Source: Thermoleophilia bacterium
GTDB taxonomy: Bacteria; Actinomycetota; Thermoleophilia; UBA2241
Assembly (NCBI GenBank): GCA_035686425.1
Contig: DASRZL010000154.1
Coordinates: 954 to 64,953, forward strand
DNA: 64,000 nt
Reading direction: 5' to 3'
The position numbers and the translations under genes are program-made. A model generated the notes under the pieces. The model searched no databases. It was not told the DNA's origin and saw only the letters and a program-made list of their open reading frames with translations. Of this stretch, positions 1-64,000 are shown piece by piece. How positions within the stretch are numbered: position 1 is the first letter of the stretch; each line of letters opens with the position of its first letter.

Positions 1-161
1 CCGACGAAGCACAGCTGCAGACGTGCGTCGCTCGCGGGATCGAGACCTGGGCAGCCGGAGGGCACCTGCCCCGGGCCGACCTCGTCGCAGGCGTGACGTG
101 CGGAGGTCGCGAAGGCATACACGGTCGTATCTCCCGGGCGCTTCAGGCGCCAGCCGGTCGC

Positions 162-1415
162 TCAGGCGTCGCCGGCGACGATCTCGCGTCGCAGCAGCAC
201 CAGCTCGTCGGCGAGCCAGTCTGCTCGCGCGCGCCGCATCTCCACGCCGGCCTCGCGCAGCACGTAGCTCGGCCCCTTGTTGACGTTGCGCACAGTGATC
301 AGTACGTCGATGCCATGCCCGACGAGCCATTCGGCCACGAGGATCCCCTTCTGCTTCTCGAGTGCGCGATGCGGGTTCTCGAGGATCTCCTGCCGCAGCA
401 CCCGACCGTCGGCCGTGCTGACCTCGGCGAGGCCGAAGTGGGGGGCCTCGCCGAACTCGTTGCCGATTGCGCCGTCGGGCGAAGCAAGGGGCAGCGCCAA
501 GCGGAGGATGTCGCGGCGGCGGGGCTCCAGATGAAGGTTCACCCGTTCCACGGCAGGGACCGCAACGCGGATCTGGGCCTCCAGGTCCTCGCTGACCGCA
601 TGCGCCTTGACGAGGTCGTCAGTGCGCAGGCGCAGGCTGGCCTCGACGAACACGTAGCGCCCGGCGTTGCGCACCGCCCGTCCGTCGACGTGTTCGACGA
701 GTGCTTCCGCCGTCAGGATCGTGTCGACGCGGGCGAGCGTCCCGGCGTCGACCGATGCGTCCAACAGGACCCTCATGCCGCTCACCAGCAGCCCCCAGCC
801 GGAGTAGACGGCGAACCCGAGGATCACGAGGGCGCCCGCGCGGTCTATGTTGAAACCGGCGTAGGTGGACACGACCGCGACCAGCGCGACGGCCGTCGAT
901 ACCACGTCAGTCTGGCGATGTTTGCCGTCCGCCACCAGGGCCGGCGACGAAACGCGCTTGCCCAGCCTCGTCGCGTACCAGCCGTAGGCCCACGTCGCCG
1001 CGATCGTGACCACGACACCGGCGATGACCAAGGGGTCGATGCTGGGTGTTGGTCGGCCGCTCACGAAAGCCTCCCGCGCGATCTCATACGAGGCGATGAA
1101 GATGAGCAGCGCTATGGCTACCTGCAGGAGGTTCTCGATCTTGTAGAGGCCGTAGGGGAAGGCGGTGGTCTTACGCTCCGAGAGCCTGAGGCCGAGCCAC
1201 AGCGCCAGCGCTGCCGCCACGTCGACCACACAGTCCACCGCCGTCGCAGTGAGCGCGAAGCTATGAGAGACCGCGGCGATGGTCACGGTCAAGGTCACCA
1301 GGGCCACGCTCACCAAGACACCCCATGTCGCGACCCGCGCCACCGCGTGACCCACGGCGGCGCGGTCGCCGTCCGCTCGACCGCCGGCGCGGGTCTCCCT
1401 CGTCGCCGGCCCGCT
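162..1415 (-). CDS. Cation diffusion facilitator (CDF) family metal transporter with a C-terminal NifX/NafY-like (dinitrogenase FeMo-cofactor family) domain. Alternative start at 1445.
   Basis: The ORF contains the CDF signature region (SHSFALTATAVDCVVD ... AFPYGLYKIENL) and six predicted TM helices. The C-terminal about 100 aa (GILVAEWLVGHGIDVLITVRNVNKGPSYVLREAGVEM) resembles the NifB/NifX/NafY family. GAGGTGG lies 8 nt upstream of the ATG at 1415. The first 115 codons of the long ORF are Arg-rich off-composition and are excluded. Confidence 0.7.
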   Translation of the reverse strand, partial: SGPATRETRAGGRADGDRAAVGHAVARVATWGVLVSVALVTLTVTIAAVSHSFALTATAVDCVVDVAAALALWLGLRLSERKTTAFPYGLYKIENLLQVAIALLIFIASYEIAREAFVSGRPTPSIDPLVIAGVVVTIAATWAYGWYATRLGKRVSSPALVADGKHRQTDVVSTAVALVAVVSTYAGFNIDRAGALVILGFAVYSGWGLLVSGMRVLLDASVDAGTLARVDTILTAEALVEHVDGRAVRNAGRYVFVEASLRLRTDDLVKAHAVSEDLEAQIRVAVPAVERVNLHLEPRRRDILRLALPLASPDGAIGNEFGEAPHFGLAEVSTADGRVLRQEILENPHRALEKQKGILVAEWLVGHGIDVLITVRNVNKGPSYVLREAGVEMRRARADWLADELVLLRREIVAGDA

Positions 1416-1639
1416 CATCGCCGCAGCCACCTCGGACGGCCACATGCGGGTGACCTGGACACATGGGACATCGCGCACCTCCAGTCCGTCGACTGTACTC
1501 CCGCCGCTGCACGTCGTGCCACTGCATCGGCGAGCGGGCCAGGAGCTGCTACGCGAGCGGCTGCTGCGGGCGTTCGCCCCGGTCGTGACGGGGTCTGAGC
1601 TGAGGCTGGCGTGGTCATGCCGGTGAGTGCGGGGAGAAG

Positions 1640-1670
1640 GAAGAGGGCCGCCCTTGGGGCGGCCCTCTTC
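1640..1670. terminator. GC-rich hairpin: perfect inverted repeat GAAGAGGGCCGCCC-TTGG-GGCGGCCCTCTTC. It lies between the convergent 3' end of the peroxiredoxin gene and the CDF gene start. No U-tract.
   Basis: A perfect 13-14 bp stem with a 4 nt loop is read directly from the sequence. It sits about 35 nt downstream of the Prx stop at 1703. Confidence 0.45.
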
Positions 1671-1702
1671 CTCGTGTCGAAGTCGGTGATCAACAAGGCA
1701 GA

Positions 1703-2314
1703 CTACTCGTCGTCCCTCGGCTGCCAGACCTCCCACACGCGTCCGACCAGGTCCGGTCCGGGCTTGAGCACCTTCTTGCCTGGCTCCCATCCGGAGGGCG
1801 TGACCTCCTTCCCCCCGGTGGCGCGCACGTGCTGGAACGCCTTGATCTGCCGCAGCGTCTCCGCGATCTTGCGACCGACGGGCGGGACGAGCACTTCCAT
1901 GGCCTGGATCACGCCGTCTGGGTCGATGATGAACCGGCCACGGATGTCGACGCCGGCCTCAGCGTCGTAAACACCGTAGGCGCTGCCCAGATGGCCCGCC
2001 GCGTCGGCGAGCATCGGGAAGGGCACGCCGCCCTCCGTCATCTTCGCGAGCTCGTTCTCATCCCACATCTTGTGGACGAACTGCGAATCCACGCTGGCCG
2101 ACAGCACTTCGGCGCCCAGCGCCTGGAACTCGTCGTACTTCTCGGCGACCGCCGAGATCTCGGTCGGTCACACGAAGGTGAAATCACCCGGGTAGAAGCA
2201 GAGGACCACCCACTTGCCCAGCAGGTCCGAGAGCTTGACCTGGGTGAAGACGCCCTTGTGGTAGGCGGGCGCGACGAAGTCCGGCGCCTTGCGGCCGACC
2301 ATGATGGTACTCAC
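1703..2314 (-). CDS. Typical 2-Cys-type peroxiredoxin (AhpC/Prx1 family) with an in-frame UGA (2168-2170) at the peroxidatic-Cys position. This is a candidate selenocysteine peroxiredoxin (PrxU-like). The resolving Cys is replaced by Thr.
   Basis: Two track ORFs (2168-2419 and 1703-2107) are in the same frame. They are separated only by the TGA at 2168-2170. Read-through gives ...[45 protein letters not shown].... This is the canonical Prx active-site motif with U in place of Cp. The C-terminal motif is KEVTPSGW instead of EVCPAGW. GTG at 2314 is preceded by AAGGAGA; the in-frame ATG is at 2302. Confidence 0.75.
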
Positions 2315-2552
2315 GCTCGTCTCCTTCGGTTCGCTGGCCTGTGCGTCGTCCTTCTTCGCCGGCTGCTCGCCGACGAGAGAGCCTGTAGGACGGGCACACC
2401 CGACGTCAGTTTCTTCCATGCCTTGCGCACCTCCCGTTTGTCGCTCGTTTGCGGGACCTGTGCTGCCGCAGTCTGTGCGCCGCCACGGACCTCAGCGGGA
2501 GCTCAGCACCGGTTCGAAAGGCCGCCTTTTGTGGGCCGCCGGCAGTTCCGCC

Positions 2553-2621
2553 GGGCAGGTCCTTCATGCCGTGGGTCGTCTTGACCGTTATCTCGGGGAA
2601 CCTGGCGCCCGGGAGCGGCAT
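2553..2621 (-). other. Short remnant resembling the N-terminus of a Prx6-type (1-Cys) peroxiredoxin (MPLPGARFPEITVKTTHGMKDLP). Similarity ends after about 23 codons.
   Basis: Translation of the minus strand from the ATG at 2621 matches the characteristic FPEhxVxTTHGKhKLPD start of 1-Cys Prx proteins. All three downstream frames lose similarity. Confidence 0.25.
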
Positions 2622-2912
2622 GTTCGGGGCGTATCCGTCGTCTGACACGAGGATCTCCTTCGCTGGTCCTTCGTGGTCCAACTGGAGGCCGCAGACTCAC
2701 AGGGCCACATTGCGATGCCGCCTGTTATGAGCGTATGCTCAGATCTACTCGTGAGTCAAGAATGCGGGCAGCGGTCGTTGCGCCGGCTGCGCCTCGCTGG
2801 GCTGGAGCGGGCGAGCTCGCCTGGGCCACGATCGGGCGCGAATGGAGATCGCGATACTGGGCAGGAAGCCGGAGACGGGCCGGGCCGTCACGGTGGACAA
2901 GGATGGGAGACG

Positions 2913-3275
2913 ATGAGCGTGCCTGACTTTGACGACTGGATCAGCGATGTGAAGTCGCAGCCGGGATCAGCTGCGATCGGCATGATTCTGGCCCACCAAG
3001 GCATCGTGCGTGGAACGTCCCGGTCGGGCGGACTCGTGAGGGGGATGACCCTCCGCACCGACGCCGGCCGGCTTGACGAGGCGCTCGCCGAGGCCGCGAC
3101 GTGGCCGGGCGTCTTCGCCGTGCGCGGCTGGGCCAACGAGGGGGAACTCTCGGTCGGCGACGACATCATGAAGGTGCTCGTCGCCGGCGACATCCGCGAG
3201 CACGTCTTCGCGGCCCTCCAGAGACTCGTGTCCCTGATGAAGACGGAGGTGCTGATGGAGTCGGAGCTGACCTGA
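2913..3275 (+). CDS. MoaE-like protein (molybdopterin synthase catalytic-subunit family), short form of 120 aa.
   Basis: The alignable motifs are GMILAHQGIVRG and WPGVFAVRGWANEGELSVGDDIMKVLVAGDIREHVFAALQRLVSLMK. They align to the MoaE GxVTFTGxVR and HRxGELxxGDxIVxVxVxSxHRxxAFxAxxxxMDxLK blocks. GGATGGGAG lies 4 nt upstream of the ATG. Confidence 0.45.
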   Translation: MSVPDFDDWISDVKSQPGSAAIGMILAHQGIVRGTSRSGGLVRGMTLRTDAGRLDEALAEAATWPGVFAVRGWANEGELSVGDDIMKVLVAGDIREHVFAALQRLVSLMKTEVLMESELT

Positions 3276-3346
3276 GACCTACGGCGCGGTCGTCTGTGGG
3301 AGAGGCTCCGCGCCCACGCCTCGTTCATTCCCGGGAGAGGAGCGAC

Positions 3347-3997
3347 ATGTACACGTGTGCCGAGTGTGGTCGTGTGTCCTGCGCTACCGGCGACGCAGCG
3401 TCCTACCCGCGCAACTGCCCGTCGCGCGAGTCATTCGAAGCGGAGGCGCTCGACCAGTATCGCGAAGGGGAAGACGGGCACCTGGCGCGAAACGCCGCCC
3501 TGGTGGAGGCGCAAGGGTACTGCCGGCTGACGCGCGTGGAGGAAATCATGGACTTCGCCCGCCGCTGCGGCTACTCGAAGCTGGGCCTCGCCTTCTGCAT
3601 CGGTCTTCAGGCCGAGGCCGCAGTCACCAGTCGGGTGCTCAGGGCGAACGGCTTCTCGGTCGACTCGGTGGCCTGCAAGAACGGCAGCCTCCCCAAGGAG
3701 GAGCTGGGTCTGGGTGACGAGGACAAAGTCACCCGGGGCGAGTTCGAAGGGATGTGTAACCCGATCGGCCAGGCGCGGGCCCTGGATCATGCCGGGACCG
3801 AGCTCAACCTGCTGCTCGGTCTGTGCGTCGGCCACGACAGCCTGTTCATGAAGCACTCAGTGGCTCCGGTGACCGTGCTGGCCGCCAAGGACAGAGTGCT
3901 GGGCCACAACCCGCTGGCGGCGATCTACATGGCGGACGGCTACTACTGTGACAAGCTGTTCCCGAAGGCGGACGACGCGGAGGGGGGCTGCGCCTGA
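3347..3997 (+). CDS. DUF1847-family Cys-rich metal-binding protein.
   Basis: The N-terminal MYTCAECGRVSCATGDAASYPRNCPS start and overall length are typical of DUF1847. A strong RBS (GGGAGAGGAG) is present. The first 82 codons of the track ORF are rejected as an Arg-rich upstream extension. Confidence 0.6.
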   Translation: MYTCAECGRVSCATGDAASYPRNCPSRESFEAEALDQYREGEDGHLARNAALVEAQGYCRLTRVEEIMDFARRCGYSKLGLAFCIGLQAEAAVTSRVLRANGFSVDSVACKNGSLPKEELGLGDEDKVTRGEFEGMCNPIGQARALDHAGTELNLLLGLCVGHDSLFMKHSVAPVTVLAAKDRVLGHNPLAAIYMADGYYCDKLFPKADDAEGGCA

Positions 3998-4043
3998 CTC
4001 GCTCTCCGGCCAGACCGGCCGCGCGCTGCCTGCGCCGGCCTGT

Positions 4044-4556
4044 CTATTTCGCGTGGTCGCGGTGCTCGCCGCGCCGCCGGAACGTCGTGTCGCTGACCCG
4101 GTCCGTCCAGCCGCCTCGTGTGTCCACGCGCAGGTCGAACTTCTCGACGTAGGGTTTGATATCGAGGAGCGGCGTGCCGTCAAGTATGTCGAGGTCCTCG
4201 ACCACGAGCACGTTCCCGCGCCGCTCCACCAGGCGCACGAGGCTCAGGCCGAGCGGGTTGGGACGCACGGGGGTCCGCGTCGCGAAGACGCCTCGGGGCA
4301 CGTCGTCCAGATAGGGGACGACCTTCAGCGGCGACGGGCCGGCGACCGAACTCACTACTTCGCCGGCCCGGTGCAGCCAGTAGATCAGGTGCAGGTGCGA
4401 GAAGCCCTCGATGTCATCGAGGGCGTCGGCGAACTGCGGGAAGATCTCGACCCAGCCGCGGCTGCCTTGAGCGCAGACCGGCTGGATTGGCGTGCGCGCA
4501 TGCTCGCGATGCTCGCTGTAGATGGTCCCTATCGGCTCGAGGATGAGCCTCTCCAT
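4044..4556 (-). CDS. TsaA/TrmO-like (YaeB family) tRNA methyltransferase.
   Basis: Family-typical blocks MERLILEPIGTIYSEHREHARTPIQP and ...PNPLGLSLVRLVERRGNVLVVEDLDILDGTPLLDIKPY are present. The start is placed at the internal ATG (4556) where similarity begins. Confidence 0.65.
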   Translation of the reverse strand: MERLILEPIGTIYSEHREHARTPIQPVCAQGSRGWVEIFPQFADALDDIEGFSHLHLIYWLHRAGEVVSSVAGPSPLKVVPYLDDVPRGVFATRTPVRPNPLGLSLVRLVERRGNVLVVEDLDILDGTPLLDIKPYVEKFDLRVDTRGGWTDRVSDTTFRRRGEHRDHAK

Positions 4557-4730
4557 GCGCACCTCCCACGTGGCTGCGGCAAAGCATACTCCGACGTGAG
4601 GACCCGCGCGGCCATGACGATGGGGCTTCGCGATCGAGTCGGAGCCCTTCGCTCGTATCGCGGGCTCGCTCTGCAGCTGAAGGAAGGGGCCGGCGGACTC
4701 GAGGACGGCGACGCCCCTCCACAACAGGAA

Positions 4731-4763
4731 CGGCCCGCGACCGTCTGAGACGGTCGCGGGCCG
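4731..4763. terminator. Strong GC hairpin (15 bp perfect stem CGGCCCGCGACCGTC / GACGGTCGCGGGCCG, loop TGA) about 90 nt downstream of the qmoC-like gene.
   Basis: The perfect inverted repeat is read directly. It sits at the 3' end of the seven-gene minus-strand cluster. Confidence 0.5.
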
Positions 4764-4853
4764 CTGTGCCGGGCGTCCCGTCGTCGCGAGTCCCGTCCCG
4801 GGTGGGATCCGCGAGGGCGGCCGCGTCCTTGCAGGCGCGGCCGCCCGCCGGGG

Positions 4854-5993
4854 TCAGGCCGCCTCGGCGGCCTTCTGCCCCGTGGCCGCCTCAGTCTCCT
4901 CGGCATGGACCTTCACGCGCGAGAAGTAGAGGGCCAGCGGCCGGTAGGCGAGGTGCGCCCACTTACCGAACGGCACCTCGAGGACCAGCATCGGGACGAT
5001 GCCCATGAGGTGGATGATGTACATCGCGTTCGCCGCCGCATCGAACCCCAGACGATGCAGGGCCGTCTGCAGCACGCCGGTGACGGCCACGTAGAGCAGC
5101 AGGTACAGGAACATCCAGTCGCTCTCGTGTGAGTGCGCGTGCTGCGGCGCGTCCTTCTTGAGGCGGCCGCGGATGTTCAGGATCACTGCGGCGATGAGGC
5201 CGATCGAGGCGAGGTAGCCGAACGCGTGCACCCGCCAGTCGATCTCCGGCCCGGCCTGCATGTAGCGCAGGAAGAACATGATGAGCACGAGCATGGTGAC
5301 GTAGCTCAGCATGAGCACCATGTGGACTGCCCACGGGCGTTTGCGATCGCACCTGCGCATCTTCGTCTGGGTGAAGAACTGGTAGGGCAACTGAGGCAGG
5401 GCGGCGAGATAGGAGCCGATCCCGGCCCCCGAGCCGCCCATGACGTTGCGCCACATGCGGAGCACGTTGATGCCCAGCAGGCCGACGAGGATGATCGCCA
5501 TCCCCCAGTCGAAGCGATGGACGTAGTGGCTCGGCAGGAAGGCGTTCTCGCCGTCGTAGACGCTGAAGCTCCCACCGTTCAAGATGCCGAACGCCACGAA
5601 CCCGATGCCGGTGAGGATCGCCGCGATGACGATAGCGATGATCTCCCAGGCGGGCGAGCGGTAGAACAAGCCGCTGAGGCCGCTGAAGTCGTACTTGGCC
5701 GTGAGCCAGCGGCGCATGCTCATCATGGTCTCGGCGGGGTCGGCCTCCTTGGGGCACTGCTCCGAGCACTCACCGCAGTAGTAGCAGAGCCAGGGCTCGA
5801 TATCGCCCTTGAGCTTGTCTTCGAGTCCGACCTGCACGGCGTGCAAGGGGCGGCGCGGGAGGATGTAGTCACCTTCGGAGTGCACGCACACGGCCGAGCA
5901 GTTCCCGCAGTTGAAGCACTTGTCGATGTCGGTCGCGCCGTACTCGTGGAGCTCGTCGGCGAGCCCCGGTTTGATCTGTATCGCCATCGTCAC
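4854..5993 (-). CDS. QmoC-like membrane subunit: an N-terminal HdrC-like domain with two 4Fe-4S clusters fused to an HdrE/NarI-like b-type cytochrome membrane domain.
   Basis: The N-terminus carries CFNCGNCSAVC and CYYCGECSEQC cluster motifs. These are followed by 5-6 hydrophobic helices with conserved His residues (SHYVHRF, WAVHMV, RVHAFG, YIIHLM, KWAHLA). That pattern is typical of di-heme NarI/HdrE anchors. Confidence 0.75.
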   Translation of the reverse strand: MTMAIQIKPGLADELHEYGATDIDKCFNCGNCSAVCVHSEGDYILPRRPLHAVQVGLEDKLKGDIEPWLCYYCGECSEQCPKEADPAETMMSMRRWLTAKYDFSGLSGLFYRSPAWEIIAIVIAAILTGIGFVAFGILNGGSFSVYDGENAFLPSHYVHRFDWGMAIILVGLLGINVLRMWRNVMGGSGAGIGSYLAALPQLPYQFFTQTKMRRCDRKRPWAVHMVLMLSYVTMLVLIMFFLRYMQAGPEIDWRVHAFGYLASIGLIAAVILNIRGRLKKDAPQHAHSHESDWMFLYLLLYVAVTGVLQTALHRLGFDAAANAMYIIHLMGIVPMLVLEVPFGKWAHLAYRPLALYFSRVKVHAEETEAATGQKAAEAA

Positions 5994-5998
5994 TCCAC

Positions 5999-6487
5999 CT
6001 AGATGAACAGGTTGACGTTGGCTTCATCGGCCTTGCCCAGATAGGCGGCGACGCCCTCGAACTCGATGTCGTCGATGAGCTCCTCCTCGGTGAAGCCGAG
6101 GATCTCCATCGACAGCGTGCAGGCGACGAACTTGACGTCCATCTCCCTGGCGCTGTCGAAGAGCTCCTCGAGCGACATGCCGCCGGCATCCTTCGTGGCC
6201 TTCCTCATCATGGGGCTGCCGGCGCCGGCGAAGTTCATCTTGGAAAGGCCGAGCTTCTTCGTGCCCTTGGGCATCATGCCGCCGAACATCTTCTGGAGGG
6301 TGCTCTTCTTGCCGTTCCCGTTCGACTTCACCTTCTCGGTCTTGCGCAGGATGTTGAGCCCCCAGAAGGTGCAGAAGATGGTGACGTCGTCGCCCATGGC
6401 GGCGGCGCCGTTGGCGATGATCAGGGCCGCCATGACCTTGTCGAAGTCGCCGCTGAACAGAATGATGGTCTTCTTGCTGGTATCCAT
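5999..6487 (-). CDS. DsrE/DsrF-like (DsrE2-type) sulfur-relay protein.
   Basis: The TIILFSGDFDKVMAALIIANGAAAMGDDVTIFCTFWGL ... VKFVACTLSMEIL blocks match the DsrE/TusD fold family. GAGAGGAA lies 6 nt upstream of the ATG at 6487. The start overlaps the upstream stop (TGATG). Confidence 0.7.
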   Translation of the reverse strand: MDTSKKTIILFSGDFDKVMAALIIANGAAAMGDDVTIFCTFWGLNILRKTEKVKSNGNGKKSTLQKMFGGMMPKGTKKLGLSKMNFAGAGSPMMRKATKDAGGMSLEELFDSAREMDVKFVACTLSMEILGFTEEELIDDIEFEGVAAYLGKADEANVNLFI

Positions 6488-6759
6488 CACGATTCCTCTC
6501 GTGGGACCGCTTGATAGGGGAAGTAGCCGTCGTCGTCGACCTCTTTGATCTCCGCGATCCAGCCGTACTTGCGCAGGCCCATCACCCAGAAGACGACCTC
6601 TCGGCTGGGCCTGCCCAGCGCCTCGGCTATCTGGGGAATGGTCAGCGGGCCGGACTCGAGCGCCTTGAGGATCCGGCCCCTCATGAACTGCTCATCGCGG
6701 ATGATCTCGCGGACGTCGCGGGGACGTGCCTCGAGCTGTGCCGTGTCGGTCGTGCTCAT
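6487..6759 (-). CDS. Small (90 aa) winged-helix-like protein of unknown function inside the cluster. Possibly a regulatory or assembly factor.
   Basis: The translation is MSTTDTAQLEARPRDVREIIRDEQFMRGRILKALESGPLTIPQIAEALGRPSREVVFWVMGLRKYGWIAEIKE. It is coupled at both ends: ATGA with the upstream gene and TGATG with the downstream gene. The first 69 codons of the track ORF are antisense junk. Confidence 0.5.
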   Translation of the reverse strand: MSTTDTAQLEARPRDVREIIRDEQFMRGRILKALESGPLTIPQIAEALGRPSREVVFWVMGLRKYGWIAEIKEVDDDGYFPYQAVPREES

Positions 6760-8498
6760 ACGCACACCACCTCCAGCATGCCGTCGATCATCGCCTTGAT
6801 CTGGGCGTCGGTGTAGCCCTGCAGGTCGATCGCGTCCGACGGGCAGACGGGGACGCAGCCGCCGCAGCCCTTGCAGGCGGTGCGGGAGATCGTCGCGATC
6901 TCCTTGCCGCCCTCCTCTACCTTGGCGATGGCGTCGTAGGGACAGGTGAACTCGCAGGCGCCGCACCAGGTGCAGGCGTCGGCGTCGACGGTGGCGACGA
7001 GCGGGTCGAGCTCGGCGTAGCCGCGCTTGAGGATAGCGGCGCTCTGGGTCACCGCGGCGAGCCCGGAGGCAACCGACTCGGACGAGGTCTTGGGACTTTG
7101 GCAGGCGCCGCAGATGTAGGCGCCGTCCACGACCGTCTCGACCGGGCGCAGCTTGGGGTGGATCTCGTTGTAGAAGCCGCTCTGACCCACCGGCAGCTTG
7201 AGCGTCTTGGTCAGTCCCTCGTTCTCCCGTGGCACCATGCCGGTGACCAGGACGACCAGGTCGGCGGCGAGCGCGACCTCCTCGCCCTCTGACAGGAGGT
7301 CGCGGGCCGTCACCGTGACGCCGCCGGACTTCGCGTCCTTCTCGACCGCCGGCGGCTCGTCGTCGGGGAACTTGACGAACGCAGAGCCCTTCTCGAGCGC
7401 ATCGGCGTACAGAAGTTCGTACTTCCCGTAGGTCCGCATATCGCGGTAGAAGTGGTACTGGTGGACGCGCCCGGGCCGGGCATCGACCTGGGTCGCCGCG
7501 TGCACGGCTGCCGTGCAGCAGTAGCGCGAGCAGTAGGTGTTGGCGCCCTCCACGCTCTCGTTCTGGCGGCTGCCCACGCAGTAGATGTAAGCGACCGTCT
7601 TGACGGGCCGGCCGTTGTACTTGAGCGGCCCATCCGTCTCGTCGAGGAGCTTCTTGAAGTCGGCGATGGTGACGACGCCGTCGATGCCGTAGCCGAGCTC
7701 GCCCTCCTCCGGCTTGTAGGTATCGAAGCCGGTGGCGATGACGATGGAGCCCACGTCGACGGTGATCGTCTCGAGGCGCTCGCCGTTCGTGACGGCGATC
7801 GTCGCCTCGTAGTTGCCGAAGCTGCCGCTCTTGGCGACCAGCTCCGCGCTCGTGAACACGGTGATCGCCGGGTGCGAGCGCACCTTCTTCTCGAGCTTCG
7901 CTATCAGCTCGCGGCCGTTGCGGCCCTGCGGGAACATCTCGCGGAAGCCTGCGACCCAGCCGCCGAGCCTGGCCTCCTTCTCCGCGAGGAACACGTGGAG
8001 GCCGACCTCGGCGAGGCCGAGGGCGGCGCGCAGGCCTGCGACCCCGCCGCCCACCACGAGGCTCTTCGGCGTCGTCTCGACGACGATCGGCTCGAGCGGG
8101 TCGGTGAGGCGCGTGCGGTTGATGCCGGCGCGGACGAGCCGCACCGCCTTGTCGGTCGCGCCCTCATGGTCGTCGGTGTGCGTCCACGAGCACTGCTCGC
8201 GCACGTTCACCTGCGTGTACTGAAACGGGTTCATGCCCGCGCGCTTGGCGACGTCGCGGAACGTGAAGGTGTGGAGCTTGGGCGAGCAGGAGGCGATGAC
8301 GAGCCCGTCCAGGCCCTGCTCGCGCGCATCCTCGATGATCTCGGTCTGGGTCGCGTCCGAGCAGGTGAACATGGCCGTCTTTGCCACAGTGACTCCCTGC
8401 TCCTTCTCGACCTCGGCGACGACCTCGTTCACGTCGACGTAGTCGCCGATGTTGCCGCCGCATTGGCAGACGTAGACACCGATCTTGTCGGCGCTCAT
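6756..8498 (-). CDS. Fusion flavoprotein: an N-terminal MvhD-like domain, an HdrA-like FAD/FeS core and a C-terminal 2x[4Fe-4S] ferredoxin domain. It is QmoB-like but with the MvhD module at the N-terminus.
   Basis: The MvhD-like block is IGVYVCQCGGNIG...FTCSDATQ...DGLVIASCSPKLHTF...REQCSW. The FAD fingerprint is LVVGGGVAGLRAALGLAE. The HdrA signature is YCVGSRQNESVEGANTYCSRYCC. The C-terminal ferredoxin motifs are CTWCGACEFTCP and CKGCGGCVPVCP. Confidence 0.8.
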   Translation of the reverse strand: MSADKIGVYVCQCGGNIGDYVDVNEVVAEVEKEQGVTVAKTAMFTCSDATQTEIIEDAREQGLDGLVIASCSPKLHTFTFRDVAKRAGMNPFQYTQVNVREQCSWTHTDDHEGATDKAVRLVRAGINRTRLTDPLEPIVVETTPKSLVVGGGVAGLRAALGLAEVGLHVFLAEKEARLGGWVAGFREMFPQGRNGRELIAKLEKKVRSHPAITVFTSAELVAKSGSFGNYEATIAVTNGERLETITVDVGSIVIATGFDTYKPEEGELGYGIDGVVTIADFKKLLDETDGPLKYNGRPVKTVAYIYCVGSRQNESVEGANTYCSRYCCTAAVHAATQVDARPGRVHQYHFYRDMRTYGKYELLYADALEKGSAFVKFPDDEPPAVEKDAKSGGVTVTARDLLSEGEEVALAADLVVLVTGMVPRENEGLTKTLKLPVGQSGFYNEIHPKLRPVETVVDGAYICGACQSPKTSSESVASGLAAVTQSAAILKRGYAELDPLVATVDADACTWCGACEFTCPYDAIAKVEEGGKEIATISRTACKGCGGCVPVCPSDAIDLQGYTDAQIKAMIDGMLEVVCV

Positions 8499-11263
8499 GC
8501 CGTCACCTCCACGGTCGCGGCCTCACTGACGGCGACTTCCGCCGTCCCATGCGCCTTCTCGATGTGCGCGGCGGCCTGGGCGACCGCGGCGCCGGCGTGG
8601 AGGATCGAGTCGGGGATGTCCTTGACGCCCGAGGCCGAGCCGGCGACGAACACGCCGGGCAGGTTGGTGCGTCCGGGGTCCAGGTCCTCGTCGGCCTCGC
8701 CGACGTAGAAGTACTCGTCGAGGCCGAGGGCGCCGTCCTCGAAGAGCCCGGCGACCTGGGTGTTGGGCTGCACGCCGACGGCGAGGACGACCATGTCGTA
8801 CTCGGCCTCGACGATGCCGCCGTCGCCCTCGACGTCCTCGTAGCGGACGATGAGGTCGCCGTTGTCCTTCTCGGTGATCTTGGCGACGCGCCCCTTGATG
8901 AACATGGAGCCCATGTCCACGGCCTGCTTGTAGAACTCGTCGTAGCCTTTGCCCACCGCGCGCACGTCCATGTAGTGGACGGTCACATCGGCGAGCGGCA
9001 GGGCGCCCATGATCAGCTGGTTGTGCTTGATGGAGTACATGCAGCAGATGCGCGAGCACAGGGGGTTGCCCACCTGCGCGTCGCGAGAGCCGGTGCACAT
9101 GATGAAGCCGATGCGATCGGGGACCTTGCCGTCGCCGGGACGCACCACGGAGTTGAACGGGCGCGTCGGGGCGAGCAGGCGGTCCATCTGCATGCCGGTG
9201 ATGACGTTGGCGAACTTTCCGTAGCCGTATTCCGGCTTGGCGTCGGCGGGGAAGAGCTTGAAGCCGGTGGCGAGCACGACGGCGTCGACGTCGACCTCGA
9301 TCTCCTCTTCGCGCATGTCGAAGTCGATGCAGTCGGCCGGGCAGGCGTCCACGCACGCGTGGCACTCAGAGCACACGCCGCAGTCGAGGCAACGGGCGGC
9401 GCCGAGGAAGGCTTCATCCTCGGTCATCGGCGCCTCGGTCTCGTTGAAGTCGGTCGGCGCGGCGTTCATCGCGGCATGGGACTCGAACGGCTCACGCTGG
9501 TCGTAGACGTCCTGCCGCGCGAGCACGCTCTTCTTGTCGGCGACCGGGAGCGCCTCGTCGAACGCATCCGCGTCCAGGGCCTCGCCCTGGAGGAAGCGGT
9601 CGATCATGAAGGCCGCGCGGCGGCCTTGGCCGACGGCGGTCGTGATCATGCTCGGGCCGGTGACGACGTCGCCGGCGGCGAAGACGTGCGGAGCCGACGT
9701 CTGCAGCGTGCCCGCGTCGGCCTTCAGGGTCCGGCTTGGGTTGGCCTCAAGGCCGAAGGACTCGGTGTCGGCGCCCATGCCTGCGGCGACGATGACGAGG
9801 TCGCACTCCACCGTCTGCTGCTGGCTCTCGTCGTACTCGGGAGCAAACTTGCCCGAGGGGTCGAAGACGCAGGTGCAGACCTTGAGCACGGCGCCCTCGA
9901 CCTCACCCTCGCCGGTGAAGTGGTTGACGCCCCAGCCGTCGTGCAGCGTGATGCCCTCGGCCTTGGCCTCCTCGACCTCGAAGTCGTGGGCAGGCATGTC
10001 TTCGCAGCACTCGAGGCTGGCCTGGTGGACCTCGGCGGCGCCGAGACGACGCGCTGTGCGCGCCGCGTCGATGGCCACGTTGCCGCCGCCGACCACGAGG
10101 ACCTTGCGGGCGGAGAGATCGACGTTCTTGCCGAGCTTGACGTCGGCGAGGAAGGTGAGGGCGCTCATGACGCCGCCCTTGTCCTCGCCGGGCACGCGCA
10201 GCTGCACGGCCTTGTGTGTGCCCGTCGCCACGAGGACGGCGTCGAAGCCCTCGTCGGTGAGCTTGGCGGGATCGTCGACCCTGACGCCGGTCTCGATCTC
10301 GACGCCGATGCCGGTGACGTTGGCGATGTCGTCGTCGACGACGTCGTTGGGCAGGCGGTACGCGGGGATGCCGAGTGCCAGGAAGCCGCCGGCGCGCTCG
10401 GCCTTCTCAAGGATCTTGACGCCGTAGCCCTTGCGGGCGAGCTGCCAGGCGGCGGTGAGACCTGCTGGGCCCGAGCCCACGACGGCGACCTTCTTGCCGT
10501 TCTGCTCGGGCTTCTCCGCGGCCTTGGACTCCGCCTGGCCGTACCGCTTGTCGGCGATGAAGCGCTTGAGGCGACGTATCGGCAGCGGGCCTTCGAGCTC
10601 GCCGCGGGTGCACTCGCCCTCGCAGGGCGCGTAGCACGCGCGCCCGAGCGAGCCGACCAGCGGCGTCGTCTCGAGCACCAGGTCGAAGGCCTGGTCGTAC
10701 TCGCCGCTGCGCACGCGCGCGACGTACCCGTGCGCCTTGATGCCCGCCGGGCACTCGTAGGTGCACGGCGAGACGCCTTCGCGGCTGATGACTGCTTTCT
10801 TGGGCACCGCCTGCGGGAAGGCGATGAAGGCCGCCCGCCGCGACACCATGTCGGCGTTGTACTCGTCCGGCACGGCGACGTTGCAGGCCATCTCGCACTG
10901 GCGGCAGCCGGTGCAGGCGGCCTCGTCGATGAACTTGGGCTTCTGCTTGATCTTCGCGTGGTAGCCGGCGGGGCCGCTGCCGTTGCCGTCGCCGCCGTTG
11001 CCGCGGATCGCTTCGACCTCCGCGTACGTGAGCACGTCGATGTTGGGGTGATGGATGGTGGCGCCCATCTTGGGCGTGGAGATGCAGCTGGCGCAGTCGA
11101 GCGTGGGGAAGACCTTGCTGAGCAAGATCATCTTGCCGCCGACGCTCGGCTCCTTCTCGACGACGAGGACCTTGTAGCCCATGTCGCCGAGTTTGAGCGC
11201 CGATTCCATGCCGCCGATGCCGCTGCCGACGACGAGGGCATCGTACTTGCGCTTCTCGCTCAT
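8495..11263 (-). CDS. Large (922 aa) HdrA-like flavoprotein with an inserted GltD/NfnB/SudA-like NAD(P)H-binding FAD module and additional 4Fe-4S motifs.
   Basis: The N-terminal FAD fingerprint is YDALVVGSGIGGMESA. The FeS motifs are CTGCRQCEMAC and CLDCGVCSECHACVDACP. The GltD-like block is KKVAVVGSGPAGLTAAWQLARKGYGVKILEKAERAGGFLALGIPAYRLP. The HdrA signature is CTGSRDAQVGNPLCSRICC. The ATG at 11263 overlaps the upstream stop (ATGA). Confidence 0.8.
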   Translation of the reverse strand: MSEKRKYDALVVGSGIGGMESALKLGDMGYKVLVVEKEPSVGGKMILLSKVFPTLDCASCISTPKMGATIHHPNIDVLTYAEVEAIRGNGGDGNGSGPAGYHAKIKQKPKFIDEAACTGCRQCEMACNVAVPDEYNADMVSRRAAFIAFPQAVPKKAVISREGVSPCTYECPAGIKAHGYVARVRSGEYDQAFDLVLETTPLVGSLGRACYAPCEGECTRGELEGPLPIRRLKRFIADKRYGQAESKAAEKPEQNGKKVAVVGSGPAGLTAAWQLARKGYGVKILEKAERAGGFLALGIPAYRLPNDVVDDDIANVTGIGVEIETGVRVDDPAKLTDEGFDAVLVATGTHKAVQLRVPGEDKGGVMSALTFLADVKLGKNVDLSARKVLVVGGGNVAIDAARTARRLGAAEVHQASLECCEDMPAHDFEVEEAKAEGITLHDGWGVNHFTGEGEVEGAVLKVCTCVFDPSGKFAPEYDESQQQTVECDLVIVAAGMGADTESFGLEANPSRTLKADAGTLQTSAPHVFAAGDVVTGPSMITTAVGQGRRAAFMIDRFLQGEALDADAFDEALPVADKKSVLARQDVYDQREPFESHAAMNAAPTDFNETEAPMTEDEAFLGAARCLDCGVCSECHACVDACPADCIDFDMREEEIEVDVDAVVLATGFKLFPADAKPEYGYGKFANVITGMQMDRLLAPTRPFNSVVRPGDGKVPDRIGFIMCTGSRDAQVGNPLCSRICCMYSIKHNQLIMGALPLADVTVHYMDVRAVGKGYDEFYKQAVDMGSMFIKGRVAKITEKDNGDLIVRYEDVEGDGGIVEAEYDMVVLAVGVQPNTQVAGLFEDGALGLDEYFYVGEADEDLDPGRTNLPGVFVAGSASGVKDIPDSILHAGAAVAQAAAHIEKAHGTAEVAVSEAATVEVTA

Positions 11264-11697
11264 GATGCCGCCTTCCTGGCCGGTCCAAGGCCCGACAAGG
11301 AGGCCGCGTACTCGTGCATGTAGTTGGTGAAGGGCTCTGCGCAGACGGAGCAGACCGCGGCCATGCGCACGCGCTGCGGCTCAAGGCCCTTCTCGACGAG
11401 CATGTCTTGCGCGGTCTGCATGATGCCGGAGGTGCGCTCGGCGCAGTCCGGAAGATACGCGCACTCCTCGCCGTCGGCGGCGATGAAGACGCCGTCGAAG
11501 CCCTGCTCCATGGCGTACACGATCCAGCTGGGCTTGACCGCGCTCGTGCAGGGCAGGTTGATGACCATCACCTTGGGCGAATAGTGCATGTGCGAGCTGC
11601 CGGCCAGGTCGATGCCCGGATCCGAGATGTTGTTTGTGCTGAAGACCAGGATCCGCGGGTCGTAGGCTTGGCCTTCGGGTGTTTCAGCCGCGGTCAT
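11260..11697 (-). CDS. MvhD/FlxD-like small FeS protein. It is a divergent form lacking the N-terminal Cys pair.
   Basis: RILVFSTNNISDPGIDLAGSSHMHYSPKVMVINLPCTSAVKPSWIVYAMEQGFDGVFIAADGEECAYLPDC aligns to the MvhD core. The CCNWCSY position reads STNNISD. The start is at the internal ATG (11697), 2 nt after the tusA stop. Confidence 0.6.
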   Translation of the reverse strand: MTAAETPEGQAYDPRILVFSTNNISDPGIDLAGSSHMHYSPKVMVINLPCTSAVKPSWIVYAMEQGFDGVFIAADGEECAYLPDCAERTSGIMQTAQDMLVEKGLEPQRVRMAAVCSVCAEPFTNYMHEYAASLSGLGPARKAAS

Positions 11698-11699
11698 CG

Positions 11700-11951
11700 T
11701 CACTTCATCTTCTTGACGAAGAGGCGCATGTAGCCGGGCTCCTCGACGACGCCGAGGTACTCGTGACCCATCTTCTTGCTCCACGCGGGGAGGTCCTTGG
11801 TGGTGCCGCTGTCGGTGGCCTGGACTTCCATGATCCCACCGACGGTCACGCTGGGGATGCCCTTCTTGGCGGCAAGGATCGGGCCGGGGCAGCTGGTGCC
11901 GCGGGCGTCGACGATCTTCTCTGCCTGGATGGTGCTGAGGTCCTCTGACAT
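11700..11951 (-). CDS. tusA: TusA-family sulfur carrier protein (CPxP motif).
   Basis: MSEDLSTIQAEKIVDARGTSCPGPILAAKK... carries the conserved CPGP. AAGGAG lies 6 nt upstream of the ATG at 11951. The upstream 20 codons of the track ORF are excluded. Confidence 0.75.
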   Translation of the reverse strand: MSEDLSTIQAEKIVDARGTSCPGPILAAKKGIPSVTVGGIMEVQATDSGTTKDLPAWSKKMGHEYLGVVEEPGYMRLFVKKMK

Positions 11952-12048
11952 GGTGATCTCCTTCGTGACGGGACGGTGTCGTGACGCTTGTGCTTGTGCT
12001 TTCTTTCGCAAGCGATGGCCTGATGACGCGCCGTTGCCTGCTGGTCCA

Positions 12049-12486
12049 CTAGGTCGTGTCTTCTCTCCCCTGGCTCGTTGGCGTCGGACTCAAGGTCTGC
12101 GCTGCAGCCTGCTGCGCGGCGTCGAGGAACTCGGCCGCTTGCAGCGACTCGCCCTGGGCCTGGTGCTGCTCCACCAGCGCCTGGCGGATCAGGGCGCATG
12201 CCTCCATGAACTTCTGGTTCGTGACGCGGTAGTAGACGGTCTGCCCCTCCTTGCGCGACGCGACGAGCCGGCGCTCCTTGAGGACGCGGAGGTGCTGCGA
12301 CACGTTGTGCACCGAGATGCCGATCTCGGCGGCGATGTCGCCGACGCTCCGCTCGTCGCTGCAGACGGTGTGCAGGATCGCCTGGCGGTGCTCGTTGGCC
12401 AGGGCCCGGCAGAGTTCCGCGTGCATGCGAAAGAGGGGCTTCAGGTCCGGGGGCGAGGCCGTTTTGGTGTCATTGCGTATTTGCAT
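12049..12486 (-). CDS. ArsR/SmtB-family transcriptional regulator with conserved Cys residues. sHdrR/SoxR-like; it is the probable regulator of the downstream tusA-hdrA-qmoC cluster.
   Basis: The HTH region is ELCRALANEHRQAILHTVCSDERSVGDIAAEIGISVHNVSQHLRVLKERRLVASRKEGQTVYYRV. The gene lies immediately upstream of tusA on the same strand. It diverges from the plus-strand gene at 12591. Confidence 0.75.
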   Translation of the reverse strand: MQIRNDTKTASPPDLKPLFRMHAELCRALANEHRQAILHTVCSDERSVGDIAAEIGISVHNVSQHLRVLKERRLVASRKEGQTVYYRVTNQKFMEACALIRQALVEQHQAQGESLQAAEFLDAAQQAAAQTLSPTPTSQGREDTT

Positions 12487-12590
12487 ACTTGCTTATATAC
12501 GACATCTGATGACCAAGTGCAAGTCTTCACAAGAAGAGGACAAATGCAGTCCGCATCACTCCGCGTCTGGTGCGATAGGCTTGCCCGGCC
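12487..12590. promoter_or_regulatory. Divergent intergenic region between the arsR-like gene and the hexapeptide-repeat gene. It is locally AT-richer (GCTTATATAC) and carries the inverted repeat ACTTGC-N31-GCAAGT.
   Basis: Sequence inspection only. No experimentally defined motif is known. Confidence 0.3.
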
Positions 12591-13115
12591 ATGACCGTGA
12601 GCAGCTTCGAGGGTAAGACGCCGCGGGTCGGAGAAGGGTGCTGGGTGCACCCGTCGGCCGACGTCTTCGGCGATGTGCGGCTTGGCGCCCGCTGCTGGAT
12701 TGGGCCGGGCGCCCGCCTGCGCGGCGACTACGGCAGCATCGTCCTCGGCGACTGCTGCGCGGTGGAAGACAACGCCGTCGTGCACGCGCGTCCGGGGGAG
12801 ACCTGTGCGATCGGCTCATGGGTGACCCTCGGTCACGGCTGCGTGGTCCACAACGTGACCCTGCTCGGCGACTTCGCCGTGGTCGGCATGAGCGCGGTGG
12901 TCAGCGACTGGGCAGAGGTCGGGGAGTGGGCGGTCGTTGCGGAGGGCGCCGTGGTGCCGCAGCGCGCCGTGGTGCCGCCGGCGAGGATCGCCGCCGGAGT
13001 CCCGGCTCGCCTCCTCGACCGCGAGGTCGACGACGAGTACCGCGCGGTATGGCGTGGCTTCAAGCAGATGTACGTCGACCTCTGCGCCCGGTATCGCGAG
13101 GGCTTCGGGAGCTGA
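12591..13115 (+). CDS. Left-handed beta-helix hexapeptide-repeat protein (gamma-carbonic-anhydrase / PaaY / YrdA-like).
   Basis: The repeated hexapeptide pattern is VHPSADVFGDVRLGARCWIGPGARLRGDYGSIVLGDCCAVEDNAVVH... with the conserved His positions. Confidence 0.7.
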   Translation: MTVSSFEGKTPRVGEGCWVHPSADVFGDVRLGARCWIGPGARLRGDYGSIVLGDCCAVEDNAVVHARPGETCAIGSWVTLGHGCVVHNVTLLGDFAVVGMSAVVSDWAEVGEWAVVAEGAVVPQRAVVPPARIAAGVPARLLDREVDDEYRAVWRGFKQMYVDLCARYREGFGS

Positions 13116-13168
13116 CCGCCCACCTCTGCGGGGGTTCTGATCTGGATCCGGGCGGGGACGAGAAAGCC

Positions 13169-13843
13169 ATGACCTGCGTCGCCCTCTTCAGAGCGATCAA
13201 CGTCTCGGGCCGGAACAGGATCCCGATGGCCGACCTGCGCGGCTTGCTCGAGCAACTCGGGCTGCGGCACGTCCGCACACACCTGCAGAGCGGCAACGCT
13301 GTCTTCGACGCGGACGAGGGCTCTGCGCAGGAGCTTGCGACCGCGATCGAGGTGCGCATCGAGCGCGATCTGGGGCCGAGGGTCGGCGTGCTCGTCCTGC
13401 CGGCGGACGCGTTTGCGGCGGTCGTGGCGGCAAACCCCTTCCTCGGCGCCGCGGGCTCCGCCGGGCCGGACGCCGCCGCGGAGGTCGCCGACGAGTCCAC
13501 GCTGCACGCGACCTTCCTCTTCGGATCCCAAGGTGAGTCTGACTTCGGCGAGGCGCCGGAGGCGGCCTACAGCGCGGTCTACGAGGCCGCCTTCAGAAGG
13601 CTCGAGCTGCCTGCGGCCGAGGACGAGGAGGCGGCGTTCGTGGGCGTGCCGCCGCTGGCGGAGCCGGTGGTCTACCTGACGCTGCCGCACGGCTACGGAC
13701 GCACGAAGCTCAACAACGCCTTCTTCGAGCGCAAGCTGGGCGCGGCCGCGACCACGCGCAACTGGCGCACAGTGCGTGCGCTGGTGGAGATGAGCACCGC
13801 CGGCGGGGCGCTCTCCGGCGGTGCGGCTCTCGCCGACGAGTGA
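13169..13843 (+). CDS. DUF1697-family protein.
   Basis: MTCVALFRAINVSGRNRIPMADLRGLLEQLGLRHVRTHLQSGNAVFD is the characteristic DUF1697 start. The long Arg-rich N-terminal extension of the track ORF is rejected. Confidence 0.6.
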   Translation: MTCVALFRAINVSGRNRIPMADLRGLLEQLGLRHVRTHLQSGNAVFDADEGSAQELATAIEVRIERDLGPRVGVLVLPADAFAAVVAANPFLGAAGSAGPDAAAEVADESTLHATFLFGSQGESDFGEAPEAAYSAVYEAAFRRLELPAAEDEEAAFVGVPPLAEPVVYLTLPHGYGRTKLNNAFFERKLGAAATTRNWRTVRALVEMSTAGGALSGGAALADE

Positions 13844-14000
13844 ACGGGGAGTGCAGCCTGCCTGCTCGCTGTCCGGCCTGCGGTCATTTCCGCAGCGGCC
13901 TTCCGTACGATCGGCTGGGTCGCGCCCTCGAGCGTCGGCGTGCCCGGCGAGATGCGCCCTGGGGCGCCCTCGGACCCTGTGCGGATGAGATACTCGACAC

Positions 14001-14945
14001 ATGCTAGTGAACGTCCTGTTCGTCATCATCGGGTTGCTGCTGCTCGCCCTGGGCGCCGAAGGGCTGGTCCGTGGCGCCGGCGCGGTCGCCCTCCGCCTCG
14101 GCGTGGCTCCGCTCGTCGTCGGTTTGACGATCGTCGCCTTTGGGACGGGCAGCCCGGAGCTCGTCCTCAGCGTCCAGGCCGCGGCGAGCGGCAACGGCGG
14201 CATCGCGCTCGGCAACGTGCTCGGCTCCAACATCAGCAACATCGCACTCGTCCTCGGCGTGGCGGCGCTCGTTCGGCCCTTGGCGGTGCAGGCGCGGCTG
14301 GTGCGGCGCGAAGTGCCGGTGATGATCGGGGCCTCCTTCGCCCTCTTCGCGCTTCTGGTGGACGGGGAGCTCAGCAGGCTGGACGGCGCCCTGCTTCTCG
14401 CGGCCGCGGTGGCCTACATGGCCTTTGCGTACCTGGGCGCCAAGGAGGGAGACGTGCCGGCCGTGACGGAGGAGTTCCACGAGGTTCTGGCGGAGGGCAG
14501 GCGCTCGCTGTGGAGTGACGTGCTCCTCGTGGGCGGCGGGCTCGGCGCTCTTGTCCTCGGCGCCACGGTGCTCCTCCACGGCGCCGTTGCGGTGGCGACG
14601 GAGCTGGGCGTGAGCGAGGTCGTCGTGGGGCTCTCGGTGATCGCCATCGGCACGAGTCTGCCGGAGTTGGCGACGTCGATATCGGCGGCCCGGCGCCGCC
14701 AAGCCGACGTCGCCTTCGGCAACGCGATCGGCTCCAACGTCTTCAACATCTTCGCCGTGCTGGGCGTCGCCGCGCTCGTGCAGCCGATCGCGACGACGGG
14801 TCTTCGGCCTCTGGACGTGGCCGTCTTCCTGCTGAGCGCCGTGCTCGTACTGCCGCTCATGGCCCGCGGCTCGGTGCTGAGCCGCCGGGAGGGCGCCGTG
14901 CTCGTCGCGGGCTACGTAGCCTACATCCTCTCGCTCGCCGTGTGA
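14001..14945 (+). CDS. Ca2+/cation antiporter (CaCA, YrbG-like sodium/calcium exchanger).
   Basis: Two alpha-repeat regions are present (GTGSPELVLSVQAA... and GTSLPELATSISAA...). There are about 10 TM helices. Confidence 0.8.
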   Translation: MLVNVLFVIIGLLLLALGAEGLVRGAGAVALRLGVAPLVVGLTIVAFGTGSPELVLSVQAAASGNGGIALGNVLGSNISNIALVLGVAALVRPLAVQARLVRREVPVMIGASFALFALLVDGELSRLDGALLLAAAVAYMAFAYLGAKEGDVPAVTEEFHEVLAEGRRSLWSDVLLVGGGLGALVLGATVLLHGAVAVATELGVSEVVVGLSVIAIGTSLPELATSISAARRRQADVAFGNAIGSNVFNIFAVLGVAALVQPIATTGLRPLDVAVFLLSAVLVLPLMARGSVLSRREGAVLVAGYVAYILSLAV

Positions 14946-14998
14946 CGCAGGCGCCGGCCGGGTGACACGTTGCGTGTCTCCCGGCCGGCGCCTGCGTC
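14944..14998. terminator. Nested perfect inverted repeat between convergent genes. The outer stem is 19 bp, GACGCAGGCGCCGGCCGGG / CCCGGCCGGCGCCTGCGTC. The inner hairpin is GACACG-TTG-CGTGTC. It is probably a bidirectional terminator.
   Basis: Read directly from the sequence. It starts at the last codon of the CaCA gene and ends 30 nt before the stop of the Fur-like ORF. Confidence 0.6.
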
Positions 14999-15027
14999 GT
15001 GGGTTGGTCTGCCGCCGGGGCCGCGGG

Positions 15028-15222
15028 TCAGCCCGCCGTCGCCGCCGCGAGCGTGCGGTAAACGGTTTCGAGCGAGTTCGTCGGGACTCGCTTGCGGACG
15101 GCCTCGTACACCGTCTCCACGTCCGGGTGCGTCTCGTCGGCGGCGACCACGCGAAGGATCTCGAGCCGCTGGTGCGTGAGGCGAAGGCCGGCGTCGCGGA
15201 TGCCCTGCGAGAGCTGCTGCAC
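15028..15222 (-). pseudogene. Fur-family regulator fragment. Only the N-terminal winged-helix DNA-binding domain (64 aa) is present. The metal-binding/dimerisation domain is missing.
   Basis: LRLTHQRLEILRVVAADETHPDVETVYEAVRKRVPTNSLETVYRTL is the Fur N-domain. The ORF stops immediately before the large hairpin. No Fur C-domain is found in any frame downstream. Confidence 0.4.
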
Positions 15223-15346
15223 CCAGCGCTCGACCTCCGCTGCAGGTACGGCCAGACTCCTTCCGGTCTGGTCGCGCCGGTTCCTGTACAGGAACTATTC
15301 GCCGGTACCCGTCCCGGAAGTGACGAAACCGGTGCTCGGTTGTGTA

Positions 15347-15904
15347 ATGTGTGGACTGATGGAGACCTTCACCGAGCCAAGGCCACTGGTAGCGAACGAC
15401 CGCTACGCCGACGAGCGGCGGACGGCCCTCGATGCCCTCGACCTGGCCGCCGTCGACGACCCGATCATCGACATCGTGGAGGCGTTCGAGCTGCTGCCGC
15501 ACTGCTTCACGCTCCAGTGCTGCTACGGGCACTTCGTGACCGCGGCGCGGCAGGACGAGCGCAGCCTGGCGGCGATCCCCGACGGTCACAGTGGGTCGGT
15601 CCGGTACCGGGTCGCCTACGTCGCCTTCTGCGTGGAGAACGGCGAGCGGGGCCGTGCGTTTCTCGACAAGCTGTCGCGGATCCCGGCCGCCGACCCGGCC
15701 TACATCCAATTCGGCTCCGCCGGCTGGTTCTGGGATCAATGGGTCAACTCCTACGTGCTCCAGGTGGAGCCGGCCGCGCACCGCTTCAAGGACCAGGCAG
15801 CGCTCGCGGCCGGCGAGGCCGTGCACACGCAGCGGGTCAGGGACGCCTTCTTCGCGGAGCTCCGGCAGGTGCTGGCGGAGGAGCTGGATCGGCTCGCGAC
15901 CTGA
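15347..15904 (+). CDS. Hypothetical protein (about 185 aa), divergent from the Fur-like fragment.
   Basis: A coherent non-Arg-rich translation begins at MCGLMETFTEPRPLVANDRYADERRTALDALDL... The 85 codons upstream in the track ORF are junk-like. Confidence 0.45.
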   Translation: MCGLMETFTEPRPLVANDRYADERRTALDALDLAAVDDPIIDIVEAFELLPHCFTLQCCYGHFVTAARQDERSLAAIPDGHSGSVRYRVAYVAFCVENGERGRAFLDKLSRIPAADPAYIQFGSAGWFWDQWVNSYVLQVEPAAHRFKDQAALAAGEAVHTQRVRDAFFAELRQVLAEELDRLAT

Positions 15905-16090
15905 CTGCCCACCGCTCTCGGGGTCGCGCCTGCGCCCGCGGGATCAGCATCGTGCGGGTCGTACCGTGGCCGCCCGGGGCCGGAGCGTCGTTCACGGTTT
16001 TGACCTCTCGCCGCCCAGGGCAGGACTCCGGAAGCAGGCCGATCGCCGCGGCCTCAACGGTGGAGATCCGCGGCAGAAGAGGACCTTCAC

Positions 16091-16327
16091 ATGATGACCA
16101 CTCAGGCAGATGGCCGAGGGACCCGGCGTCAGAGACTCTGTCGCCGGCCACGGCAACAGTGGATCGAGGAGGAGCGCCCCCTGATCGAGCGGCAGCACTT
16201 CTGCAACGCGGAGGTGGCGGCCACCGGATCCGTGGCCATCCGGGTGCCGTGCGACCACTCGGAGAACGACGCGAGTGCCGACAGCGAGGTCCTCGTCTGC
16301 GTTGCGCCCAAGGACGCGGTGGTCTGA
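16091..16327 (+). CDS. Small (78 aa) Cys-containing hypothetical protein. Its stop abuts the next start (TGAATG).
   Basis: AGAGGA lies 8 nt upstream of the ATG. It has four Cys residues (C17, C38, C54, C70). It ends at TGA 16325-16327, directly followed by the ATG at 16328. Confidence 0.3.
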   Translation: MMTTQADGRGTRRQRLCRRPRQQWIEEERPLIERQHFCNAEVAATGSVAIRVPCDHSENDASADSEVLVCVAPKDAVV

Positions 16328-16807
16328 ATGGCCGTCGACGTCTTCACAGAGATCGTCATCCGGCGCCCGCGCGATGAGGTAGCGGGCTACGTCGCGGACC
16401 CCGGCAACGCTCCCGAGTGGTATGTCAACATCGAGTCGGTCCGGTGGCAGACCGAGCCGCCCGCCCGCGTGGGGTCGCAGATCGCGTTCGTGGCCCAGTT
16501 CCTCGGGCGGCGCCTCGCCTACACCTACGAGATCGTCGAGTTCGCGCCCGGCGAGAGACTCGTGATGCGCACCGCCCAGGGGCCGTTCCCGATGGAGACG
16601 ATCTACACGTGGGAATCGACTCCGGAGGGCGACACGCGCATGGCGCTGCGCAATCGCGGGACTCCGGCCGGCTTCTCGACGCTGGCGGCGCCGCTGATGG
16701 CCGCCTCGATGCGCCACGCCAACAAGAAGGACCTGGCGCGGCTGAAGACATTCCTCGAGGGGCGGCCCCCGGCCCCGGGGGCCGGGAAGGGCAGGCGAGG
16801 GGCGTAA
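16328..16807 (+). CDS. SRPBCC-superfamily protein (polyketide cyclase/dehydrase-like).
   Basis: MAVDVFTEIVIRRPRDEVAGYVADPGNAPEWYVNIESVRW... has the typical SRPBCC N-terminal pattern and length. Confidence 0.7.
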   Translation: MAVDVFTEIVIRRPRDEVAGYVADPGNAPEWYVNIESVRWQTEPPARVGSQIAFVAQFLGRRLAYTYEIVEFAPGERLVMRTAQGPFPMETIYTWESTPEGDTRMALRNRGTPAGFSTLAAPLMAASMRHANKKDLARLKTFLEGRPPAPGAGKGRRGA

Positions 16808-17340
16808 TGGACGACGCGGCGGTGCTCAAGGCGACCGGGAAGGCGTGGGACGTGTGGTTCGCCATGCTCGACGAGCGCGAGGCGCGGTCGCTGCCTCACA
16901 AGGAGATCGCTCGCCTGTTGCGGGAGGACTGCGGCGTCTCGGGCTGGTGGAGCCAGAGCGTGACCGTGGAGTACGAGAAGTTCATCGGGCGCCGCGAGCC
17001 CGGCCAGCGGCAGGGCGGCGAGTTCGCGACCACGGTGAGCAGGACGCTCTCAGGGACGATGGACGAGGTGCTCGACCGCTGGCTCGCGCCGCTGTCGGCT
17101 CGCGCCGACGAACGCGCTTTCGACGGCGTGCCCTTCGCCGAGGAGCCGAGCGTCAAGCGGACGGACAAATGGCGCTACTGGCGTGCCCGGCTGACCGACG
17201 GCTCCAAGATCACCGTCTCGATCTCGGCCAAACCGGGCGGTGAGGCCTCGGTGCTGGCCGTCGAGACCGGCAAGCTCGACGACAAAGCAGACATCGGGCG
17301 CTGGAAGGCCTACTGGAAGGCGTATCTGGCGAAGCTCTGA
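16807..17340 (+). CDS. DUF4287/DUF5655-like hypothetical protein.
   Basis: Its start overlaps the upstream stop (TAATG). The N-terminal block is WDVWFAMLDEREARSLPHKEIARLLREDCGVSGWWSQSVTVEYEKFIG. Confidence 0.55.
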   Translation: MDDAAVLKATGKAWDVWFAMLDEREARSLPHKEIARLLREDCGVSGWWSQSVTVEYEKFIGRREPGQRQGGEFATTVSRTLSGTMDEVLDRWLAPLSARADERAFDGVPFAEEPSVKRTDKWRYWRARLTDGSKITVSISAKPGGEASVLAVETGKLDDKADIGRWKAYWKAYLAKL

Positions 17341-17438
17341 CGACCGCAGCGCGGAGCGGGTCGTCCATCGACGCCGGCCGCGAGCCGCGACCGCCCGCGC
17401 CGGTGTAGGCTGGTCGCCGGACGAACTGGAGGATATCC

Positions 17439-17711
17439 GTGGCAGAGCCGAAGACGACGCATGATGAGCCGCCGGGCGCAGAGCCACCGGCGGCTGCTGT
17501 GCAGGCGGCGGACGGGGGGCCGCCGGCGCCGCCAAGCGAGCAGAAGCTCAACGGTCCTCTTCACTTCGGCATGGGCGCGGCTATCGGCGTCGGCGCCGCT
17601 CTCGGCATCGCCTTGGGCTCGCTGCTCGGCAGCCTCGCGGTCGGGCTGGCCGTTGGCGCCGGTTTGGGGGTCGCAGCGGGAGCCGTCCTCGAGTCCCGCG
17701 GTCGCCGCTGA
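17439..17711 (+). CDS. Small glycine-zipper membrane protein (90 aa).
   Basis: It has a GTG start 5 nt after GGAGGA. The C-terminal half is GMGAAIGVGAALGIALGSLLGSLAVGLAVGAGLGVAAGAVL. Confidence 0.45.
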   Translation: MAEPKTTHDEPPGAEPPAAAVQAADGGPPAPPSEQKLNGPLHFGMGAAIGVGAALGIALGSLLGSLAVGLAVGAGLGVAAGAVLESRGRR

Positions 17712-17947
17712 AGGTCGACCGGAGCCCGGCGGCAGCCCTCGGAGACCCTGGTTCAGCCAGGGGGATCGGGTTCCTGGATCGCCGGCGCGGCGGCGGCCTG
17801 CGCATGCTCTCATCACCGAAGCCTGAACGATGCATCCGCGGGTGCCGCTGCGCCCTATACTCTCGTTGAGCAGAGCAGGCGACGGAGGCGACCAAGAGGC
17901 GCATCCCCGGCGGTCGTCGGGGGGCGAACGGCCCACCAGAGGAGGTA

Positions 17948-18349
17948 GTGATGCCGGTCAAGAAGAAGCCGGGACCCAACGAAGGAAGACCGGCGCCTAT
18001 TGAAGTGTGGCTGTGGGACCCGGATCAGAAGCGGCCTCCGTTCGGCCACACGACGACACCGCTAGAGTATCTCCCCGCCGACGCTCCACTGCCGCGGGCC
18101 GGGGACATCATCCACCTGCCGAGGAACGTCACTGGGGACACCAACAAGCAGGCGTTCGGCTACGGCGGCACGCGCACACCGTTCAGGGTCGTGGAGTACG
18201 GGCACATATACGCTCGCGAGAGGGGCGAGAAGGTCGACCCGCTCCACCCGACGTCGGCCGTCCACGTGAAGACCACGATGCACGTCAAGCGCATCAGCCA
18301 GAAAGAAGCCTACGACGATCGTGGCTGGGAGCGGGAGCCCGATGCCTGA
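17948..18349 (+). CDS. Hypothetical protein (133 aa).
   Basis: GGAGG lies 6 nt upstream of the ATG. The amino-acid composition is balanced. Confidence 0.5.
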   Translation: MMPVKKKPGPNEGRPAPIEVWLWDPDQKRPPFGHTTTPLEYLPADAPLPRAGDIIHLPRNVTGDTNKQAFGYGGTRTPFRVVEYGHIYARERGEKVDPLHPTSAVHVKTTMHVKRISQKEAYDDRGWEREPDA

Positions 18350-18725
18350 CAGACGTCGCCGCCGGACCCCGACCGGGGCGGACCGGCGGGGGACGAAGGA
18401 GACGCAGGATGTGCAGATGCACGCGGCGCCGCATTCTGCGGCGGGCCTGCTCGTCCTTCTGCCCGAGCCGGCTTTGTGGCGTGCACCGCCGACAAGGCCG
18501 CTCGCTTCGAGAGCGCGACTCCTCCGCAGGCCGCGTCCCCGGTGACGCCCGTCGCGGTCGTCACGCCGAGATGGGAGGGTGAAGAGAGTGCGCTGGCGGA
18601 GTACCGGAACGGGCTCGTAGGCCCTCGCTCCTGCTACAACGCCGCCGCGTCGCCCTGACCACGACCCCGTACTGCGACGATTGCGCCTAGGTGGTTCGCT
18701 TGCCTGCCCCATCGGTGACGAGGAC

Positions 18726-18775
18726 TTGACAGTTTAGTGACCACTCACTTATGGTATGCTGGTCACCATGAAAGC
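18726..18775 (+). promoter_or_regulatory. Putative sigma-70-like promoter for the TetR gene. It reads TTGACA-N17-TTATGG with a TATGGT -10 box. It overlaps the inverted repeat GTGACCA-N16-TGGTCAC.
   Basis: Motifs are read directly. The inverted repeat overlaps the -10 box and the start codon region, as expected for an autoregulatory TetR operator. Confidence 0.4.
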
Positions 18776-19391
18776 AACGACACGCATCAGCAAGGAAGAA
18801 CGGCGGCGCGAGATCGTCGAGGCCGCCACGCGAGAGTTCGCGGTCGGCGGCCTTCACGGTACGCCGGTGGCAGCGATCGCCAGGCAGGTCGGCGTGTCGC
18901 AGCCCTACCTCTTCCAGCTCTTCGGTACGAAGAAGGAGCTCTTCATCGCCGCCGTGCGGCGGACGTTCGAGCGCACCGTCGCGACGTTCCGCACGGCTGC
19001 CGCCGAAGCTGGAGACGACGCCGACGCGCAAGGCGTGCTCATGGCGATGGGCGTTGCGTACCAAGGCCTGCTTGCCGATCGCAGCCTCCTCCTCATGCAG
19101 ATGCAGGCCTACGTCGCGAGCGAGGACGAGGAGATCCGTGACGTCGTGCGCGACGAGATGCTGCGCCTTGTGAACTTCGTGCAATCCGCCTCCGGGGCGC
19201 CGGAAGCCGCGATCCGCGAGTGGCTTGCCTACGGCATGCTCATGAACGTCGTTGCCACGATGGACCTCACCGAGGTGGACGCCGACTGGGCGCGGATGAT
19301 GTGCCCGGTCAAAGGCACGGCGCTGGCGGCGATGGCCGCCGACGCCATCGGCAAGGCGGAGCGCACGGGTGAAGGGGCGCTGACGAAGTAG
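18756..19391 (+). CDS. TetR/AcrR-family transcriptional regulator.
   Basis: The HTH block is RREIVEAATREFAVGGLHGTPVAAIARQVGVSQPYLFQLFGTKKELFIAAV. Confidence 0.8.
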   Translation: MLVTMKATTRISKEERRREIVEAATREFAVGGLHGTPVAAIARQVGVSQPYLFQLFGTKKELFIAAVRRTFERTVATFRTAAAEAGDDADAQGVLMAMGVAYQGLLADRSLLLMQMQAYVASEDEEIRDVVRDEMLRLVNFVQSASGAPEAAIREWLAYGMLMNVVATMDLTEVDADWARMMCPVKGTALAAMAADAIGKAERTGEGALTK

Positions 19392-19417
19392 AAGAGGCAG
19401 GCCGGGCGTTCGGCTCC

Positions 19418-19440
19418 AGGCCGGACCCGGCCTTTTCTTT
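19418..19440 (+). terminator. Rho-independent terminator: stem AGGCCG/CGGCCT with loop GACC, followed by TTTTCTTT.
   Basis: This is one of the few hairpins in the window with a U-tract. It lies 27 nt after the TetR stop. Confidence 0.6.
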
Positions 19441-19541
19441 GGCTCACGAAAGTAAGTGATTACTAAGTCACAAGACAAGGGATCGTACAGGAATCGAGAC
19501 AGGGTTCTCGGGGCGGAGGCCACCGGAGGACCGCAAGGGAG

Positions 19542-21011
19542 ATGAGAAGTATGAGTGCAAGAGCAGTGACCATCTGGACCTTTGTGGTGACCAGCGTCGC
19601 CGTCTTCATGGTGTCGCTCGACAACCTGGTCGTGACCACCGCGTTGCCGGTGATCAAGGCCGACCTGGGCGCCTCGCTCTCGGGGCTCGAGTGGACGGTG
19701 AATGCCTACACCTTGACGTTCGCGGTACTGCTGCTCACCGGCGCCGCGCTGGGCGACCGGTTCGGGCGCAAGCGGATGTTCCTGGTGGGCCTTGCGATCT
19801 TCACAGCCGGCTCGGCGGCGGCGGCCCTGGCGCCGAGCATCGAGGCGCTCATCGCGGCCAGGGCCCTGCAGGGCGTCGGCGGCGCGATCGTCACACCGCT
19901 CACGCTGACGATCCTCTCGGGTGCGGTGCCGGCGGCTCGCCGCGGCCTCGCCCTCGGCATCTGGGGCGGCGTGAGCGGCCTCGCCGTCGCCCTCGGACCG
20001 GTCGTAGGCGGCGCCGTCGTCGAGGGCCTCAGCTGGCAGTGGATCTTCTGGCTCAACGTTCCGATCGGCTTCGTGCTGCTGCCGATCGCCCTGGTCCGTC
20101 TGACCGAGTCGAAGGGCCCCAATCGTTCGCTGGACCTCCCCGGGCTCGGCCTCGCCAGCTTCGGGCTGCTCGGGATCGTCTGGGGTCTCATCCGAGGCAA
20201 CGAAGACGGCTGGACCAGCCTCGGTGTCGCCGGCCCCATAGCCGCCGGCATCATTCTGCTGGGTGCGTTCGTCCTCTGGGAGCGGCGTGCGCCCGAGCCG
20301 ATGGTCCCGCTGCGCTTCTTCCGCAACCGCGCCTTCTCGGCGGCAAATGTGACCTCGCTGCTGATGAGCTTCGGGATGTTCGGCTCGATCTTCCTGCTGG
20401 CGCAGTTCTTCCAGATCGTGCAGGGATACTCGCCGCTCGAAGCCGGCCTGCGCACACTGCCCTGGACGGCGATGCCGATCCTGGTGGCGCCCATCGCCGG
20501 CATCTTCAGCGACCGCATCGGCGCCAGGCCGCTCCTGGTCGCCGGCATGGCGCTGATGGCGGCTGGGCTTGCGTGGATCGCCTTCGTCACCAGTCCGACG
20601 GTCGCCTACGCCCAGCTGATCCCCGCCTTCGTGATGGCCGGCGTCGGCATGAGTCTCTACTTCGCCCCGGTCGCCAACCTGGTGCTGAGCACCGTGCGGC
20701 GTAGAGAAGAGGGCAAGGCGAGCGGCGTCAACAACGCGGTCCGCGAGGTCGGCGGCGTGTTCGGCGTCGCGGTGCTGGCGAGCGTGTTCAGCGCCGCTGG
20801 CAGCTACCTGAGCCCGCAGTCGTTCGTGGACGGCATGGTCCCGGCGATCTGGGTCGGGGCAGGCGCAGTCGCCACGGCCGGCGTCGCCGCGGTGATGATC
20901 CCGCCGAAGGAAGACGTCGTGCTCGACTCGGTGTCGCTGCTGGAGCGCGGTGACCGTGAGGGCGGCGCGCTCGACGGCGAGCTGGCCTGCGAGCCGGAGG
21001 CGGCTGCCTGA
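19542..21011 (+). CDS. MFS drug:H+ antiporter, DHA2 (14-TMS, EmrB/QacA-like).
   Basis: Motif A GDRFGRKR is present with 14 hydrophobic segments. AAGGGAG precedes the ATG. Confidence 0.85.
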   Translation: MRSMSARAVTIWTFVVTSVAVFMVSLDNLVVTTALPVIKADLGASLSGLEWTVNAYTLTFAVLLLTGAALGDRFGRKRMFLVGLAIFTAGSAAAALAPSIEALIAARALQGVGGAIVTPLTLTILSGAVPAARRGLALGIWGGVSGLAVALGPVVGGAVVEGLSWQWIFWLNVPIGFVLLPIALVRLTESKGPNRSLDLPGLGLASFGLLGIVWGLIRGNEDGWTSLGVAGPIAAGIILLGAFVLWERRAPEPMVPLRFFRNRAFSAANVTSLLMSFGMFGSIFLLAQFFQIVQGYSPLEAGLRTLPWTAMPILVAPIAGIFSDRIGARPLLVAGMALMAAGLAWIAFVTSPTVAYAQLIPAFVMAGVGMSLYFAPVANLVLSTVRRREEGKASGVNNAVREVGGVFGVAVLASVFSAAGSYLSPQSFVDGMVPAIWVGAGAVATAGVAAVMIPPKEDVVLDSVSLLERGDREGGALDGELACEPEAAA

Positions 21012-21079
21012 GGGGCGCGCCGAAACGATCCTCGAGATGGCGGGGACCGGAGGCCGGAAGGGCCTCCGGTCCCCGCCGG

Positions 21080-22063
21080 CTACATGATCGAATCGCCCGC
21101 CGGCACGTAGCGGTCCAGGCGGGCGAAGGGCCGTGAGGCGCACAGCAGGCCCGCCGCTCCCTCGAACGCGAACCCGGCCTCCCAGAGAACGCGCTGGGCG
21201 GCGAGGTTCGGTCCCGGGACGACGACGGTCGCCCGTTCCTCCCCCCGCGCGGCGAGCTCGGCCACGACGAAGCGCAAGGCCGCGGCCTGGTCGCCGGGGC
21301 GCAGGGTGGCTACGGGGCCGACGGAGCCGGGACCTTCGGTCTCGTCGCCGCCCAGATAGCCGTAGCCGATCGGCCGGCCCCGCCGGCGGAACAGCCAGCC
21401 GGGGTGCCCCGGCCGGCTCAGGAACCAGAGATGGTCGGGGGTGCGGTCGAATCCGAGGGCTACCTCGTCGATGGCGCGGAGCTCGCCGACGTGCTCCGCT
21501 TCGAGAGGCTCCACATCGAGGCTGCGTGCGTGGCTGGCGGGTGGTCCGCCGGCCGCCGCCGCCGGCCCGCTGAGGACCAGCAGCGCATGCTGGGGATAGA
21601 TGCCGTGGCGTGCGTACAACCGGTTGGAGACGGGATTGGCGGCGCCGGAAGTGAGCGCCGTGACTCCGCCGGTGACCGGCAGACCCTCGAGCGCGGTCTC
21701 GAACAGCCGCCGCCCGAGTCCCCGCCCCTGCCACTCCGGCAGCACGAAGAGCCCGGCGCAGTAGGAGAACGCGCCCCGCACGAGACCGGCGCCGAACCCG
21801 ACCGGTCGTTCGCGGTCGTACGCCAGCACGAAACGGGCGCCGTCTGTCTCGATGACGTGGCGCAGGATGGGCGCGGCGTGGTCTTCCGGCTCCGTGAACG
21901 GGGGCAGTCCTTGCTTCCTCGCCAGATCCTTGAGAGCGACGGTGATGATCCGGGAGGCGGCTTCTGGGGCGTCGCGCTTCCCGCCGTCATCCATGTCCAC
22001 GGCTCGTTGGATCACCAGGCTCTGGGCGGTCTTGCGACTCCACCGGCCTTCTGCGGCGCTCAT
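21080..22063 (-). CDS. GNAT-family N-acetyltransferase with two GNAT-like halves (MshD-like architecture). Alternative start at 21994.
   Basis: The two acetyl-CoA-binding-like blocks are VLPEWQGRGLGRRLFE in the first half and RVLWEAGF in the second half. Confidence 0.65.
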   Translation of the reverse strand: MSAAEGRWSRKTAQSLVIQRAVDMDDGGKRDAPEAASRIITVALKDLARKQGLPPFTEPEDHAAPILRHVIETDGARFVLAYDRERPVGFGAGLVRGAFSYCAGLFVLPEWQGRGLGRRLFETALEGLPVTGGVTALTSGAANPVSNRLYARHGIYPQHALLVLSGPAAAAGGPPASHARSLDVEPLEAEHVGELRAIDEVALGFDRTPDHLWFLSRPGHPGWLFRRRGRPIGYGYLGGDETEGPGSVGPVATLRPGDQAAALRFVVAELAARGEERATVVVPGPNLAAQRVLWEAGFAFEGAAGLLCASRPFARLDRYVPAGDSIM

Positions 22064-22259
22064 GCGATCTCCAGTCGACGATGCAAGACGACGATGGCGG
22101 ACGAGGCGATTCTATCTGCCGCTGCCCAGCCGCGGTCTGGGCTGCGGACCCTATCGCCGGCCCGTGAGCCAGCGCTTCGCTCCCGGCCGGCTCGTTTGGC
22201 CGCGGCGCCACGGGGAATCCGGAAGGAGACGCCCGCCGAGGCGTCCGGAAGGAGACCCC

Positions 22260-22832
22260 ATGAGCGAGAGCCCCACTCGTCAGCTCGCCGCCGAGCACGA
22301 GTACGTCAAGCTGGTGGTGGGCGCGATGGAGGCGGAGGCCGCCTTCATCGAACGCACCGGCCGCATCCACGAGGAGCGCGTGATCCAGATGGTCGACTTC
22401 ACGCGTAACTTCACCGACGGCGACCATCACACCAAGGAGGAGGACCTTCTCTTCCCGCTGCTCGAGGAGCGGAGTGCTGCCGCAGGCGGCACCATCAGCG
22501 TCCTGTTGAGCGAGCACCAGGCGGCACGTGACTGCATCCGCGCGATCGATGCAGCGCTGCCCGAGGTGGCCGACCCCGACCCGGACCGCAGCGGGCCCGC
22601 TCGTGCCGTCATCGCCGAGAACCTGAAGCTCTATGCCAATCTGCTGCCGCTGCACATCGGCAAGGAGGACACCGTGCTCTTCCCGCTGACCGAACAGGTG
22701 CTCAGTGTCCGGGAGCAGGAGATGCTCGGCGAGGAGTTCACGCGTCTCTCGGCAGTTCCGGGGAGAGCCGCGACGGCCGAGCGCTACCACCACCTCGCGC
22801 ACGAGCTGTCTACGCCGCCGGTCGACGGCTGA
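22260..22832 (+). CDS. Hemerythrin HHE cation-binding domain protein.
   Basis: The H...E/H..D spacing is repeated (HEYVKL...HEERV...HHTKEED; SEHQAARD...HIGKEDTVLFP). A GGAAGGAGA RBS lies 4 nt upstream of the ATG. Confidence 0.65.
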   Translation: MSESPTRQLAAEHEYVKLVVGAMEAEAAFIERTGRIHEERVIQMVDFTRNFTDGDHHTKEEDLLFPLLEERSAAAGGTISVLLSEHQAARDCIRAIDAALPEVADPDPDRSGPARAVIAENLKLYANLLPLHIGKEDTVLFPLTEQVLSVREQEMLGEEFTRLSAVPGRAATAERYHHLAHELSTPPVDG

Positions 22833-22841
22833 GGGCCCGGC

Positions 22842-24188
22842 GTGAGCGAGGAACTGCTGCACAGCACCGCCGAGCGCGCGATCCGCTACCTGCGTGAGCT
22901 GCCTGAGAGGCGCGTCGCGCCGGACGCAGACGCTCTTGCGGCACTGGAGCGCTTTGACGAGCCGCTTCCCGACGGGCCGGACGACCCCGGGCGCGTCATC
23001 GCCCTGCTCGACGAGGTCGGATCACCGGCCACAGTGGCATCGGCCGGCCCCAGGTTCTTCGGCTTCGTGATCGGCGGTTCGCTCCCCGTCGCCCTGGCGG
23101 CGAACTGGTTGGCAGCGACTTGGGACCAGAATGTCCACTCCCTCACCACGTCACCGGTGGCGGTCACTCTCGAGCACATCGCGCGGCGGTGGCTGGTCGA
23201 GCTCTTCGGTCTGCCGTCCACGACCGTGGCGGGCTTCGTGACCGGAGCGACCATGGCCAACCTCACGGCGCTCGCCGCCGCTCGTCACGCCGTACTCGCG
23301 CAGGTGGGGTGGGACGTCGAGGCGCAGGGCCTTGCCGGGGCCCCGAGCATCTCCGTCATCACGGGCGATGAGGTCCACCCCTCCGTGATCAAGGGCCTGG
23401 GGCTGCTCGGGCTTGGACGCGAGCGCGTGCACCGGGTGCCGGTGGATGCGCAGGGCCGTATGCGCGTCGACGCGCTGCCGGCGATGTCCGGGCCTACGAT
23501 CGTATGCACGCAGGCAGGCAATGTGAACACCGGCGCATTCGACCCCATCGAGGAGCTGGCCGCCCGGGCGCACGAGGCCGGCGCCTGGGTCCACGTGGAT
23601 GGCGCCTTCGGCCTCTGGGCGGCGGTGGCGCCGGCCCGCGCGCACCTGGTGCGCGGCATCGCCGCGGCCGACTCCTGGGCGACCGACGCGCACAAGTGGC
23701 TCAACGTCCCGTACGACAGCGGGCTCGCCTTCGTGCGCGACCCCGAGCCGCTGCGCGCGGCCATGGGCGTCACCGCCGCCTACCTGCCCGACAGCATGAT
23801 GCGCGAGCCGGCGGCCCACACGCCCGAGCTCTCGCGCCGCGCGCGGGGAGTCGAGGTGTGGGCCGTCCTGCGCGCGCTCGGCAGGTCCGGGCTCGCCGAC
23901 CTGGTCGAGCGCGATTGCCGCCACGCGGCGCGCTTCGCCGAGGGACTGCGCGAGGCCGGCTTCGAGATACTGAACGACGTGCTGCTGAACCAGGTGCTGG
24001 TCTCGTTCGGGGACGAGGCGACGACTCACCGTGTGATCGCGGCGATCCAGGCCGACGGGACCTGTTGGAGCGGGGTCACCGTCTGGCGCGGGCGCACGGC
24101 GATGCGCATCAGCGTGTCGGGGTGGTCGACCACCGACGACGACGTCGAGCGCAGCCTAGCCGCCATGCTCCGTGCGGCGACGGAGTGA
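22842..24188 (+). CDS. PLP-dependent group II decarboxylase (aromatic amino acid / glutamate decarboxylase-like).
   Basis: The PLP lysine context is ATDAHKWLNVPYDSGLAFVR. The small-domain motifs and the length of 448 aa fit the family. Confidence 0.8.
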   Translation: MSEELLHSTAERAIRYLRELPERRVAPDADALAALERFDEPLPDGPDDPGRVIALLDEVGSPATVASAGPRFFGFVIGGSLPVALAANWLAATWDQNVHSLTTSPVAVTLEHIARRWLVELFGLPSTTVAGFVTGATMANLTALAAARHAVLAQVGWDVEAQGLAGAPSISVITGDEVHPSVIKGLGLLGLGRERVHRVPVDAQGRMRVDALPAMSGPTIVCTQAGNVNTGAFDPIEELAARAHEAGAWVHVDGAFGLWAAVAPARAHLVRGIAAADSWATDAHKWLNVPYDSGLAFVRDPEPLRAAMGVTAAYLPDSMMREPAAHTPELSRRARGVEVWAVLRALGRSGLADLVERDCRHAARFAEGLREAGFEILNDVLLNQVLVSFGDEATTHRVIAAIQADGTCWSGVTVWRGRTAMRISVSGWSTTDDDVERSLAAMLRAATE

Positions 24189-24389
24189 GACCCGGACCCC
24201 GGCCAGGCACAACGTGGAACGCGTCGGCGCGGCTCCGGCAAGCCCCTGCCGACGCGCCACCTGACGCCCGTCACCCGAGAGAGGCCGTGTGACGCGGTCG
24301 TCCCGGCGACGTCCGTGTTTCGCGGAAGGCTCACCGGGAAGGAGGACAAGAACGGTCCAGTTCTTTCCCTCCTCACGGAAGTGTCCTCC

Positions 24390-26018
24390 ATGAACGACCA
24401 AGCCTTGGTCGGCGCCGCCGACCCACCCCAGGACGGCGCGCACGTCCCCCGCCACCTCGGTCTCGCCCTGGTCGTGATCGCGGCGGCCCAGCTCATGATC
24501 GTCCTCGACGCGACCATCGTGAACGTCGCACTGCCGCAGATGCAGCGCTCACTCGGCATCAACGGAGCCGGGCTCGCATGGATCGTCACCGCGTACTCGC
24601 TCGCCTTCGGCAGTCTGCTGCTGCTCGGCGGCCGGCTCGGCGACCTGTACGGCCGCCGCCGCGTCTTCATCACCGGCGTGCTCGTCTTCGCTGTCGCCTC
24701 TCTGGTCGGCGGCTTCGCGACCACAGAGTGGTGGCTGCTGACAGCGCGCGCCGTGCAGGGCGCCGGAGCGGCTCTCGCCGCCCCCACGGCGCTGGCGCTC
24801 ATCGCGACGACGTTCCCGGCGGGGCAGCCGCGCAACCGAGCGCTCGGCGTCTGGGCCGGCATGGCCGGCGCCGGCGGCGCCATCGGCTTGCTGCTCGGCG
24901 GCATCCTGACCTCGTATGTGTCGTGGCGATGGGTGTTCTTCGTCAACGCTCCCATCGGCCTGGCCGTCGCCGGCCTCGCGCCCTTTGCTCTGGCGAAGAC
25001 GGCGCAGATCCGCGGCCGGCTCGACATCCCCGGCGTCATCACCAGCACGGCCGGCTTGGCCCTGCTCGTCTACGGCTTGACGCACGCCGCCGCCGGCCAG
25101 GACGGCGTGTCGCACTGGGGCGACGGCGTCACGATCGGCGCTCTCGGCGCCTCGGTCGTGCTCCTCATCGTCTTCGTGCTGATCGAGCGGCGCTCCCCGC
25201 ACGCCGAGCTGCCGCTTCACCTGTTCCGCTCCCGCCGCCGCTCTGGCGCCTACATCATGATGCTGCTGCTCGGTACGGCGATGTTCGCGGTGTTCTTCTT
25301 CCTCACCATCTACATCCAGACGGTGTGGGGCTACAGTCCGGTCAAGGCCGGCGTTGCCTGGCTCCCCTTCCCCATCTCCCTGATCGCCATCAACATCTTC
25401 GTGGCGCGCGTGCTGGTGACCAAGGTCGGAGTGAGACCGCTGCTCCTGGCCGGCCCGCTGTTCGCGGGGGCCGGCTTCCTGTGGTTGTCGCGACTGAGCG
25501 AGACGGGCGGGTACTGGAGCCACCTGCTGGCGCCCGTCATGCTCGTCAGCGTCGGCATGGGCCTGATGTTCGTGCCGCTGACACTGATGGTGGTCTCACA
25601 CGTGAGGAACGACGAGGCCGGCGCCGCCTCCGGCCTGCTCAACATCGGCCAGCAGGTCGGCGGCTCGATCGGCCTGGCCGCGATCGGGACGATCGCCTGG
25701 ACGTCCGTGGCCAACAGCGTGAGCAGCCAGATGGCGACCGCGGCAGCCGGCGGCGCCGGATCCGCGCAGGGAGCCGCCGGCGCTACCGCCTCGGGGGTCG
25801 CCAGCATTCCTCCGGCAGTCCTCTACGAAGGCCTCACGGTCGGCTTCTCGACCGGCCTCATGATCGCCGGGTTCGTCGCCCTCAGCGGCTTCTTCGTGGC
25901 GCTGGTCGCGACGCGGACGCCGGGCCGCGTGCGGCTGGCCTCGTCGCGCCACGGGCAAGAGCCCTCGTGTGACGAGGTGCTCGGGACCTGCGACCCGATG
26001 CCGGCGGCGACCGACTGA
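24390..26018 (+). CDS. MFS transporter, DHA2 family (14 TMS).
   Basis: Motif A GDLYGRRR is present, with LDATIVNVALP in TM1. The ATG at 24390 is where the hydrophobic core begins. The track ORF starts 25 codons earlier at a GTG. Confidence 0.8.
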   Translation: MNDQALVGAADPPQDGAHVPRHLGLALVVIAAAQLMIVLDATIVNVALPQMQRSLGINGAGLAWIVTAYSLAFGSLLLLGGRLGDLYGRRRVFITGVLVFAVASLVGGFATTEWWLLTARAVQGAGAALAAPTALALIATTFPAGQPRNRALGVWAGMAGAGGAIGLLLGGILTSYVSWRWVFFVNAPIGLAVAGLAPFALAKTAQIRGRLDIPGVITSTAGLALLVYGLTHAAAGQDGVSHWGDGVTIGALGASVVLLIVFVLIERRSPHAELPLHLFRSRRRSGAYIMMLLLGTAMFAVFFFLTIYIQTVWGYSPVKAGVAWLPFPISLIAINIFVARVLVTKVGVRPLLLAGPLFAGAGFLWLSRLSETGGYWSHLLAPVMLVSVGMGLMFVPLTLMVVSHVRNDEAGAASGLLNIGQQVGGSIGLAAIGTIAWTSVANSVSSQMATAAAGGAGSAQGAAGATASGVASIPPAVLYEGLTVGFSTGLMIAGFVALSGFFVALVATRTPGRVRLASSRHGQEPSCDEVLGTCDPMPAATD

Positions 26019-26021
26019 CGC

Positions 26022-26549
26022 ATGGTGATGGTGACTCGACCCGATCCACTTCGGCCCGACGCGCCGACGCTCGACCCCGGCACCGACATCGGCCACGTGC
26101 ATCTCAAGGTGGCGGATCTCGACCGCGCCTTGGGTTTCTACCAGGGTGTGCTCGGCTTCGAGCTCACCGGCAGGCTGGGCGGTCAGGCCGCCTTTGTGTC
26201 GGCGGGGGGCTATCACCACCACATCGGCCTCAACACGTGGGAGTCGCGCGGCGGCTCGCCGCCGCCGCGCGGGACGACCGGCCTCTACCACGTCGCCATC
26301 CGCTACCCGACGCGGCCGGCGCTGGCGCGCGCGTTGCGCACGCTCATCGATCGCGGCTACCCGATCGAAGGCGCGGCCGACCACGCCGTCAGCGAGGCCC
26401 TCTACCTGCACGACCCGGACGGCAACGGCCTCGAGCTCTACTGGGACCGGCCCCGCGACGAGTGGCCGGTCAATGCGGACGGCAGCTACGCCATGGTGGT
26501 CGAGGCGCTCGACCTCGAGGGACTGCTGGCGGAGGCGGCCAAGGACTGA
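26022..26549 (+). CDS. VOC-family (glyoxalase / extradiol-dioxygenase-like) protein.
   Basis: IGHVHLKVADLDRALGFYQGVLGFEL is the beta-alpha-beta-beta-beta module 1. A second module follows with YHVAIRYP ... LYLHDPDGNGLEL. Confidence 0.7.
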   Translation: MVMVTRPDPLRPDAPTLDPGTDIGHVHLKVADLDRALGFYQGVLGFELTGRLGGQAAFVSAGGYHHHIGLNTWESRGGSPPPRGTTGLYHVAIRYPTRPALARALRTLIDRGYPIEGAADHAVSEALYLHDPDGNGLELYWDRPRDEWPVNADGSYAMVVEALDLEGLLAEAAKD

Positions 26550-27072
26550 CGGCGGGCGTTGCGAGTCACCCCGACGTTCTTGACGCTGCGGTAGATGCGG
26601 TCGTGCTTCTTGAAGGCGTTGATCCCGGCATCGCCGAGATCGAGATTGGCGATCCTCACGCAGGGCCCGTCGTTGACGATAGCGTTGAGATCGGGCGCGC
26701 CGGTCTGCGTCATGGTTACGCTGATCAGTTCAGGGCTTGCCGGCCCATATCGTAGCGGGCGACAAGGAGACCGCCGGACTGTTTGATGAAGCCGGCAGTG
26801 GTCTTCGCGTCGACCCTTCCGGTGGTGATGGGGAAGGTATGGCGCGGCGTCCGAGATCGGGGCGACGGTGCTCGGCGCGACCGGAAGCGGGATGACGTCC
26901 GCGGCCCACAACGCTCCTGTGGTACCCGGGTCGGCGGTGGGCGTCTTGCGCAGGCCGTCGAGGCGGAGCTTGGCGGCTTGGCCCTGCGGGCCTTCGTATC
27001 GCTATGGATGAGTTCTTCCTGGTGAGACGCTCTCTCGTTGACTCGACCGGGCGAAGCCGGTTGATCACATCC

Positions 27073-27101
27073 TTGACTGGTCAATGTACCGGTTGTAAAG
27101 T
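27073..27101 (+). promoter_or_regulatory. Sigma-70-like promoter TTGACT-N17-TAAAGT upstream of the marR gene. The -35 box lies within the palindrome TTGAC-TG-GTCAA, a candidate MarR operator.
   Basis: The -35 box is at 27073-27078. The -10 box is at 27096-27101. The GTG start is 40 nt downstream. Confidence 0.5.
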
Positions 27102-27140
27102 AGCTCCAAGGACAAGTAACAGCCTGGAGGAGGGAAAGCG

Positions 27141-27590
27141 GTGAGCGGCTCAGAGCTTGACTACTCGGCCCGGGACGTCGCGATGGCGGTGCGCCGCCTC
27201 GACCTCATGATGGCGCGGATGCACCTCGAGATGAGTGAGCGTCTGGGCATGTCCGCGGGAGAGCTGCTGGCGCTGGCGTATCTCTCGGTCGACGGTCCGC
27301 TGGGGCCTACCGAGCTCACGCATCGGCTGCACATCACGACGGGGGCGATGACGGCGATGCTGGACAGGCTCGCGGAGCGCGACTACGTCGTCCGCGGGCC
27401 CCATGCCACCGACCGCCGCCGCATCACGGTCAGTCTCACGAAGAGCGGACGCGACCGGATCTTCACGCAGGTGCATGGGATGGCCGACGAGGTCGTGGCG
27501 TTGTCAGAGCGGCTCGACGCCGACCAGCGCAAGACCATCGGTCGCTACATCGATACGCTGTCGCTTGTGGTCGCAGCGCCGGAGAGCTGA
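27141..27590 (+). CDS. MarR-family transcriptional regulator.
   Basis: The wHTH block is LGMSAGELLALAYLSVDGPLGPTELTHRLHITTGAMTAMLDRLAERDYVVRGPHATDRRRITVSLTKSG. GGAGGGAAAG lies before the GTG start. Confidence 0.8.
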   Translation: MSGSELDYSARDVAMAVRRLDLMMARMHLEMSERLGMSAGELLALAYLSVDGPLGPTELTHRLHITTGAMTAMLDRLAERDYVVRGPHATDRRRITVSLTKSGRDRIFTQVHGMADEVVALSERLDADQRKTIGRYIDTLSLVVAAPES

Positions 27591-27645
27591 TCGCGCGCTC
27601 CGCGCGCGATACGGCTGCCGGCCGAGCTGAGGACGAGGTGATCTG

Positions 27646-28107
27646 ATGGAATCGGTCTGGGACTATCCGCGACCGCCGCGCGTGGAGGCAAGCCAGCGGC
27701 GCGTGCGCGTCGAGTTCGCCGGCGAGATGATCGCCGAGACGACGCGCGCCTTCAGGGTGCTCGAGACGAGTCACCCGCCCGTCTACTACATCCCGCCGGA
27801 GGACGTGCGCGGTGAGTTCCTGCGCCCGAGCCGGCGGCAGACCTACTGCGAGTTCAAGGGCGAGGCGAGCTACTACGACGTCGTCCTGGGCGAGCACGTG
27901 GTCAGCGACGCGGCCTGGTACTACCCAGAGCCCAGGTCACGATACGAAGCGATCCGGGGCTACGTCGCGTTCTATCCGGCCCGCGTCGACGCGGCCTTCG
28001 TCGATGACGAGCAGGTGCAGTCGCAGGCCGGCGATTTCTATGGTGGCTGGATCACCGCCGAGATCGAGGGGCCCTTCAAGGGTGGGCCGGGCACTGCCGG
28101 CTGGTAG
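27646..28107 (+). CDS. DUF427-domain protein.
   Basis: The family-typical pattern is ...RVEFAGEMIAETTRAFRVLETSHPPVYYIPPEDV...YCEFKGEASYY. Confidence 0.6.
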   Translation: MESVWDYPRPPRVEASQRRVRVEFAGEMIAETTRAFRVLETSHPPVYYIPPEDVRGEFLRPSRRQTYCEFKGEASYYDVVLGEHVVSDAAWYYPEPRSRYEAIRGYVAFYPARVDAAFVDDEQVQSQAGDFYGGWITAEIEGPFKGGPGTAGW

Positions 28108-28152
28108 CCGGCAGTGCCCGGCCGGCGCGCTCAGCCGCGCGGCGGCCGTCGG

Positions 28153-29358
28153 TCAGTAGTCGGTGAGCCGCTGCGGCCCGTCGGGGCCGCCGATCTGGGG
28201 CGCCTGGGAGCGGAGCTCGATGAGCTTCTGACGGAGCTCGACCTGCAGGCGCCCGATCTCGCCCTCGGCCTCGACGCGCTTGGCGCGGCCCTCCTCCTGG
28301 ATCTGGATCGTCTCTTCGAGCGTCGCCACCAGGTCGTCGTTGACCTTGCGCAGCGTCTCGACGTCGACGACGCCGCGCTCCACCTCGCGCCCGACCTTCG
28401 CCGAGCCGTCGCGGAGCAACTCCGCGTTCTTGGCCAGCAACTCGTTGGTCGTGTCCGTCACCTGCTTCTGCAGCTCGACCGCCTTCTGCTGGCGGTACAG
28501 GCTGATGGCGATGACGATCTGGTTCTTCCAGAGCGGCACCGTGGTCAGGATCGAGCTCTGGATCTTCTCGACGAGGTTCTGGTCGTTGCCCTGGATGAGG
28601 CGGATCTGCGGCGCCGACTGGATGGCGATCATGCGCGTGAGCTTGAGGTCGTGGAGGCGGCGCTCGAACCTGGTCGCGGCCTGCTGCAGGTCGGCCAGCC
28701 GCTGCGCGGCCATGACATCGCTGGTGGCCGCCACCTCTGCCTCGAGCGCGGGGATCTTCGTCTCGTGCAGTTCGCGCAGTGCCTGTTCTCCGGCGGCGAT
28801 GTAGACGTCGAGTTGCTTGAGGTAGTCCAGGTTGAGTTCGTACATCTTGTCGAGCACGGTCATGTCCTTGAGCAGCGCCATGCGCGAGCGCTCGAGCGCA
28901 TCGACGATCTTCTCGATGCTCGTCGCCACCTTCTGGTAGCGGGCGGCAAAGCGCTCGAAGGTGTTGGCGAAGCGGCCGATGATCGGGATCTTCGCCTTGC
29001 CGGTGCCGGCACTCAGCGCGTCGACGTCGAGCTCGCGGACCTTCTTGAGCAGCTCGTTGAGCGCTTCGCCCCCGCTGCCGGCGTCTTTGTTGCGGACGTC
29101 GCCGAGCAGGGAGTCGGCGAAGTTGGCGATGCGATTCTGGGCCGGAAGGCCGTAGGCGAGCACGGATTGGGAATCGCTCACGTCGACGGCGGCCTTGATC
29201 TCCGCGACCCGCTGGAGGTCGGTGGAGCTCAACGGGCCGGCGGCGGGCTGATCGCCTGCTGGAGCGCTGGTCACCACGTCGGGCACTGCGGGCACGTCCG
29301 GCGCCGCCGGGACGGACGGCTGCGCCGCCGCATCCTGCTTCTGGGTCTCGTCGCTCAT
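28153..29358 (-). CDS. TelA-family toxic-anion resistance protein.
   Basis: It is 401 aa with an extended coiled-coil. TelA-like N-terminal blocks are present (AEIKAAVDVSDSQSVLAYGLPAQNRIANFADSLL). Confidence 0.8.
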   Translation of the reverse strand: MSDETQKQDAAAQPSVPAAPDVPAVPDVVTSAPAGDQPAAGPLSSTDLQRVAEIKAAVDVSDSQSVLAYGLPAQNRIANFADSLLGDVRNKDAGSGGEALNELLKKVRELDVDALSAGTGKAKIPIIGRFANTFERFAARYQKVATSIEKIVDALERSRMALLKDMTVLDKMYELNLDYLKQLDVYIAAGEQALRELHETKIPALEAEVAATSDVMAAQRLADLQQAATRFERRLHDLKLTRMIAIQSAPQIRLIQGNDQNLVEKIQSSILTTVPLWKNQIVIAISLYRQQKAVELQKQVTDTTNELLAKNAELLRDGSAKVGREVERGVVDVETLRKVNDDLVATLEETIQIQEEGRAKRVEAEGEIGRLQVELRQKLIELRSQAPQIGGPDGPQRLTDY

Positions 29359-30329
29359 TGCAGCTCCCCGGTCTGGGTGTACATGGTCTCGCTGCGCACG
29401 GTGCGCTCGAGCAGTTCGATCTCACTTTCGAGGTCGAGGGCGCGGTCCTCGAGCACGTTCGCCAGCTGCCGGTCGAAGGCCTGCTGGACGACCTTGAGGG
29501 AGGCCTCCGCCCGGTCCAGCGTCTGGTTGATCTCGGCCGTGGAGCTGCCGCGCTGCCCGAGGTTCACGTAGCCCTCGACGATGCGCTGCGCGGCGTCGAG
29601 GTAGTAGGTGAGAAAGCCGCGCGCGGCGTCGAGCTTGCGCGGCTGCGTCGCGAGTTCGGCGATGATCTGGTCGGCGGTGGCGCAGAGGCCCACCACTTCG
29701 TCGCGCACGGCCGGCTTGCCGATGGAGCCCGCCGTGCGCAGGATCGCGTCCACCTGGCGGCGCGCCGGCTGCAGCACTTCGGCGGCGCGCTCGTCGATGT
29801 TCTTCGGCAGCTGCGGCCGCGCCCCCGCCGCCAGCGCCGGCGGCTGCGGTGGGGCCGGCAGCGACCGCGGTGAGGCGTCGCCGAACATGATCGCTCTGTA
29901 GTAGGGACGGATGTACAGAGCGTTCACCACCGACGCCGCAGAGGCCAGCAGCTGGATGACGATCGCCGCCTGCAGCAGCGGGGTCCCGATGGCGAGGATC
30001 GTCAGGACCAGCGGCACCATGTAGGCGAAGCCGAGCAGGGTCCACGGGGTGTGCCGCGCCCTCACGCCCACGTAGATGAAGGCGAGCCAGTTCATGAAGC
30101 CGAGCGTGAGCGTCCAGCCGATCCACAGGGAGTGGCGCCACCACCAGCGGAACCGCGCCCGCCGCGGACCCTCGTCGACGATCTCGCCGACGAGCACGTC
30201 GGAGTCGGCCTGCGGCCTCAGTTGCTGGACGTCCTTGACGGCGAGCGCAGGGTGACCATTCTGGCATTCGCCGTAGGGCGTGAGCCAGACCCAGCGCTGA
30301 CAGACGGTGCAGTAGCCGCCGAGCGGCAT
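29355..30329 (-). CDS. XpaC/YaaN-like 5-bromo-4-chloroindolyl phosphate hydrolysis-type protein. It has an N-terminal zinc-ribbon-like CxxC...C pair and 2 TM helices, and is coupled to telA.
   Basis: It begins MPLGGYCTVCQRWVWLTPYGECQNGHP, followed by two hydrophobic helices and the XpaC-like C-domain. AAGGGGG precedes the ATG at 30329. Its stop overlaps the telA start (ATGA). The upstream 470 codons of the track ORF are antisense junk. Confidence 0.6.
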   Translation of the reverse strand: MPLGGYCTVCQRWVWLTPYGECQNGHPALAVKDVQQLRPQADSDVLVGEIVDEGPRRARFRWWWRHSLWIGWTLTLGFMNWLAFIYVGVRARHTPWTLLGFAYMVPLVLTILAIGTPLLQAAIVIQLLASAASVVNALYIRPYYRAIMFGDASPRSLPAPPQPPALAAGARPQLPKNIDERAAEVLQPARRQVDAILRTAGSIGKPAVRDEVVGLCATADQIIAELATQPRKLDAARGFLTYYLDAAQRIVEGYVNLGQRGSSTAEINQTLDRAEASLKVVQQAFDRQLANVLEDRALDLESEIELLERTVRSETMYTQTGELQ

Positions 30330-30471
30330 GCGGGGCCCCCTTGTGGGTCGTGAGCACTGCGAGTCCTCGCGTTCAGGATAGCCCGCAGAGCCGAGAAAGG
30401 CACCTGCAAGGACGGCGCCGTCACTGGCGGTGTAGGCTTGCCACTCCACTTGGGAAGGACTGAGGAAGACG

Positions 30472-30861
30472 ATGAACGACGAAGAACGGCAGATCCTCCG
30501 TATCGCGGTACCGTCCGACGAGCCCGGCGGGTTGGACGCGGCGCGCTCCGGGCGCTTCGGCCGCAGCCCGTGTTTCACCATCGTCGACGTCATCGACGAC
30601 GTGATGGTCAACGTCCTCGTCGTCGCCAATGAACGGCACGACAAGGGCGACGACTGCATCACACCGATCCTCACCCTCGGCGAGAACTTCGTCGACGTCG
30701 TCATCGTCGCCGGCATCGGGCGCCGGCCGCTGCTCCACTGCGTGCAGGCCGGCATGCGCGTGTTCGCTGGCGAGGACCGGCCCGACGTCCGCTCGGTGAT
30801 CGAGGCGTTCATGGACGCCGAGCTCGAGCCGGTCGGGCACGACGCCACCCGCTCGCACTGA
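30472..30861 (+). CDS. Stand-alone NifX/NafY/NifB-C-terminal-like domain protein (dinitrogenase FeMo-cofactor family fold).
   Basis: ILRIAVPSDEPGGLDAARSGRFGRSPCFTIVDV ... VDVVIVAGIGRRPLLHCVQAGMRVFAG matches the family blocks. Confidence 0.65.
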   Translation: MNDEERQILRIAVPSDEPGGLDAARSGRFGRSPCFTIVDVIDDVMVNVLVVANERHDKGDDCITPILTLGENFVDVVIVAGIGRRPLLHCVQAGMRVFAGEDRPDVRSVIEAFMDAELEPVGHDATRSH

Positions 30862-30923
30862 GCGAACGGCGGGCGTGAAGGACCCGCCCTCGCGGGAATA
30901 GTCGGCGCAAGGGCTCGTCCAGC

Positions 30924-31421
30924 TTGATGTGGGCCCGTCTGCACACCGGCACACGCACGCGGGAGGCTCCCGTCATGGAGGCGCCGACACAGATCGAGCC
31001 GACCGGGCTCGCCGACTATCTCGACGTGCTCACTCGCGCCGTCTTCCAGAGCGGCTTGAGCTGGCGCGTGGTCGAGGCCAAGTGGAGCGGCTTTCGCGAA
31101 GCGTTCTCCGACTTCGACCCGGGCACGGTCGCGGCGCTCACCGACGACGACGTCGAGCGACTGGCGACAGACACGCGCATCATCCGCAACCGGCGCAAGA
31201 TCGAGGCGACGATCACCAACGCGGAAACCATGGTCGCTTTGGACGGCCAGCCCGGCGGGTTCGTCGGCTGGCTGCGATCGCGTGGCGACTTCGACGCCAC
31301 CGTCGCCGCCCTGCGGGGGGAGTTCCGCTTTCTCGGCGACATGGGTGCGTACTACCTGCTGTACGTCGTGAAGGAGCCCGTTCCGACCCACGAGGAGTGG
31401 GCCAAGACCCACCAGAAGTGA
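30924..31421 (+). CDS. tag: DNA-3-methyladenine glycosylase I (Tag)-like protein. The N-terminus is shorter than E. coli Tag. Alternative start at 30975.
   Basis: VFQSGLSWRVVEAKWSGFREAFSDFDPGTVAALTDDDVERLATDTRIIRNRRKIEATITNA aligns well to the Tag core. Confidence 0.65.
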   Translation: MMWARLHTGTRTREAPVMEAPTQIEPTGLADYLDVLTRAVFQSGLSWRVVEAKWSGFREAFSDFDPGTVAALTDDDVERLATDTRIIRNRRKIEATITNAETMVALDGQPGGFVGWLRSRGDFDATVAALRGEFRFLGDMGAYYLLYVVKEPVPTHEEWAKTHQK

Positions 31422-31436
31422 TCCAGGGAGGTCCCT

Positions 31437-31889
31437 GTGAACGTCAATGACAAGGACGACGCCGAGCTGCGGGAGAAGCTCACCCCCATGCAGTACAACG
31501 TGACCCAGCGTGAGGGCACCGAGGCCCCGTTCGCCAACGAGTATTGGAACGAGCACCGTGACGGCATCTATGTGGACGTGGTCAGTGGCGAGCCCCTGTT
31601 CAGCAGCCGTGACAAGTACGACTCCGGCACGGGGTGGCCGAGCTTCACGAGGCCGCTGCGTGACGAGTTCGTGACCACGCGGGAGGACCACAAGCTCTTC
31701 AGCACGCGCACCGAGGTCCGCAGCACGGCGAGCGATTCGCACCTCGGCCACGTCTTCCCTGATGGCCCCAAGCCGACGGGGCAGCGCTTCTGCATGAACT
31801 CGGCGGCGTTGCGTTTCGTGCCTCGGGAGGACCTCGGCGCGGAGGGCTACGGCGAGTACGCGGCTCTGTTCGGCGACGAGGAGAAGTAG
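31437..31889 (+). CDS. msrB: Peptide-methionine (R)-S-oxide reductase MsrB. It lacks the Zn-binding CxxC pairs.
   Basis: The SelR blocks are [44 protein letters not shown] ... [24 protein letters not shown] with the catalytic Cys in RFCMNS. GGAGG lies 6 nt before the GTG start. Confidence 0.85.
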
Positions 31890-31915
31890 CCGGAGCGGCG
31901 CGGTACCATCGGGTC

Positions 31916-32758
31916 ATGGGCAGTTACCGCAACGACGATGAGGCGCTGATCGGTCTGGCGCGCCAGCTCGCCGACGCTTACGGTGAGGCGCGCACGCGCG
32001 AGGACCAGGACTACGCCTGCGACTCGATCGCGGAGTACCTCTCCGAATTCCGGGAGACGGCGCCGGGCGAGGCCCTGCTGGCCATCTTCGACCTGCCGCT
32101 GACGGTGGAGACGTATCCTCTGGTGGACGAGGCGCAGACAGCCCTCGCGGCCCGCGGGCCGAGCATCGTCGAGTTGCTGCTCGAGGCCGCCCTGGGCGAG
32201 GTCTACGACCCGGACGGGCCCGGTTCGGAGCGGGCGGCCGAGACGCTCGACTCCATGGACCTCGGCGAGGTCTCCGCGGGTCTCACCGGGGTGCTCTGTG
32301 GCCGCGCCGACGGCCAGCTCAAGGGCGCCGCCATCGATGCGCTCGTTGCGCTGGGCGGCGTGGCCGAGCCCGATCTCGTGGTCTCGCTGGACGACCCTGT
32401 GGGCGGCGAGTGGGCGCGCGCGGCGCTGGAGCAGCTGCGCTATGCACGCGAGCACCCGGGCGCCGCGGACGACGAGGAGCCGGACGACGCCGCTGCCGAA
32501 GACGCCGGCGGGGACGTCGTCGCCGAGACCGCCGCCGAGACCGCCGCCGAGACCGCCGCCGAGCCCTCTGCCGATGACGATACTTGTGCTGCCGCCGGCG
32601 ACGAGAGCGGTGGACGGGGGCCGTCCGCCGAAGGCCGGCCGGCCGGCCCGGACAAGGACCTCGTCGACGACGCCTACGAGGGCTTTCTCCGCCGCTTCGA
32701 GCAGGAATCCGGCGGCGGCGCTCTCGGAGACGCTACCGGGGACTCAACCGCGCCCTAA
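31916..32758 (+). CDS. Acidic low-complexity hypothetical protein. It contains the ETAA x3 tandem repeat.
   Basis: It is Asp/Glu/Ala-rich and has no recognisable domain. The start has only a weak RBS. Confidence 0.4.
   Translation: MGSYRNDDEALIGLARQLADAYGEARTREDQDYACDSIAEYLSEFRETAPGEALLAIFDLPLTVETYPLVDEAQTALAARGPSIVELLLEAALGEVYDPDGPGSERAAETLDSMDLGEVSAGLTGVLCGRADGQLKGAAIDALVALGGVAEPDLVVSLDDPVGGEWARAALEQLRYAREHPGAADDEEPDDAAAEDAGGDVVAETAAETAAETAAEPSADDDTCAAAGDESGGRGPSAEGRPAGPDKDLVDDAYEGFLRRFEQESGGGALGDATGDSTAP
32522..32566 (+). repeat. 12-nt tandem repeat GCCGAGACCGCC x3.7, in-frame, encoding ETAA repeats.
   Basis: Three perfect copies plus a partial copy are read directly. Confidence 0.7.
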
Positions 32759-33091
32759 CGTCGCGCAACGCGCTCTGAACACGGTCTTCATATTCGCTTG
32801 AGATAGTGTGCCCAAGCCATCAACGGCGGCGACGGTTGCCCCCCCGACCGTCCCAGGGTCCGGCTGTAGTACGGTGCGCCCCCACCGAGCCGACCGCCCG
32901 TCAGCCCGGCGCGCCTTCCTCCTGGCGCCCGAGTGCCGTTGGCCCCTCTGGGCCGCGGCGAGCGCACGGCGCTCGCCGCGGCCCATCCTCCTTTCTTGAC
33001 CTGGTCGGCCACGTCCCTACTGCTCCGTTTGCGGCTCCTTGCGATCGCATCCTCGTTCGCAGCCAGTCCGGTCGCCCGTCCCATGCCCGGC

Positions 33092-33131
33092 TTGACACTG
33101 CCCGCTGGCAGCCCTAGAGTGAACAGTGTTC
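33092..33131 (+). promoter_or_regulatory. Promoter TTGACA-N17-TAGAGT for the tetR-MMPL pair. Immediately after the -10 box is the palindromic operator GAACA-G-TGTTC, and a third half-site TGTTCAC lies 16 nt further on.
   Basis: The -35 box is at 33092-33097. The -10 box is at 33115-33120. The palindrome is at 33121-33131. A TGTTCAC repeat is at 33146-33152. The ATG is at 33165. Confidence 0.5.
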
Positions 33132-33164
33132 GCATAGCGGAATACTGTTCACGATGGAGCAGTC

Positions 33165-33797
33165 ATGCCACTGACCAGCCGCCAGGACAAGCGCCATCAG
33201 GAGACCCGGGACGAGATCCTGGAGGCGGCACGCGCCCTCGTCGTGGAGAAGGGCGCGCACGCCCTGACCGTCCGTGAGCTCGCAGCCCGTGTCGACCTGA
33301 CGGCGCCGGCTCTCTACCGTTACTTCGCCGACGGCAAGGACGAGATCCTGCTCGCCCTCGCCGCCCAGGATCTGGACCATCTCTCTGCCCACCTGCTCAC
33401 CGTTCCCGCCACATTGCCGGTCGACGAGCGCCTCATCGAGCTGGGGCTGGCGTACATCCAGTTCGCGCGCGAGCATCCGGCAGAGCTTGACCTGCTGTTC
33501 GAGAGCCTCGGGGCGCTGTCGCGGGATACCCAGAACGGCAGCCTCGAGCCGCTCACGCCAACGCCGCTGTTCACCATCATCCAGGACGTGCTCGAGGAAG
33601 GCATCGCGCAGGGAGTTCTCTTCGCCCGAGGTGAGGACGACGTGATCCTCATGTGGCACGGAGCGTGGGCCCTGGTCCACGGCCTCACGGCCGTCGAGCG
33701 AACCCATCAGCACCACGACGAGTTGTTCCGGGCGCGCGCCCGCGACGTGCTGCGCGCCTTCGTGAACGGCCTCAAGACCGATTGGACGAGCGGCTAG
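33165..33797 (+). CDS. TetR-family transcriptional regulator. It is the probable repressor of the adjacent MMPL transporter.
   Basis: The HTH block is TRDEILEAARALVVEKGAHALTVRELAARVDLTAPALYRYFADGKDEILLAL. Confidence 0.8.
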   Translation: MPLTSRQDKRHQETRDEILEAARALVVEKGAHALTVRELAARVDLTAPALYRYFADGKDEILLALAAQDLDHLSAHLLTVPATLPVDERLIELGLAYIQFAREHPAELDLLFESLGALSRDTQNGSLEPLTPTPLFTIIQDVLEEGIAQGVLFARGEDDVILMWHGAWALVHGLTAVERTHQHHDELFRARARDVLRAFVNGLKTDWTSG

Positions 33798-33897
33798 GCC
33801 GATCGCGACGCGAACCAGCAACCGTGCGGGGCGGCGCAGCCACCACGCACAGGCCCGGACGGGGCAGCTGTGCCCCGCCATCCCCAGGGAGACCGAG

Positions 33898-36375
33898 ATG
33901 CGACGTACGCCCCTGACACACAGACTCGCTCGCGCCTGCGCCCACCGGCCGTGGCTCACCGTCGCCGCGTGGCTGGCCGTCATCGCGGTCGCGGGCGGCC
34001 TGCTGGTCGCCTACGGCGACTCTCTGCAGGCCTCCGACGACTTCATCGGCCGGCCGGAGTCGAAACAGGCGGAAGAGGTGCTCGCCGAGCGGCTCCCCGG
34101 CTCCGACGCCGACACGGAGATCGTGGTCGTCCGTGCGGAAGGTCTAACCGTGGAGGATGCCGCCTTCGAGGCACGCGTCCGGAGCCTCGCCGCGTCGATC
34201 CGCGCCCTGGTGCCGAAGGACGTGCGCGCCGTGGCGACTTACTACGACGCGCGGGCGGCCGCGATGCAGGCAGCAGACCAGGCGCGGACTGCGGAGGCGA
34301 CGCCGGCAGGCGCGGATGCGGCGTCGTTGAAGGCCGCCGAGGCGGCTGCCCAGGCGGCGGATCTCGTCTCCACCGACCGCCGCACGACCATCCTCGCGGT
34401 CACGATGGCGGCGGCCTCTGCAGACGTCGATGAGCACATGGCCGGCCTCCACGAACTGGTGAGCGCCTCCGACGGCGAGGACGGCTTCACCGTGGTCCTC
34501 ACGGGGAGCGGCGCCTGGGAGCGTGACGCCTCCGCTATCGCCGAGAGCGACCTGCGCCGCGGCGAGGCGATCGGTATCCCCATCGCGCTGGTGATCCTCA
34601 TCATCGTGTTCGCCTCACTCGTCGCGGCGATGGTCCCGCTGGCGCTCGGCGTCGTCGCCATCGTCGTCGGGGCGGCGCTCACCGCGCTGCTCGGCGAGGG
34701 CTTCACGGTCTCGGTGTTCGCGCTCAACATCGTCACCGTGATGGGACTCGCCGTGGGCATCGATTACACGCTCTTCATCGTCTCGCGCTTCCGCGAGGAG
34801 CTGGCGGCCGGCCGCGCGGCGCCCGATGCGGTCGGTCGGGCTGCGGCCACGGCCAGTCGCGCCGTCCTCTTCAGCGGCATGACCGTGGTGCTCGCGCTCT
34901 GCGGCATGCTGGTCGTGCCATTCACGATCTTCACGAGCCTCGGCGCCGGGGCGATCCTGGTCGTGATGGTCGCTGTGGCCGCGGCGCTCACGCTGCTCCC
35001 TGCGGTTCTCGTACTCCTCGGCCACCGGATCAATGCCCTGCGGCTGCCCGTCGGGCGTCTCGCACGACGCCACAGCGGAGCGGCTCCGGACACCGCCGGC
35101 GGCGCTCCAGCGCGCCAGGCGAGCGGCTTCTGGGCCAGGACCGCCGACGTGATCATGAGGCGTCCGGTCGTGAGCCTCGTCATCGGCGGTGGCATCCTCG
35201 TGCTGCTTGCCGCGCCCGGATTCACCATGCAGCGCGGCGAGTCCGGCATCTCCGGGCTGCCCGAAGATCTGGGCACGCGGCGCGGCTACGAGATCCTCGC
35301 CGCGGAGTTCTCGGCGGGCATGACGTCGCCGATCCTGGTCGTCGTCGACGGCGACCTCGCCGATCCGCGGGTCGCGGCGGCGGTGGAGAAGCTCAAGACG
35401 GCCGCTCTGGCGGACGGCCGCTTCTCCCTCACCGGCTTCGAGAGCAGCGAGGACGGCCGCCTCGGCCTGCTCAGCCTGGCCGCGAACACCGATGGGACGG
35501 GAGCCGAGGCGGCGCAAGCAGTGCGTGACCTGCGCGGCGACATCATCCCCGCGGCCGTCGACGGCGCGCCGCTGCGGGCTCTCGTCGGCGGCAGCCCGGC
35601 GGCGTTCGCCGACATGATCGACCTCGTCGACCTCTACACACCCATCGTGATCGGCGCGGTGCTGCTCCTCAGCTGCATCCTGCTGCTTGTCGCCTTCCGT
35701 TCGCTCGTGATCGCCGTCACGGCGGTCTTCATGAATCTGCTCAGCGTCGGCGCGGCCTTCGGCCTCCTCACGCTGGTCTTCCAGAAGGGCGTCGGCGCGA
35801 GCCTGCTCGGCTTCCACCAGACCGACGTGATCGAGTCCTGGGTGCCGCTGCTGCTCTTCTGTATCCTCTTCGGGCTCTCGATGGACTATCAGGTGTTCCT
35901 GCTGAGCCGCATCCGCGAGCGCTACGACCAGCGCGGCGACACCACGGAGGCGGTGGCGTTCGGCATCCAGTCCACCGCCGGCATCATCACGGGCGCGGCG
36001 CTGATCATGGTCGCCGTGTTCGCCGGGCTCGCCGCCGGCGAGATGGTCATGTTCCAGGAGATCGGCTTCGGGCTGGCCGTGGCGGTGGCGCTCGACGCGA
36101 CCCTGGTCAGGGTCGTCGTGGTGCCCGCGACCATGGCGCTGCTGGGACGCTGGAACTGGTACCTGCCCAAGTGGCTGCAGTGGCTGCCGCAGTTGAGCCT
36201 GGATGAAGGGACCGTGGGGGACGGGGCGGCGGAGCCCTCCGGGCCCGCCCCGCTTGCAGATGCCGGTGCGGTTGCCGTAGAGGCCGTCAGCCCTGAGCGT
36301 CCGCTGCGGATCGCCTCGCGAACCGCCGCGCCGGCTCCGGCGCGTCCTCAGCCAGCGGACCCTTCGTCTCCGTGA
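33898..36375 (+). CDS. MMPL-family (RND superfamily) membrane transporter.
   Basis: It is 825 aa, with two 6-TM bundles each preceded by a periplasmic domain. GGGAGACCGAG precedes the ATG. Confidence 0.85.
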   Translation: MRRTPLTHRLARACAHRPWLTVAAWLAVIAVAGGLLVAYGDSLQASDDFIGRPESKQAEEVLAERLPGSDADTEIVVVRAEGLTVEDAAFEARVRSLAASIRALVPKDVRAVATYYDARAAAMQAADQARTAEATPAGADAASLKAAEAAAQAADLVSTDRRTTILAVTMAAASADVDEHMAGLHELVSASDGEDGFTVVLTGSGAWERDASAIAESDLRRGEAIGIPIALVILIIVFASLVAAMVPLALGVVAIVVGAALTALLGEGFTVSVFALNIVTVMGLAVGIDYTLFIVSRFREELAAGRAAPDAVGRAAATASRAVLFSGMTVVLALCGMLVVPFTIFTSLGAGAILVVMVAVAAALTLLPAVLVLLGHRINALRLPVGRLARRHSGAAPDTAGGAPARQASGFWARTADVIMRRPVVSLVIGGGILVLLAAPGFTMQRGESGISGLPEDLGTRRGYEILAAEFSAGMTSPILVVVDGDLADPRVAAAVEKLKTAALADGRFSLTGFESSEDGRLGLLSLAANTDGTGAEAAQAVRDLRGDIIPAAVDGAPLRALVGGSPAAFADMIDLVDLYTPIVIGAVLLLSCILLLVAFRSLVIAVTAVFMNLLSVGAAFGLLTLVFQKGVGASLLGFHQTDVIESWVPLLLFCILFGLSMDYQVFLLSRIRERYDQRGDTTEAVAFGIQSTAGIITGAALIMVAVFAGLAAGEMVMFQEIGFGLAVAVALDATLVRVVVVPATMALLGRWNWYLPKWLQWLPQLSLDEGTVGDGAAEPSGPAPLADAGAVAVEAVSPERPLRIASRTAAPAPARPQPADPSSP

Positions 36376-36737
36376 CGAGGCAGCGCAGGACGTCCGGGTA
36401 GACCTGTAGGCCCCGGCCCACGAGGTCATCTCCGACCTTGACGCCGCCGTCCGGATACAGCCGGGCGTTGACCTCGTTCCTGGCCGGATCGGGGCCGAGG
36501 GGGCCGTAGGAGTCGAAGAGGAAGATCCGGGCGCCGGCGAGGGGACCTGCGGCAACCTTCCTCGCGAAGCTTCGCGTGCGCCGGCTCATGTTCTTCATCC
36601 GCATCGGTCCGCCGACGCCGAGGAAGTCCGCGCCGGCCACCTGGAACGTGGCGCCGGACCAGCTGTCGCAGAGGAACGCCGTTCATGACGCGCGTATCTC
36701 AGAAGGGCGCGCCGTGTCACGCGACCGCGCCGTGTCG

Positions 36738-36953
36738 TCAGGCGACGGCGACCTCGTGGACCGCGGCCGCGATGCGCTCTCGCAGGGCCTTGCGTTCCGG
36801 AGAGTCATGGTCGCCGATAGCAGCCGTGTACGCGTCCGGGTGTTCGTAGCGCACGTGGGCGATGATGCCGAACTCGAGGCGCTCGAGCGAAAAGGCCATG
36901 AGATCGAAGTCGCAGTCGGTCAGGGCCAGTTCTCGACAAGACACTTCGTACAT
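36738..36953 (-). CDS. Small hypothetical protein (71 aa).
   Basis: GGAGG lies 6 nt upstream of the ATG at 36953. The translation is MYEVSCRELALTDCDFDLMAFSLERLEFGIIAHVRYEHPDAYTAAIGDHDSPERKALRERIAAAVHEVAVA. Confidence 0.4.
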   Translation of the reverse strand: MYEVSCRELALTDCDFDLMAFSLERLEFGIIAHVRYEHPDAYTAAIGDHDSPERKALRERIAAAVHEVAVA

Positions 36954-37431
36954 GCCGTCCCTCCTCCCGTCGGCCACGCATGTGCGGTGATGGCACCCAC
37001 CTAGAGTATGCCCTCTGCGTCGCCGACTGCGGGGCCTGGAGGGGGAATCAGGTCCGTCCCCGGGGCAATCTGGGGTGGTCACCGGACCCCGGGGAAGGGC
37101 TCGGGCCTCGGTGTCCGCAGGCCGGTCAAGCTGACGGGCGAGGACCTCCGCCGCGCACGCGAAGTCCCGGCGCGGAGCCATGCGCGGATCCGGCGTTCGG
37201 TTCAACCGCGTCACACCCGTGCGCGAGCGCCCGCTCGGCGTTCAGGAGCGCTTCCCGGCGGTCCCCGGAGTTCAGCATCGAGACGCGGGCAGAGCGCAGC
37301 TGCGGCCTGACCCTCATGCGACGAGTCATCATGGCCGGTACATCCTCACGCCCCCGTGTTAGCGTTGCGTGAGATGCCGCCGAGGCGACGGTGAATCTTG
37401 TCGGCGGTGACAATGGACGCGGGGAGATGAG

Positions 37432-37716
37432 ATGGGCTGTTGTCTGATCGTGGGAGTGCTCGCGGCGTCGCCGCGCATCATCCTGTTCGGCCTCTGGCTG
37501 TTCACCGACTACCTGAGCCGCATCGGCCTGCCCTTCATGTGGGGCTTCATCGGTTTCCTCTTCGTGCCGTGCACGACCATCGCGTACGCGATCGCCGAGA
37601 ACTCGTTCGGTGGCCTCGAGGGATGGGGGACCGTGGTCTTCGCCGCAGGCATCGCCCTCGACATCCTGCTCTACTCGAGCGGTCGCAGGAGCCGGCGGGA
37701 GCGGCGCGCGGGCTGA
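37432..37716 (+). CDS. Small membrane protein (94 aa, 3 TM helices).
   Basis: GGGGAGATGAG precedes the ATG. The hydrophobic segments are well defined. Confidence 0.45.
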   Translation: MGCCLIVGVLAASPRIILFGLWLFTDYLSRIGLPFMWGFIGFLFVPCTTIAYAIAENSFGGLEGWGTVVFAAGIALDILLYSSGRRSRRERRAG

Positions 37717-37747
37717 CGATGCGGCCGCGGCGGCCCGCCGCCGCGTG

Positions 37748-39052
37748 TCACGCGCTGGTGTGAGGCGCGGCTCCGGCCGGCGGCGCCCCGCCGGCGTCGC
37801 CGGCCAGTATCGCCGCCGGCTGCAGCCGCCAGACGTCCTTGACGAGCAGTACCCAGAAGGCGGCCAGCAGCCCGAGCCCTCCGGTTACCCAGCACATGGT
37901 CGTCACCCCGAACGCCTCGGCGAGCGGGCCGGCGACCGCCAAGCCGACCGGCCACAGCGCCAGCGACGCCATCCAGTCCCACGCCGTCACACGGCCGAGC
38001 GACTCCTCAGCGATCTGCGTCTGCAACGTCGTGTTCCACACTGCGACGAGGATGCCGACGGCCACTCCCCGCAGGATGTAGACGCCGCCAAGGACCCACG
38101 GATCCGCGAAGATGGCGAGTGCCAGCGGCGCCGCCACTGCGGTACTGCCGGTCAGGGTGACTGTGATCATGGGCCGCTTGGACCGGTAGCGCATGGCGAT
38201 CGCCATGCCGACGATCATGCCGGCGCTGAAGACCGCCTGCAGCCAGCCCCACGCCACGGCGCCATAGCCCTCCTCGAGCAGTCCGAGCGGCCCCAGGATC
38301 TGGAAGGGCGCGATCACGATGCACAGCACCAGGCAGACGCGAAGCAGCATCACCCAGAGCCAAGTGCGTGACTTCACCTCTCGCCAGCCGGCGCGCAGCT
38401 CGTCGAGAAACCCTTGGGCGGCCTCTGTCGTCTTCGCGATCGCCGGCACGTGCAGTCTGGCGAGGAAGGCGGCGCTCACGAGGAACGTCGCGCCGTCGAT
38501 GGCGATCGCGCCGCCGGAGCCGATGACGGCGACGAGCACGCCGGCCACCGCCGGTCCGACCATCCAGCCGAAGTTGTCGCTCATGCCCATGAGCGCGTTC
38601 GCCTGCTGCAACTGCCCCGGCGGTACGAGCTGCGGCAGGATCGCTCCGGCCGCCGGACGGAAGAACGCCTCGGCGGCGCCGTGCAGGGCGGCGAGCACGG
38701 CGAGCTGCCAGATCTGCGCCGCGCCCGTCAGCAGAAGCACAGCGGCCGTGATCTGCACCGCCGCTCGGACGAGGTCGCTGCCCATCATGAGGGCGGCGCG
38801 CGGCAGCCTGTCCGCCCACACGCCGCCGACCAGCGCCAGGAGGACCAGCGGCACGCTCTGCGCCGCCAGGACGATACCGAGGTCGGTGCCCGATCCGGTC
38901 AGGTCGAGGACGGCGAAGGTGAGTGCGACCGGCGTGATGCCGTCACCGAACACCGAGACGCTCTGTGCGAGGAGCACGTTGCGGAAGTCACGCCGGCGCA
39001 CGACGCCGGCGCCCTCGCGAAGGCGCGCGGGGAGGAGGCGGGAGAGGCGCAT
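37748..39052 (-). CDS. MFS transporter (EntS/YbdA-like, 12 TMS).
   Basis: The N-terminus FRNVLLAQSVSVFGDGITPVALTFAVLDLTGS is typical of enterobactin-exporter-type MFS proteins. Confidence 0.8.
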   Translation of the reverse strand: MRLSRLLPARLREGAGVVRRRDFRNVLLAQSVSVFGDGITPVALTFAVLDLTGSGTDLGIVLAAQSVPLVLLALVGGVWADRLPRAALMMGSDLVRAAVQITAAVLLLTGAAQIWQLAVLAALHGAAEAFFRPAAGAILPQLVPPGQLQQANALMGMSDNFGWMVGPAVAGVLVAVIGSGGAIAIDGATFLVSAAFLARLHVPAIAKTTEAAQGFLDELRAGWREVKSRTWLWVMLLRVCLVLCIVIAPFQILGPLGLLEEGYGAVAWGWLQAVFSAGMIVGMAIAMRYRSKRPMITVTLTGSTAVAAPLALAIFADPWVLGGVYILRGVAVGILVAVWNTTLQTQIAEESLGRVTAWDWMASLALWPVGLAVAGPLAEAFGVTTMCWVTGGLGLLAAFWVLLVKDVWRLQPAAILAGDAGGAPPAGAAPHTSA

Positions 39053-39108
39053 GCCCCGAGTCTACAGGGGCGACGCGTGGCGCGAACAGGACGAAGCGGT
39101 CGACCCGC

Positions 39109-39866
39109 CTACGACATCTTGGTCGCTCCCCGTGCCGCCCAGAGAGCCATGATCCCCGTCGCCGTCGCGAACCCGAAGGTCACGCCGAACCCGACGAGGA
39201 GCGACGTCCAGTCCCAGCCGGTGTTCAGCAGCGAGCGCATCGAGTCGAAGACGTAGGTCGTCGGATTGATCGTCGCCGCCACTTTGAGCCATCCCGCTGT
39301 GACGTACTCCTTGGGTACGAAGGTGTAGCTCAGGAAGATGAGCGGGAAGAAGGCGAAGGTCGCCGCCTGGGCCGCGGCCGCGTTCTTGGTCTTGAGCGCC
39401 ATGAAGGCCGCGTACCCTGCGAACGCCATCCCCCAGAGAAAGGCCAGCACCACCACGAGCGCGAACCCGGCGGGTCCGGCCGCGACCTTCAGCCCCAGCG
39501 CCAGGGCGATCAGCATGACCAGCACGACCTGGGCCGTCAGCACGATCGCGCTCGCGATCATCGGCCCCCAGATCACCGCGAGCCTCCGTGTGGGCGTCAG
39601 GAGGAGCTTGGTGAAGTAGCCGTTGTCGATGTCCTTGATGAGCGTCTGCCCGGCGAGGCCGGCGCCGCCGACCGCCGCCGAGACGATGGCGACCGGGAGG
39701 ATGAAGCCGAGATACGTGCCCTGGAACCCCGGCAACTCGGCGACCGATGAGAGGCCGCTGTTGTAGACGAAGAGGAAGAAGACGCTGATAGCGATGTTGG
39801 GGAGGACCGTCAGCGGCTCACGCAAGGTGTTCCGCAGCGAGCGGCCGATGAGGAGCAGGGTGTCGT

Positions 39867-39870
<4 letters not shown>
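39109..39870 (-). CDS. ABC-2 type transporter permease.
   Basis: It has six TM helices and the ABC-2 pattern. It is coupled to the upstream ATPase gene (ATGA overlap). Confidence 0.75.
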
Positions 39871-40883
<1,013 letters not shown>

Positions 40884-40997
40884 GCGATTCTCCCTCCATC
40901 GATTGCACAGATGCTGGGGGCGGGATTCCCCGCGTTGCCACCGGCTAATCCAGCGGCGGCGTGGGTATGACCCCCACAACGAGTGAGGAGCGGTCCG

Positions 40998-42365
40998 ATG
41001 CCGGTCTTCGAGTGGCGCAGCATGATGCCGGCCTCGGCCGACGAGGTGTTCACCTACCATGCCCGGTCGGGCGCCTTCCGGCGGTTGGCGCCGCCCTGGC
41101 AGAAGCTGCGCGTGCTGGAGGAGACCGGGGACGTCAGCGGCGGGCGCGTCGCCTTCGACGTCTGGTTCGGACCGGTCAAGCGACACTGGGTCGCGGAGAT
41201 GGGCAGTGCGGTGCCGGGGCGGCAGTTCGTCGACCGGCAGATCGACGGCCCGTTCGCTTCTTGGGAGCACACGCACCGTTTCGCGCCCGAGTCTGCCGAC
41301 CGGAGCGAGCTCATCGACCACATCGAGTACAGCTTGCCGGCCGGCGTTCTCACCGACATGGTCGGTGAGGGGCCGGCCGGCAAGACGCTCTCGCGCCTGT
41401 TCCGCTTCCGTCACGAGCGTACGCTGATGGATCTCGAGCGGCATGCTGTCTGGGGAGAGCGCCCGGCGCTGACCGTGGCCATCGCCGGCGCGAGCGGGCT
41501 GATCGGTGCGCACCTCGCCGACTACCTGACGACTGCCGGCCACCGGGTCGTCCGGCTGGTCCGGCGCGCCGATGCGGGACCGGGCGAGATCCCCTGGGAT
41601 CCGGCTGCCGGGGCGCTCTATCCAGCCGCCCTCGAGGGCGTCGACGCCGTCGTGAACCTGGCCGGCGTGACCCTGGCCGGCGTCTGGACGTCGAGCCGCA
41701 AGCGGGCGATCCTCGAGAGCCGCGTGCAGGCGACGCAGACGTTGGTCGGCGCGATCGCCCGGATGGACGCCCCGCCTCCGGTGCTGGTGAACACCTCCGC
41801 CGTGGGCGCCTACGGCTCTCGCGGCGGCGACGCCATCACCGAACGGACCGAGCTCGGATCAGGCTTCCTCGCCGACGTCTGCCGCGCCTGGGAGGGCGCT
41901 GCGGCGCCCGTCCGTGACGCCGGCGTCCGCCTCGTGACCACGCGCGTCGGCATCGTCGTCAGCGCGGCGGGCGGGGCGCTCGCCAGCATGCTCCCCGCCT
42001 TCAAGGCAGGCCTCGGCACGCGGTTCGGCGCCGGCGACCAATACTGGGCGTGGGTGAGCCTCGACGACGTGCTCGCCGCGATCGAGTGGGCGATCCACGA
42101 CGAAGAGATCGATGGAGTCGTCAACGTGACTGCTCCCGAGCCGGTGACCAACCGCGAGTTCACCAAGACTCTCGGCCGCGTGCTGCGCCGCCCGGCTGCG
42201 CTGGCGGCGCCGGGCTTCGTCCTCCGGCACGGTCTCGGTGGCATGGGCGACGAGATGTTCCTCGCCAGCCAGCGCGCCTTGCCGGCACGGCTCCAGGACC
42301 AGGGACTCCGCTTCGCCTTTCCGGAGCTCGAGAGCGCGCTGCGCTACGAGCTCGGCCGCAGCTGA
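40998..42365 (+). CDS. Two-domain protein: an N-terminal SRPBCC (polyketide-cyclase-like) domain fused to a TIGR01777/YfcH-type NAD-dependent epimerase/dehydratase domain with a DUF1731-like C-terminus.
   Basis: Residues 1-150 form a cyclase/dehydrase-like domain. The Rossmann block is LTVAIAGASGLIGAHLADYL. The C-terminal block is DQYWAWVSLDDVLAAIEWAIHDEEIDGVVNVTAPEPVTNREFTKTLG. GAGGAG lies 7 nt before the ATG. Confidence 0.75.
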   Translation: MPVFEWRSMMPASADEVFTYHARSGAFRRLAPPWQKLRVLEETGDVSGGRVAFDVWFGPVKRHWVAEMGSAVPGRQFVDRQIDGPFASWEHTHRFAPESADRSELIDHIEYSLPAGVLTDMVGEGPAGKTLSRLFRFRHERTLMDLERHAVWGERPALTVAIAGASGLIGAHLADYLTTAGHRVVRLVRRADAGPGEIPWDPAAGALYPAALEGVDAVVNLAGVTLAGVWTSSRKRAILESRVQATQTLVGAIARMDAPPPVLVNTSAVGAYGSRGGDAITERTELGSGFLADVCRAWEGAAAPVRDAGVRLVTTRVGIVVSAAGGALASMLPAFKAGLGTRFGAGDQYWAWVSLDDVLAAIEWAIHDEEIDGVVNVTAPEPVTNREFTKTLGRVLRRPAALAAPGFVLRHGLGGMGDEMFLASQRALPARLQDQGLRFAFPELESALRYELGRS

Positions 42366-43006
42366 GGGGCGCGGAACACCCAGTCGCGTGTGGCGTCAGC
42401 CATCGGGATCCTGACCTCGCGCGTCCAACCGAGCTCATCGAGCGCGGCGAGCTGGCGCGCGTCATCGCTCGCCGCCGTCCACCAGAGCTCGGGGAACGCC
42501 CACTCCGGTCCGGTCAGCCAGCCGGTCACGACACCGAGGAAGCGCAGCTCCAGCACCTCCGGCTCGTCGCGTCGCACCCACCCGCGGATGCAGGGGGTGT
42601 CGTCGCCGGCCCGGTCTGGGTCCGCCGGCGGCTCCACGCCGCGCGTGCGCAGCATGTCGCGCAATGGTCGCACGTAGACGCACCCGAGTACGCGGCGCTC
42701 GACCGCGTCGAGCAAGCTGTACGTCAGAGCGACGCGCGCCGCGTGCTCCTCGTCGTGCCAGCCGAGCTCCCTCCGGTTCTCCCCGACGGTGAAGTCGTCC
42801 GCCGGCCAATCGCTATCTGACCAGCGTCGCAGGTAGGGGGCGCTGGCCATCAACGCCGCATGGTCGAGCTCCGCGTGCACGGCGGTGAGCCTTGCGAGCA
42901 CCAGGCCTTGACTGGAATGCCGCCGCGGCGCCGGGCCGGCGTACCATTCTCCCGGGGTCCTGCCGCCGTCTGGGGGCGGCGCCGGGTCGTCGAGGGTGTT
43001 CGCCAT
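42344..43006 (-). CDS. Putative GNAT-family acetyltransferase-like protein.
   Basis: Weak GNAT-like blocks are present (AARVALTYSLLDAVERRVLGCVYVRPL). It is convergent with the upstream gene and overlaps it by about 20 nt. Confidence 0.4.
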   Translation of the reverse strand: MANTLDDPAPPPDGGRTPGEWYAGPAPRRHSSQGLVLARLTAVHAELDHAALMASAPYLRRWSDSDWPADDFTVGENRRELGWHDEEHAARVALTYSLLDAVERRVLGCVYVRPLRDMLRTRGVEPPADPDRAGDDTPCIRGWVRRDEPEVLELRFLGVVTGWLTGPEWAFPELWWTAASDDARQLAALDELGWTREVRIPMADATRDWVFRAPQLRPSS

Positions 43007-43023
43007 CGTTCCTCCGGGCGTCG

Positions 43024-43659
43024 TCAGTAGGCGACGGCCACCGCGTGGCCGACGTCGGTGCGAAGCGTCAGCTGGTCGAGCATGTACTCGGCCATGTCGG
43101 CGCGGGAGATCCGCCGGCCGCCGGGAAGCGAGTAGCCAGGCTCGGCGCGGTACTCGCCACGGGGTGGTCCGTCCGTGAGGGCTCCTGATGCGCGTACGAT
43201 GGTCCAGTCCAGCTCGCTCTGGCGCACGCTGATCTCCATCCGCCGCAGGTCGGCGTAGGCGTGCTTGAAGAAGAGCGGCTTGACGACCCGCTCATACACC
43301 CACGGGAGGTTGGGGTCCCGCCCGGGATGGGTCCCGCTGGCGGACAAGACGATGAGCCGTCGCACCCGGTAGCGCTGCATGGAGCGGATCACGTTGAGCG
43401 TCCCGAGAGCGTTGACCGCGGGCTCGCTCTTCTTGTGCGCCGCGCTGAGGGCGACGAGCACGGCGTCCTGGCCGTCGACCGCGTCGCTCACCACGCCGCC
43501 GTCGAGCACGTCACCGGCGACGACCCGGACCTTCCCGGCCAGGTCGCCGAGCTTCTCTGGGGCGCGGACGAGCGCGGTCACGTCGTGACCGCGCTCCAGC
43601 GCGCCGTTCATCAACAACCGCCCGGTGCGGCCCGTCGCTCCGACGATGAGCAGCTTCAT
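43024..43659 (-). CDS. NAD(P)H-binding protein (NmrA/BVR-B-like atypical SDR).
   Basis: MKLLIVGATGRTGRLLMNGALERGHDVTALVR is a Rossmann start. Confidence 0.7.
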   Translation of the reverse strand: MKLLIVGATGRTGRLLMNGALERGHDVTALVRAPEKLGDLAGKVRVVAGDVLDGGVVSDAVDGQDAVLVALSAAHKKSEPAVNALGTLNVIRSMQRYRVRRLIVLSASGTHPGRDPNLPWVYERVVKPLFFKHAYADLRRMEISVRQSELDWTIVRASGALTDGPPRGEYRAEPGYSLPGGRRISRADMAEYMLDQLTLRTDVGHAVAVAY

Positions 43660-43820
43660 GCCCGCATGGTACCCGGACGCGCGCATTCGCGCGTCCGGGC
43701 CCGCGCGACACCCACCCTCGGCGGGCGACCGCACGGACGAGAACACGCGTGTTGTCAGAGCAGGCGGCGGGTCTGGGCGTCCGAGCGGCCGCCGCCGGTC
43801 CTCTCGGGTAGCATGAGGTC

Positions 43821-44507
43821 GTGGGTACCGACCTGGGGGGCAGAGTCGTCCTCGTCACGGGGGCGAGCATCGGCATCGGGCGCGAGATCGCGCTGCGATT
43901 CGCCGCCGCCGGGTGCCGGCTGGCGCTCACCTACTTCGAGCATCGCGCCGAGGCCGAGGAGGTCGCCGCGCGTTGCCGCGGCCTCGGCTCTCCGGACGTC
44001 GCTCTTTGCTCCCTGCAACTCGCCGATGAGGACAGCATCCGCACGGTGGTCGAGTGCGTCATCGACCGCTTCGCCGCCGTCGACGTCATGGTGAACAACG
44101 CCGGCGTGATCAGCTGGAAGCCGTTCCTCGAGCAGGACTTCGGTGAGGTAGATGACCAGGTCAACGTGAACCTGCTGGGCGTGATGAAGCTCACGTGGTG
44201 CTTCCTGCCTCTGGTGGCCGACGCGGTGATCACCATCGGCAGCACCGCGGCCCTCCACCAGTCGCGCACACCGCCCACGTACTGCGCGACCAAGTGGGGC
44301 CTGCGCGGCTTCGTGAAGGCGCTGGCTCTCGAGCATCCGGACAAGCGGATGGTGAGCGTGCACCCTACGGTGACGGCGACACGCATGAACGACATGCACG
44401 GCATGTCGCCGGAGCGCGTCGCCGAGGTCGTCTTCCAGGTTGCCTCCGGAGATATCGAGGTGGAGCCCGGCGGCGACGTCGATCTGCGCGACTTCGTGAC
44501 AGCGTGA
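43821..44507 (+). CDS. SDR-family short-chain dehydrogenase/reductase.
   Basis: VVLVTGASIGIGREIAL is the TGxxxGIG motif. NNAG is present, and YCATKWG is the catalytic YxxxK. Confidence 0.8.
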   Translation: MGTDLGGRVVLVTGASIGIGREIALRFAAAGCRLALTYFEHRAEAEEVAARCRGLGSPDVALCSLQLADEDSIRTVVECVIDRFAAVDVMVNNAGVISWKPFLEQDFGEVDDQVNVNLLGVMKLTWCFLPLVADAVITIGSTAALHQSRTPPTYCATKWGLRGFVKALALEHPDKRMVSVHPTVTATRMNDMHGMSPERVAEVVFQVASGDIEVEPGGDVDLRDFVTA

Positions 44508-44628
44508 AGGCCGGGGCGGCTGGCGCCGCCCCGGCCTTCAGCATCGGGCCCAAGCTCCAGAGGGAAGAGCCAAGCCGTCTCCGGGTCGCGGCCGTCACCC
44601 CCGAGGGTGCCGGCCGCGACCCCGTCTT

Positions 44629-47172
44629 CTACTCGTACTGGATCGCTTCGAGGATGCGCGTGCCCGCGGCGCGGCGCGCCGGCAGCACCGCCGCGACCAC
44701 GCCGACCACCACGGCGAGCACCAGGAACACGCCCAGCTGCGTCCACGGCAGGCTGAAGACCAGCCCGTCGCCGCCGAGCTGCGTGACGAGCACGTAGCCC
44801 ATGGCGATGCCGACCAGGGTGCCGAGCACGCCGCCGATCACGGCGGTGATCACGCTCTCGTAGCGGACCATCTGGCGCAGCTGTCGCCGGGTCGCGCCGA
44901 TGGCGCGCAGCATGCCGATCTCGCGGGTCCGCTCGTGCACGCTCAGCACCAGGGTGTTGACGATGCCGAAGATCGAGATGAGCACGCTCATCGCGAGCAG
45001 GCCGTAGAACATCATCAGGATCTGGTCCACCATCCGGTTGATGGAGTCGAGGTACTCGGACTTGGTCTCGACCTTCTGCGTCGGGTACTGCGCGAGCGCC
45101 TTCTGAACGGCCACCTGGGCGCCGGCGCTGCCGTCGGTGCGCACCAGCGTCATGCCGGCCGCGGTGGGGACGTCCAGCTTCTCGAGCGCGTCGAGGCTGA
45201 CCATCATGCCGGAGTAGGCCATCTGGTCGCGGTAGAAGCCGAGCACGGTGAGCCCGGTCGTCTTGCCGCTCTGGCTGGTGACCGTGATGCTCTCGCCGGC
45301 CTCGACCGTGGCGGCGATCGGCGAGCCGTCCTCGAGGATGACGTGGCTCGCGTCGAGCTGGGCGTAGAGGGCGTCGCTGCCGCCGCGCCGCCAGTCGGGA
45401 CCCCAGACCTTCGTCCACACGGCGGGGTCCACGGCGTTGGCGGTGACGCCGCCGCCGCCCTTGACCTTGAGCGGCGCCCAGGCGACGCCGGCGGCCGCTT
45501 CGACGCCGGGGACGTCCTCGAGGGAGCGCACGGTCTTCTGGGGCACGGTGAGGTACGCCGTGTTGTCCTGCGCGACCAGGTCGGCGCGCGTGGAGGTGCT
45601 GATCGCGCCGCCGAACGAGCCCTTCATCGCCTGCGCGAACACGGCGATGAACACGACCATGGCGAGGCCGATCATGAGCGCCGCGGCCGTCGCGGCCGTG
45701 CGGCTCGGGTTGCGGCCGGCGTTGTCGCGCGCCAGGCGGCCGCTGGTGGGCGCCAGCTTCTCCAGCGGCCAGCCGATGATCCGGCTCGCCGGCCGCACCA
45801 CGAACTTGGCCAGCATGGCGATGGCGACGAAGAGCAGCAGCGCGCCGAGGCCCATGAACAGGAGGCGGCCGCTTGTCCCCCCGTCGGCGAAGATGCCGTA
45901 GGCGAGTGAGCCGCCGCCGAGGGCCGCGAAGGCGAGGGCGATCGCCGTCGTGAACCTCGCGAAGCGCGTCGGCGGCAGGGCGGCGCCCTCCTGGAGGGCG
46001 GCCACCGGCGGCACGCGCGTGGCGCGCAGGGCCGGGGTGAGCGCCGAGAGCAGGGTGACGCCGACGCCGACGATGGCGGCGATGAGGATGGTCCGCGGCT
46101 CGAGCGCGATGCCGGCGGTGGGGATGTCCACGCCGAGGGCCTTGAAGAGCAGGTTGATGCCCTTGGCGACGCCGAGGCCGGCGGCGATGCCGACGGCGGA
46201 GGCGAGCAGGCCCAGGGCGAGCGCCTCGGCGACCACCGAGGTGAGCACCTGGCGGCGGCTGGCGCCGAGGGCGCGCAGCATCGCGAACTCGCGGCGCCGC
46301 TGGGCGACGGTGATGCTGAAGGCGTTGAAGATGATGAACGCGCCGACGAAGACGGAGACGCCGGCGAACGCCAGGAGCACCGGCGTGAGGAAGGAGCCGA
46401 TCGCGTCGGCCGTCTCGGCGGTCGCGTCGGCGGCGGCCTGCTCGCCGGTCTTGACGCTGACGCCGGCCGGCATCGCGGCCTTGACGTCCGCGGCCAGCTG
46501 CTTGGGCGTCACGCCGGGAGCGGCGGAGACCGAGATGGCGCTGATCCTGCCGGGCTCGCCGCCCCAGCGCTGCACGTCCTGCAGGCGGCCGGCGACGACG
46601 ATGGTGCCGCCCATAGAGCCCGACTCGCCCCACTCGAAGACGCCGGTGACCTGCACTTCTTCAAGGCCGGCCGGGGCGGCGACGGTGAAGCTGTCCCCGG
46701 GCTGAAGGCCGGCCTTGTCGGCGAAGCTCTTGATGATCGCCACTTCGTTGCGCCCCTGGATCTCGCGGCCGGCGACCAGGGTCGCCTGGTTGAAGGGCGC
46801 GCCCGGGTTGGTCGTGAGCAGCGTGGGCGAGCCGCCGGTCTCGACGGGCTCTCCGTCGACGATCGCGGCGCCCACCGTCTCGTAGACGCCGGCGGCCTTC
46901 TCGACGCCGGGGACCGCGAGCACCTGGGCGACGAGCTCGTCGCTCATCGTCTGGGCCGCATCGCCCTCGAGGCTGGTGAACGAGCTCTTCGGCTCGACCT
47001 GCACGGCCGTGCCCTTGAACGAGGTCTCGAAGATGTTGGCGAAGCCGTTGTCGATCTGATCGGTCAGCACGTAGGTGCCGGTGATCATCGCCACGCCGAG
47101 CAGGATCGCCAGCAGCGTGAGGACGGTCCGGAGCGGCCGGCTGGCCAGGCTGCGGAAGGCGAGGCGCGTCAT
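44629..47172 (-). CDS. ABC transporter permease with two FtsX-like domains (MacB/YknZ-type, 847 aa).
   Basis: Each of the two 4-TM FtsX modules is preceded by a large periplasmic domain. It is coupled to the upstream ATPase gene (ATGA). Confidence 0.8.
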   Translation of the reverse strand: MTRLAFRSLASRPLRTVLTLLAILLGVAMITGTYVLTDQIDNGFANIFETSFKGTAVQVEPKSSFTSLEGDAAQTMSDELVAQVLAVPGVEKAAGVYETVGAAIVDGEPVETGGSPTLLTTNPGAPFNQATLVAGREIQGRNEVAIIKSFADKAGLQPGDSFTVAAPAGLEEVQVTGVFEWGESGSMGGTIVVAGRLQDVQRWGGEPGRISAISVSAAPGVTPKQLAADVKAAMPAGVSVKTGEQAAADATAETADAIGSFLTPVLLAFAGVSVFVGAFIIFNAFSITVAQRRREFAMLRALGASRRQVLTSVVAEALALGLLASAVGIAAGLGVAKGINLLFKALGVDIPTAGIALEPRTILIAAIVGVGVTLLSALTPALRATRVPPVAALQEGAALPPTRFARFTTAIALAFAALGGGSLAYGIFADGGTSGRLLFMGLGALLLFVAIAMLAKFVVRPASRIIGWPLEKLAPTSGRLARDNAGRNPSRTAATAAALMIGLAMVVFIAVFAQAMKGSFGGAISTSTRADLVAQDNTAYLTVPQKTVRSLEDVPGVEAAAGVAWAPLKVKGGGGVTANAVDPAVWTKVWGPDWRRGGSDALYAQLDASHVILEDGSPIAATVEAGESITVTSQSGKTTGLTVLGFYRDQMAYSGMMVSLDALEKLDVPTAAGMTLVRTDGSAGAQVAVQKALAQYPTQKVETKSEYLDSINRMVDQILMMFYGLLAMSVLISIFGIVNTLVLSVHERTREIGMLRAIGATRRQLRQMVRYESVITAVIGGVLGTLVGIAMGYVLVTQLGGDGLVFSLPWTQLGVFLVLAVVVGVVAAVLPARRAAGTRILEAIQYE

Positions 47173-48011
47173 CGGGCCACCTCCAGGTCCTTGATCGTGT
47201 CGTAGATGTGGTCGCGGGTCATGCGGTCCTCGTCCAGCTCGATGCGCCCGTCCTTGAGGAAGACGACGCGGTCGGCGATGCTGGCGGCGCCGGCGTCGTG
47301 CGTGACCATGATCACGGTCTGGCCGAACTCGTCGACGCTGCGGCGCAGCAGGTCGAGGACCTCGCCGCCGGTGCGCGAGTCGAGGTTGCCGGTGGGCTCG
47401 TCGGCGAAGAGCACGGCCGGCCGGGTGATGAGCGCCCGGGCGACGGCGACGCGCTGCTGCTGGCCGCCGGAGAGCTCGGACGGGCGGTGCGTGAGGCGGT
47501 CCTGCAGGCCGACGGCCTCGATCACGGTGCGCCGCCAGGCCTCGTCCGCGCTGCGGCGGGCGAGCGAGAGCGGCAGCACGATGTTCTCGTCGGCGGTCAG
47601 CGTCGCCAGCAGGTTGAAGCTCTGGAAGATGAAGCCGATCTTGTCGCGGCGCAGCTGCGTGAGCTGCTTCTCCTTGAGCCGGGTGATCTCGGTGCCGTCG
47701 ATGCTGACGCGGCCGCCGCTCGGCTGGTCGAGGCCGGCGAGGATGTGCATGAGCGTGCTCTTGCCGGAGCCGGAGGGGCCCATGATCGCCGTGAGCCGGC
47801 CCTCGGTGATGTCGATGTCGACGTCGCGCAGGGCGTGCACGGTGGCGTCGCCCTTGCCGTAGGTGCGGCTGAGGCCGCGGGCGGTCACGACGGCGCGGGC
47901 GTCGTCGCGCTGGGCGACGGGCGACTCGCTGCTGAACTCGTGCTCGAGCTGGGCGAGCGCCTCGCGCGCCTCGTCGATGTGTTCGCGCTCGGGTATCGTC
48001 GTGGTTCGCAT
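47169..48011 (-). CDS. ABC transporter ATP-binding protein (MacB/LolD-like).
   Basis: Walker A is GPSGSGKST. The signature is LSGGQQQRV. Walker B is VLFADEPTGNLD. A GAGGAGGA RBS is present. Confidence 0.85.
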   Translation of the reverse strand: MRTTTIPEREHIDEAREALAQLEHEFSSESPVAQRDDARAVVTARGLSRTYGKGDATVHALRDVDIDITEGRLTAIMGPSGSGKSTLMHILAGLDQPSGGRVSIDGTEITRLKEKQLTQLRRDKIGFIFQSFNLLATLTADENIVLPLSLARRSADEAWRRTVIEAVGLQDRLTHRPSELSGGQQQRVAVARALITRPAVLFADEPTGNLDSRTGGEVLDLLRRSVDEFGQTVIMVTHDAGAASIADRVVFLKDGRIELDEDRMTRDHIYDTIKDLEVAR

Positions 48012-48424
48012 CGTTTGTCCTCCTCAGATATGCCGTGAGGAGAGGCTACGGCGGGCGTCTCGCGGGCGAATCGCCCGGCGGTGGTGGATGTGTCGGCGCC
48101 GCGGAGGGATATTGATGCGCCGTCGCGGGCCACCGTGGGGGGAGCCCGCGGCTACCCCGGAGGAGGCTGCATCCATCCACGAGGGTAGGACGGTCGCGCG
48201 CCTCGAGCGTCGCCACATCCCATCAGGCTCGGGAGGGGCCGCCCAGGGCTACCCCCCCTGCGGTAGCCTGCCGCCCCGAGAGGCGAGGCCGTCGGTCCCG
48301 TGGAGACGCGCCACCGTGGCTCGGCGGGCGCCGCACTCGCCGCAATCAACTGCCGGCGCAACGCTGCCCGCCGCTTCGCAGAGAACCGGTGGGCAGCGTC
48401 GCCGCGCCCGGGGTCGCCGTCGGC

Positions 48425-51106
48425 CTACGCCGTGACCCGGCAGCCGCAGACCTTGAACTCGGGGATCTTGGCCATCGGGTCTCGCGCCGTGTTGGTGAGC
48501 CGGTTGGCCGGCGCCTCCCAGAAGTGGAAGGGCACGAACACCGTGCCGGGCCGGACCCTCGACGTCACATTGGCGGGAGTCTTGATCGTCCCGCGCCGGG
48601 TCTCGACCGTCACCTCGACGCCATGGGTGACGCCGAGGCGCGCGGCGTCGTCGGGATGCACCTCGACGAAGCCCGTCGGGACGAGCTCGTTGAGCCCATC
48701 GGAGCGGCGCGTCATCGTCCCGGTGTGGTAGTGCTCCAGCATGCGCCCCGTCGTCAGCGTGAGGGGGTAGTCGTCGTCCGCGACCTCGTCCGGGGACTGG
48801 TAGGCAACGGGGAAGAACTTGCCCTTGCCGCGCGTGAACCGACCGATGTGGAGGATCGGCGTGCCGGGGTGCTCCGTGTCCGGGCACGGCCAGCAGATGC
48901 CGCCGTTCTCGTCCAGCCGGTCCCAGGTGATGCCGGCGTAGGATGGGGTGAGCTCGTTGATCTCATCCAGGATGTCCTGCGGGTCGCGGTAGTCCCAGCC
49001 GCCCGCGGCGCCCATTCGCCGTGCGAGGTCGACGATGATCTCCCAGTCCGGCCGGGCCTCGCCGGGACTCGGGACGGCGGCGCGCACGCGCTGCACCTTG
49101 CGCTCGGTGTTGGTGAAGGTGCCGTCCTTCTCGGCGAAGCTCGCCGCCGGCAACACCACATCGGCGAGCTGCGCCGTCTCGCTCAGGAAGATGTCCTGGA
49201 CGACGAGGAAATCAAGACCGCGGAAGGCTTCCTCGACGTGGGTCAGGTCCGGGTCGGACAGCAGCGGGTTCTCGCCGACCACGTACAGTCCCCTGAGGGT
49301 GCCGGCTTGCATGCCGTCGACGACCTCGGTGACGGTGAGCCCGGGCTTGTCCGGCAGGGTGACGCCCCAGGCCGTGTTGAAGCGCTCCTGTGCGGCGGCG
49401 TCTCCGACCGACTGGTAGCCGGTGTAGACGTTGGGGAGCGCGCCCATATCGCACGCCCCCTGGACGTTGTTCTGGCCGCGCAGTGGATTGACGCCGACGC
49501 CGGCGCGCCCGAGGTTGCCGGTCATGAGCGCCAGGTTGCTGAGAGAGATCACGTGCTCGGTGCCGTGAGAATGCTGCGTGACGCCCATGGAGTAGAAGAT
49601 GGCGCCCTTGGCGGCGGTCGCGAAGATCCTCGCCGCCTCCCGGATCTTGTCCGCCGGCACGCCGGAGATCTGCTCGACGAACTCCGGCGTGTACGTCGCC
49701 AGCACCTCGGGCAGCTCGTCGAAGTCTTCGGTGCGCTCGGCGATAAAGTCCGTGTCGGTGAGGCCTTCTTCGATGATGACGTGCATGAGGCCGTTGACGA
49801 CGGCGACGTTGGTGCCGGGCAGGAGCTGCAGGTGGATGTCCGCTCGCCGCGCCATGTCGATGCGGCGGGGATCGACGACGATCAGCTTGGCGCCCTTGCG
49901 CATCGCCTTCTTGATGTGCAGCGCGCCGATCGGGTGCGCCTCGCTCGTGTTGGACCCGATGATGAGGACGGCGTCGGCGTCCTCGAGGTCCTTGAAGGAA
50001 TTGGTCATGGCACCGCTGCCGAGCGACTGGAGCAGGCCGGTGACGGTGCTCGCGTGACAGAGGCGCGCGCAGTGGTCGACGTTCTGCGTGCCGAGGACGG
50101 CGCGCACGAACTTCTGGAACACGTAGTTGTCTTCGTTGGTGCAGCGCGCGGACGAGAATCCGGCGAGCGCGTCGGGGCCGTGCTCGGCCTTGATGGCGCC
50201 GAGCTTCTCGACCACGAGGCCCAGCGCCTCGTCCCATGTGGCCGGCACGAGCTCTCCGTCCTTGCGCACCAGCGGCTGCGTGAGGCGGTCGGGATGGCCG
50301 ATGAACTGGAAGCCATAGCGACCCTTGACGCACAGGTTGCCCTCACCGGCGCCCAGGCCCACTGGCGACGATATCTGGACGACCTTCCCGTCCTTGACGT
50401 GCAGGTCGAGGGTGCAGCCGCAGCCGCAGAAGGGGCAGACGCTGCGTACGACCTGGGCGTCCCAGACGCGGCACTGCTGGCGGCTGAGCTTGTCTTGCAG
50501 CGCCCCCGTGGGGCAAGTGCTCACGCAGTTGCCGCACATCTCGCAGGCGGTGTCGAGCATGGAGCGCCCGAACGAGGTGGTGATGTACGAATCGAAGCCG
50601 CGCTCGGCAACATCGAGCACATGACAGCCCTGGACTTCCTGGCACATGGCGACGCAACGACCGCAAAGGATGCACTTGCCGGGATCGTACGCGATGAACG
50701 GCGTGTCTTCGCGGGTGTCGTAGGCGCGCTTCTCGCCGGCGTAGGTCGTCTCGGGGACGTCGTAGCGGTACGCCATCTCCTGCAGGCGGCAGCCACCCGC
50801 CTGATCGCAGACGATGCAGTCGTTGTGGTGGTCGCTGAGAAGCAGGTCGATGAGGGTCCGGCGCTGCTCGGCGAGATCCTCGGTCTCGGTGGTGACCACC
50901 ATGCCGTCGCGGACTTCGGTGTCGCAGGCCACGAGTGGCGTCCGCGCGCCCTCGACCTCCACGAGGCACAGGCGGCAGGCGGCGATAGGATCGAGCCTGT
51001 CGTCCTGGCAGAGGGTCGGAATGTCGATGCCGGCGCCGCGCGCCGCCTGCAAGATCGTCGTACCGGGTTCGGCGGCCACCTGCCGCCCGTCGATGCTGAG
51101 CTCCAC
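48425..51106 (-). CDS. fdhA: Formate dehydrogenase catalytic (alpha) subunit. It belongs to the Mo/W-bisPGD family and has an N-terminal NuoG-like 2Fe-2S plus 4Fe-4S extension. It is a Cys-type enzyme, not a selenocysteine enzyme.
   Basis: The ferredoxin-like N-terminal domain is followed by the Mo-bisPGD 4Fe-4S motif RSVCPFCGCGC. The active-site block NVDHCARLCHASTV has Cys where E. coli FdhF has Sec. The track ORF starts at a TTG. The preferred start is the GTG at 51106, 6 nt after GAGGAGA. Confidence 0.85.
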   Translation of the reverse strand: MELSIDGRQVAAEPGTTILQAARGAGIDIPTLCQDDRLDPIAACRLCLVEVEGARTPLVACDTEVRDGMVVTTETEDLAEQRRTLIDLLLSDHHNDCIVCDQAGGCRLQEMAYRYDVPETTYAGEKRAYDTREDTPFIAYDPGKCILCGRCVAMCQEVQGCHVLDVAERGFDSYITTSFGRSMLDTACEMCGNCVSTCPTGALQDKLSRQQCRVWDAQVVRSVCPFCGCGCTLDLHVKDGKVVQISSPVGLGAGEGNLCVKGRYGFQFIGHPDRLTQPLVRKDGELVPATWDEALGLVVEKLGAIKAEHGPDALAGFSSARCTNEDNYVFQKFVRAVLGTQNVDHCARLCHASTVTGLLQSLGSGAMTNSFKDLEDADAVLIIGSNTSEAHPIGALHIKKAMRKGAKLIVVDPRRIDMARRADIHLQLLPGTNVAVVNGLMHVIIEEGLTDTDFIAERTEDFDELPEVLATYTPEFVEQISGVPADKIREAARIFATAAKGAIFYSMGVTQHSHGTEHVISLSNLALMTGNLGRAGVGVNPLRGQNNVQGACDMGALPNVYTGYQSVGDAAAQERFNTAWGVTLPDKPGLTVTEVVDGMQAGTLRGLYVVGENPLLSDPDLTHVEEAFRGLDFLVVQDIFLSETAQLADVVLPAASFAEKDGTFTNTERKVQRVRAAVPSPGEARPDWEIIVDLARRMGAAGGWDYRDPQDILDEINELTPSYAGITWDRLDENGGICWPCPDTEHPGTPILHIGRFTRGKGKFFPVAYQSPDEVADDDYPLTLTTGRMLEHYHTGTMTRRSDGLNELVPTGFVEVHPDDAARLGVTHGVEVTVETRRGTIKTPANVTSRVRPGTVFVPFHFWEAPANRLTNTARDPMAKIPEFKVCGCRVTA

Positions 51107-51195
51107 TGCGCGTCTCCTCGGTGATCGCTTCCGCGCGTCCAGATGAGCCAAGTGTACTCGCGCGTCAAGCGCGACGGAAACTGCGCCGCCCGCCC

Positions 51196-52317
51196 TCAGT
51201 ACTCCCGCAGCGCGTCCAGCCGCACGGCGAGGAAGCGCGCGAGGCCGGCGCCGTCCTCGAGCCCGAAGCGGTGCTCGTGCTCGAGCTCGGCGTCGGTGAC
51301 CAGGGCGAGCGCCTCACCCGGGGCGCAGAGCGGCTCGGTGTGCCCGGCGCCGGCGCGGAAGAGTTCGACGCGGTGCGGGGCGCTGCGCTTGTAGCCCTCG
51401 GCGACGACCAGGTCGAAGCCGGCGAAGAAGCGGCGCGCGATCGCGGTGAGCTCCAGCTCCTCGTCGAGGCGGGTGATGAAGGCGAGCCGCTCGGGTGAGG
51501 CGATGGCGTAGGCGCTGGCCCCGGCGCGTCCGTGCCGCCAGGAGTCCTTGCCGGGGTGGTCGATCTCGAAGGAGTGGGCGTCGTGCTTGACGGTGCCGAC
51601 GCGCAGCCCCAGGCGCACCAGCTCGGGGACGAGCTTCTCGATCAGCGTCGTTTTGCCGGCGTCGCTCTTGCCGACGACGGCGACCAGGGCCGGCTGGGCG
51701 GCCGCCGCGGGCGCGCCCTGCGCCCGGGCCTCGCGCTGCGCCTCCCGGAAGTCGTCCATGGTGTTGATGTTACGAAAGCGCGCCTCGTCTGGGAAGGGCA
51801 CCTCGACGGTACGGACCGCGGGCAGGATGTGGACGATGCGGTGGCGGCCGGCGTCGAGCACGGCGGCCATCGGCACCAGGCAGGCGGGGCCGTAGGCCGC
51901 GAACAGAGGCTGATGGAACTGCCCTCCGATGGCCGGCAGGGCGGCGTCGTGACCAGGAAAGGCGGCGAGGACCCTCAGGGCCGACTCCCTGTCCGGCCGC
52001 GCGATGTCGACGGCGAGCGCGAACACCGGCTCGTGGAAGTGCCGCAGGGCGGTCGCGATGCCGGCGAGCGGCGAGCCCGTTGGCCAGGCATCGTGGAGTA
52101 TCACATCCGCGCGCGCGTCGCCGAGATCGATGTCCTGGTCGTGGCCGAGCACGATCGCGACGCGTGGGAAGAGCTCGCGCAGAAAGGCGAGGTTGCGCAG
52201 CAGCAGCGTGCGGCCCTCGATCACGAGGAAGCGCTTGTCGATGCCGGCGCGGCGGCTGCTGCCGCCGGCGACGAGGACACCGACGTCGATCTGCGGAGTT
52301 CCAGGCGGCTCGGTCAT
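51196..52317 (-). CDS. MobA-MobB fusion. It combines molybdenum cofactor guanylyltransferase with the MGD-biosynthesis adapter/GTPase-like domain.
   Basis: The N-terminal block VGVLVAGGSSRRAGIDKRFLVIEGRTLL is MobA. The C-terminal block LVAVVGKSDAGKTTLIEKLVPELVRLGLRVGTVKHDAHSFEIDHPGKDSWRH is MobB. Confidence 0.75.
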   Translation of the reverse strand: MTEPPGTPQIDVGVLVAGGSSRRAGIDKRFLVIEGRTLLLRNLAFLRELFPRVAIVLGHDQDIDLGDARADVILHDAWPTGSPLAGIATALRHFHEPVFALAVDIARPDRESALRVLAAFPGHDAALPAIGGQFHQPLFAAYGPACLVPMAAVLDAGRHRIVHILPAVRTVEVPFPDEARFRNINTMDDFREAQREARAQGAPAAAAQPALVAVVGKSDAGKTTLIEKLVPELVRLGLRVGTVKHDAHSFEIDHPGKDSWRHGRAGASAYAIASPERLAFITRLDEELELTAIARRFFAGFDLVVAEGYKRSAPHRVELFRAGAGHTEPLCAPGEALALVTDAELEHEHRFGLEDGAGLARFLAVRLDALREY

Positions 52318-52397
52318 GGTGGAGTCAGTGTACCTGTGGCGAGCAGGCGCGTACCCTGCCGGGCGAACGGCGGTTCAGGCAACTCCCGCGAGTCCGG

Positions 52398-53078
52398 TCA
52401 GGCTTCGCTCGCGGCACGCTCAGCCCTGGCTCGGGTGCCGCGCAGCATGCCCTCTTCCATGATGAAGTGGGCCGGTTCGAGCATGAGAACGCGCGCGAAG
52501 GTCGCCGGCACGGTCGGCCGCCAGGCCGCGCGCGAGCGGACGATGAGGCGCGTGGACGCCGCGTCGATCGGTTCCAGATAGAACCCCCAGCTCCAGGCGA
52601 GCTCGCCGCGGAAGAAGTCGCCTGCCGATTGGGGTGGCTCGCCCGGCGCTCCGCTGCGGACGACGAACGCTCGCGGCTGCTCAAGGACGGCGATGGTCAT
52701 CTTCATGGTCTCGTCCGGATCGAGTGTCAGGTAGTCCTCGCCGGCGCGAACGTCCTGCCACTCCGGGTGGATGCGGTCTGCGCTACGGACCTTGAGTCCG
52801 GCGGCATTCTCGAGCACGTCATAGGTGTAGAATCCGCCGCGGTTCTGCCCGATCTGGACGATCCACGGCCATACGGCGCCCGCCGGCGCTCGTACCGTGA
52901 CGGCGTGGGTCGTGATGTAGGAGGCATCGTCGACGAGGTCGTCGCCGGGCAGGGTGCGCGCGACCTCTTCGGCGGTCGCACCCCAGCGGCGCAGGCGCGG
53001 CAGGACGAGAAAGGAGTAGGCCGCGCCGATCGCCTCGACGGCGACAGCGGCCAAGGCGATCTTGTGCAGGCGCTTCAT
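52398..53078 (-). CDS. SRPBCC-like hypothetical protein with an N-terminal signal peptide or TM segment.
   Basis: GGAGG lies 6 nt upstream of the ATG. It carries a WPWIVQIGQNRGGFYTYD motif. It is coupled to the upstream SGNH gene (ATGA). Confidence 0.55.
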   Translation of the reverse strand: MKRLHKIALAAVAVEAIGAAYSFLVLPRLRRWGATAEEVARTLPGDDLVDDASYITTHAVTVRAPAGAVWPWIVQIGQNRGGFYTYDVLENAAGLKVRSADRIHPEWQDVRAGEDYLTLDPDETMKMTIAVLEQPRAFVVRSGAPGEPPQSAGDFFRGELAWSWGFYLEPIDAASTRLIVRSRAAWRPTVPATFARVLMLEPAHFIMEEGMLRGTRARAERAASEA

Positions 53079-53671
53079 GGGTCGACCTCCGCTTCGGATT
53101 CGGCGATGACTGATGCGAACGCCCGGGCGACCACCTCCGCGCCGGCGTCGGTGAAGTGCACGCCGTCGGTCGTGAAGGGGCCTTCACCCTCCCCGGCGGC
53201 TGTGACGAAGGCGGGGCGCAGGTCGAGATCCCGGCAGGTGCGGCGCGCGGCCGCGAGTCCCGCCAGCGCCTCGCCGACCTCCTCCGCTCGCTCCTCCCAG
53301 AGCGAGCCGTTCGCCTCGAGGATGAGCGGGCGCACCACGATGAGTCGCGGCGCCCGCGCCTCCGTCCACTCGAGCAGCTCGTCGTAGTCGCCGACGAGGT
53401 GCGCGAGCCGCTCCGGCCAGCTCCAGCCGCTGCCGGGGACGGACGCATCCCAGGCGCCGATCACCGCGTCGTTGGCGCCGACCCAGATGAAAGCGAGGTC
53501 GACCGGCTCGAGCCCCTCGAGCTGCATCCGCGTCCAGAGGTCGGCGACCGTGTCGCCGGCCTTGCCGCGGTTGAGCAGCTCGTGTCGCGGCACGCGCCGG
53601 TCGAGCAGCGGGAAGTAGGCGGCGCCGGGCCACCCTTCGGTCAGGCTGTCACCGAGAAAGGCGATGAGCAT
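53075..53671 (-). CDS. SGNH/GDSL-family hydrolase.
   Basis: Block I is FLGDSLTEG. Block III is GANDA. DGVHFT is the catalytic His block. Confidence 0.7.
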   Translation of the reverse strand: MLIAFLGDSLTEGWPGAAYFPLLDRRVPRHELLNRGKAGDTVADLWTRMQLEGLEPVDLAFIWVGANDAVIGAWDASVPGSGWSWPERLAHLVGDYDELLEWTEARAPRLIVVRPLILEANGSLWEERAEEVGEALAGLAAARRTCRDLDLRPAFVTAAGEGEGPFTTDGVHFTDAGAEVVARAFASVIAESEAEVDP

Positions 53672-53797
53672 GGCTGCAGTCTACGCTGCCGCGGCGGGGA
53701 ATCCATGCCACTTCCAGAGGCGTAGAGGTGGATGTAGGCTGTCTGAGGGGGGTGGACCGCCGAGCGGACACCTTGACGATCGCGTGAAGGAGGGCGG

Positions 53798-53974
53798 ATG
53801 AAGAAGACGATCCTGGATATCGTCGGCTTGGTCGTATGAGTGGCGATCGTGGTTGCCGTGTGCAACTGGCTCAACGCCCCCGCGTGGATCACGTGGGGAC
53901 TCCCGCTCATCATCTGCGGCGGAACGGCCGTCGGCTGGGTGGTCCGAGCCGGTCGTCGGTCCGGGACGACATGA
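53798..53974 (+). other. Small ORF with a strong RBS (GAAGGAGGG) that encodes a hydrophobic peptide interrupted by an in-frame TGA (53837-53839): MKKTILDIVGLVV-TGA-VAIVVAVCNWLNAPAWITWGLPLIICGGTAVGWVVRAGRRSGTT.
   Basis: Codons were read directly from the sequence. The hydrophobic helix continues across the TGA. A GTG follows the TGA in frame, so a separate 44-aa peptide is an alternative. Confidence 0.25.
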
Positions 53975-53975
53975 G

Positions 53976-54581
53976 GTGAGCGGCGTCGCCCCTGGAGGGC
54001 CCGGGTCTCCGTTCCCGGAGCCGGGACGCGCCGACGTCCTGGCGACTCGCGTCATCATGAACGGGCTGCTCGGCCCTCTGTACGGCCGTTACGTGGACCA
54101 GATGGGTCTCCGCGGTGACGAGCGTGTGCTCGACTACGGTAGCGGCAGCGGGGCGGCCGCTCGCCACCTCGTGAGGCGACTGGATGCGGGCGGCCATCTC
54201 ACCTGCATGGACGTCTCACTGCGCTGGCAGGCGGTGCTCCGCAAAGTCCTGCGCTCCTGTCCGGAGGTGGAGTACCGGCTCGGCGACGTGCGCACGATGG
54301 GGTTGTCGGAGGGGAGCTTCGACGTCGTACTCGTGCACTGGATGCTGCACGACGTCGCTCCTGCCGACAGGCCGTCGATCGTGGCTGAGCTCGCGCGTCT
54401 GCTGCGCCCTCGCGGGCGCCTGTTCACGCGCGAGCCCATCGCCAACAAGCACGGGATCGCGGCAGCGGAGGTGCGTGCGCTGCTGGCCGGAGCCGGCCTC
54501 ACCGAGACGCTGGGCACCGAGGGCTGGGCGCCGTTCATCGGTGCGCACTATCGCGCCGTCTGGACCAGACCCACCGCGTGA
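53976..54581 (+). CDS. Class I SAM-dependent methyltransferase. Alternative ATG start at 54057.
   Basis: Motif I is VLDYGSGSGAAARHL. Motif post-I is CMDVS. Motif II is DVVLVHWMLHDV. The GTG at 53976 follows the small upstream ORF stop by 1 nt. Confidence 0.7.
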   Translation: MSGVAPGGPGSPFPEPGRADVLATRVIMNGLLGPLYGRYVDQMGLRGDERVLDYGSGSGAAARHLVRRLDAGGHLTCMDVSLRWQAVLRKVLRSCPEVEYRLGDVRTMGLSEGSFDVVLVHWMLHDVAPADRPSIVAELARLLRPRGRLFTREPIANKHGIAAAEVRALLAGAGLTETLGTEGWAPFIGAHYRAVWTRPTA

Positions 54582-54698
54582 CGTGCTCGCGCGGGCATGG
54601 CCCGCGCGCCGCCGCGTGCCGCGCCGGCCGAGGGCGGGACCACCGACCGGGGCACCATTGCCTGTCAGGAACTCGCCGGAAACCCCGCCCGCAGCGAG

Positions 54699-55742
54699 TC
54701 AGGCGACCGGCTGCTGCTGGGTGATGCAGTGGACGTTGCCATCCGACTTCGCCAGCTCCAGCGTGGGGACCTGGACGACCGTGCGGCCGGGGAAGAGGCG
54801 CGCGACGATGTCGCGCGCCACGTTGTCCGCGGGGTCGCCGAAGGCGGGCATCACGACGGCCCTCTCGGCGAGGTAGAAGTTCACGTAGCTGGGTGAGAGC
54901 CGGCGCCCCCGGTACTCGTATCGCGCCGGCATCGGCAGCTCCACCACCTCGAGCGCGCGGCCGTGGGCGTCGGTCGCCGCGCGCAGTCGCGCCAGGTTCT
55001 CGTGCACCGCGGTGAACTGCGGGTCGTCGCGGTCGGCGCAGCCGAGCGCCGCGACGACGCCCGGCGCCGTGAAGCAGGCGAGGTTGTCCACGTGGCCGCC
55101 GGTGTTGTCGTGGTCGAGGGCCGAGGTCAGCCAGATCACTCTCTCGGCGCCCAGGTAGTCGCAAAGGATCTGCTCGGCCATGTCCCTCTGGAGCCCGGGG
55201 TTCCGCCGCGGGTCGAGCACGACGTCGGTCGTCGTCAACACCGTGCCCTCGCCGTCGACATGGACGGCGCCGCCCTCGAGGACCAGCGGTGCGGCGAAGC
55301 GCCTCACCCCGAGCAGGTCGAGGATCCGCCTCGTCATGTTGCGCGTGCGCCCGTACTCCTCGTAGATGCCGCCGTAGGCGTTGAAGCGCCAGTCCACGCC
55401 GGCGAGCCCGCCGCGGCCATCGACCACGAAGGTCGGCGCCGTGTCGCGGGCCCAGGAGTCGTCGCTGGGCACGACCACCACGTCGGCCTCAGGCACGCCG
55501 GCGAGCGCGCTTCGCGCCGCGCCGGCGTCCTGCGCGTTGGCGGTCATGGTGACCGGCTCGAAGTCGGCCACGACGCGCGCGACGGAGGCGTAGGTCGCGC
55601 GCGCCTTCTCGATGTCGTCCCAGTTCTCCGGCCGGCACGGCCAGGCCATCCAGCAGCAGGCGTGCCGCGCCCACTCGGACGGCATGAAGAATCCAGCCTC
55701 ACGCGGCGTCGCCAAGGTCACCTCCAGGGTCCGGCAGAGCAT
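54699..55742 (-). CDS. aguA: Agmatine deiminase (porphyranase-type peptidylarginine deiminase family, AguA). Alternative start at 55685.
   Basis: It begins FFMPSEWARHACCWMAWP and has the C-terminal catalytic GNVHCITQQ. Confidence 0.8.
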   Translation of the reverse strand: MLCRTLEVTLATPREAGFFMPSEWARHACCWMAWPCRPENWDDIEKARATYASVARVVADFEPVTMTANAQDAGAARSALAGVPEADVVVVPSDDSWARDTAPTFVVDGRGGLAGVDWRFNAYGGIYEEYGRTRNMTRRILDLLGVRRFAAPLVLEGGAVHVDGEGTVLTTTDVVLDPRRNPGLQRDMAEQILCDYLGAERVIWLTSALDHDNTGGHVDNLACFTAPGVVAALGCADRDDPQFTAVHENLARLRAATDAHGRALEVVELPMPARYEYRGRRLSPSYVNFYLAERAVVMPAFGDPADNVARDIVARLFPGRTVVQVPTLELAKSDGNVHCITQQQPVA

Positions 55743-55826
55743 AGCTCACAACCTACGACGCGAAGCTCGCCCGCCGGGTCGTTCCTCGGCCAGCGGGTAG
55801 AGTAGCGGGGTCGACCGGGAGGGATC

Positions 55827-56426
55827 ATGCGCGTCGAAACGCAGCTGCTCAGCGCCCGCTCCGTACGTTGGCTGGACGTCGGGGTCGCGATCTGGATCGG
55901 CGTCTGGATCGTGCTCGGCGTGCTCGTCTGGAACGACCTCCGCACGCAGGCTCGGCTCAGCAGCGACGTGATCAAGGTGGGAACCGCGGTCAAGGACACC
56001 GGCCAGGCGCTGGGCGTGGTCGGAGGTCTGCCGCTGGTGGGTGACCGGATCGGTGAGTTCGCCGAACGGATCGAGACCATGGGCACGGAGGTCGAGACGA
56101 GCGGTCAGGACAGCCGTTCCGCCATCGAGCGCACCGCCGTTGTCGCGGGGCTGTGCGTCGGGGTCCTCCCGGCGGCGATGGCCCTGCTCCTGTACCTGCC
56201 CGCGCGGCTCCGCTGGAAGCGGTACGTGGGCGCGATCGCGACGGCGCTGCCGGGCGCCTCGGGCGATCCGGCGTTCGAGCAGTACCTGGCGCGCCGGGCT
56301 GCGGACGCCTTGCCTTGGGACAGTCTGCGTGCGATCAGTGCCGACCCCTGGCGCGACATCGACCGCGGGGAGTTCCGGGCGCTCGCCGACGCCGAGCTGG
56401 AGCGGCTCGGGTTGCGACGGCAGTAG
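55827..56426 (+). CDS. Hypothetical membrane protein.
   Basis: GGGAGGGATC precedes the ATG. There are two to three TM segments. Confidence 0.5.
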   Translation: MRVETQLLSARSVRWLDVGVAIWIGVWIVLGVLVWNDLRTQARLSSDVIKVGTAVKDTGQALGVVGGLPLVGDRIGEFAERIETMGTEVETSGQDSRSAIERTAVVAGLCVGVLPAAMALLLYLPARLRWKRYVGAIATALPGASGDPAFEQYLARRAADALPWDSLRAISADPWRDIDRGEFRALADAELERLGLRRQ

Positions 56427-56637
56427 GCCGGCGGCGGCGTCGCCGGTCGTGCGATGGTACGGCGTCGTCGGCCTGCCCCCGCGCACGCTCGCGGCGCGTG
56501 TCGCGATGGGCCTGGAGCAGACTCCCCCGTCGCCGCGCCCGACCGACGACGCTCAACGTCTGGCGGCGGATCGCCGGCCGCGGTGGTAGAGTCACGGCGA
56601 GGCGCGCCGGGGCGGCGCGCCGGTCGCGGGAGGACGC

Positions 56638-58554
56638 TTGCGCATGGTCGGGTCGAGGGTCGGACGGCACGGCGGGCTACGGGTGCGACGCCAGTTGCTC
56701 AGTCTCTGCGTGCTGGTGGCCGTGGCTGCCGGCCTCGCGGGCTTGACGGCCGGCCCCGCGGCGGCCAAGGAGTTCTCGATCACGAGCGTCCGCGTGGACG
56801 CGACGGTGCAGCCCAGCGGCGACGTGCGCATCACCGAAACGCGCACGCTCGACTTCGCCGGTACTTTCCACTTCGTCTACTGGGATCTTTCCACGAAGGG
56901 CTCGCAGGGGATCAGCGTACTCGGCGCCAGCGGCCCGGCCCCGGCTGATCCCGCGACGACGATGCCGTACGAGCTGTCGTCGTTCCCCGCCGTACGCTCG
57001 AACATCGGCGAGATCGGGACCTACGGCGTTTCGGACGGGGACGGCGTCGTCACCGTCCAGCTCAACTTCGAGCTCACGGACACGACCGGCAGCTTCACCG
57101 TTGACTACGTCGCCAGGGGCGCCGCAAAGCGCTGGAGCGACACGGCCGAGCTGTACTGGAAGTTCATCGGCGACGAGACGGCGCTCGAGTCCCGAGACGT
57201 GCGGGTGACGGTCCACCTCCCCGAAGACGTGACCAGCGATCAGGTGCGCGCGTGGGCGCACGGCCCGCTGTGGGGCACGGTCACTATCGAGCCTGACGCC
57301 AGCGTCGTCATGGCCGTGGACCCGCTGCCGGCCTACACGTTCGTGGAGGGCCGCATCCTGTTCCCCGCCACGGCCCTCAGCACGGCGTCGGCGAGCACGA
57401 CGCCCAAACTCGACGAGGTCCTCGCCGAGGAGAAGCGCCTCGCCGATGAGGCCAACCGCTCGCGTCTCTGGGCGCGTGTCAAGAGCGTCCTCTGGGGCAT
57501 CCTCGGCGTGGGTCTGCCGGTCGTCGCCCTCGTGCTCGTCCTGGTCCTCTACTTCCGCCACGGTCGCGAACCCAAGACGCAGTTCAAGGCCCAGTATCTC
57601 CGCGACTTCCCCCAGCCGCAGCTCCCACCGGCGCTGGCGGCGTTCATCTGGCGGATGGGCAGCGTCGGTCGCGACGACGCCACGGCGACGCTGCTCGATC
57701 TCGTGAACCGCAAGGTCATCGACCTCGAGCGCGTCACGGTCCACAAGGAGAAGCTGTTCGGCAAGGACGAGACGACCACGTACAGACTGACGTTGCACGA
57801 CGAGCGGATCGGAGACCTGCTCCCCTTCGAGCAGCAGCTCGTCGAGTTCCTCTTCCACGACGTCGCCGATGGCTCGCAGTTCGTCCTCAGCGAACTCAAG
57901 GACCTCGCCAAGAAGCACCGGACCGCGTTCGCCAAAGGCTACTCGACATGGACGAACAAGGTGCGGGAGGAGGGCCGCGATCGCGGCTACCTCGACTCGC
58001 ACGCCGACACCATGGCGTTCTTCGCGGCGAGTCTCGCCTTCGTCGCCATCGTCGGCGCGGGGGCCGCCGCGGTCTTCAGTGGGTTCTACTGGTTCTTCCT
58101 TGGCGTCCCTGTCGGCGTCGTGCTCATCTTCTTCGCGCGCGCGGTCAAGCGACGCTCGCAGGAGGCGGCGGAGCTGCACGCTCAGTACGAGGCGCTCGAG
58201 CGGTACCTCAAGGACTTCGGCCGGCTCGACGAGAAGCCACCGGACGCGGTGGTGCTCTGGGAGCAGTTCCTCGTGTACGCGGTCGTGTTCGGCATCGCCG
58301 ACCAGGTCGTGAAGGCGATGAGCGTCAAGGTCCCGGAGGTCATGAGCGACCCGGCCTTCCGCACCTCCTACTACATCTGGTTTGCAGCGCCCGGCGACGG
58401 CGGCGGGCTATCGGCCTTCAGCGAGATGCACGAGAGCTTCGGCCAAGCCGTGGCTGTGGCGACTTCCTCCTCGTCGTCCGGGTCCGGCGGCGGGGGCGGG
58501 TTCTCCGGCGGCGGCGGCGGCGGAGGCGGCGGGGGCGGCTTCGGCGCAGGCTGA
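56638..58554 (+). CDS. DUF2207-family membrane protein with a C-terminal Gly-rich tail.
   Basis: It has a signal peptide, a large extracytoplasmic N-domain and TM helices. A C-terminal region follows, ending in SSSSGSGGGGGFSGGGGGGGGGGGFGAG. This tail is typical of DUF2207. Confidence 0.75.
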   Translation: MRMVGSRVGRHGGLRVRRQLLSLCVLVAVAAGLAGLTAGPAAAKEFSITSVRVDATVQPSGDVRITETRTLDFAGTFHFVYWDLSTKGSQGISVLGASGPAPADPATTMPYELSSFPAVRSNIGEIGTYGVSDGDGVVTVQLNFELTDTTGSFTVDYVARGAAKRWSDTAELYWKFIGDETALESRDVRVTVHLPEDVTSDQVRAWAHGPLWGTVTIEPDASVVMAVDPLPAYTFVEGRILFPATALSTASASTTPKLDEVLAEEKRLADEANRSRLWARVKSVLWGILGVGLPVVALVLVLVLYFRHGREPKTQFKAQYLRDFPQPQLPPALAAFIWRMGSVGRDDATATLLDLVNRKVIDLERVTVHKEKLFGKDETTTYRLTLHDERIGDLLPFEQQLVEFLFHDVADGSQFVLSELKDLAKKHRTAFAKGYSTWTNKVREEGRDRGYLDSHADTMAFFAASLAFVAIVGAGAAAVFSGFYWFFLGVPVGVVLIFFARAVKRRSQEAAELHAQYEALERYLKDFGRLDEKPPDAVVLWEQFLVYAVVFGIADQVVKAMSVKVPEVMSDPAFRTSYYIWFAAPGDGGGLSAFSEMHESFGQAVAVATSSSSSGSGGGGGFSGGGGGGGGGGGFGAG

Positions 58555-58706
58555 TGCGGCCGGACGCCGGCCCCCGGCCTCTGCCAGGATTCTTTACACT
58601 GCCACCGTAGGGTTTACCCCCGTGCACCCCCGGGAACATCCACCGCGAAAGCGAGCGACGCTCCCAGGGCTCCGGAAGGCTTGCGGGGAGTGCGAGGAGG
58701 ACCACC

Positions 58707-59135
58707 ATGGCACGACCTGTCCCCATCACCTTCGGTGAGAAATACCATCGCGTCCAGAAGGCGGTCGCGGCCGCGACAAGCGCCGACCGCCGTCACTTCG
58801 ACTTCACCGGCGAGGTAGAGCCCGGCGTGCGTCTCGTGCTCAGCGAGGCGGGCGGCACGCCGCTCGCGTTCTCCCTCTGGAGCTACCCCCAGGACATCAC
58901 CGAGCTCTGCAGTGATGCGAGCGTGCCGGCCACGGCGGCGCTCCTCGCGATCGACGGGCAGCAGGCGCGGGCGGCCACAGCCGCGGGTCTCACCGTCGAC
59001 CTTGCGCAGTTCACGCGCAGCCAGTCCCGGCCGGACGTCTACTACACGCTGTTCGACTACGCGAGCCGGCGCCAGATCCACACGGTGCTGCACCGGCTCG
59101 TCCCCGCCCTGGAGTCGCACGCGGTGGCCGCCTGA
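58707..59135 (+). CDS. Hypothetical protein (142 aa).
   Basis: GAGGAGGA lies 5 nt before the ATG. Confidence 0.5.
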   Translation: MARPVPITFGEKYHRVQKAVAAATSADRRHFDFTGEVEPGVRLVLSEAGGTPLAFSLWSYPQDITELCSDASVPATAALLAIDGQQARAATAAGLTVDLAQFTRSQSRPDVYYTLFDYASRRQIHTVLHRLVPALESHAVAA

Positions 59136-59401
59136 GCGGCCGACCGCGGACCTGTGAACGACGCCAGCGCAGCGACACCATCTTCGACCTGCCTTCCGGC
59201 AGCCCGGCGGCCGCGCCCCGCGAGAGCGGGCGCGCGGCCGTCAAGCGCGCCTGCCACGCGACCGGTCGACAGGTCGCCGCCAGCCAACGGCGATCGCCGT
59301 TTCCATTGGTAGCATAGGGGTCCATCCGACGGACCCATCCGAGACCGGGCGCGCCGCCTTCTGCCGGGCCGCGCCCTACGAAAGAGGAGGAGCACGCGAA
59401 C

Positions 59402-59947
59402 ATGACCGAATCCTACAAGAACACGCCGCCGGCACCCGAGGACAAGGGCGCAATGACGGCCGAGAACATCGCCGCCGCGCTGGCCGGCGAGAGCCAAGCC
59501 TCGCAGAAGTACCTGGCGTTCGCCGACGTCGCCGACGCCGAGGGCTACCCGAACGTCGCCCGCCTCTTCCGCGCCGTGGCCTATGCAGAGAGCACGCATG
59601 CCCGCAACCACCTCAGTGTGCTCGGCGGCATCGGCACCACGGCCGAGAACCTCAAGGCGGCCTGGGGCGGCGAGACGTTCGAGATCGACGAGATGTACCC
59701 GGCATACGACGCCGTCGCCGAGCTCCAGGGCAATGAATCTGCGCGCGTGTCGATCAGGTACGCCCTGAAGGCCGAGACGGATCACCAGGACATCTACGAC
59801 ACCACGCTCAAGGGCATCGAGGGCGAGAAGGACCTCGATGATGCCCGCGTCTATGTCTGCCCCATCTGCGGCCACACGGTGATCGGCAAAGCGCCTGCCT
59901 ACTGCACGCAGTGCGGCACCACCGCCGAGTTCTTCAAGGAGTTCTGA
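59402..59947 (+). CDS. Rubrerythrin-family protein: a ferritin-like di-iron domain plus a C-terminal rubredoxin-like CxxC...CxxC.
   Basis: The di-iron ligand helices are E..A...Y, E..H and E..H. The C-terminal motif is CPICGHTVIGKAPAYCTQCG. An AGAGGAGGAG RBS is present. Confidence 0.85.
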   Translation: MTESYKNTPPAPEDKGAMTAENIAAALAGESQASQKYLAFADVADAEGYPNVARLFRAVAYAESTHARNHLSVLGGIGTTAENLKAAWGGETFEIDEMYPAYDAVAELQGNESARVSIRYALKAETDHQDIYDTTLKGIEGEKDLDDARVYVCPICGHTVIGKAPAYCTQCGTTAEFFKEF

Positions 59948-60492
59948 TGGAGGAAGCCCTGGAGAAGCGCCTCCCCAAGACCGAGGACCTCGGCGCCATG
60001 ACCGAGGAGAGCCTCAAGGCCGCCTTCGCCGGGGAGAGCCAGGCGGCCGAGAAGTACCTCGTCTGGGCCGACCAGGCCGAGGACGAAGGCTACCCCAACG
60101 TGGCCAAGCTGTTCCGCGCCATCTCGTTCGCCGAGACGCGTCACGCGCGCAACCACCTGCGCGTCATGGGCGGCATCGGCGCCACCGCCGACAACCTCCT
60201 CGCGGCGTTCGGCGGCGAGAGCTTCGAGGTCGACGAGATGTATCCGGCCTACCATTCCATCGCCAAGAAGCAGGGCAACAACCAGGCCGTGCGCAGCATC
60301 AACTACGCGCTCAAGTCCGAGGTCGACCACAAGGGGATGTACACCGACGCTCGCGAGCAGGTGCTCGACGGCAAGGACGTCGCCGACCAGCAGGTGCACG
60401 TGTGCCTCGTCTGCGGTCACACCGTCATCGGCGACGCTCCGGACAAGTGTCCCTATTGCGCCGCCGGCAAGGAGCTCTACAAGACGTTCTGA
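59947..60492 (+). CDS. Second rubrerythrin paralogue, translationally coupled to the first (TGATG).
   Basis: It has the same architecture and ends in CLVCGHTVIGDAPDKCPYCA. Confidence 0.85.
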   Translation: MEEALEKRLPKTEDLGAMTEESLKAAFAGESQAAEKYLVWADQAEDEGYPNVAKLFRAISFAETRHARNHLRVMGGIGATADNLLAAFGGESFEVDEMYPAYHSIAKKQGNNQAVRSINYALKSEVDHKGMYTDAREQVLDGKDVADQQVHVCLVCGHTVIGDAPDKCPYCAAGKELYKTF

Positions 60493-60612
60493 AGCGCGGC
60501 AGCGAAGACCGAACGACCCCGACGGGGCCGGCCGCCGCTACGGCGGGCCGGCCCCGTCGCACGTTCGGCCCGATGGTCGCGCGCCCGGCGGCTGAGGACG
60601 CCGGCGGCGTCC

Positions 60613-61350
60613 TCAGCCGCCGCTGCCCTGTGCGGCCGCTGGTGACGGCGAGGCCAGCAGCTCCGCGGGGTCGTAGCCTGCCGCGTACTCGACCCCGAGG
60701 GCCTTCAACCGCTCGACGATCCAAGCCTTCCAGAGCTCCTGCTTCGCGGAGTCGAGGAGTGTCGCGCGGATCACACCGGTGGCCTTCGCCAAGGTCGCCG
60801 TCGCCTTCTTCTCGCTCAGCTGGTCCTTGTTCGCGTCCCAGTAGGCCTGCACATCGGCGTCGCTCACGGAGGCCTCCTTGACCACGGTCGCGGCGACCTT
60901 CCGAGTCAGCGCCTGCGATCGGAGTGAGCGCTTGAGGAGCTCCATGCTCATTCCCTGCTCTTCGAGGAGCGCGCGTACCTTCTCCTCGCCGCCGAAGTCC
61001 TTCCTGATCTGCGCGATCTGGTCGTTCACTTCCTCGTCGCTCACGGACACGCCGAGATCGCCGGCGCTCTGCGCCACGATCTGCTCCTGCACCAGGTAGT
61101 CGACGATCTGTCCGACGTACTGGTCGTACTCGGAGGTGCCTTCGGGCGGGAAAGCGGAGCCCTGAGCCTTCACCTGCGTCTTGGCCTGCGTCAGCAGTTC
61201 CTGGAGGTCGGCCGTGGTCACACTGGTGTCGCCGACAGTCGCCACCGCATCGCTGGGGACATCGCCGCCGCAGCCGGCGGTGAGCAGACCCGCTGCCGGG
61301 ATGCCGAGCACCGCCAGCACGGCGAGAACGACGACGGTGGTGCGCTTCAT
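60613..61350 (-). CDS. Lipoprotein with a SurA N-terminal-like chaperone domain.
   Basis: The signal peptide is MKRTTVVVLAVLAVLGIPAAGLLTAGC. It has a lipobox and the SurA_N-like layout (PpiC-less). Confidence 0.65.
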   Translation of the reverse strand: MKRTTVVVLAVLAVLGIPAAGLLTAGCGGDVPSDAVATVGDTSVTTADLQELLTQAKTQVKAQGSAFPPEGTSEYDQYVGQIVDYLVQEQIVAQSAGDLGVSVSDEEVNDQIAQIRKDFGGEEKVRALLEEQGMSMELLKRSLRSQALTRKVAATVVKEASVSDADVQAYWDANKDQLSEKKATATLAKATGVIRATLLDSAKQELWKAWIVERLKALGVEYAAGYDPAELLASPSPAAAQGSGG

Positions 61351-61653
61351 GGAGGGTCCTCTCTTCGGGGGGAAGCATCGGCGGCGGCCGTCACCCGGTC
61401 ACGCCGCCTGCGGCGGAGCATAGCCGCGATGGCTGAGCATCCGCTGAAGCGCGGCTGAGAGCAACCTGAGAGCGCGCTTCGGACGGTCTTCAGCATCGGC
61501 GGTCTCGATCGCGTCCTCCCGCCGTGCTGCAGCAGGCCGGAGGTCCCGGCCTGCACCGCCGCGTGCCGTCGCCGCCAGCTCGTAGCGCCCTTTGATACAC
61601 TCGCCCCTGACACGCGCGGGCCTCGCCCGCGACACCGTCAGGAGGTTCCCGAC

Positions 61654-62106
61654 GTGGGATACGACTTCGGCGTCGGCCGCGAAGCGCCGACCTTCACTCT
61701 CAGCGCCGTCGACGGCAACGAGATCAGGCTCAATCAGTACCGTGGCGACTGGTTCCCGGTGCTCGTGTTCATCCAGACACAGGCGCCGGACGCCGCACAG
61801 ACGCTTCAACGGCTGAGCTCGGCGGCGGACTCGCTCTGGGGTCTGCGCGGCCAGCTCGTCGGCATCTGCGACGCCGGCCGCGACGACGTCAAGGCCCTGG
61901 CCGACGGCGTGCCCGGTCTCGCATTCCCCCTGCTGCCGGACGACGGCAGCGTCGCGCAGCTCTACGGCGCGCTGCGCAAGGACGGCGCTACCCGGCCGAT
62001 GGCCTTCATCATCGATCGCTCCGGCAAGATCGTGTGGACCGGTGAAGGAGAGGCGGCGCTCGAGGCCCCCAATCTCATCGCCGCCTTCCGCCGGGTGGTG
62101 CGCTGA
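61654..62106 (+). CDS. AhpC/TSA-family (redoxin fold) protein lacking the catalytic cysteine.
   Basis: The family N-terminal pattern is APTFTLSAVDGNEIRLNQYRGDWFPVLVF. Where FxPxDFTFVCPTE would normally be, it reads IQTQAPDAAQ. GGAGG lies 8 nt before the GTG start. Confidence 0.6.
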   Translation: MGYDFGVGREAPTFTLSAVDGNEIRLNQYRGDWFPVLVFIQTQAPDAAQTLQRLSSAADSLWGLRGQLVGICDAGRDDVKALADGVPGLAFPLLPDDGSVAQLYGALRKDGATRPMAFIIDRSGKIVWTGEGEAALEAPNLIAAFRRVVR

Positions 62107-62170
62107 TCCGTTCCATCCGGGCGCTTGCGGGTACAACTGGCTGTGCAGTCTCCGCAAAGGAGTGAGCTCG

Positions 62171-62539
62171 ATGTTGATCGGTCAGACCATGTTCAGCGTC
62201 CGCAAAGGCACGGAGCACCGTGCCGAACGGGCGCTTCAGGAGCTCGCCGGCTACCTCCAGGGTGCGCCGGGACACACAGGCCATCGCGTGCTGCGGTCGT
62301 TCGGCATGTCGCCGCTCGGCAGTGCGCTCCGCGACGAGGGCAGAGAGGCGACGCTCGGCGACGTCCACTTCATCTTCGAGACGCAGTGGGAGTCGCTCGC
62401 CCTGCACGATGAGTTCTACCAGAGTCCGCCCGTGCAGCGGATCTACGGCACACTGCAGTCGATCTTCACGAGCGGTCCTTTCGAGGTGCTCTACGACACA
62501 CTTGTCGAAGAGCCCCAGCACGACAACGCCGCCGTCTGA
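62171..62539 (+). CDS. Hypothetical protein with an ABM/Dabb-like fold.
   Basis: AAGGAG lies 8 nt upstream of the ATG. It is 122 aa. Confidence 0.45.
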   Translation: MLIGQTMFSVRKGTEHRAERALQELAGYLQGAPGHTGHRVLRSFGMSPLGSALRDEGREATLGDVHFIFETQWESLALHDEFYQSPPVQRIYGTLQSIFTSGPFEVLYDTLVEEPQHDNAAV

Positions 62540-62560
62540 CGGTCGGGGCGATCAGCGACG

Positions 62561-62920
62561 ATGTGGCCCTTCAGCAGCAAGCGACGCGCCGGCGACGGCC
62601 CTGCCGCACAGGTGCCGACGATCGAGGTGAAGGAGGCGTTCGCGCGCGCCAAGCGCGGCGCCAAGCTCATCGACGTGCGCTCGCCGCGCGAGTATGCGCA
62701 CTCCGGTCACCCCAAGGGCGCGCGCAGCGTGCCGCCGAAGCTCATCAAGACGGACCAAACGGGGCTCGATCGCGACGACGACATCCTCGTGATCTGTCTG
62801 AGCGGGCACCGCAGTCCCCGGCAGGCGAAAGTGCTCGCCGAGATGGGTTTCGCGAAGGTGACGAACGTAGACGGCGGCCTCATGGCCTGGAAGAAGGCGG
62901 GACTGCCGGTCAAACGGTAG
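62561..62920 (+). CDS. Single-domain rhodanese-like sulfurtransferase.
   Basis: The active-site loop CLSGHRS is present, with the rhodanese-fold blocks LIDVRSPREYAHSGHPKGA. Confidence 0.8.
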   Translation: MWPFSSKRRAGDGPAAQVPTIEVKEAFARAKRGAKLIDVRSPREYAHSGHPKGARSVPPKLIKTDQTGLDRDDDILVICLSGHRSPRQAKVLAEMGFAKVTNVDGGLMAWKKAGLPVKR

Positions 62921-62948
62921 GGCGCGTCACGCGCGCCCGTCAGACGCC

Positions 62949-63161
62949 TCAGCCGCCTCCCGCGGCGATGCGCACGTCGCCGCCTTCTTCGACGATCACC
63001 GGCACGACGTTCATGCCGCCGGTGATCTCGGCGAGCTGCTCGAGGGCGCCGGGACTGGTGTACACGTCGATCTCGTCGTAGTCGACGCCGCGCGCCTCGA
63101 GGTCCTGCTTCGCGGCGGTGCAGTACGGACAGCCTGGCTTGGTGTAGATGATCGTGGTCAA
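62949..63161 (-). CDS. Glutaredoxin / NrdH-like redoxin (70 aa).
   Basis: The CPYC active site is in IYTKPGCPYCTAAK. The TTG start at 63161 lies 5 nt after AAGGGAGG. The upstream 12 codons of the track ORF are excluded. Confidence 0.75.
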   Translation of the reverse strand: MTTIIYTKPGCPYCTAAKQDLEARGVDYDEIDVYTSPGALEQLAEITGGMNVVPVIVEEGGDVRIAAGGG

Positions 63162-63171
63162 GGTTCCTCCC

Positions 63172-64000
63172 TTAGCGACGGTACAAGCGTAGTCCATTCG
63201 CGGTCACGATGAGAGAGGTACCCATGTCGGCGAACACCGCCAGCCAGAGGCTCACCAGGCCCAGCGGGGCGAGGACCAGGAACACCGCCTTCACGGCGAT
63301 CGAGAAGACGATGTTCTGCCAGATCACGCGGGTGGTGCGGCGGGCGAGCCGGATGGTCTCGGGGACGGCCGCCAGGTCGTCACCCATGAGGGCGATATCG
63401 GCGGTCTCGAGGGCGGCGTCGGTGCCGGCCGCGCCCATGGCGATGCCGAGGGTCGCCGCCGCAAGAGCGGGGGCGTCGTTGACGCCGTCGCCGATCATGG
63501 CGACCGCACCCGCGCGGTCGCGGAGCTCGGCGACGGCGGCGACCTTCTGCTCGGGCAGCAGCCCGGCGCGCACGTCAGTCACGCCGGCCTCGGCGGCCAC
63601 GGCCGCCGCAGTCTCAGGGTTGTCGCCGGTGAGCATGGCCACCTCGCCGATGCCGAGCGCGCGCAGCTCAGCGACCACCTCGCCGGCTCCTGCACGCAGG
63701 GGGTCGCTGACGGCGATAACGCCGAGCGCGCCGTTCTCGTCCCCGACGACGACGGCCGTCTTGCCCTGACGTTCGAACCGCTCGACGGCGTCGGTCACTC
63801 CAGCATCCGCGGCGTGCGAGCCGAGCAGATCCGGGCGGCCGACGAAGTGAAGCCGGCCGCTCAGCTCGGCCCGCACGCCGCGCCCGGGAATCGCGCGGAA
63901 GCGCTCGATGTCCGGACCGTGCGGCCCTGAGAGGTGGCCATGGGCGGAGTCGCGTCTGTTCACTCCGGACTCCTCCCAGTCGCGATCGTGTCGTCCGGCC
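63172..64000 (-). CDS. Heavy-metal P-type (P1B) ATPase, C-terminal portion only (nucleotide-binding/P-domain end plus the last two TM helices). Either it is a truncated gene with its own GTG start at 63963, or the 5' end lies beyond the window.
   Basis: FRAIPGRGV, MLTGDNPETA, GDGVNDAPALAAA and the terminal TM pair are present. TGE, CPx and DKTGT are absent. GGGAGGAG lies 5 nt upstream of the GTG at 63963. There is no in-frame stop in the remaining 37 nt. Confidence 0.6.
   Translation of the reverse strand, partial: AGRHDRDWEESGVNRRDSAHGHLSGPHGPDIERFRAIPGRGVRAELSGRLHFVGRPDLLGSHAADAGVTDAVERFERQGKTAVVVGDENGALGVIAVSDPLRAGAGEVVAELRALGIGEVAMLTGDNPETAAAVAAEAGVTDVRAGLLPEQKVAAVAELRDRAGAVAMIGDGVNDAPALAAATLGIAMGAAGTDAALETADIALMGDDLAAVPETIRLARRTTRVIWQNIVFSIAVKAVFLVLAPLGLVSLWLAVFADMGTSLIVTANGLRLYRR

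Follow-up and report, generated by a model that had tools for sequence, protein, structure and literature searches.

An operon joining an MvhD variant with exchanged cysteines and a complementary HdrL/HdrA pair to sulfur-carrier proteins in a Thermoleophilia bacterium

The window analyzed here is a 64,000-nucleotide stretch of contig DASRZL010000154.1 from a Thermoleophilia bacterium, and it contains a tightly packed operon of seven genes, whose neighboring genes mostly overlap by 4 bp and are otherwise separated by 2-5 nt. The operon and the regulator gene beside it comprise the following features:

12049..12486, minus strand: ArsR/SmtB-family regulator, just upstream of the operon (Pfam HTH_5, E 3.5e-10)
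11700..11948, minus strand: TusA sulfur carrier, 82 aa, with a C-P-G-P motif (Pfam TusA, E 2.5e-19)
11260..11697, minus strand: MvhD/FlpD-fold variant, 145 aa (Pfam FlpD over its full length)
8495..11263, minus strand: HdrL, or type III HdrA, 922 aa, in which a GltD/NfnB-like NAD(P)H module is set into an HdrA core
6756..8498, minus strand: HdrA paralog, 580 aa (PDB 5odc_A, E 1.4e-110)
8094-8498, within the HdrA paralog: N-terminal four-Cys domain (aa 1-135)
aa about 143-490 of the HdrA paralog: FAD domain
6819-7001, within the HdrA paralog: C-terminal 2x[4Fe-4S] ferredoxin (aa about 500-560)
6487..6759, minus strand: small winged-helix protein, 90 aa (sub-threshold Pfam wHTH matches)
5999..6490, minus strand: DsrE2-type sulfur carrier, 163 aa (Pfam DrsE_2, E 2.7e-58)
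4854..5993, minus strand: QmoC-like membrane subunit, 379 aa, with about six predicted TM helices after an N-terminal 2x[4Fe-4S] region

The gene at 11260-11697 was originally predicted to encode a free-standing MvhD-like protein three genes upstream of the HdrA paralog. The gene is real and carries the MvhD core, while its distance is two genes rather than three, with only the 922-aa gene in between. The protein matches the entire Pfam FlpD/MvhD model (PF02662, positions 1-123 of 123, E 4e-29, 101.5 bits against a gathering threshold of 22.3), and the MvhD/ElpC chains of the PDB match it at E 2e-14 to 1e-7. The possibility that it belongs to a different fold family was addressed with an AlphaFold2 model of moderate confidence (pLDDT 70.5, with residues 25-39 below 50), for which the top Foldseek matches are the chains 5odh_D, 5odc_D, 8rvu_F, and 7bkb_F (E 4e-11 to 8e-9, TM 0.72-0.83), and the fold is that of MvhD. 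Alignment with these solved chains also confirms the predicted reading of STNNISD where MvhD has CCNWCSY, with the loop after beta1 being F-S-T-N-N-I-S-D in the variant and F-C-C-N-W-C-S/T-Y in the solved proteins. T21 and I24 take the place of the beta1-loop Cys, so that the first Cys pair is missing as proposed, but the alteration of the ligand set is larger than had been stated. The third Cys is replaced by D75, only C50 and C79 are kept from the canonical Cys, and three invariant Cys are gained, namely C85 and the two of C116-x-x-C119.

Among 226 variant sequences that span 44-95% identity, these Cys and Asp positions are at least 93% conserved (C50 225/226, D75 220/226, C79 225/226, C85 223/226, C116 210/226, and C119 212/226), and the replacement loop F-S-T-N-N-I-S-D itself is more than 90% conserved. 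We tabulated the Cys patterns of FlpD representatives at 50% identity that cover every scored position, about 80 in total. All five Cys of the canonical set (C-x-x-C after beta1, a Cys after beta2, and C-x4-C after beta3) are found in 63 of them, a beta1 ligand Cys in 66, and C116 together with C119 in 13, while no representative combines the beta1 ligand with the C116/C119 pair. Because the gained Cys never co-occur with the beta1 ligand, the exchange looks like compensation and not decay. In the AlphaFold2 model, the six residues lie at or just past the C-terminal ends of beta2, beta3, and beta4, and the conserved Cys of canonical MvhD align to the same face. The 145-aa protein therefore has the MvhD fold with a re-wired Cys set, and it represents a widespread, distinct subfamily in which three Fe-S cysteines are exchanged; our literature search found no description of this variant or of its operon. 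Judging from conservation, the variant would still bind an Fe-S cluster with a changed ligand set, where C116-x-x-C119 of the beta4 loop may stand in for the beta1-loop ligand, with C85 and/or D75 completing the putative site. It is unlikely that the protein has instead lost its cluster and does no more than hold QmoC/HdrC to the HdrA paralogs as a structural adaptor. Such a loss would account for the absence of two of the four invariant canonical MvhD Cys that are taken as ligands, and the FlpD relatives P0293 and P0300 do retain almost no Cys, yet an adaptor of this kind is hard to reconcile with five Cys and one Asp kept at such frequencies across so diverse a set, or with gained Cys that exclude the lost ligand. 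The [2Fe-2S] subunits MvhD, VhuD, and ElpC share with the variant their fold, length, adjacency to an HdrA gene, and the Cys equivalent to C50 and C79, while E78 of the variant occupies the position of MvhD Asp71 in the alignment to the motif G-C-H-x-G-D-C. They differ in having C-x-x-C after beta1 where the variant has T21/I24, in having the first Cys of that motif where the variant has Asp, and in lacking C85, C116, and C119; unlike them, the variant's operon contains no hydrogenase or formate dehydrogenase partner.

The ORF at 6756-8498 (GC3 = 0.94) is real, as are the Cys motifs and the C-terminal 2x[4Fe-4S] ferredoxin originally read from it. Canonical HdrA consists of an N-terminal Fe-S domain, thioredoxin reductase-type domains, an inserted ferredoxin, and a C-terminal ferredoxin (PMC12054007), and the 580-aa protein follows this plan with one omission. 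Its residues 3-234 align to residues 3-234 of HdrA 5odc_A (172 bits), with the N-terminal domain, whose Cys are C11-x-C13, C46, C71, and C103, matching that of HdrA one to one in five solved complexes. Residues 241-575 align with 313-650 of 5odc_A, where a thioredoxin reductase-like FAD domain with a GxGxxG motif (Pfam Pyr_redox_2/NAD_binding_8 at 146-287) is followed by Fer4_21 at residues 502-558. The inserted 2x[4Fe-4S] ferredoxin domain is absent, since the alignment jumps from 234 to 313 of 5odc_A with about six query residues in between. For a model of the N-terminal domain (AlphaFold2, pLDDT 74.5), Foldseek returns solely HdrA chains at E<=1e-9 (TM 0.79-0.85, 38-48% identity), followed by generic flavodoxin-like folds at E>=5e-3. 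C11, C13, C46, and C71 are kept in 63/63 orthologs by alignment-based counts. The NCBIfam scores are 468 bits for HdrA2 (NF040770, equivalog cutoff 1100) and 380 bits for HdrA (NF041778, cutoff 1400). In essence, the ORF encodes an HdrA paralog whose N-terminal domain, FAD domain, and C-terminal ferredoxin come in the canonical order.

The neighboring 922-aa protein is built like HdrL of Desulfobacterium autotrophicum (PMC2702500) and the type III HdrA with a GltD domain (PMC12054007). HdrA 8rvu_a matches its residues 9-161 and 626-905 as two separate blocks (E 4e-101), while NfnA/GltD-type PDB chains cover 164-636, placing a GltD/NfnB-like NAD(P)H-FAD module inside the inserted-ferredoxin domain of the HdrA flavin core (Pfam Fer4_20 and Pyr_redox_2; NCBIfam PRK12771, 446 bits). 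It has neither the N-terminal domain nor the C-terminal ferredoxin domain. We compared the flavin sites of the two proteins at the residues linked to bifurcation, namely K409 and E356 (PMC12054007) and the Cys202/Cys205 pair of Methanothermobacter marburgensis HdrA (PMC13580544, PMC13518236), using alignment-based tallies over 63 orthologs of the HdrA paralog and 66 of HdrL. The HdrL orthologs keep the Cys pair C57/C60 (66/66), K746 at the K409 position (66/66), and D694 at the E356 position (65/66). In the 580-aa HdrA, N194 and E197 replace the Cys pair, with Cys never found there in the tallied orthologs, and H333 and K282 occupy the K409 and E356 positions (K409 to His in 54/63 and E356 to Lys in 59/63). 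The domains and flavin-site residues lost from the HdrA paralog thus complement those kept in HdrL, and this is conserved across both sets of orthologs. By analogy with known complexes, the retention in HdrL of the Cys pair and K409, with E356 as Asp, in a protein without terminal domains, and the loss of these flavin-site residues from the 580-aa HdrA, suggest that the two proteins form an obligate heterodimer. Such a heterodimer would mimic the methanogen HdrA homodimer with its parts shared out between two chains, where NAD(P)H would enter through HdrL, which would also contribute the inserted ferredoxin and the sole bifurcation-type flavin site that is complete (it retains the Cys pair and Lys, with Asp in the place of Glu). 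[quoted passage not shown] The HdrA of methanogens (MvhADG-HdrABC, Fdh-Hdr, and Elp-Hdr; 5odc, 7bkb, and 8rvu) shares the three-domain order of the 580-aa protein but has the inserted ferredoxin (about 235-312 of 5odc_A) and the Cys202/Cys205-type pair that the latter lacks, has K409 and E356 where the latter has His and Lys, and pairs with itself where the latter would pair with HdrL. Every hdrL of D. autotrophicum is associated with an mvhD gene (PMC2702500), and an MvhD gene likewise adjoins the 922-aa HdrL, here as the re-wired variant. Unlike the known HdrL, the protein here is always followed by the complementary HdrA paralog and is linked to TusA, DsrE2, and QmoC/HdrCB.

The remaining genes of the operon encode two sulfur carriers, a small winged-helix protein, and a membrane subunit. 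The 82-aa TusA protein falls below the cutoff of the NCBIfam TusA model (E 5e-12), and the 163-aa DsrE2-type protein likewise scores 86 bits against a DsrE2 cutoff of 210, with PDB 3pnx, a 'putative sulfurtransferase DsrE', as a structural match (E 4e-37). The 90-aa winged-helix gene overlaps each of its neighbors by 4 bp, at its start and at its stop; its Pfam wHTH matches are sub-threshold only, which does not identify it as DsrD-like or as a known regulator, and the PDB holds no significant relative (best E 0.044). The product of the operon's last gene resembles QmoC and has two [4Fe-4S] motifs along with four invariant His. Its residues 13-357 align to 7-360 of the 360 positions of NCBIfam qmoC (NF038018; E 8e-52, 177 bits, below the equivalog cutoff of 300), its hydropathy profile has about six hydrophobic helices, its eight cluster Cys are present in 34-35 of 35 sequences, and H159, H224, H328, and H347 in all 35. 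The upstream ArsR/SmtB-family protein scores 82 bits with NCBIfam HTH_metalloreg (cutoff 55) and only 46.6 bits against the BigR model (cutoff 155), so its likeness to a persulfide sensor is weak.

A species-level genome set contains at least 515 confirmed relatives of the MvhD variant. TusA lies directly upstream of the variant in 80/80 of the best loci, and HdrL, HdrA, and the winged-helix gene are present in all full-extent loci among these 80, with the winged-helix gene following the HdrA paralog in essentially all loci that are long enough. The order TusA, MvhD, HdrL, HdrA, winged helix, QmoC-like (or HdrC and HdrB-like), DsrE2 is kept in about 70 full-extent loci from at least five phyla, where DsrE2 is the only gene whose position varies. 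Among the best 80, QmoC-like genes occur in about 39 loci and HdrC with an HdrB-like protein in about 31; the HdrB-like protein has one CCG, and a thiol/disulfide catalytic subunit of the CCG type is missing from the QmoC-type operon. The hosts of these 80 loci belong to Thermoleophilia, other Actinomycetota, Chloroflexia, Bacillota, Acidobacteriota, and Symbiobacterium, and the Bacillota include two cultured species with operons of the HdrCB type, Desulfofundulus thermosubterraneus and Desulfotruncus alcoholivorax. A haloarchaeal origin of the window, hinted at by weak HVO_* HTH matches and a GC content of 69%, was rejected since the homologs and related loci are those of Thermoleophilia/Actinomycetota. 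Most of the actinobacterial loci have an ArsR homolog upstream, and clustering of the flanks of the 80 loci yielded no neighbor common to more than 17.

A few further observations concern the flanks. A CsoR/RcnR-family protein is annotated upstream in locus L043, and similar ORFs form a cluster found in eight loci. Minority flank genes among the 80 loci include PadR, hemerythrin, DUF5714, extra DsrE/TusA, and a Pyr_redox_2 flavoprotein; the last of these, uncharacterized and matched by Pfam Pyr_redox_2 only, is an FAD-dependent pyridine-nucleotide-disulfide oxidoreductase found beside six loci.

The explanation that we favor overall, with moderate confidence, is that the products of the locus form an electron-transfer complex of the Hdr/Qmo type, coupled to two sulfur-carrier proteins. 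As far as its sequences allow a function to be proposed, the complex would be NAD(P)H-linked and act on carrier-bound sulfur. QmoC would tie it to the menaquinone pool, and in roughly half of the related operons the place of QmoC would go to a one-CCG HdrB-like protein together with a soluble HdrC. TusA and DsrE2 would hand over or take up the sulfur substrate, possibly a persulfide or thiosulfonate, and because these carriers would deliver or receive sulfur in this way, the complex is proposed to be an NAD(P)H- and quinone-linked reductase of carrier-bound sulfur, which may be bifurcating or confurcating. Expression would be controlled by the ArsR-type regulator, or by a CsoR-type regulator in some Bacillota. 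It is conceivable, but quite unlikely, that the MvhD variant is itself a catalytic sulfur site, with an Fe-S cluster beside the invariant C116-S-V-C119 dithiol. Here, a persulfide or thiosulfonate delivered by TusA/DsrE2 would be reduced in one-electron steps, in the manner of ferredoxin:thioredoxin reductase or HdrB. If true, this would explain how QmoC-type operons without a CCG subunit handle sulfur, and soil Actinomycetota and Chloroflexota would commonly possess a new kind of carrier-sulfur reductase, coupled to NAD(P)H/quinone and possibly bifurcating.

TusA and DsrE-family carriers beside Hdr-like genes are the hallmark of sHdr loci, and thiosulfate transfer by DsrE/TusA homologs was reportedly described by Liu et al. 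in 2014. The complex could thus run in the oxidative direction, with sulfane sulfur delivered by TusA/DsrE2 being oxidized and the electrons passed to NAD(P)+ and/or menaquinone, a direction that the flavoprotein flanking six loci would also suit. We regard this as improbable. The sHdr loci with TusA/DsrE3 share with the operon the genetic coupling of Hdr-like proteins to TusA and DsrE-family carriers, but neither the operon itself nor those recurrent flank families that were annotated include a lipoate-binding protein or an HdrB1/B2 pair, and HdrL, MvhD, and QmoC are present. At about 350 aa, the HdrA of sHdr is short, unlike the proteins here. The lack of a CCG subunit in the QmoC-type operon and the anaerobic, sulfate-reducing lifestyle of the cultured Desulfofundulus and Desulfotruncus hosts also argue against oxidation.

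We likewise give little credence to the operon being a 'type II' QmoAB(C), passing menaquinol electrons to APS reductase in dissimilatory sulfate reduction, the role of canonical Qmo. The resemblance is considerable, in that QmoABC and QmoAB-HdrBC, type II included (PMC10504309), also have two HdrA-derived flavoproteins, an MvhD-type module, and QmoC with HdrC/HdrB as the known alternative, and type II Qmo with HdrA-like QmoAB has been reported both where Dsr/Apr is present and where it is missing (PMC10504309, PMC8477390). Some hosts of the operon are also sulfate reducers (L030 and L043). However, no apr, sat, or dsr gene was found among roughly 50 ORFs scanned in the window, no shared flank neighbor emerges from the 80 loci beyond the level given above, and where Qmo is linked to aprBA, the universally linked partners here are TusA and DsrE2, not AprAB. 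Some of the loci also occur in Dactylosporangium, Intrasporangiaceae, Symbiobacterium, and Chloroflexia, none of which is known for sulfate reduction. In contrast to Qmo, a GltD NAD(P)H module is found in one of the flavoproteins, while the second retains the HdrA N-terminal domain.

QmoB carries an MvhD/FlpD-like domain fused at its C-terminus, while here MvhD is a separate protein. The original prediction had placed a complete MvhD-like domain at the N-terminus of the 580-aa protein, followed by the HdrA core and ferredoxin in the reverse of the QmoB order. We found no FlpD match anywhere in this protein with Pfam, even at E<=10, and no MvhD chain among the top 50 Foldseek matches of its N-terminal domain, and a profile-profile comparison with MvhD (hhalign) is in register but borderline (probability 45-53%, E about 2e-4). 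The assignment as an MvhD domain was rejected as stated, with a remote relationship possible; the domain is a standard HdrA N-terminal [4Fe-4S] domain, related to MvhD remotely and ambiguously. The domain order is that of canonical HdrA, and the architecture is not QmoB-like since no FlpD domain is fused. That the 580-aa protein is a QmoB-like subunit with its MvhD domain moved to the N-terminus, in a cluster with two MvhD modules, is therefore highly improbable, where the MvhD-like Cys spacing, the weak hhalign match, and the QmoC-like gene in the operon are set against the one-to-one match to HdrA in five solved complexes, the exclusively HdrA matches at E<=1e-9, and the lack of any FlpD match. 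The Qmo flavor of the locus does exist, owing to its two HdrA paralogs and to the QmoC-like gene at 4854-5993. Nor is a cluster with two such modules unusual, as had been claimed, because any HdrA that has its N-terminal domain and is accompanied by MvhD shows this pairing, and in HdrA2-type proteins the two are part of a single chain: the 580-aa protein aligns at positions 1-230 of the HdrA2 model NF040770 and the 145-aa protein at positions 643-775. HdrA and MvhD in one cluster are the norm.

What had been read as a QmoB in reverse order, with MvhD at its N-terminus, is thus ordinary HdrA anatomy, and the claim should be dropped. What stays is an MvhD subfamily whose inferred metal ligands have been exchanged in a compensated way, and which sits with a split HdrL/HdrA pair that keeps the bifurcation-linked residues in one flavin site only. 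The operon of this variant, with TusA and DsrE2, is fixed in hundreds of genomes, with two cultured sulfate reducers among the hosts. It offers a natural experiment on how the placement of an MvhD-type cluster gates the entry of electrons to the HdrA flavin, on the workings of asymmetric HdrA dimers, and on the use of Hdr/Qmo-type machinery on carrier-bound sulfur beyond classical sulfate reduction or sHdr oxidation.

Within the window (G+C ~69%), a row of minus-strand open reading frames at 4854-12486 has a GC3 of 0.85-0.94 and reads as follows:

12049-12486, minus strand: ArsR-type regulator, first in the row, just upstream of the operon
11700-11948, minus strand: TusA, between the ArsR-type regulator and the MvhD variant
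11260-11697, minus strand: MvhD variant, 145 aa (Pfam FlpD)
8495-11263, minus strand: HdrL, 922 aa, HdrA core plus GltD/NfnB-like module
6756-8498, minus strand: HdrA paralog, 580 aa, with N-terminal domain, flavoprotein core and C-terminal two-cluster ferredoxin
6487-6759, minus strand: winged-helix protein, 90 aa, after the 580-aa HdrA
5999-6490, minus strand: DsrE2, between the winged-helix protein and the QmoC-like gene
4854-5993, minus strand: QmoC-like protein, last in operon order

By their coordinates, four gene junctions in the operon overlap by 4 bp, and the remaining two are spaced 2 and 5 nt. The QmoC-like protein matches NCBIfam qmoC end to end at 177 bits, under the cutoff of 300, and has eight conserved cluster cysteines, four invariant histidines and some six hydrophobic helices. 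A scan of ~50 window ORFs revealed no apr, sat or dsr gene.

The stand-alone 145-aa protein was originally predicted to be MvhD-like with its first Cys pair missing, and this holds. Pfam FlpD, the MvhD family, covers it over the whole model (E 4e-29), and the stretch that is F-C-C-N-W-C-S/T-Y in MvhD chains from solved complexes is F-S-T-N-N-I-S-D in this protein. Counting upstream from the 580-aa gene, its gene is the second, not the third. An AF2 model (pLDDT 70.5) has the MvhD fold, with Foldseek top matches to 5odh_D, 5odc_D, 8rvu_F and 7bkb_F (E 4e-11 to 8e-9, TM 0.72-0.83) that stand well apart from the following ones.

Canonical MvhD has five invariant cysteines, two in a C-x-x-C that follows beta1, a single one behind beta2 and two in a C-x4-C behind beta3; four of the five are probably ligands. 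The variant carries T21 and I24 at the beta1 pair and D75 at the first beta3 Cys, retains C50 and C79, and gains C85 where helix 3 starts as well as C116-S-V-C119 directly after beta4. These changes, and with them the altered putative ligands originally predicted, are conserved across an aligned subfamily of 226 sequences (44-95% identity): C50 in 225, D75 in 220 (Cys in 4), C79 in 225, C85 in 223, C116 in 210 and C119 in 212, while the loop F-S-T-N-N-I-S-D is >90% conserved. When 50%-identity cluster representatives covering every scored position were compared (n about 80), 63 had the full canonical five-Cys pattern and 8 the variant pattern, and none combined C116 and C119 with a beta1 ligand Cys. 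All six conserved residues sit on the loop face of the beta-sheet in the AF2 model; together with the invariance and the mutual exclusion, this position favours a compensated exchange of putative ligands over loss of the cluster. Proteins P0293, P0300, P0301, P0358, P0288 and P0315 represent further FlpD-family branches, in which the C-terminal C-x-x-C is either accompanied by at most one other Cys or combined with part of the canonical set.

For the 580-aa protein, translation confirms the ORF at 6756-8498, with the motifs C11-Q-C13-G-G, F-T-C46-S-D, A-S-C71-S-P-K-L-H and Q-C103-S-W, the flavoprotein core and the C-terminal two-cluster ferredoxin. The N-terminal region carrying these motifs had been taken for an MvhD domain; it is the N-terminal domain usual for HdrA. 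Methanothermococcus thermolithotrophicus HdrA (5odc_A, 172 bits) gives a gap-free alignment in which residues 3-234 of both proteins are paired, and M. marburgensis HdrA aligns equally well. Foldseek with an AF2 model of residues 1-140 (pLDDT 74.5) returned seven HdrA chains (E 1e-12 to 9e-10, TM 0.79-0.85, 38-48% identity) followed by generic three-layer alpha/beta folds at E>=5e-3, with no MvhD chain in the top 50, and Pfam FlpD had no match in the protein even at E<=10. A very remote shared origin of the HdrA N-domain and MvhD is possible, because their borderline profile-profile match (probability 45-53%, E about 2e-4) puts the cysteines in register. Canonical HdrA runs from an N-terminal Fe-S domain through TrxR-type FAD domains and an inserted ferredoxin to a C-terminal ferredoxin (PMC12054007), so the 580-aa protein does not reverse a QmoB order. 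Nor are two MvhD modules unusually combined in one cluster, as an HdrA N-domain together with an MvhD is the rule: the N-terminal cluster of HdrA (A3/HA3) moves with MvhD as a 'mobile arm' (PMC13518236, PMC13580544), and HdrA2-type proteins hold both within a single chain, positions 1-230 of the NCBIfam HdrA2 model covering the 580-aa protein and 643-775 the 145-aa protein. In essence, the headline claim of the original prediction misread normal HdrA architecture.

The 580-aa HdrA does depart from methanogen HdrA. The inserted ferredoxin domain is missing, the alignment skipping from 5odc_A residue 234 to 313, and N194 and E197 replace the flavin-adjacent Cys pair (Cys202/Cys205 in M. marburgensis). 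His and Lys stand at K409 and E356, the two residues to which importance for the bifurcating flavin is ascribed (PMC12054007). Among 63 orthologs, the four N-terminal cysteines are present in all and C103 is variable (52/63); His occurs at K409 in 54 and Lys at E356 in 59, with no Cys among the residues tallied at the flavin-pair positions. The 922-aa neighbour is HdrL in the sense of Strittmatter et al. (PMC2702500), also called type III HdrA (PMC12054007). [quoted passage not shown] HdrL orthologs retain the Cys pair and K409 (66/66 each), with Asp at E356 in 65. Since the domains and flavin-site residues of the two proteins mirror each other, they may each contribute one half of an asymmetric HdrA dimer, as the methanogen homodimer and QmoA/QmoB would suggest by analogy. 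The complementary losses are conserved in >60 orthologs of each, a pattern suggesting that the two proteins form an obligate heterodimer, asymmetric and with only one bifurcation-type flavin.

Close homologs of the 580-aa and 145-aa proteins are abundant in metagenomes, labelled Thermoleophilia. Scanning one genome per species gave 515 confirmed relatives of the MvhD variant, and the loci of the best 80 were compared. TusA directly precedes the variant in 80/80, and HdrL, HdrA and the winged-helix gene follow it wherever no contig end intervenes. After the winged-helix gene come QmoC-like in ~39 loci or HdrC plus an HdrB-like protein (327 aa, one CCG domain) in ~31, together with DsrE2, which in some Actinomycetota is relocated between MvhD and HdrL. 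The HdrC-type loci include close Thermoleophilia relatives; one of the 80, L043, has HdrC (99 aa) and a single-CCG HdrB-like protein at 15107-16403 (plus strand) where the window has its QmoC-like gene. Hosts are Thermoleophilia, other Actinomycetota (including MAGs labelled Dactylosporangium and Intrasporangiaceae), Chloroflexia, Acidobacteriota, Symbiobacterium and Bacillota, the last with the cultured Desulfofundulus thermosubterraneus DSM 16057 and Desulfotruncus alcoholivorax DSM 16058.

The 90-aa winged-helix protein has no above-cutoff Pfam family and no PDB relative. Its gene is found in essentially all related loci and sits mid-operon with a 4-bp overlap with each neighbour, a placement that points to a subunit of the complex, or a chaperone for it, more than to a classical regulator. 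The upstream regulator is ArsR/SmtB-type in Actinomycetota (window 12049-12486, minus strand) and CsoR/RcnR-type in L043 (9067-9447, minus strand), with similar ORFs clustering in 8 loci. Both families include persulfide sensors (BigR/SqrR, CstR); similarity of the operon regulators to these is too weak for assigning a sensor role. Apart from additional DsrE/TusA copies and a few families present in a minority of loci, no flanking genes are conserved across the 80 loci. Just downstream of the window operon lie a DUF1847 Cys-rich protein (3101-3997, plus strand) and a TrmO/TsaA-like protein (4044-4724, minus strand), both of which recur as its neighbours in a few related loci from Thermoleophilia. 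Elsewhere in the window are a formate-dehydrogenase-like molybdoenzyme with a NuoG-like N-terminus (48425-51313, minus strand; Fer2_4, NADH-G_4Fe-4S_3, Molybdopterin) followed by a MobA-MobB fusion protein (51196-52374, minus strand), and a Nitro_FeMo-Co domain (dinitrogenase cofactor-binding-like), both fused to the C-terminus of a cation-efflux (CDF) transporter (162-1790, minus strand) and as a stand-alone copy (30436-30861, plus strand).

In the mechanism we propose, NAD(P)H would enter at the GltD module of HdrL and lead on to the HdrL flavin. QmoC would join the complex to menaquinone, or HdrC/HdrB-like alternatively to a thiol/disulfide couple, and TusA and DsrE2 would deliver the sulfur substrate or accept it. 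With three redox partners grouped around a single HdrA-type flavin, the complex would be laid out like an enzyme that bifurcates or confurcates electrons. Because QmoC-type operons lack a CCG subunit yet invariably retain TusA and DsrE2, any sulfur chemistry would have to take place at C57/C60 of HdrL, at C116/C119 of the MvhD variant, or outside the complex.

Among described systems, those nearest to this operon are methanogen HdrA/MvhD, the HdrL-MvhD loci of D. autotrophicum, QmoABC and QmoAB-HdrBC, and sHdr loci with TusA/DsrE. The alternation of QmoC and HdrBC is known for Qmo, and the window-type operon has an equivalent swap. A 'type II' Qmo with HdrA-like QmoAB is reported from organisms with and without Dsr/Apr (PMC10504309, PMC8477390) and may overlap with the window operon. 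In a full-text literature search, neither the operon nor the re-wired MvhD was found described. The altered putative MvhD ligands extend to a conserved subfamily within a conserved, sulfur-carrier-linked Hdr/Qmo-type operon.
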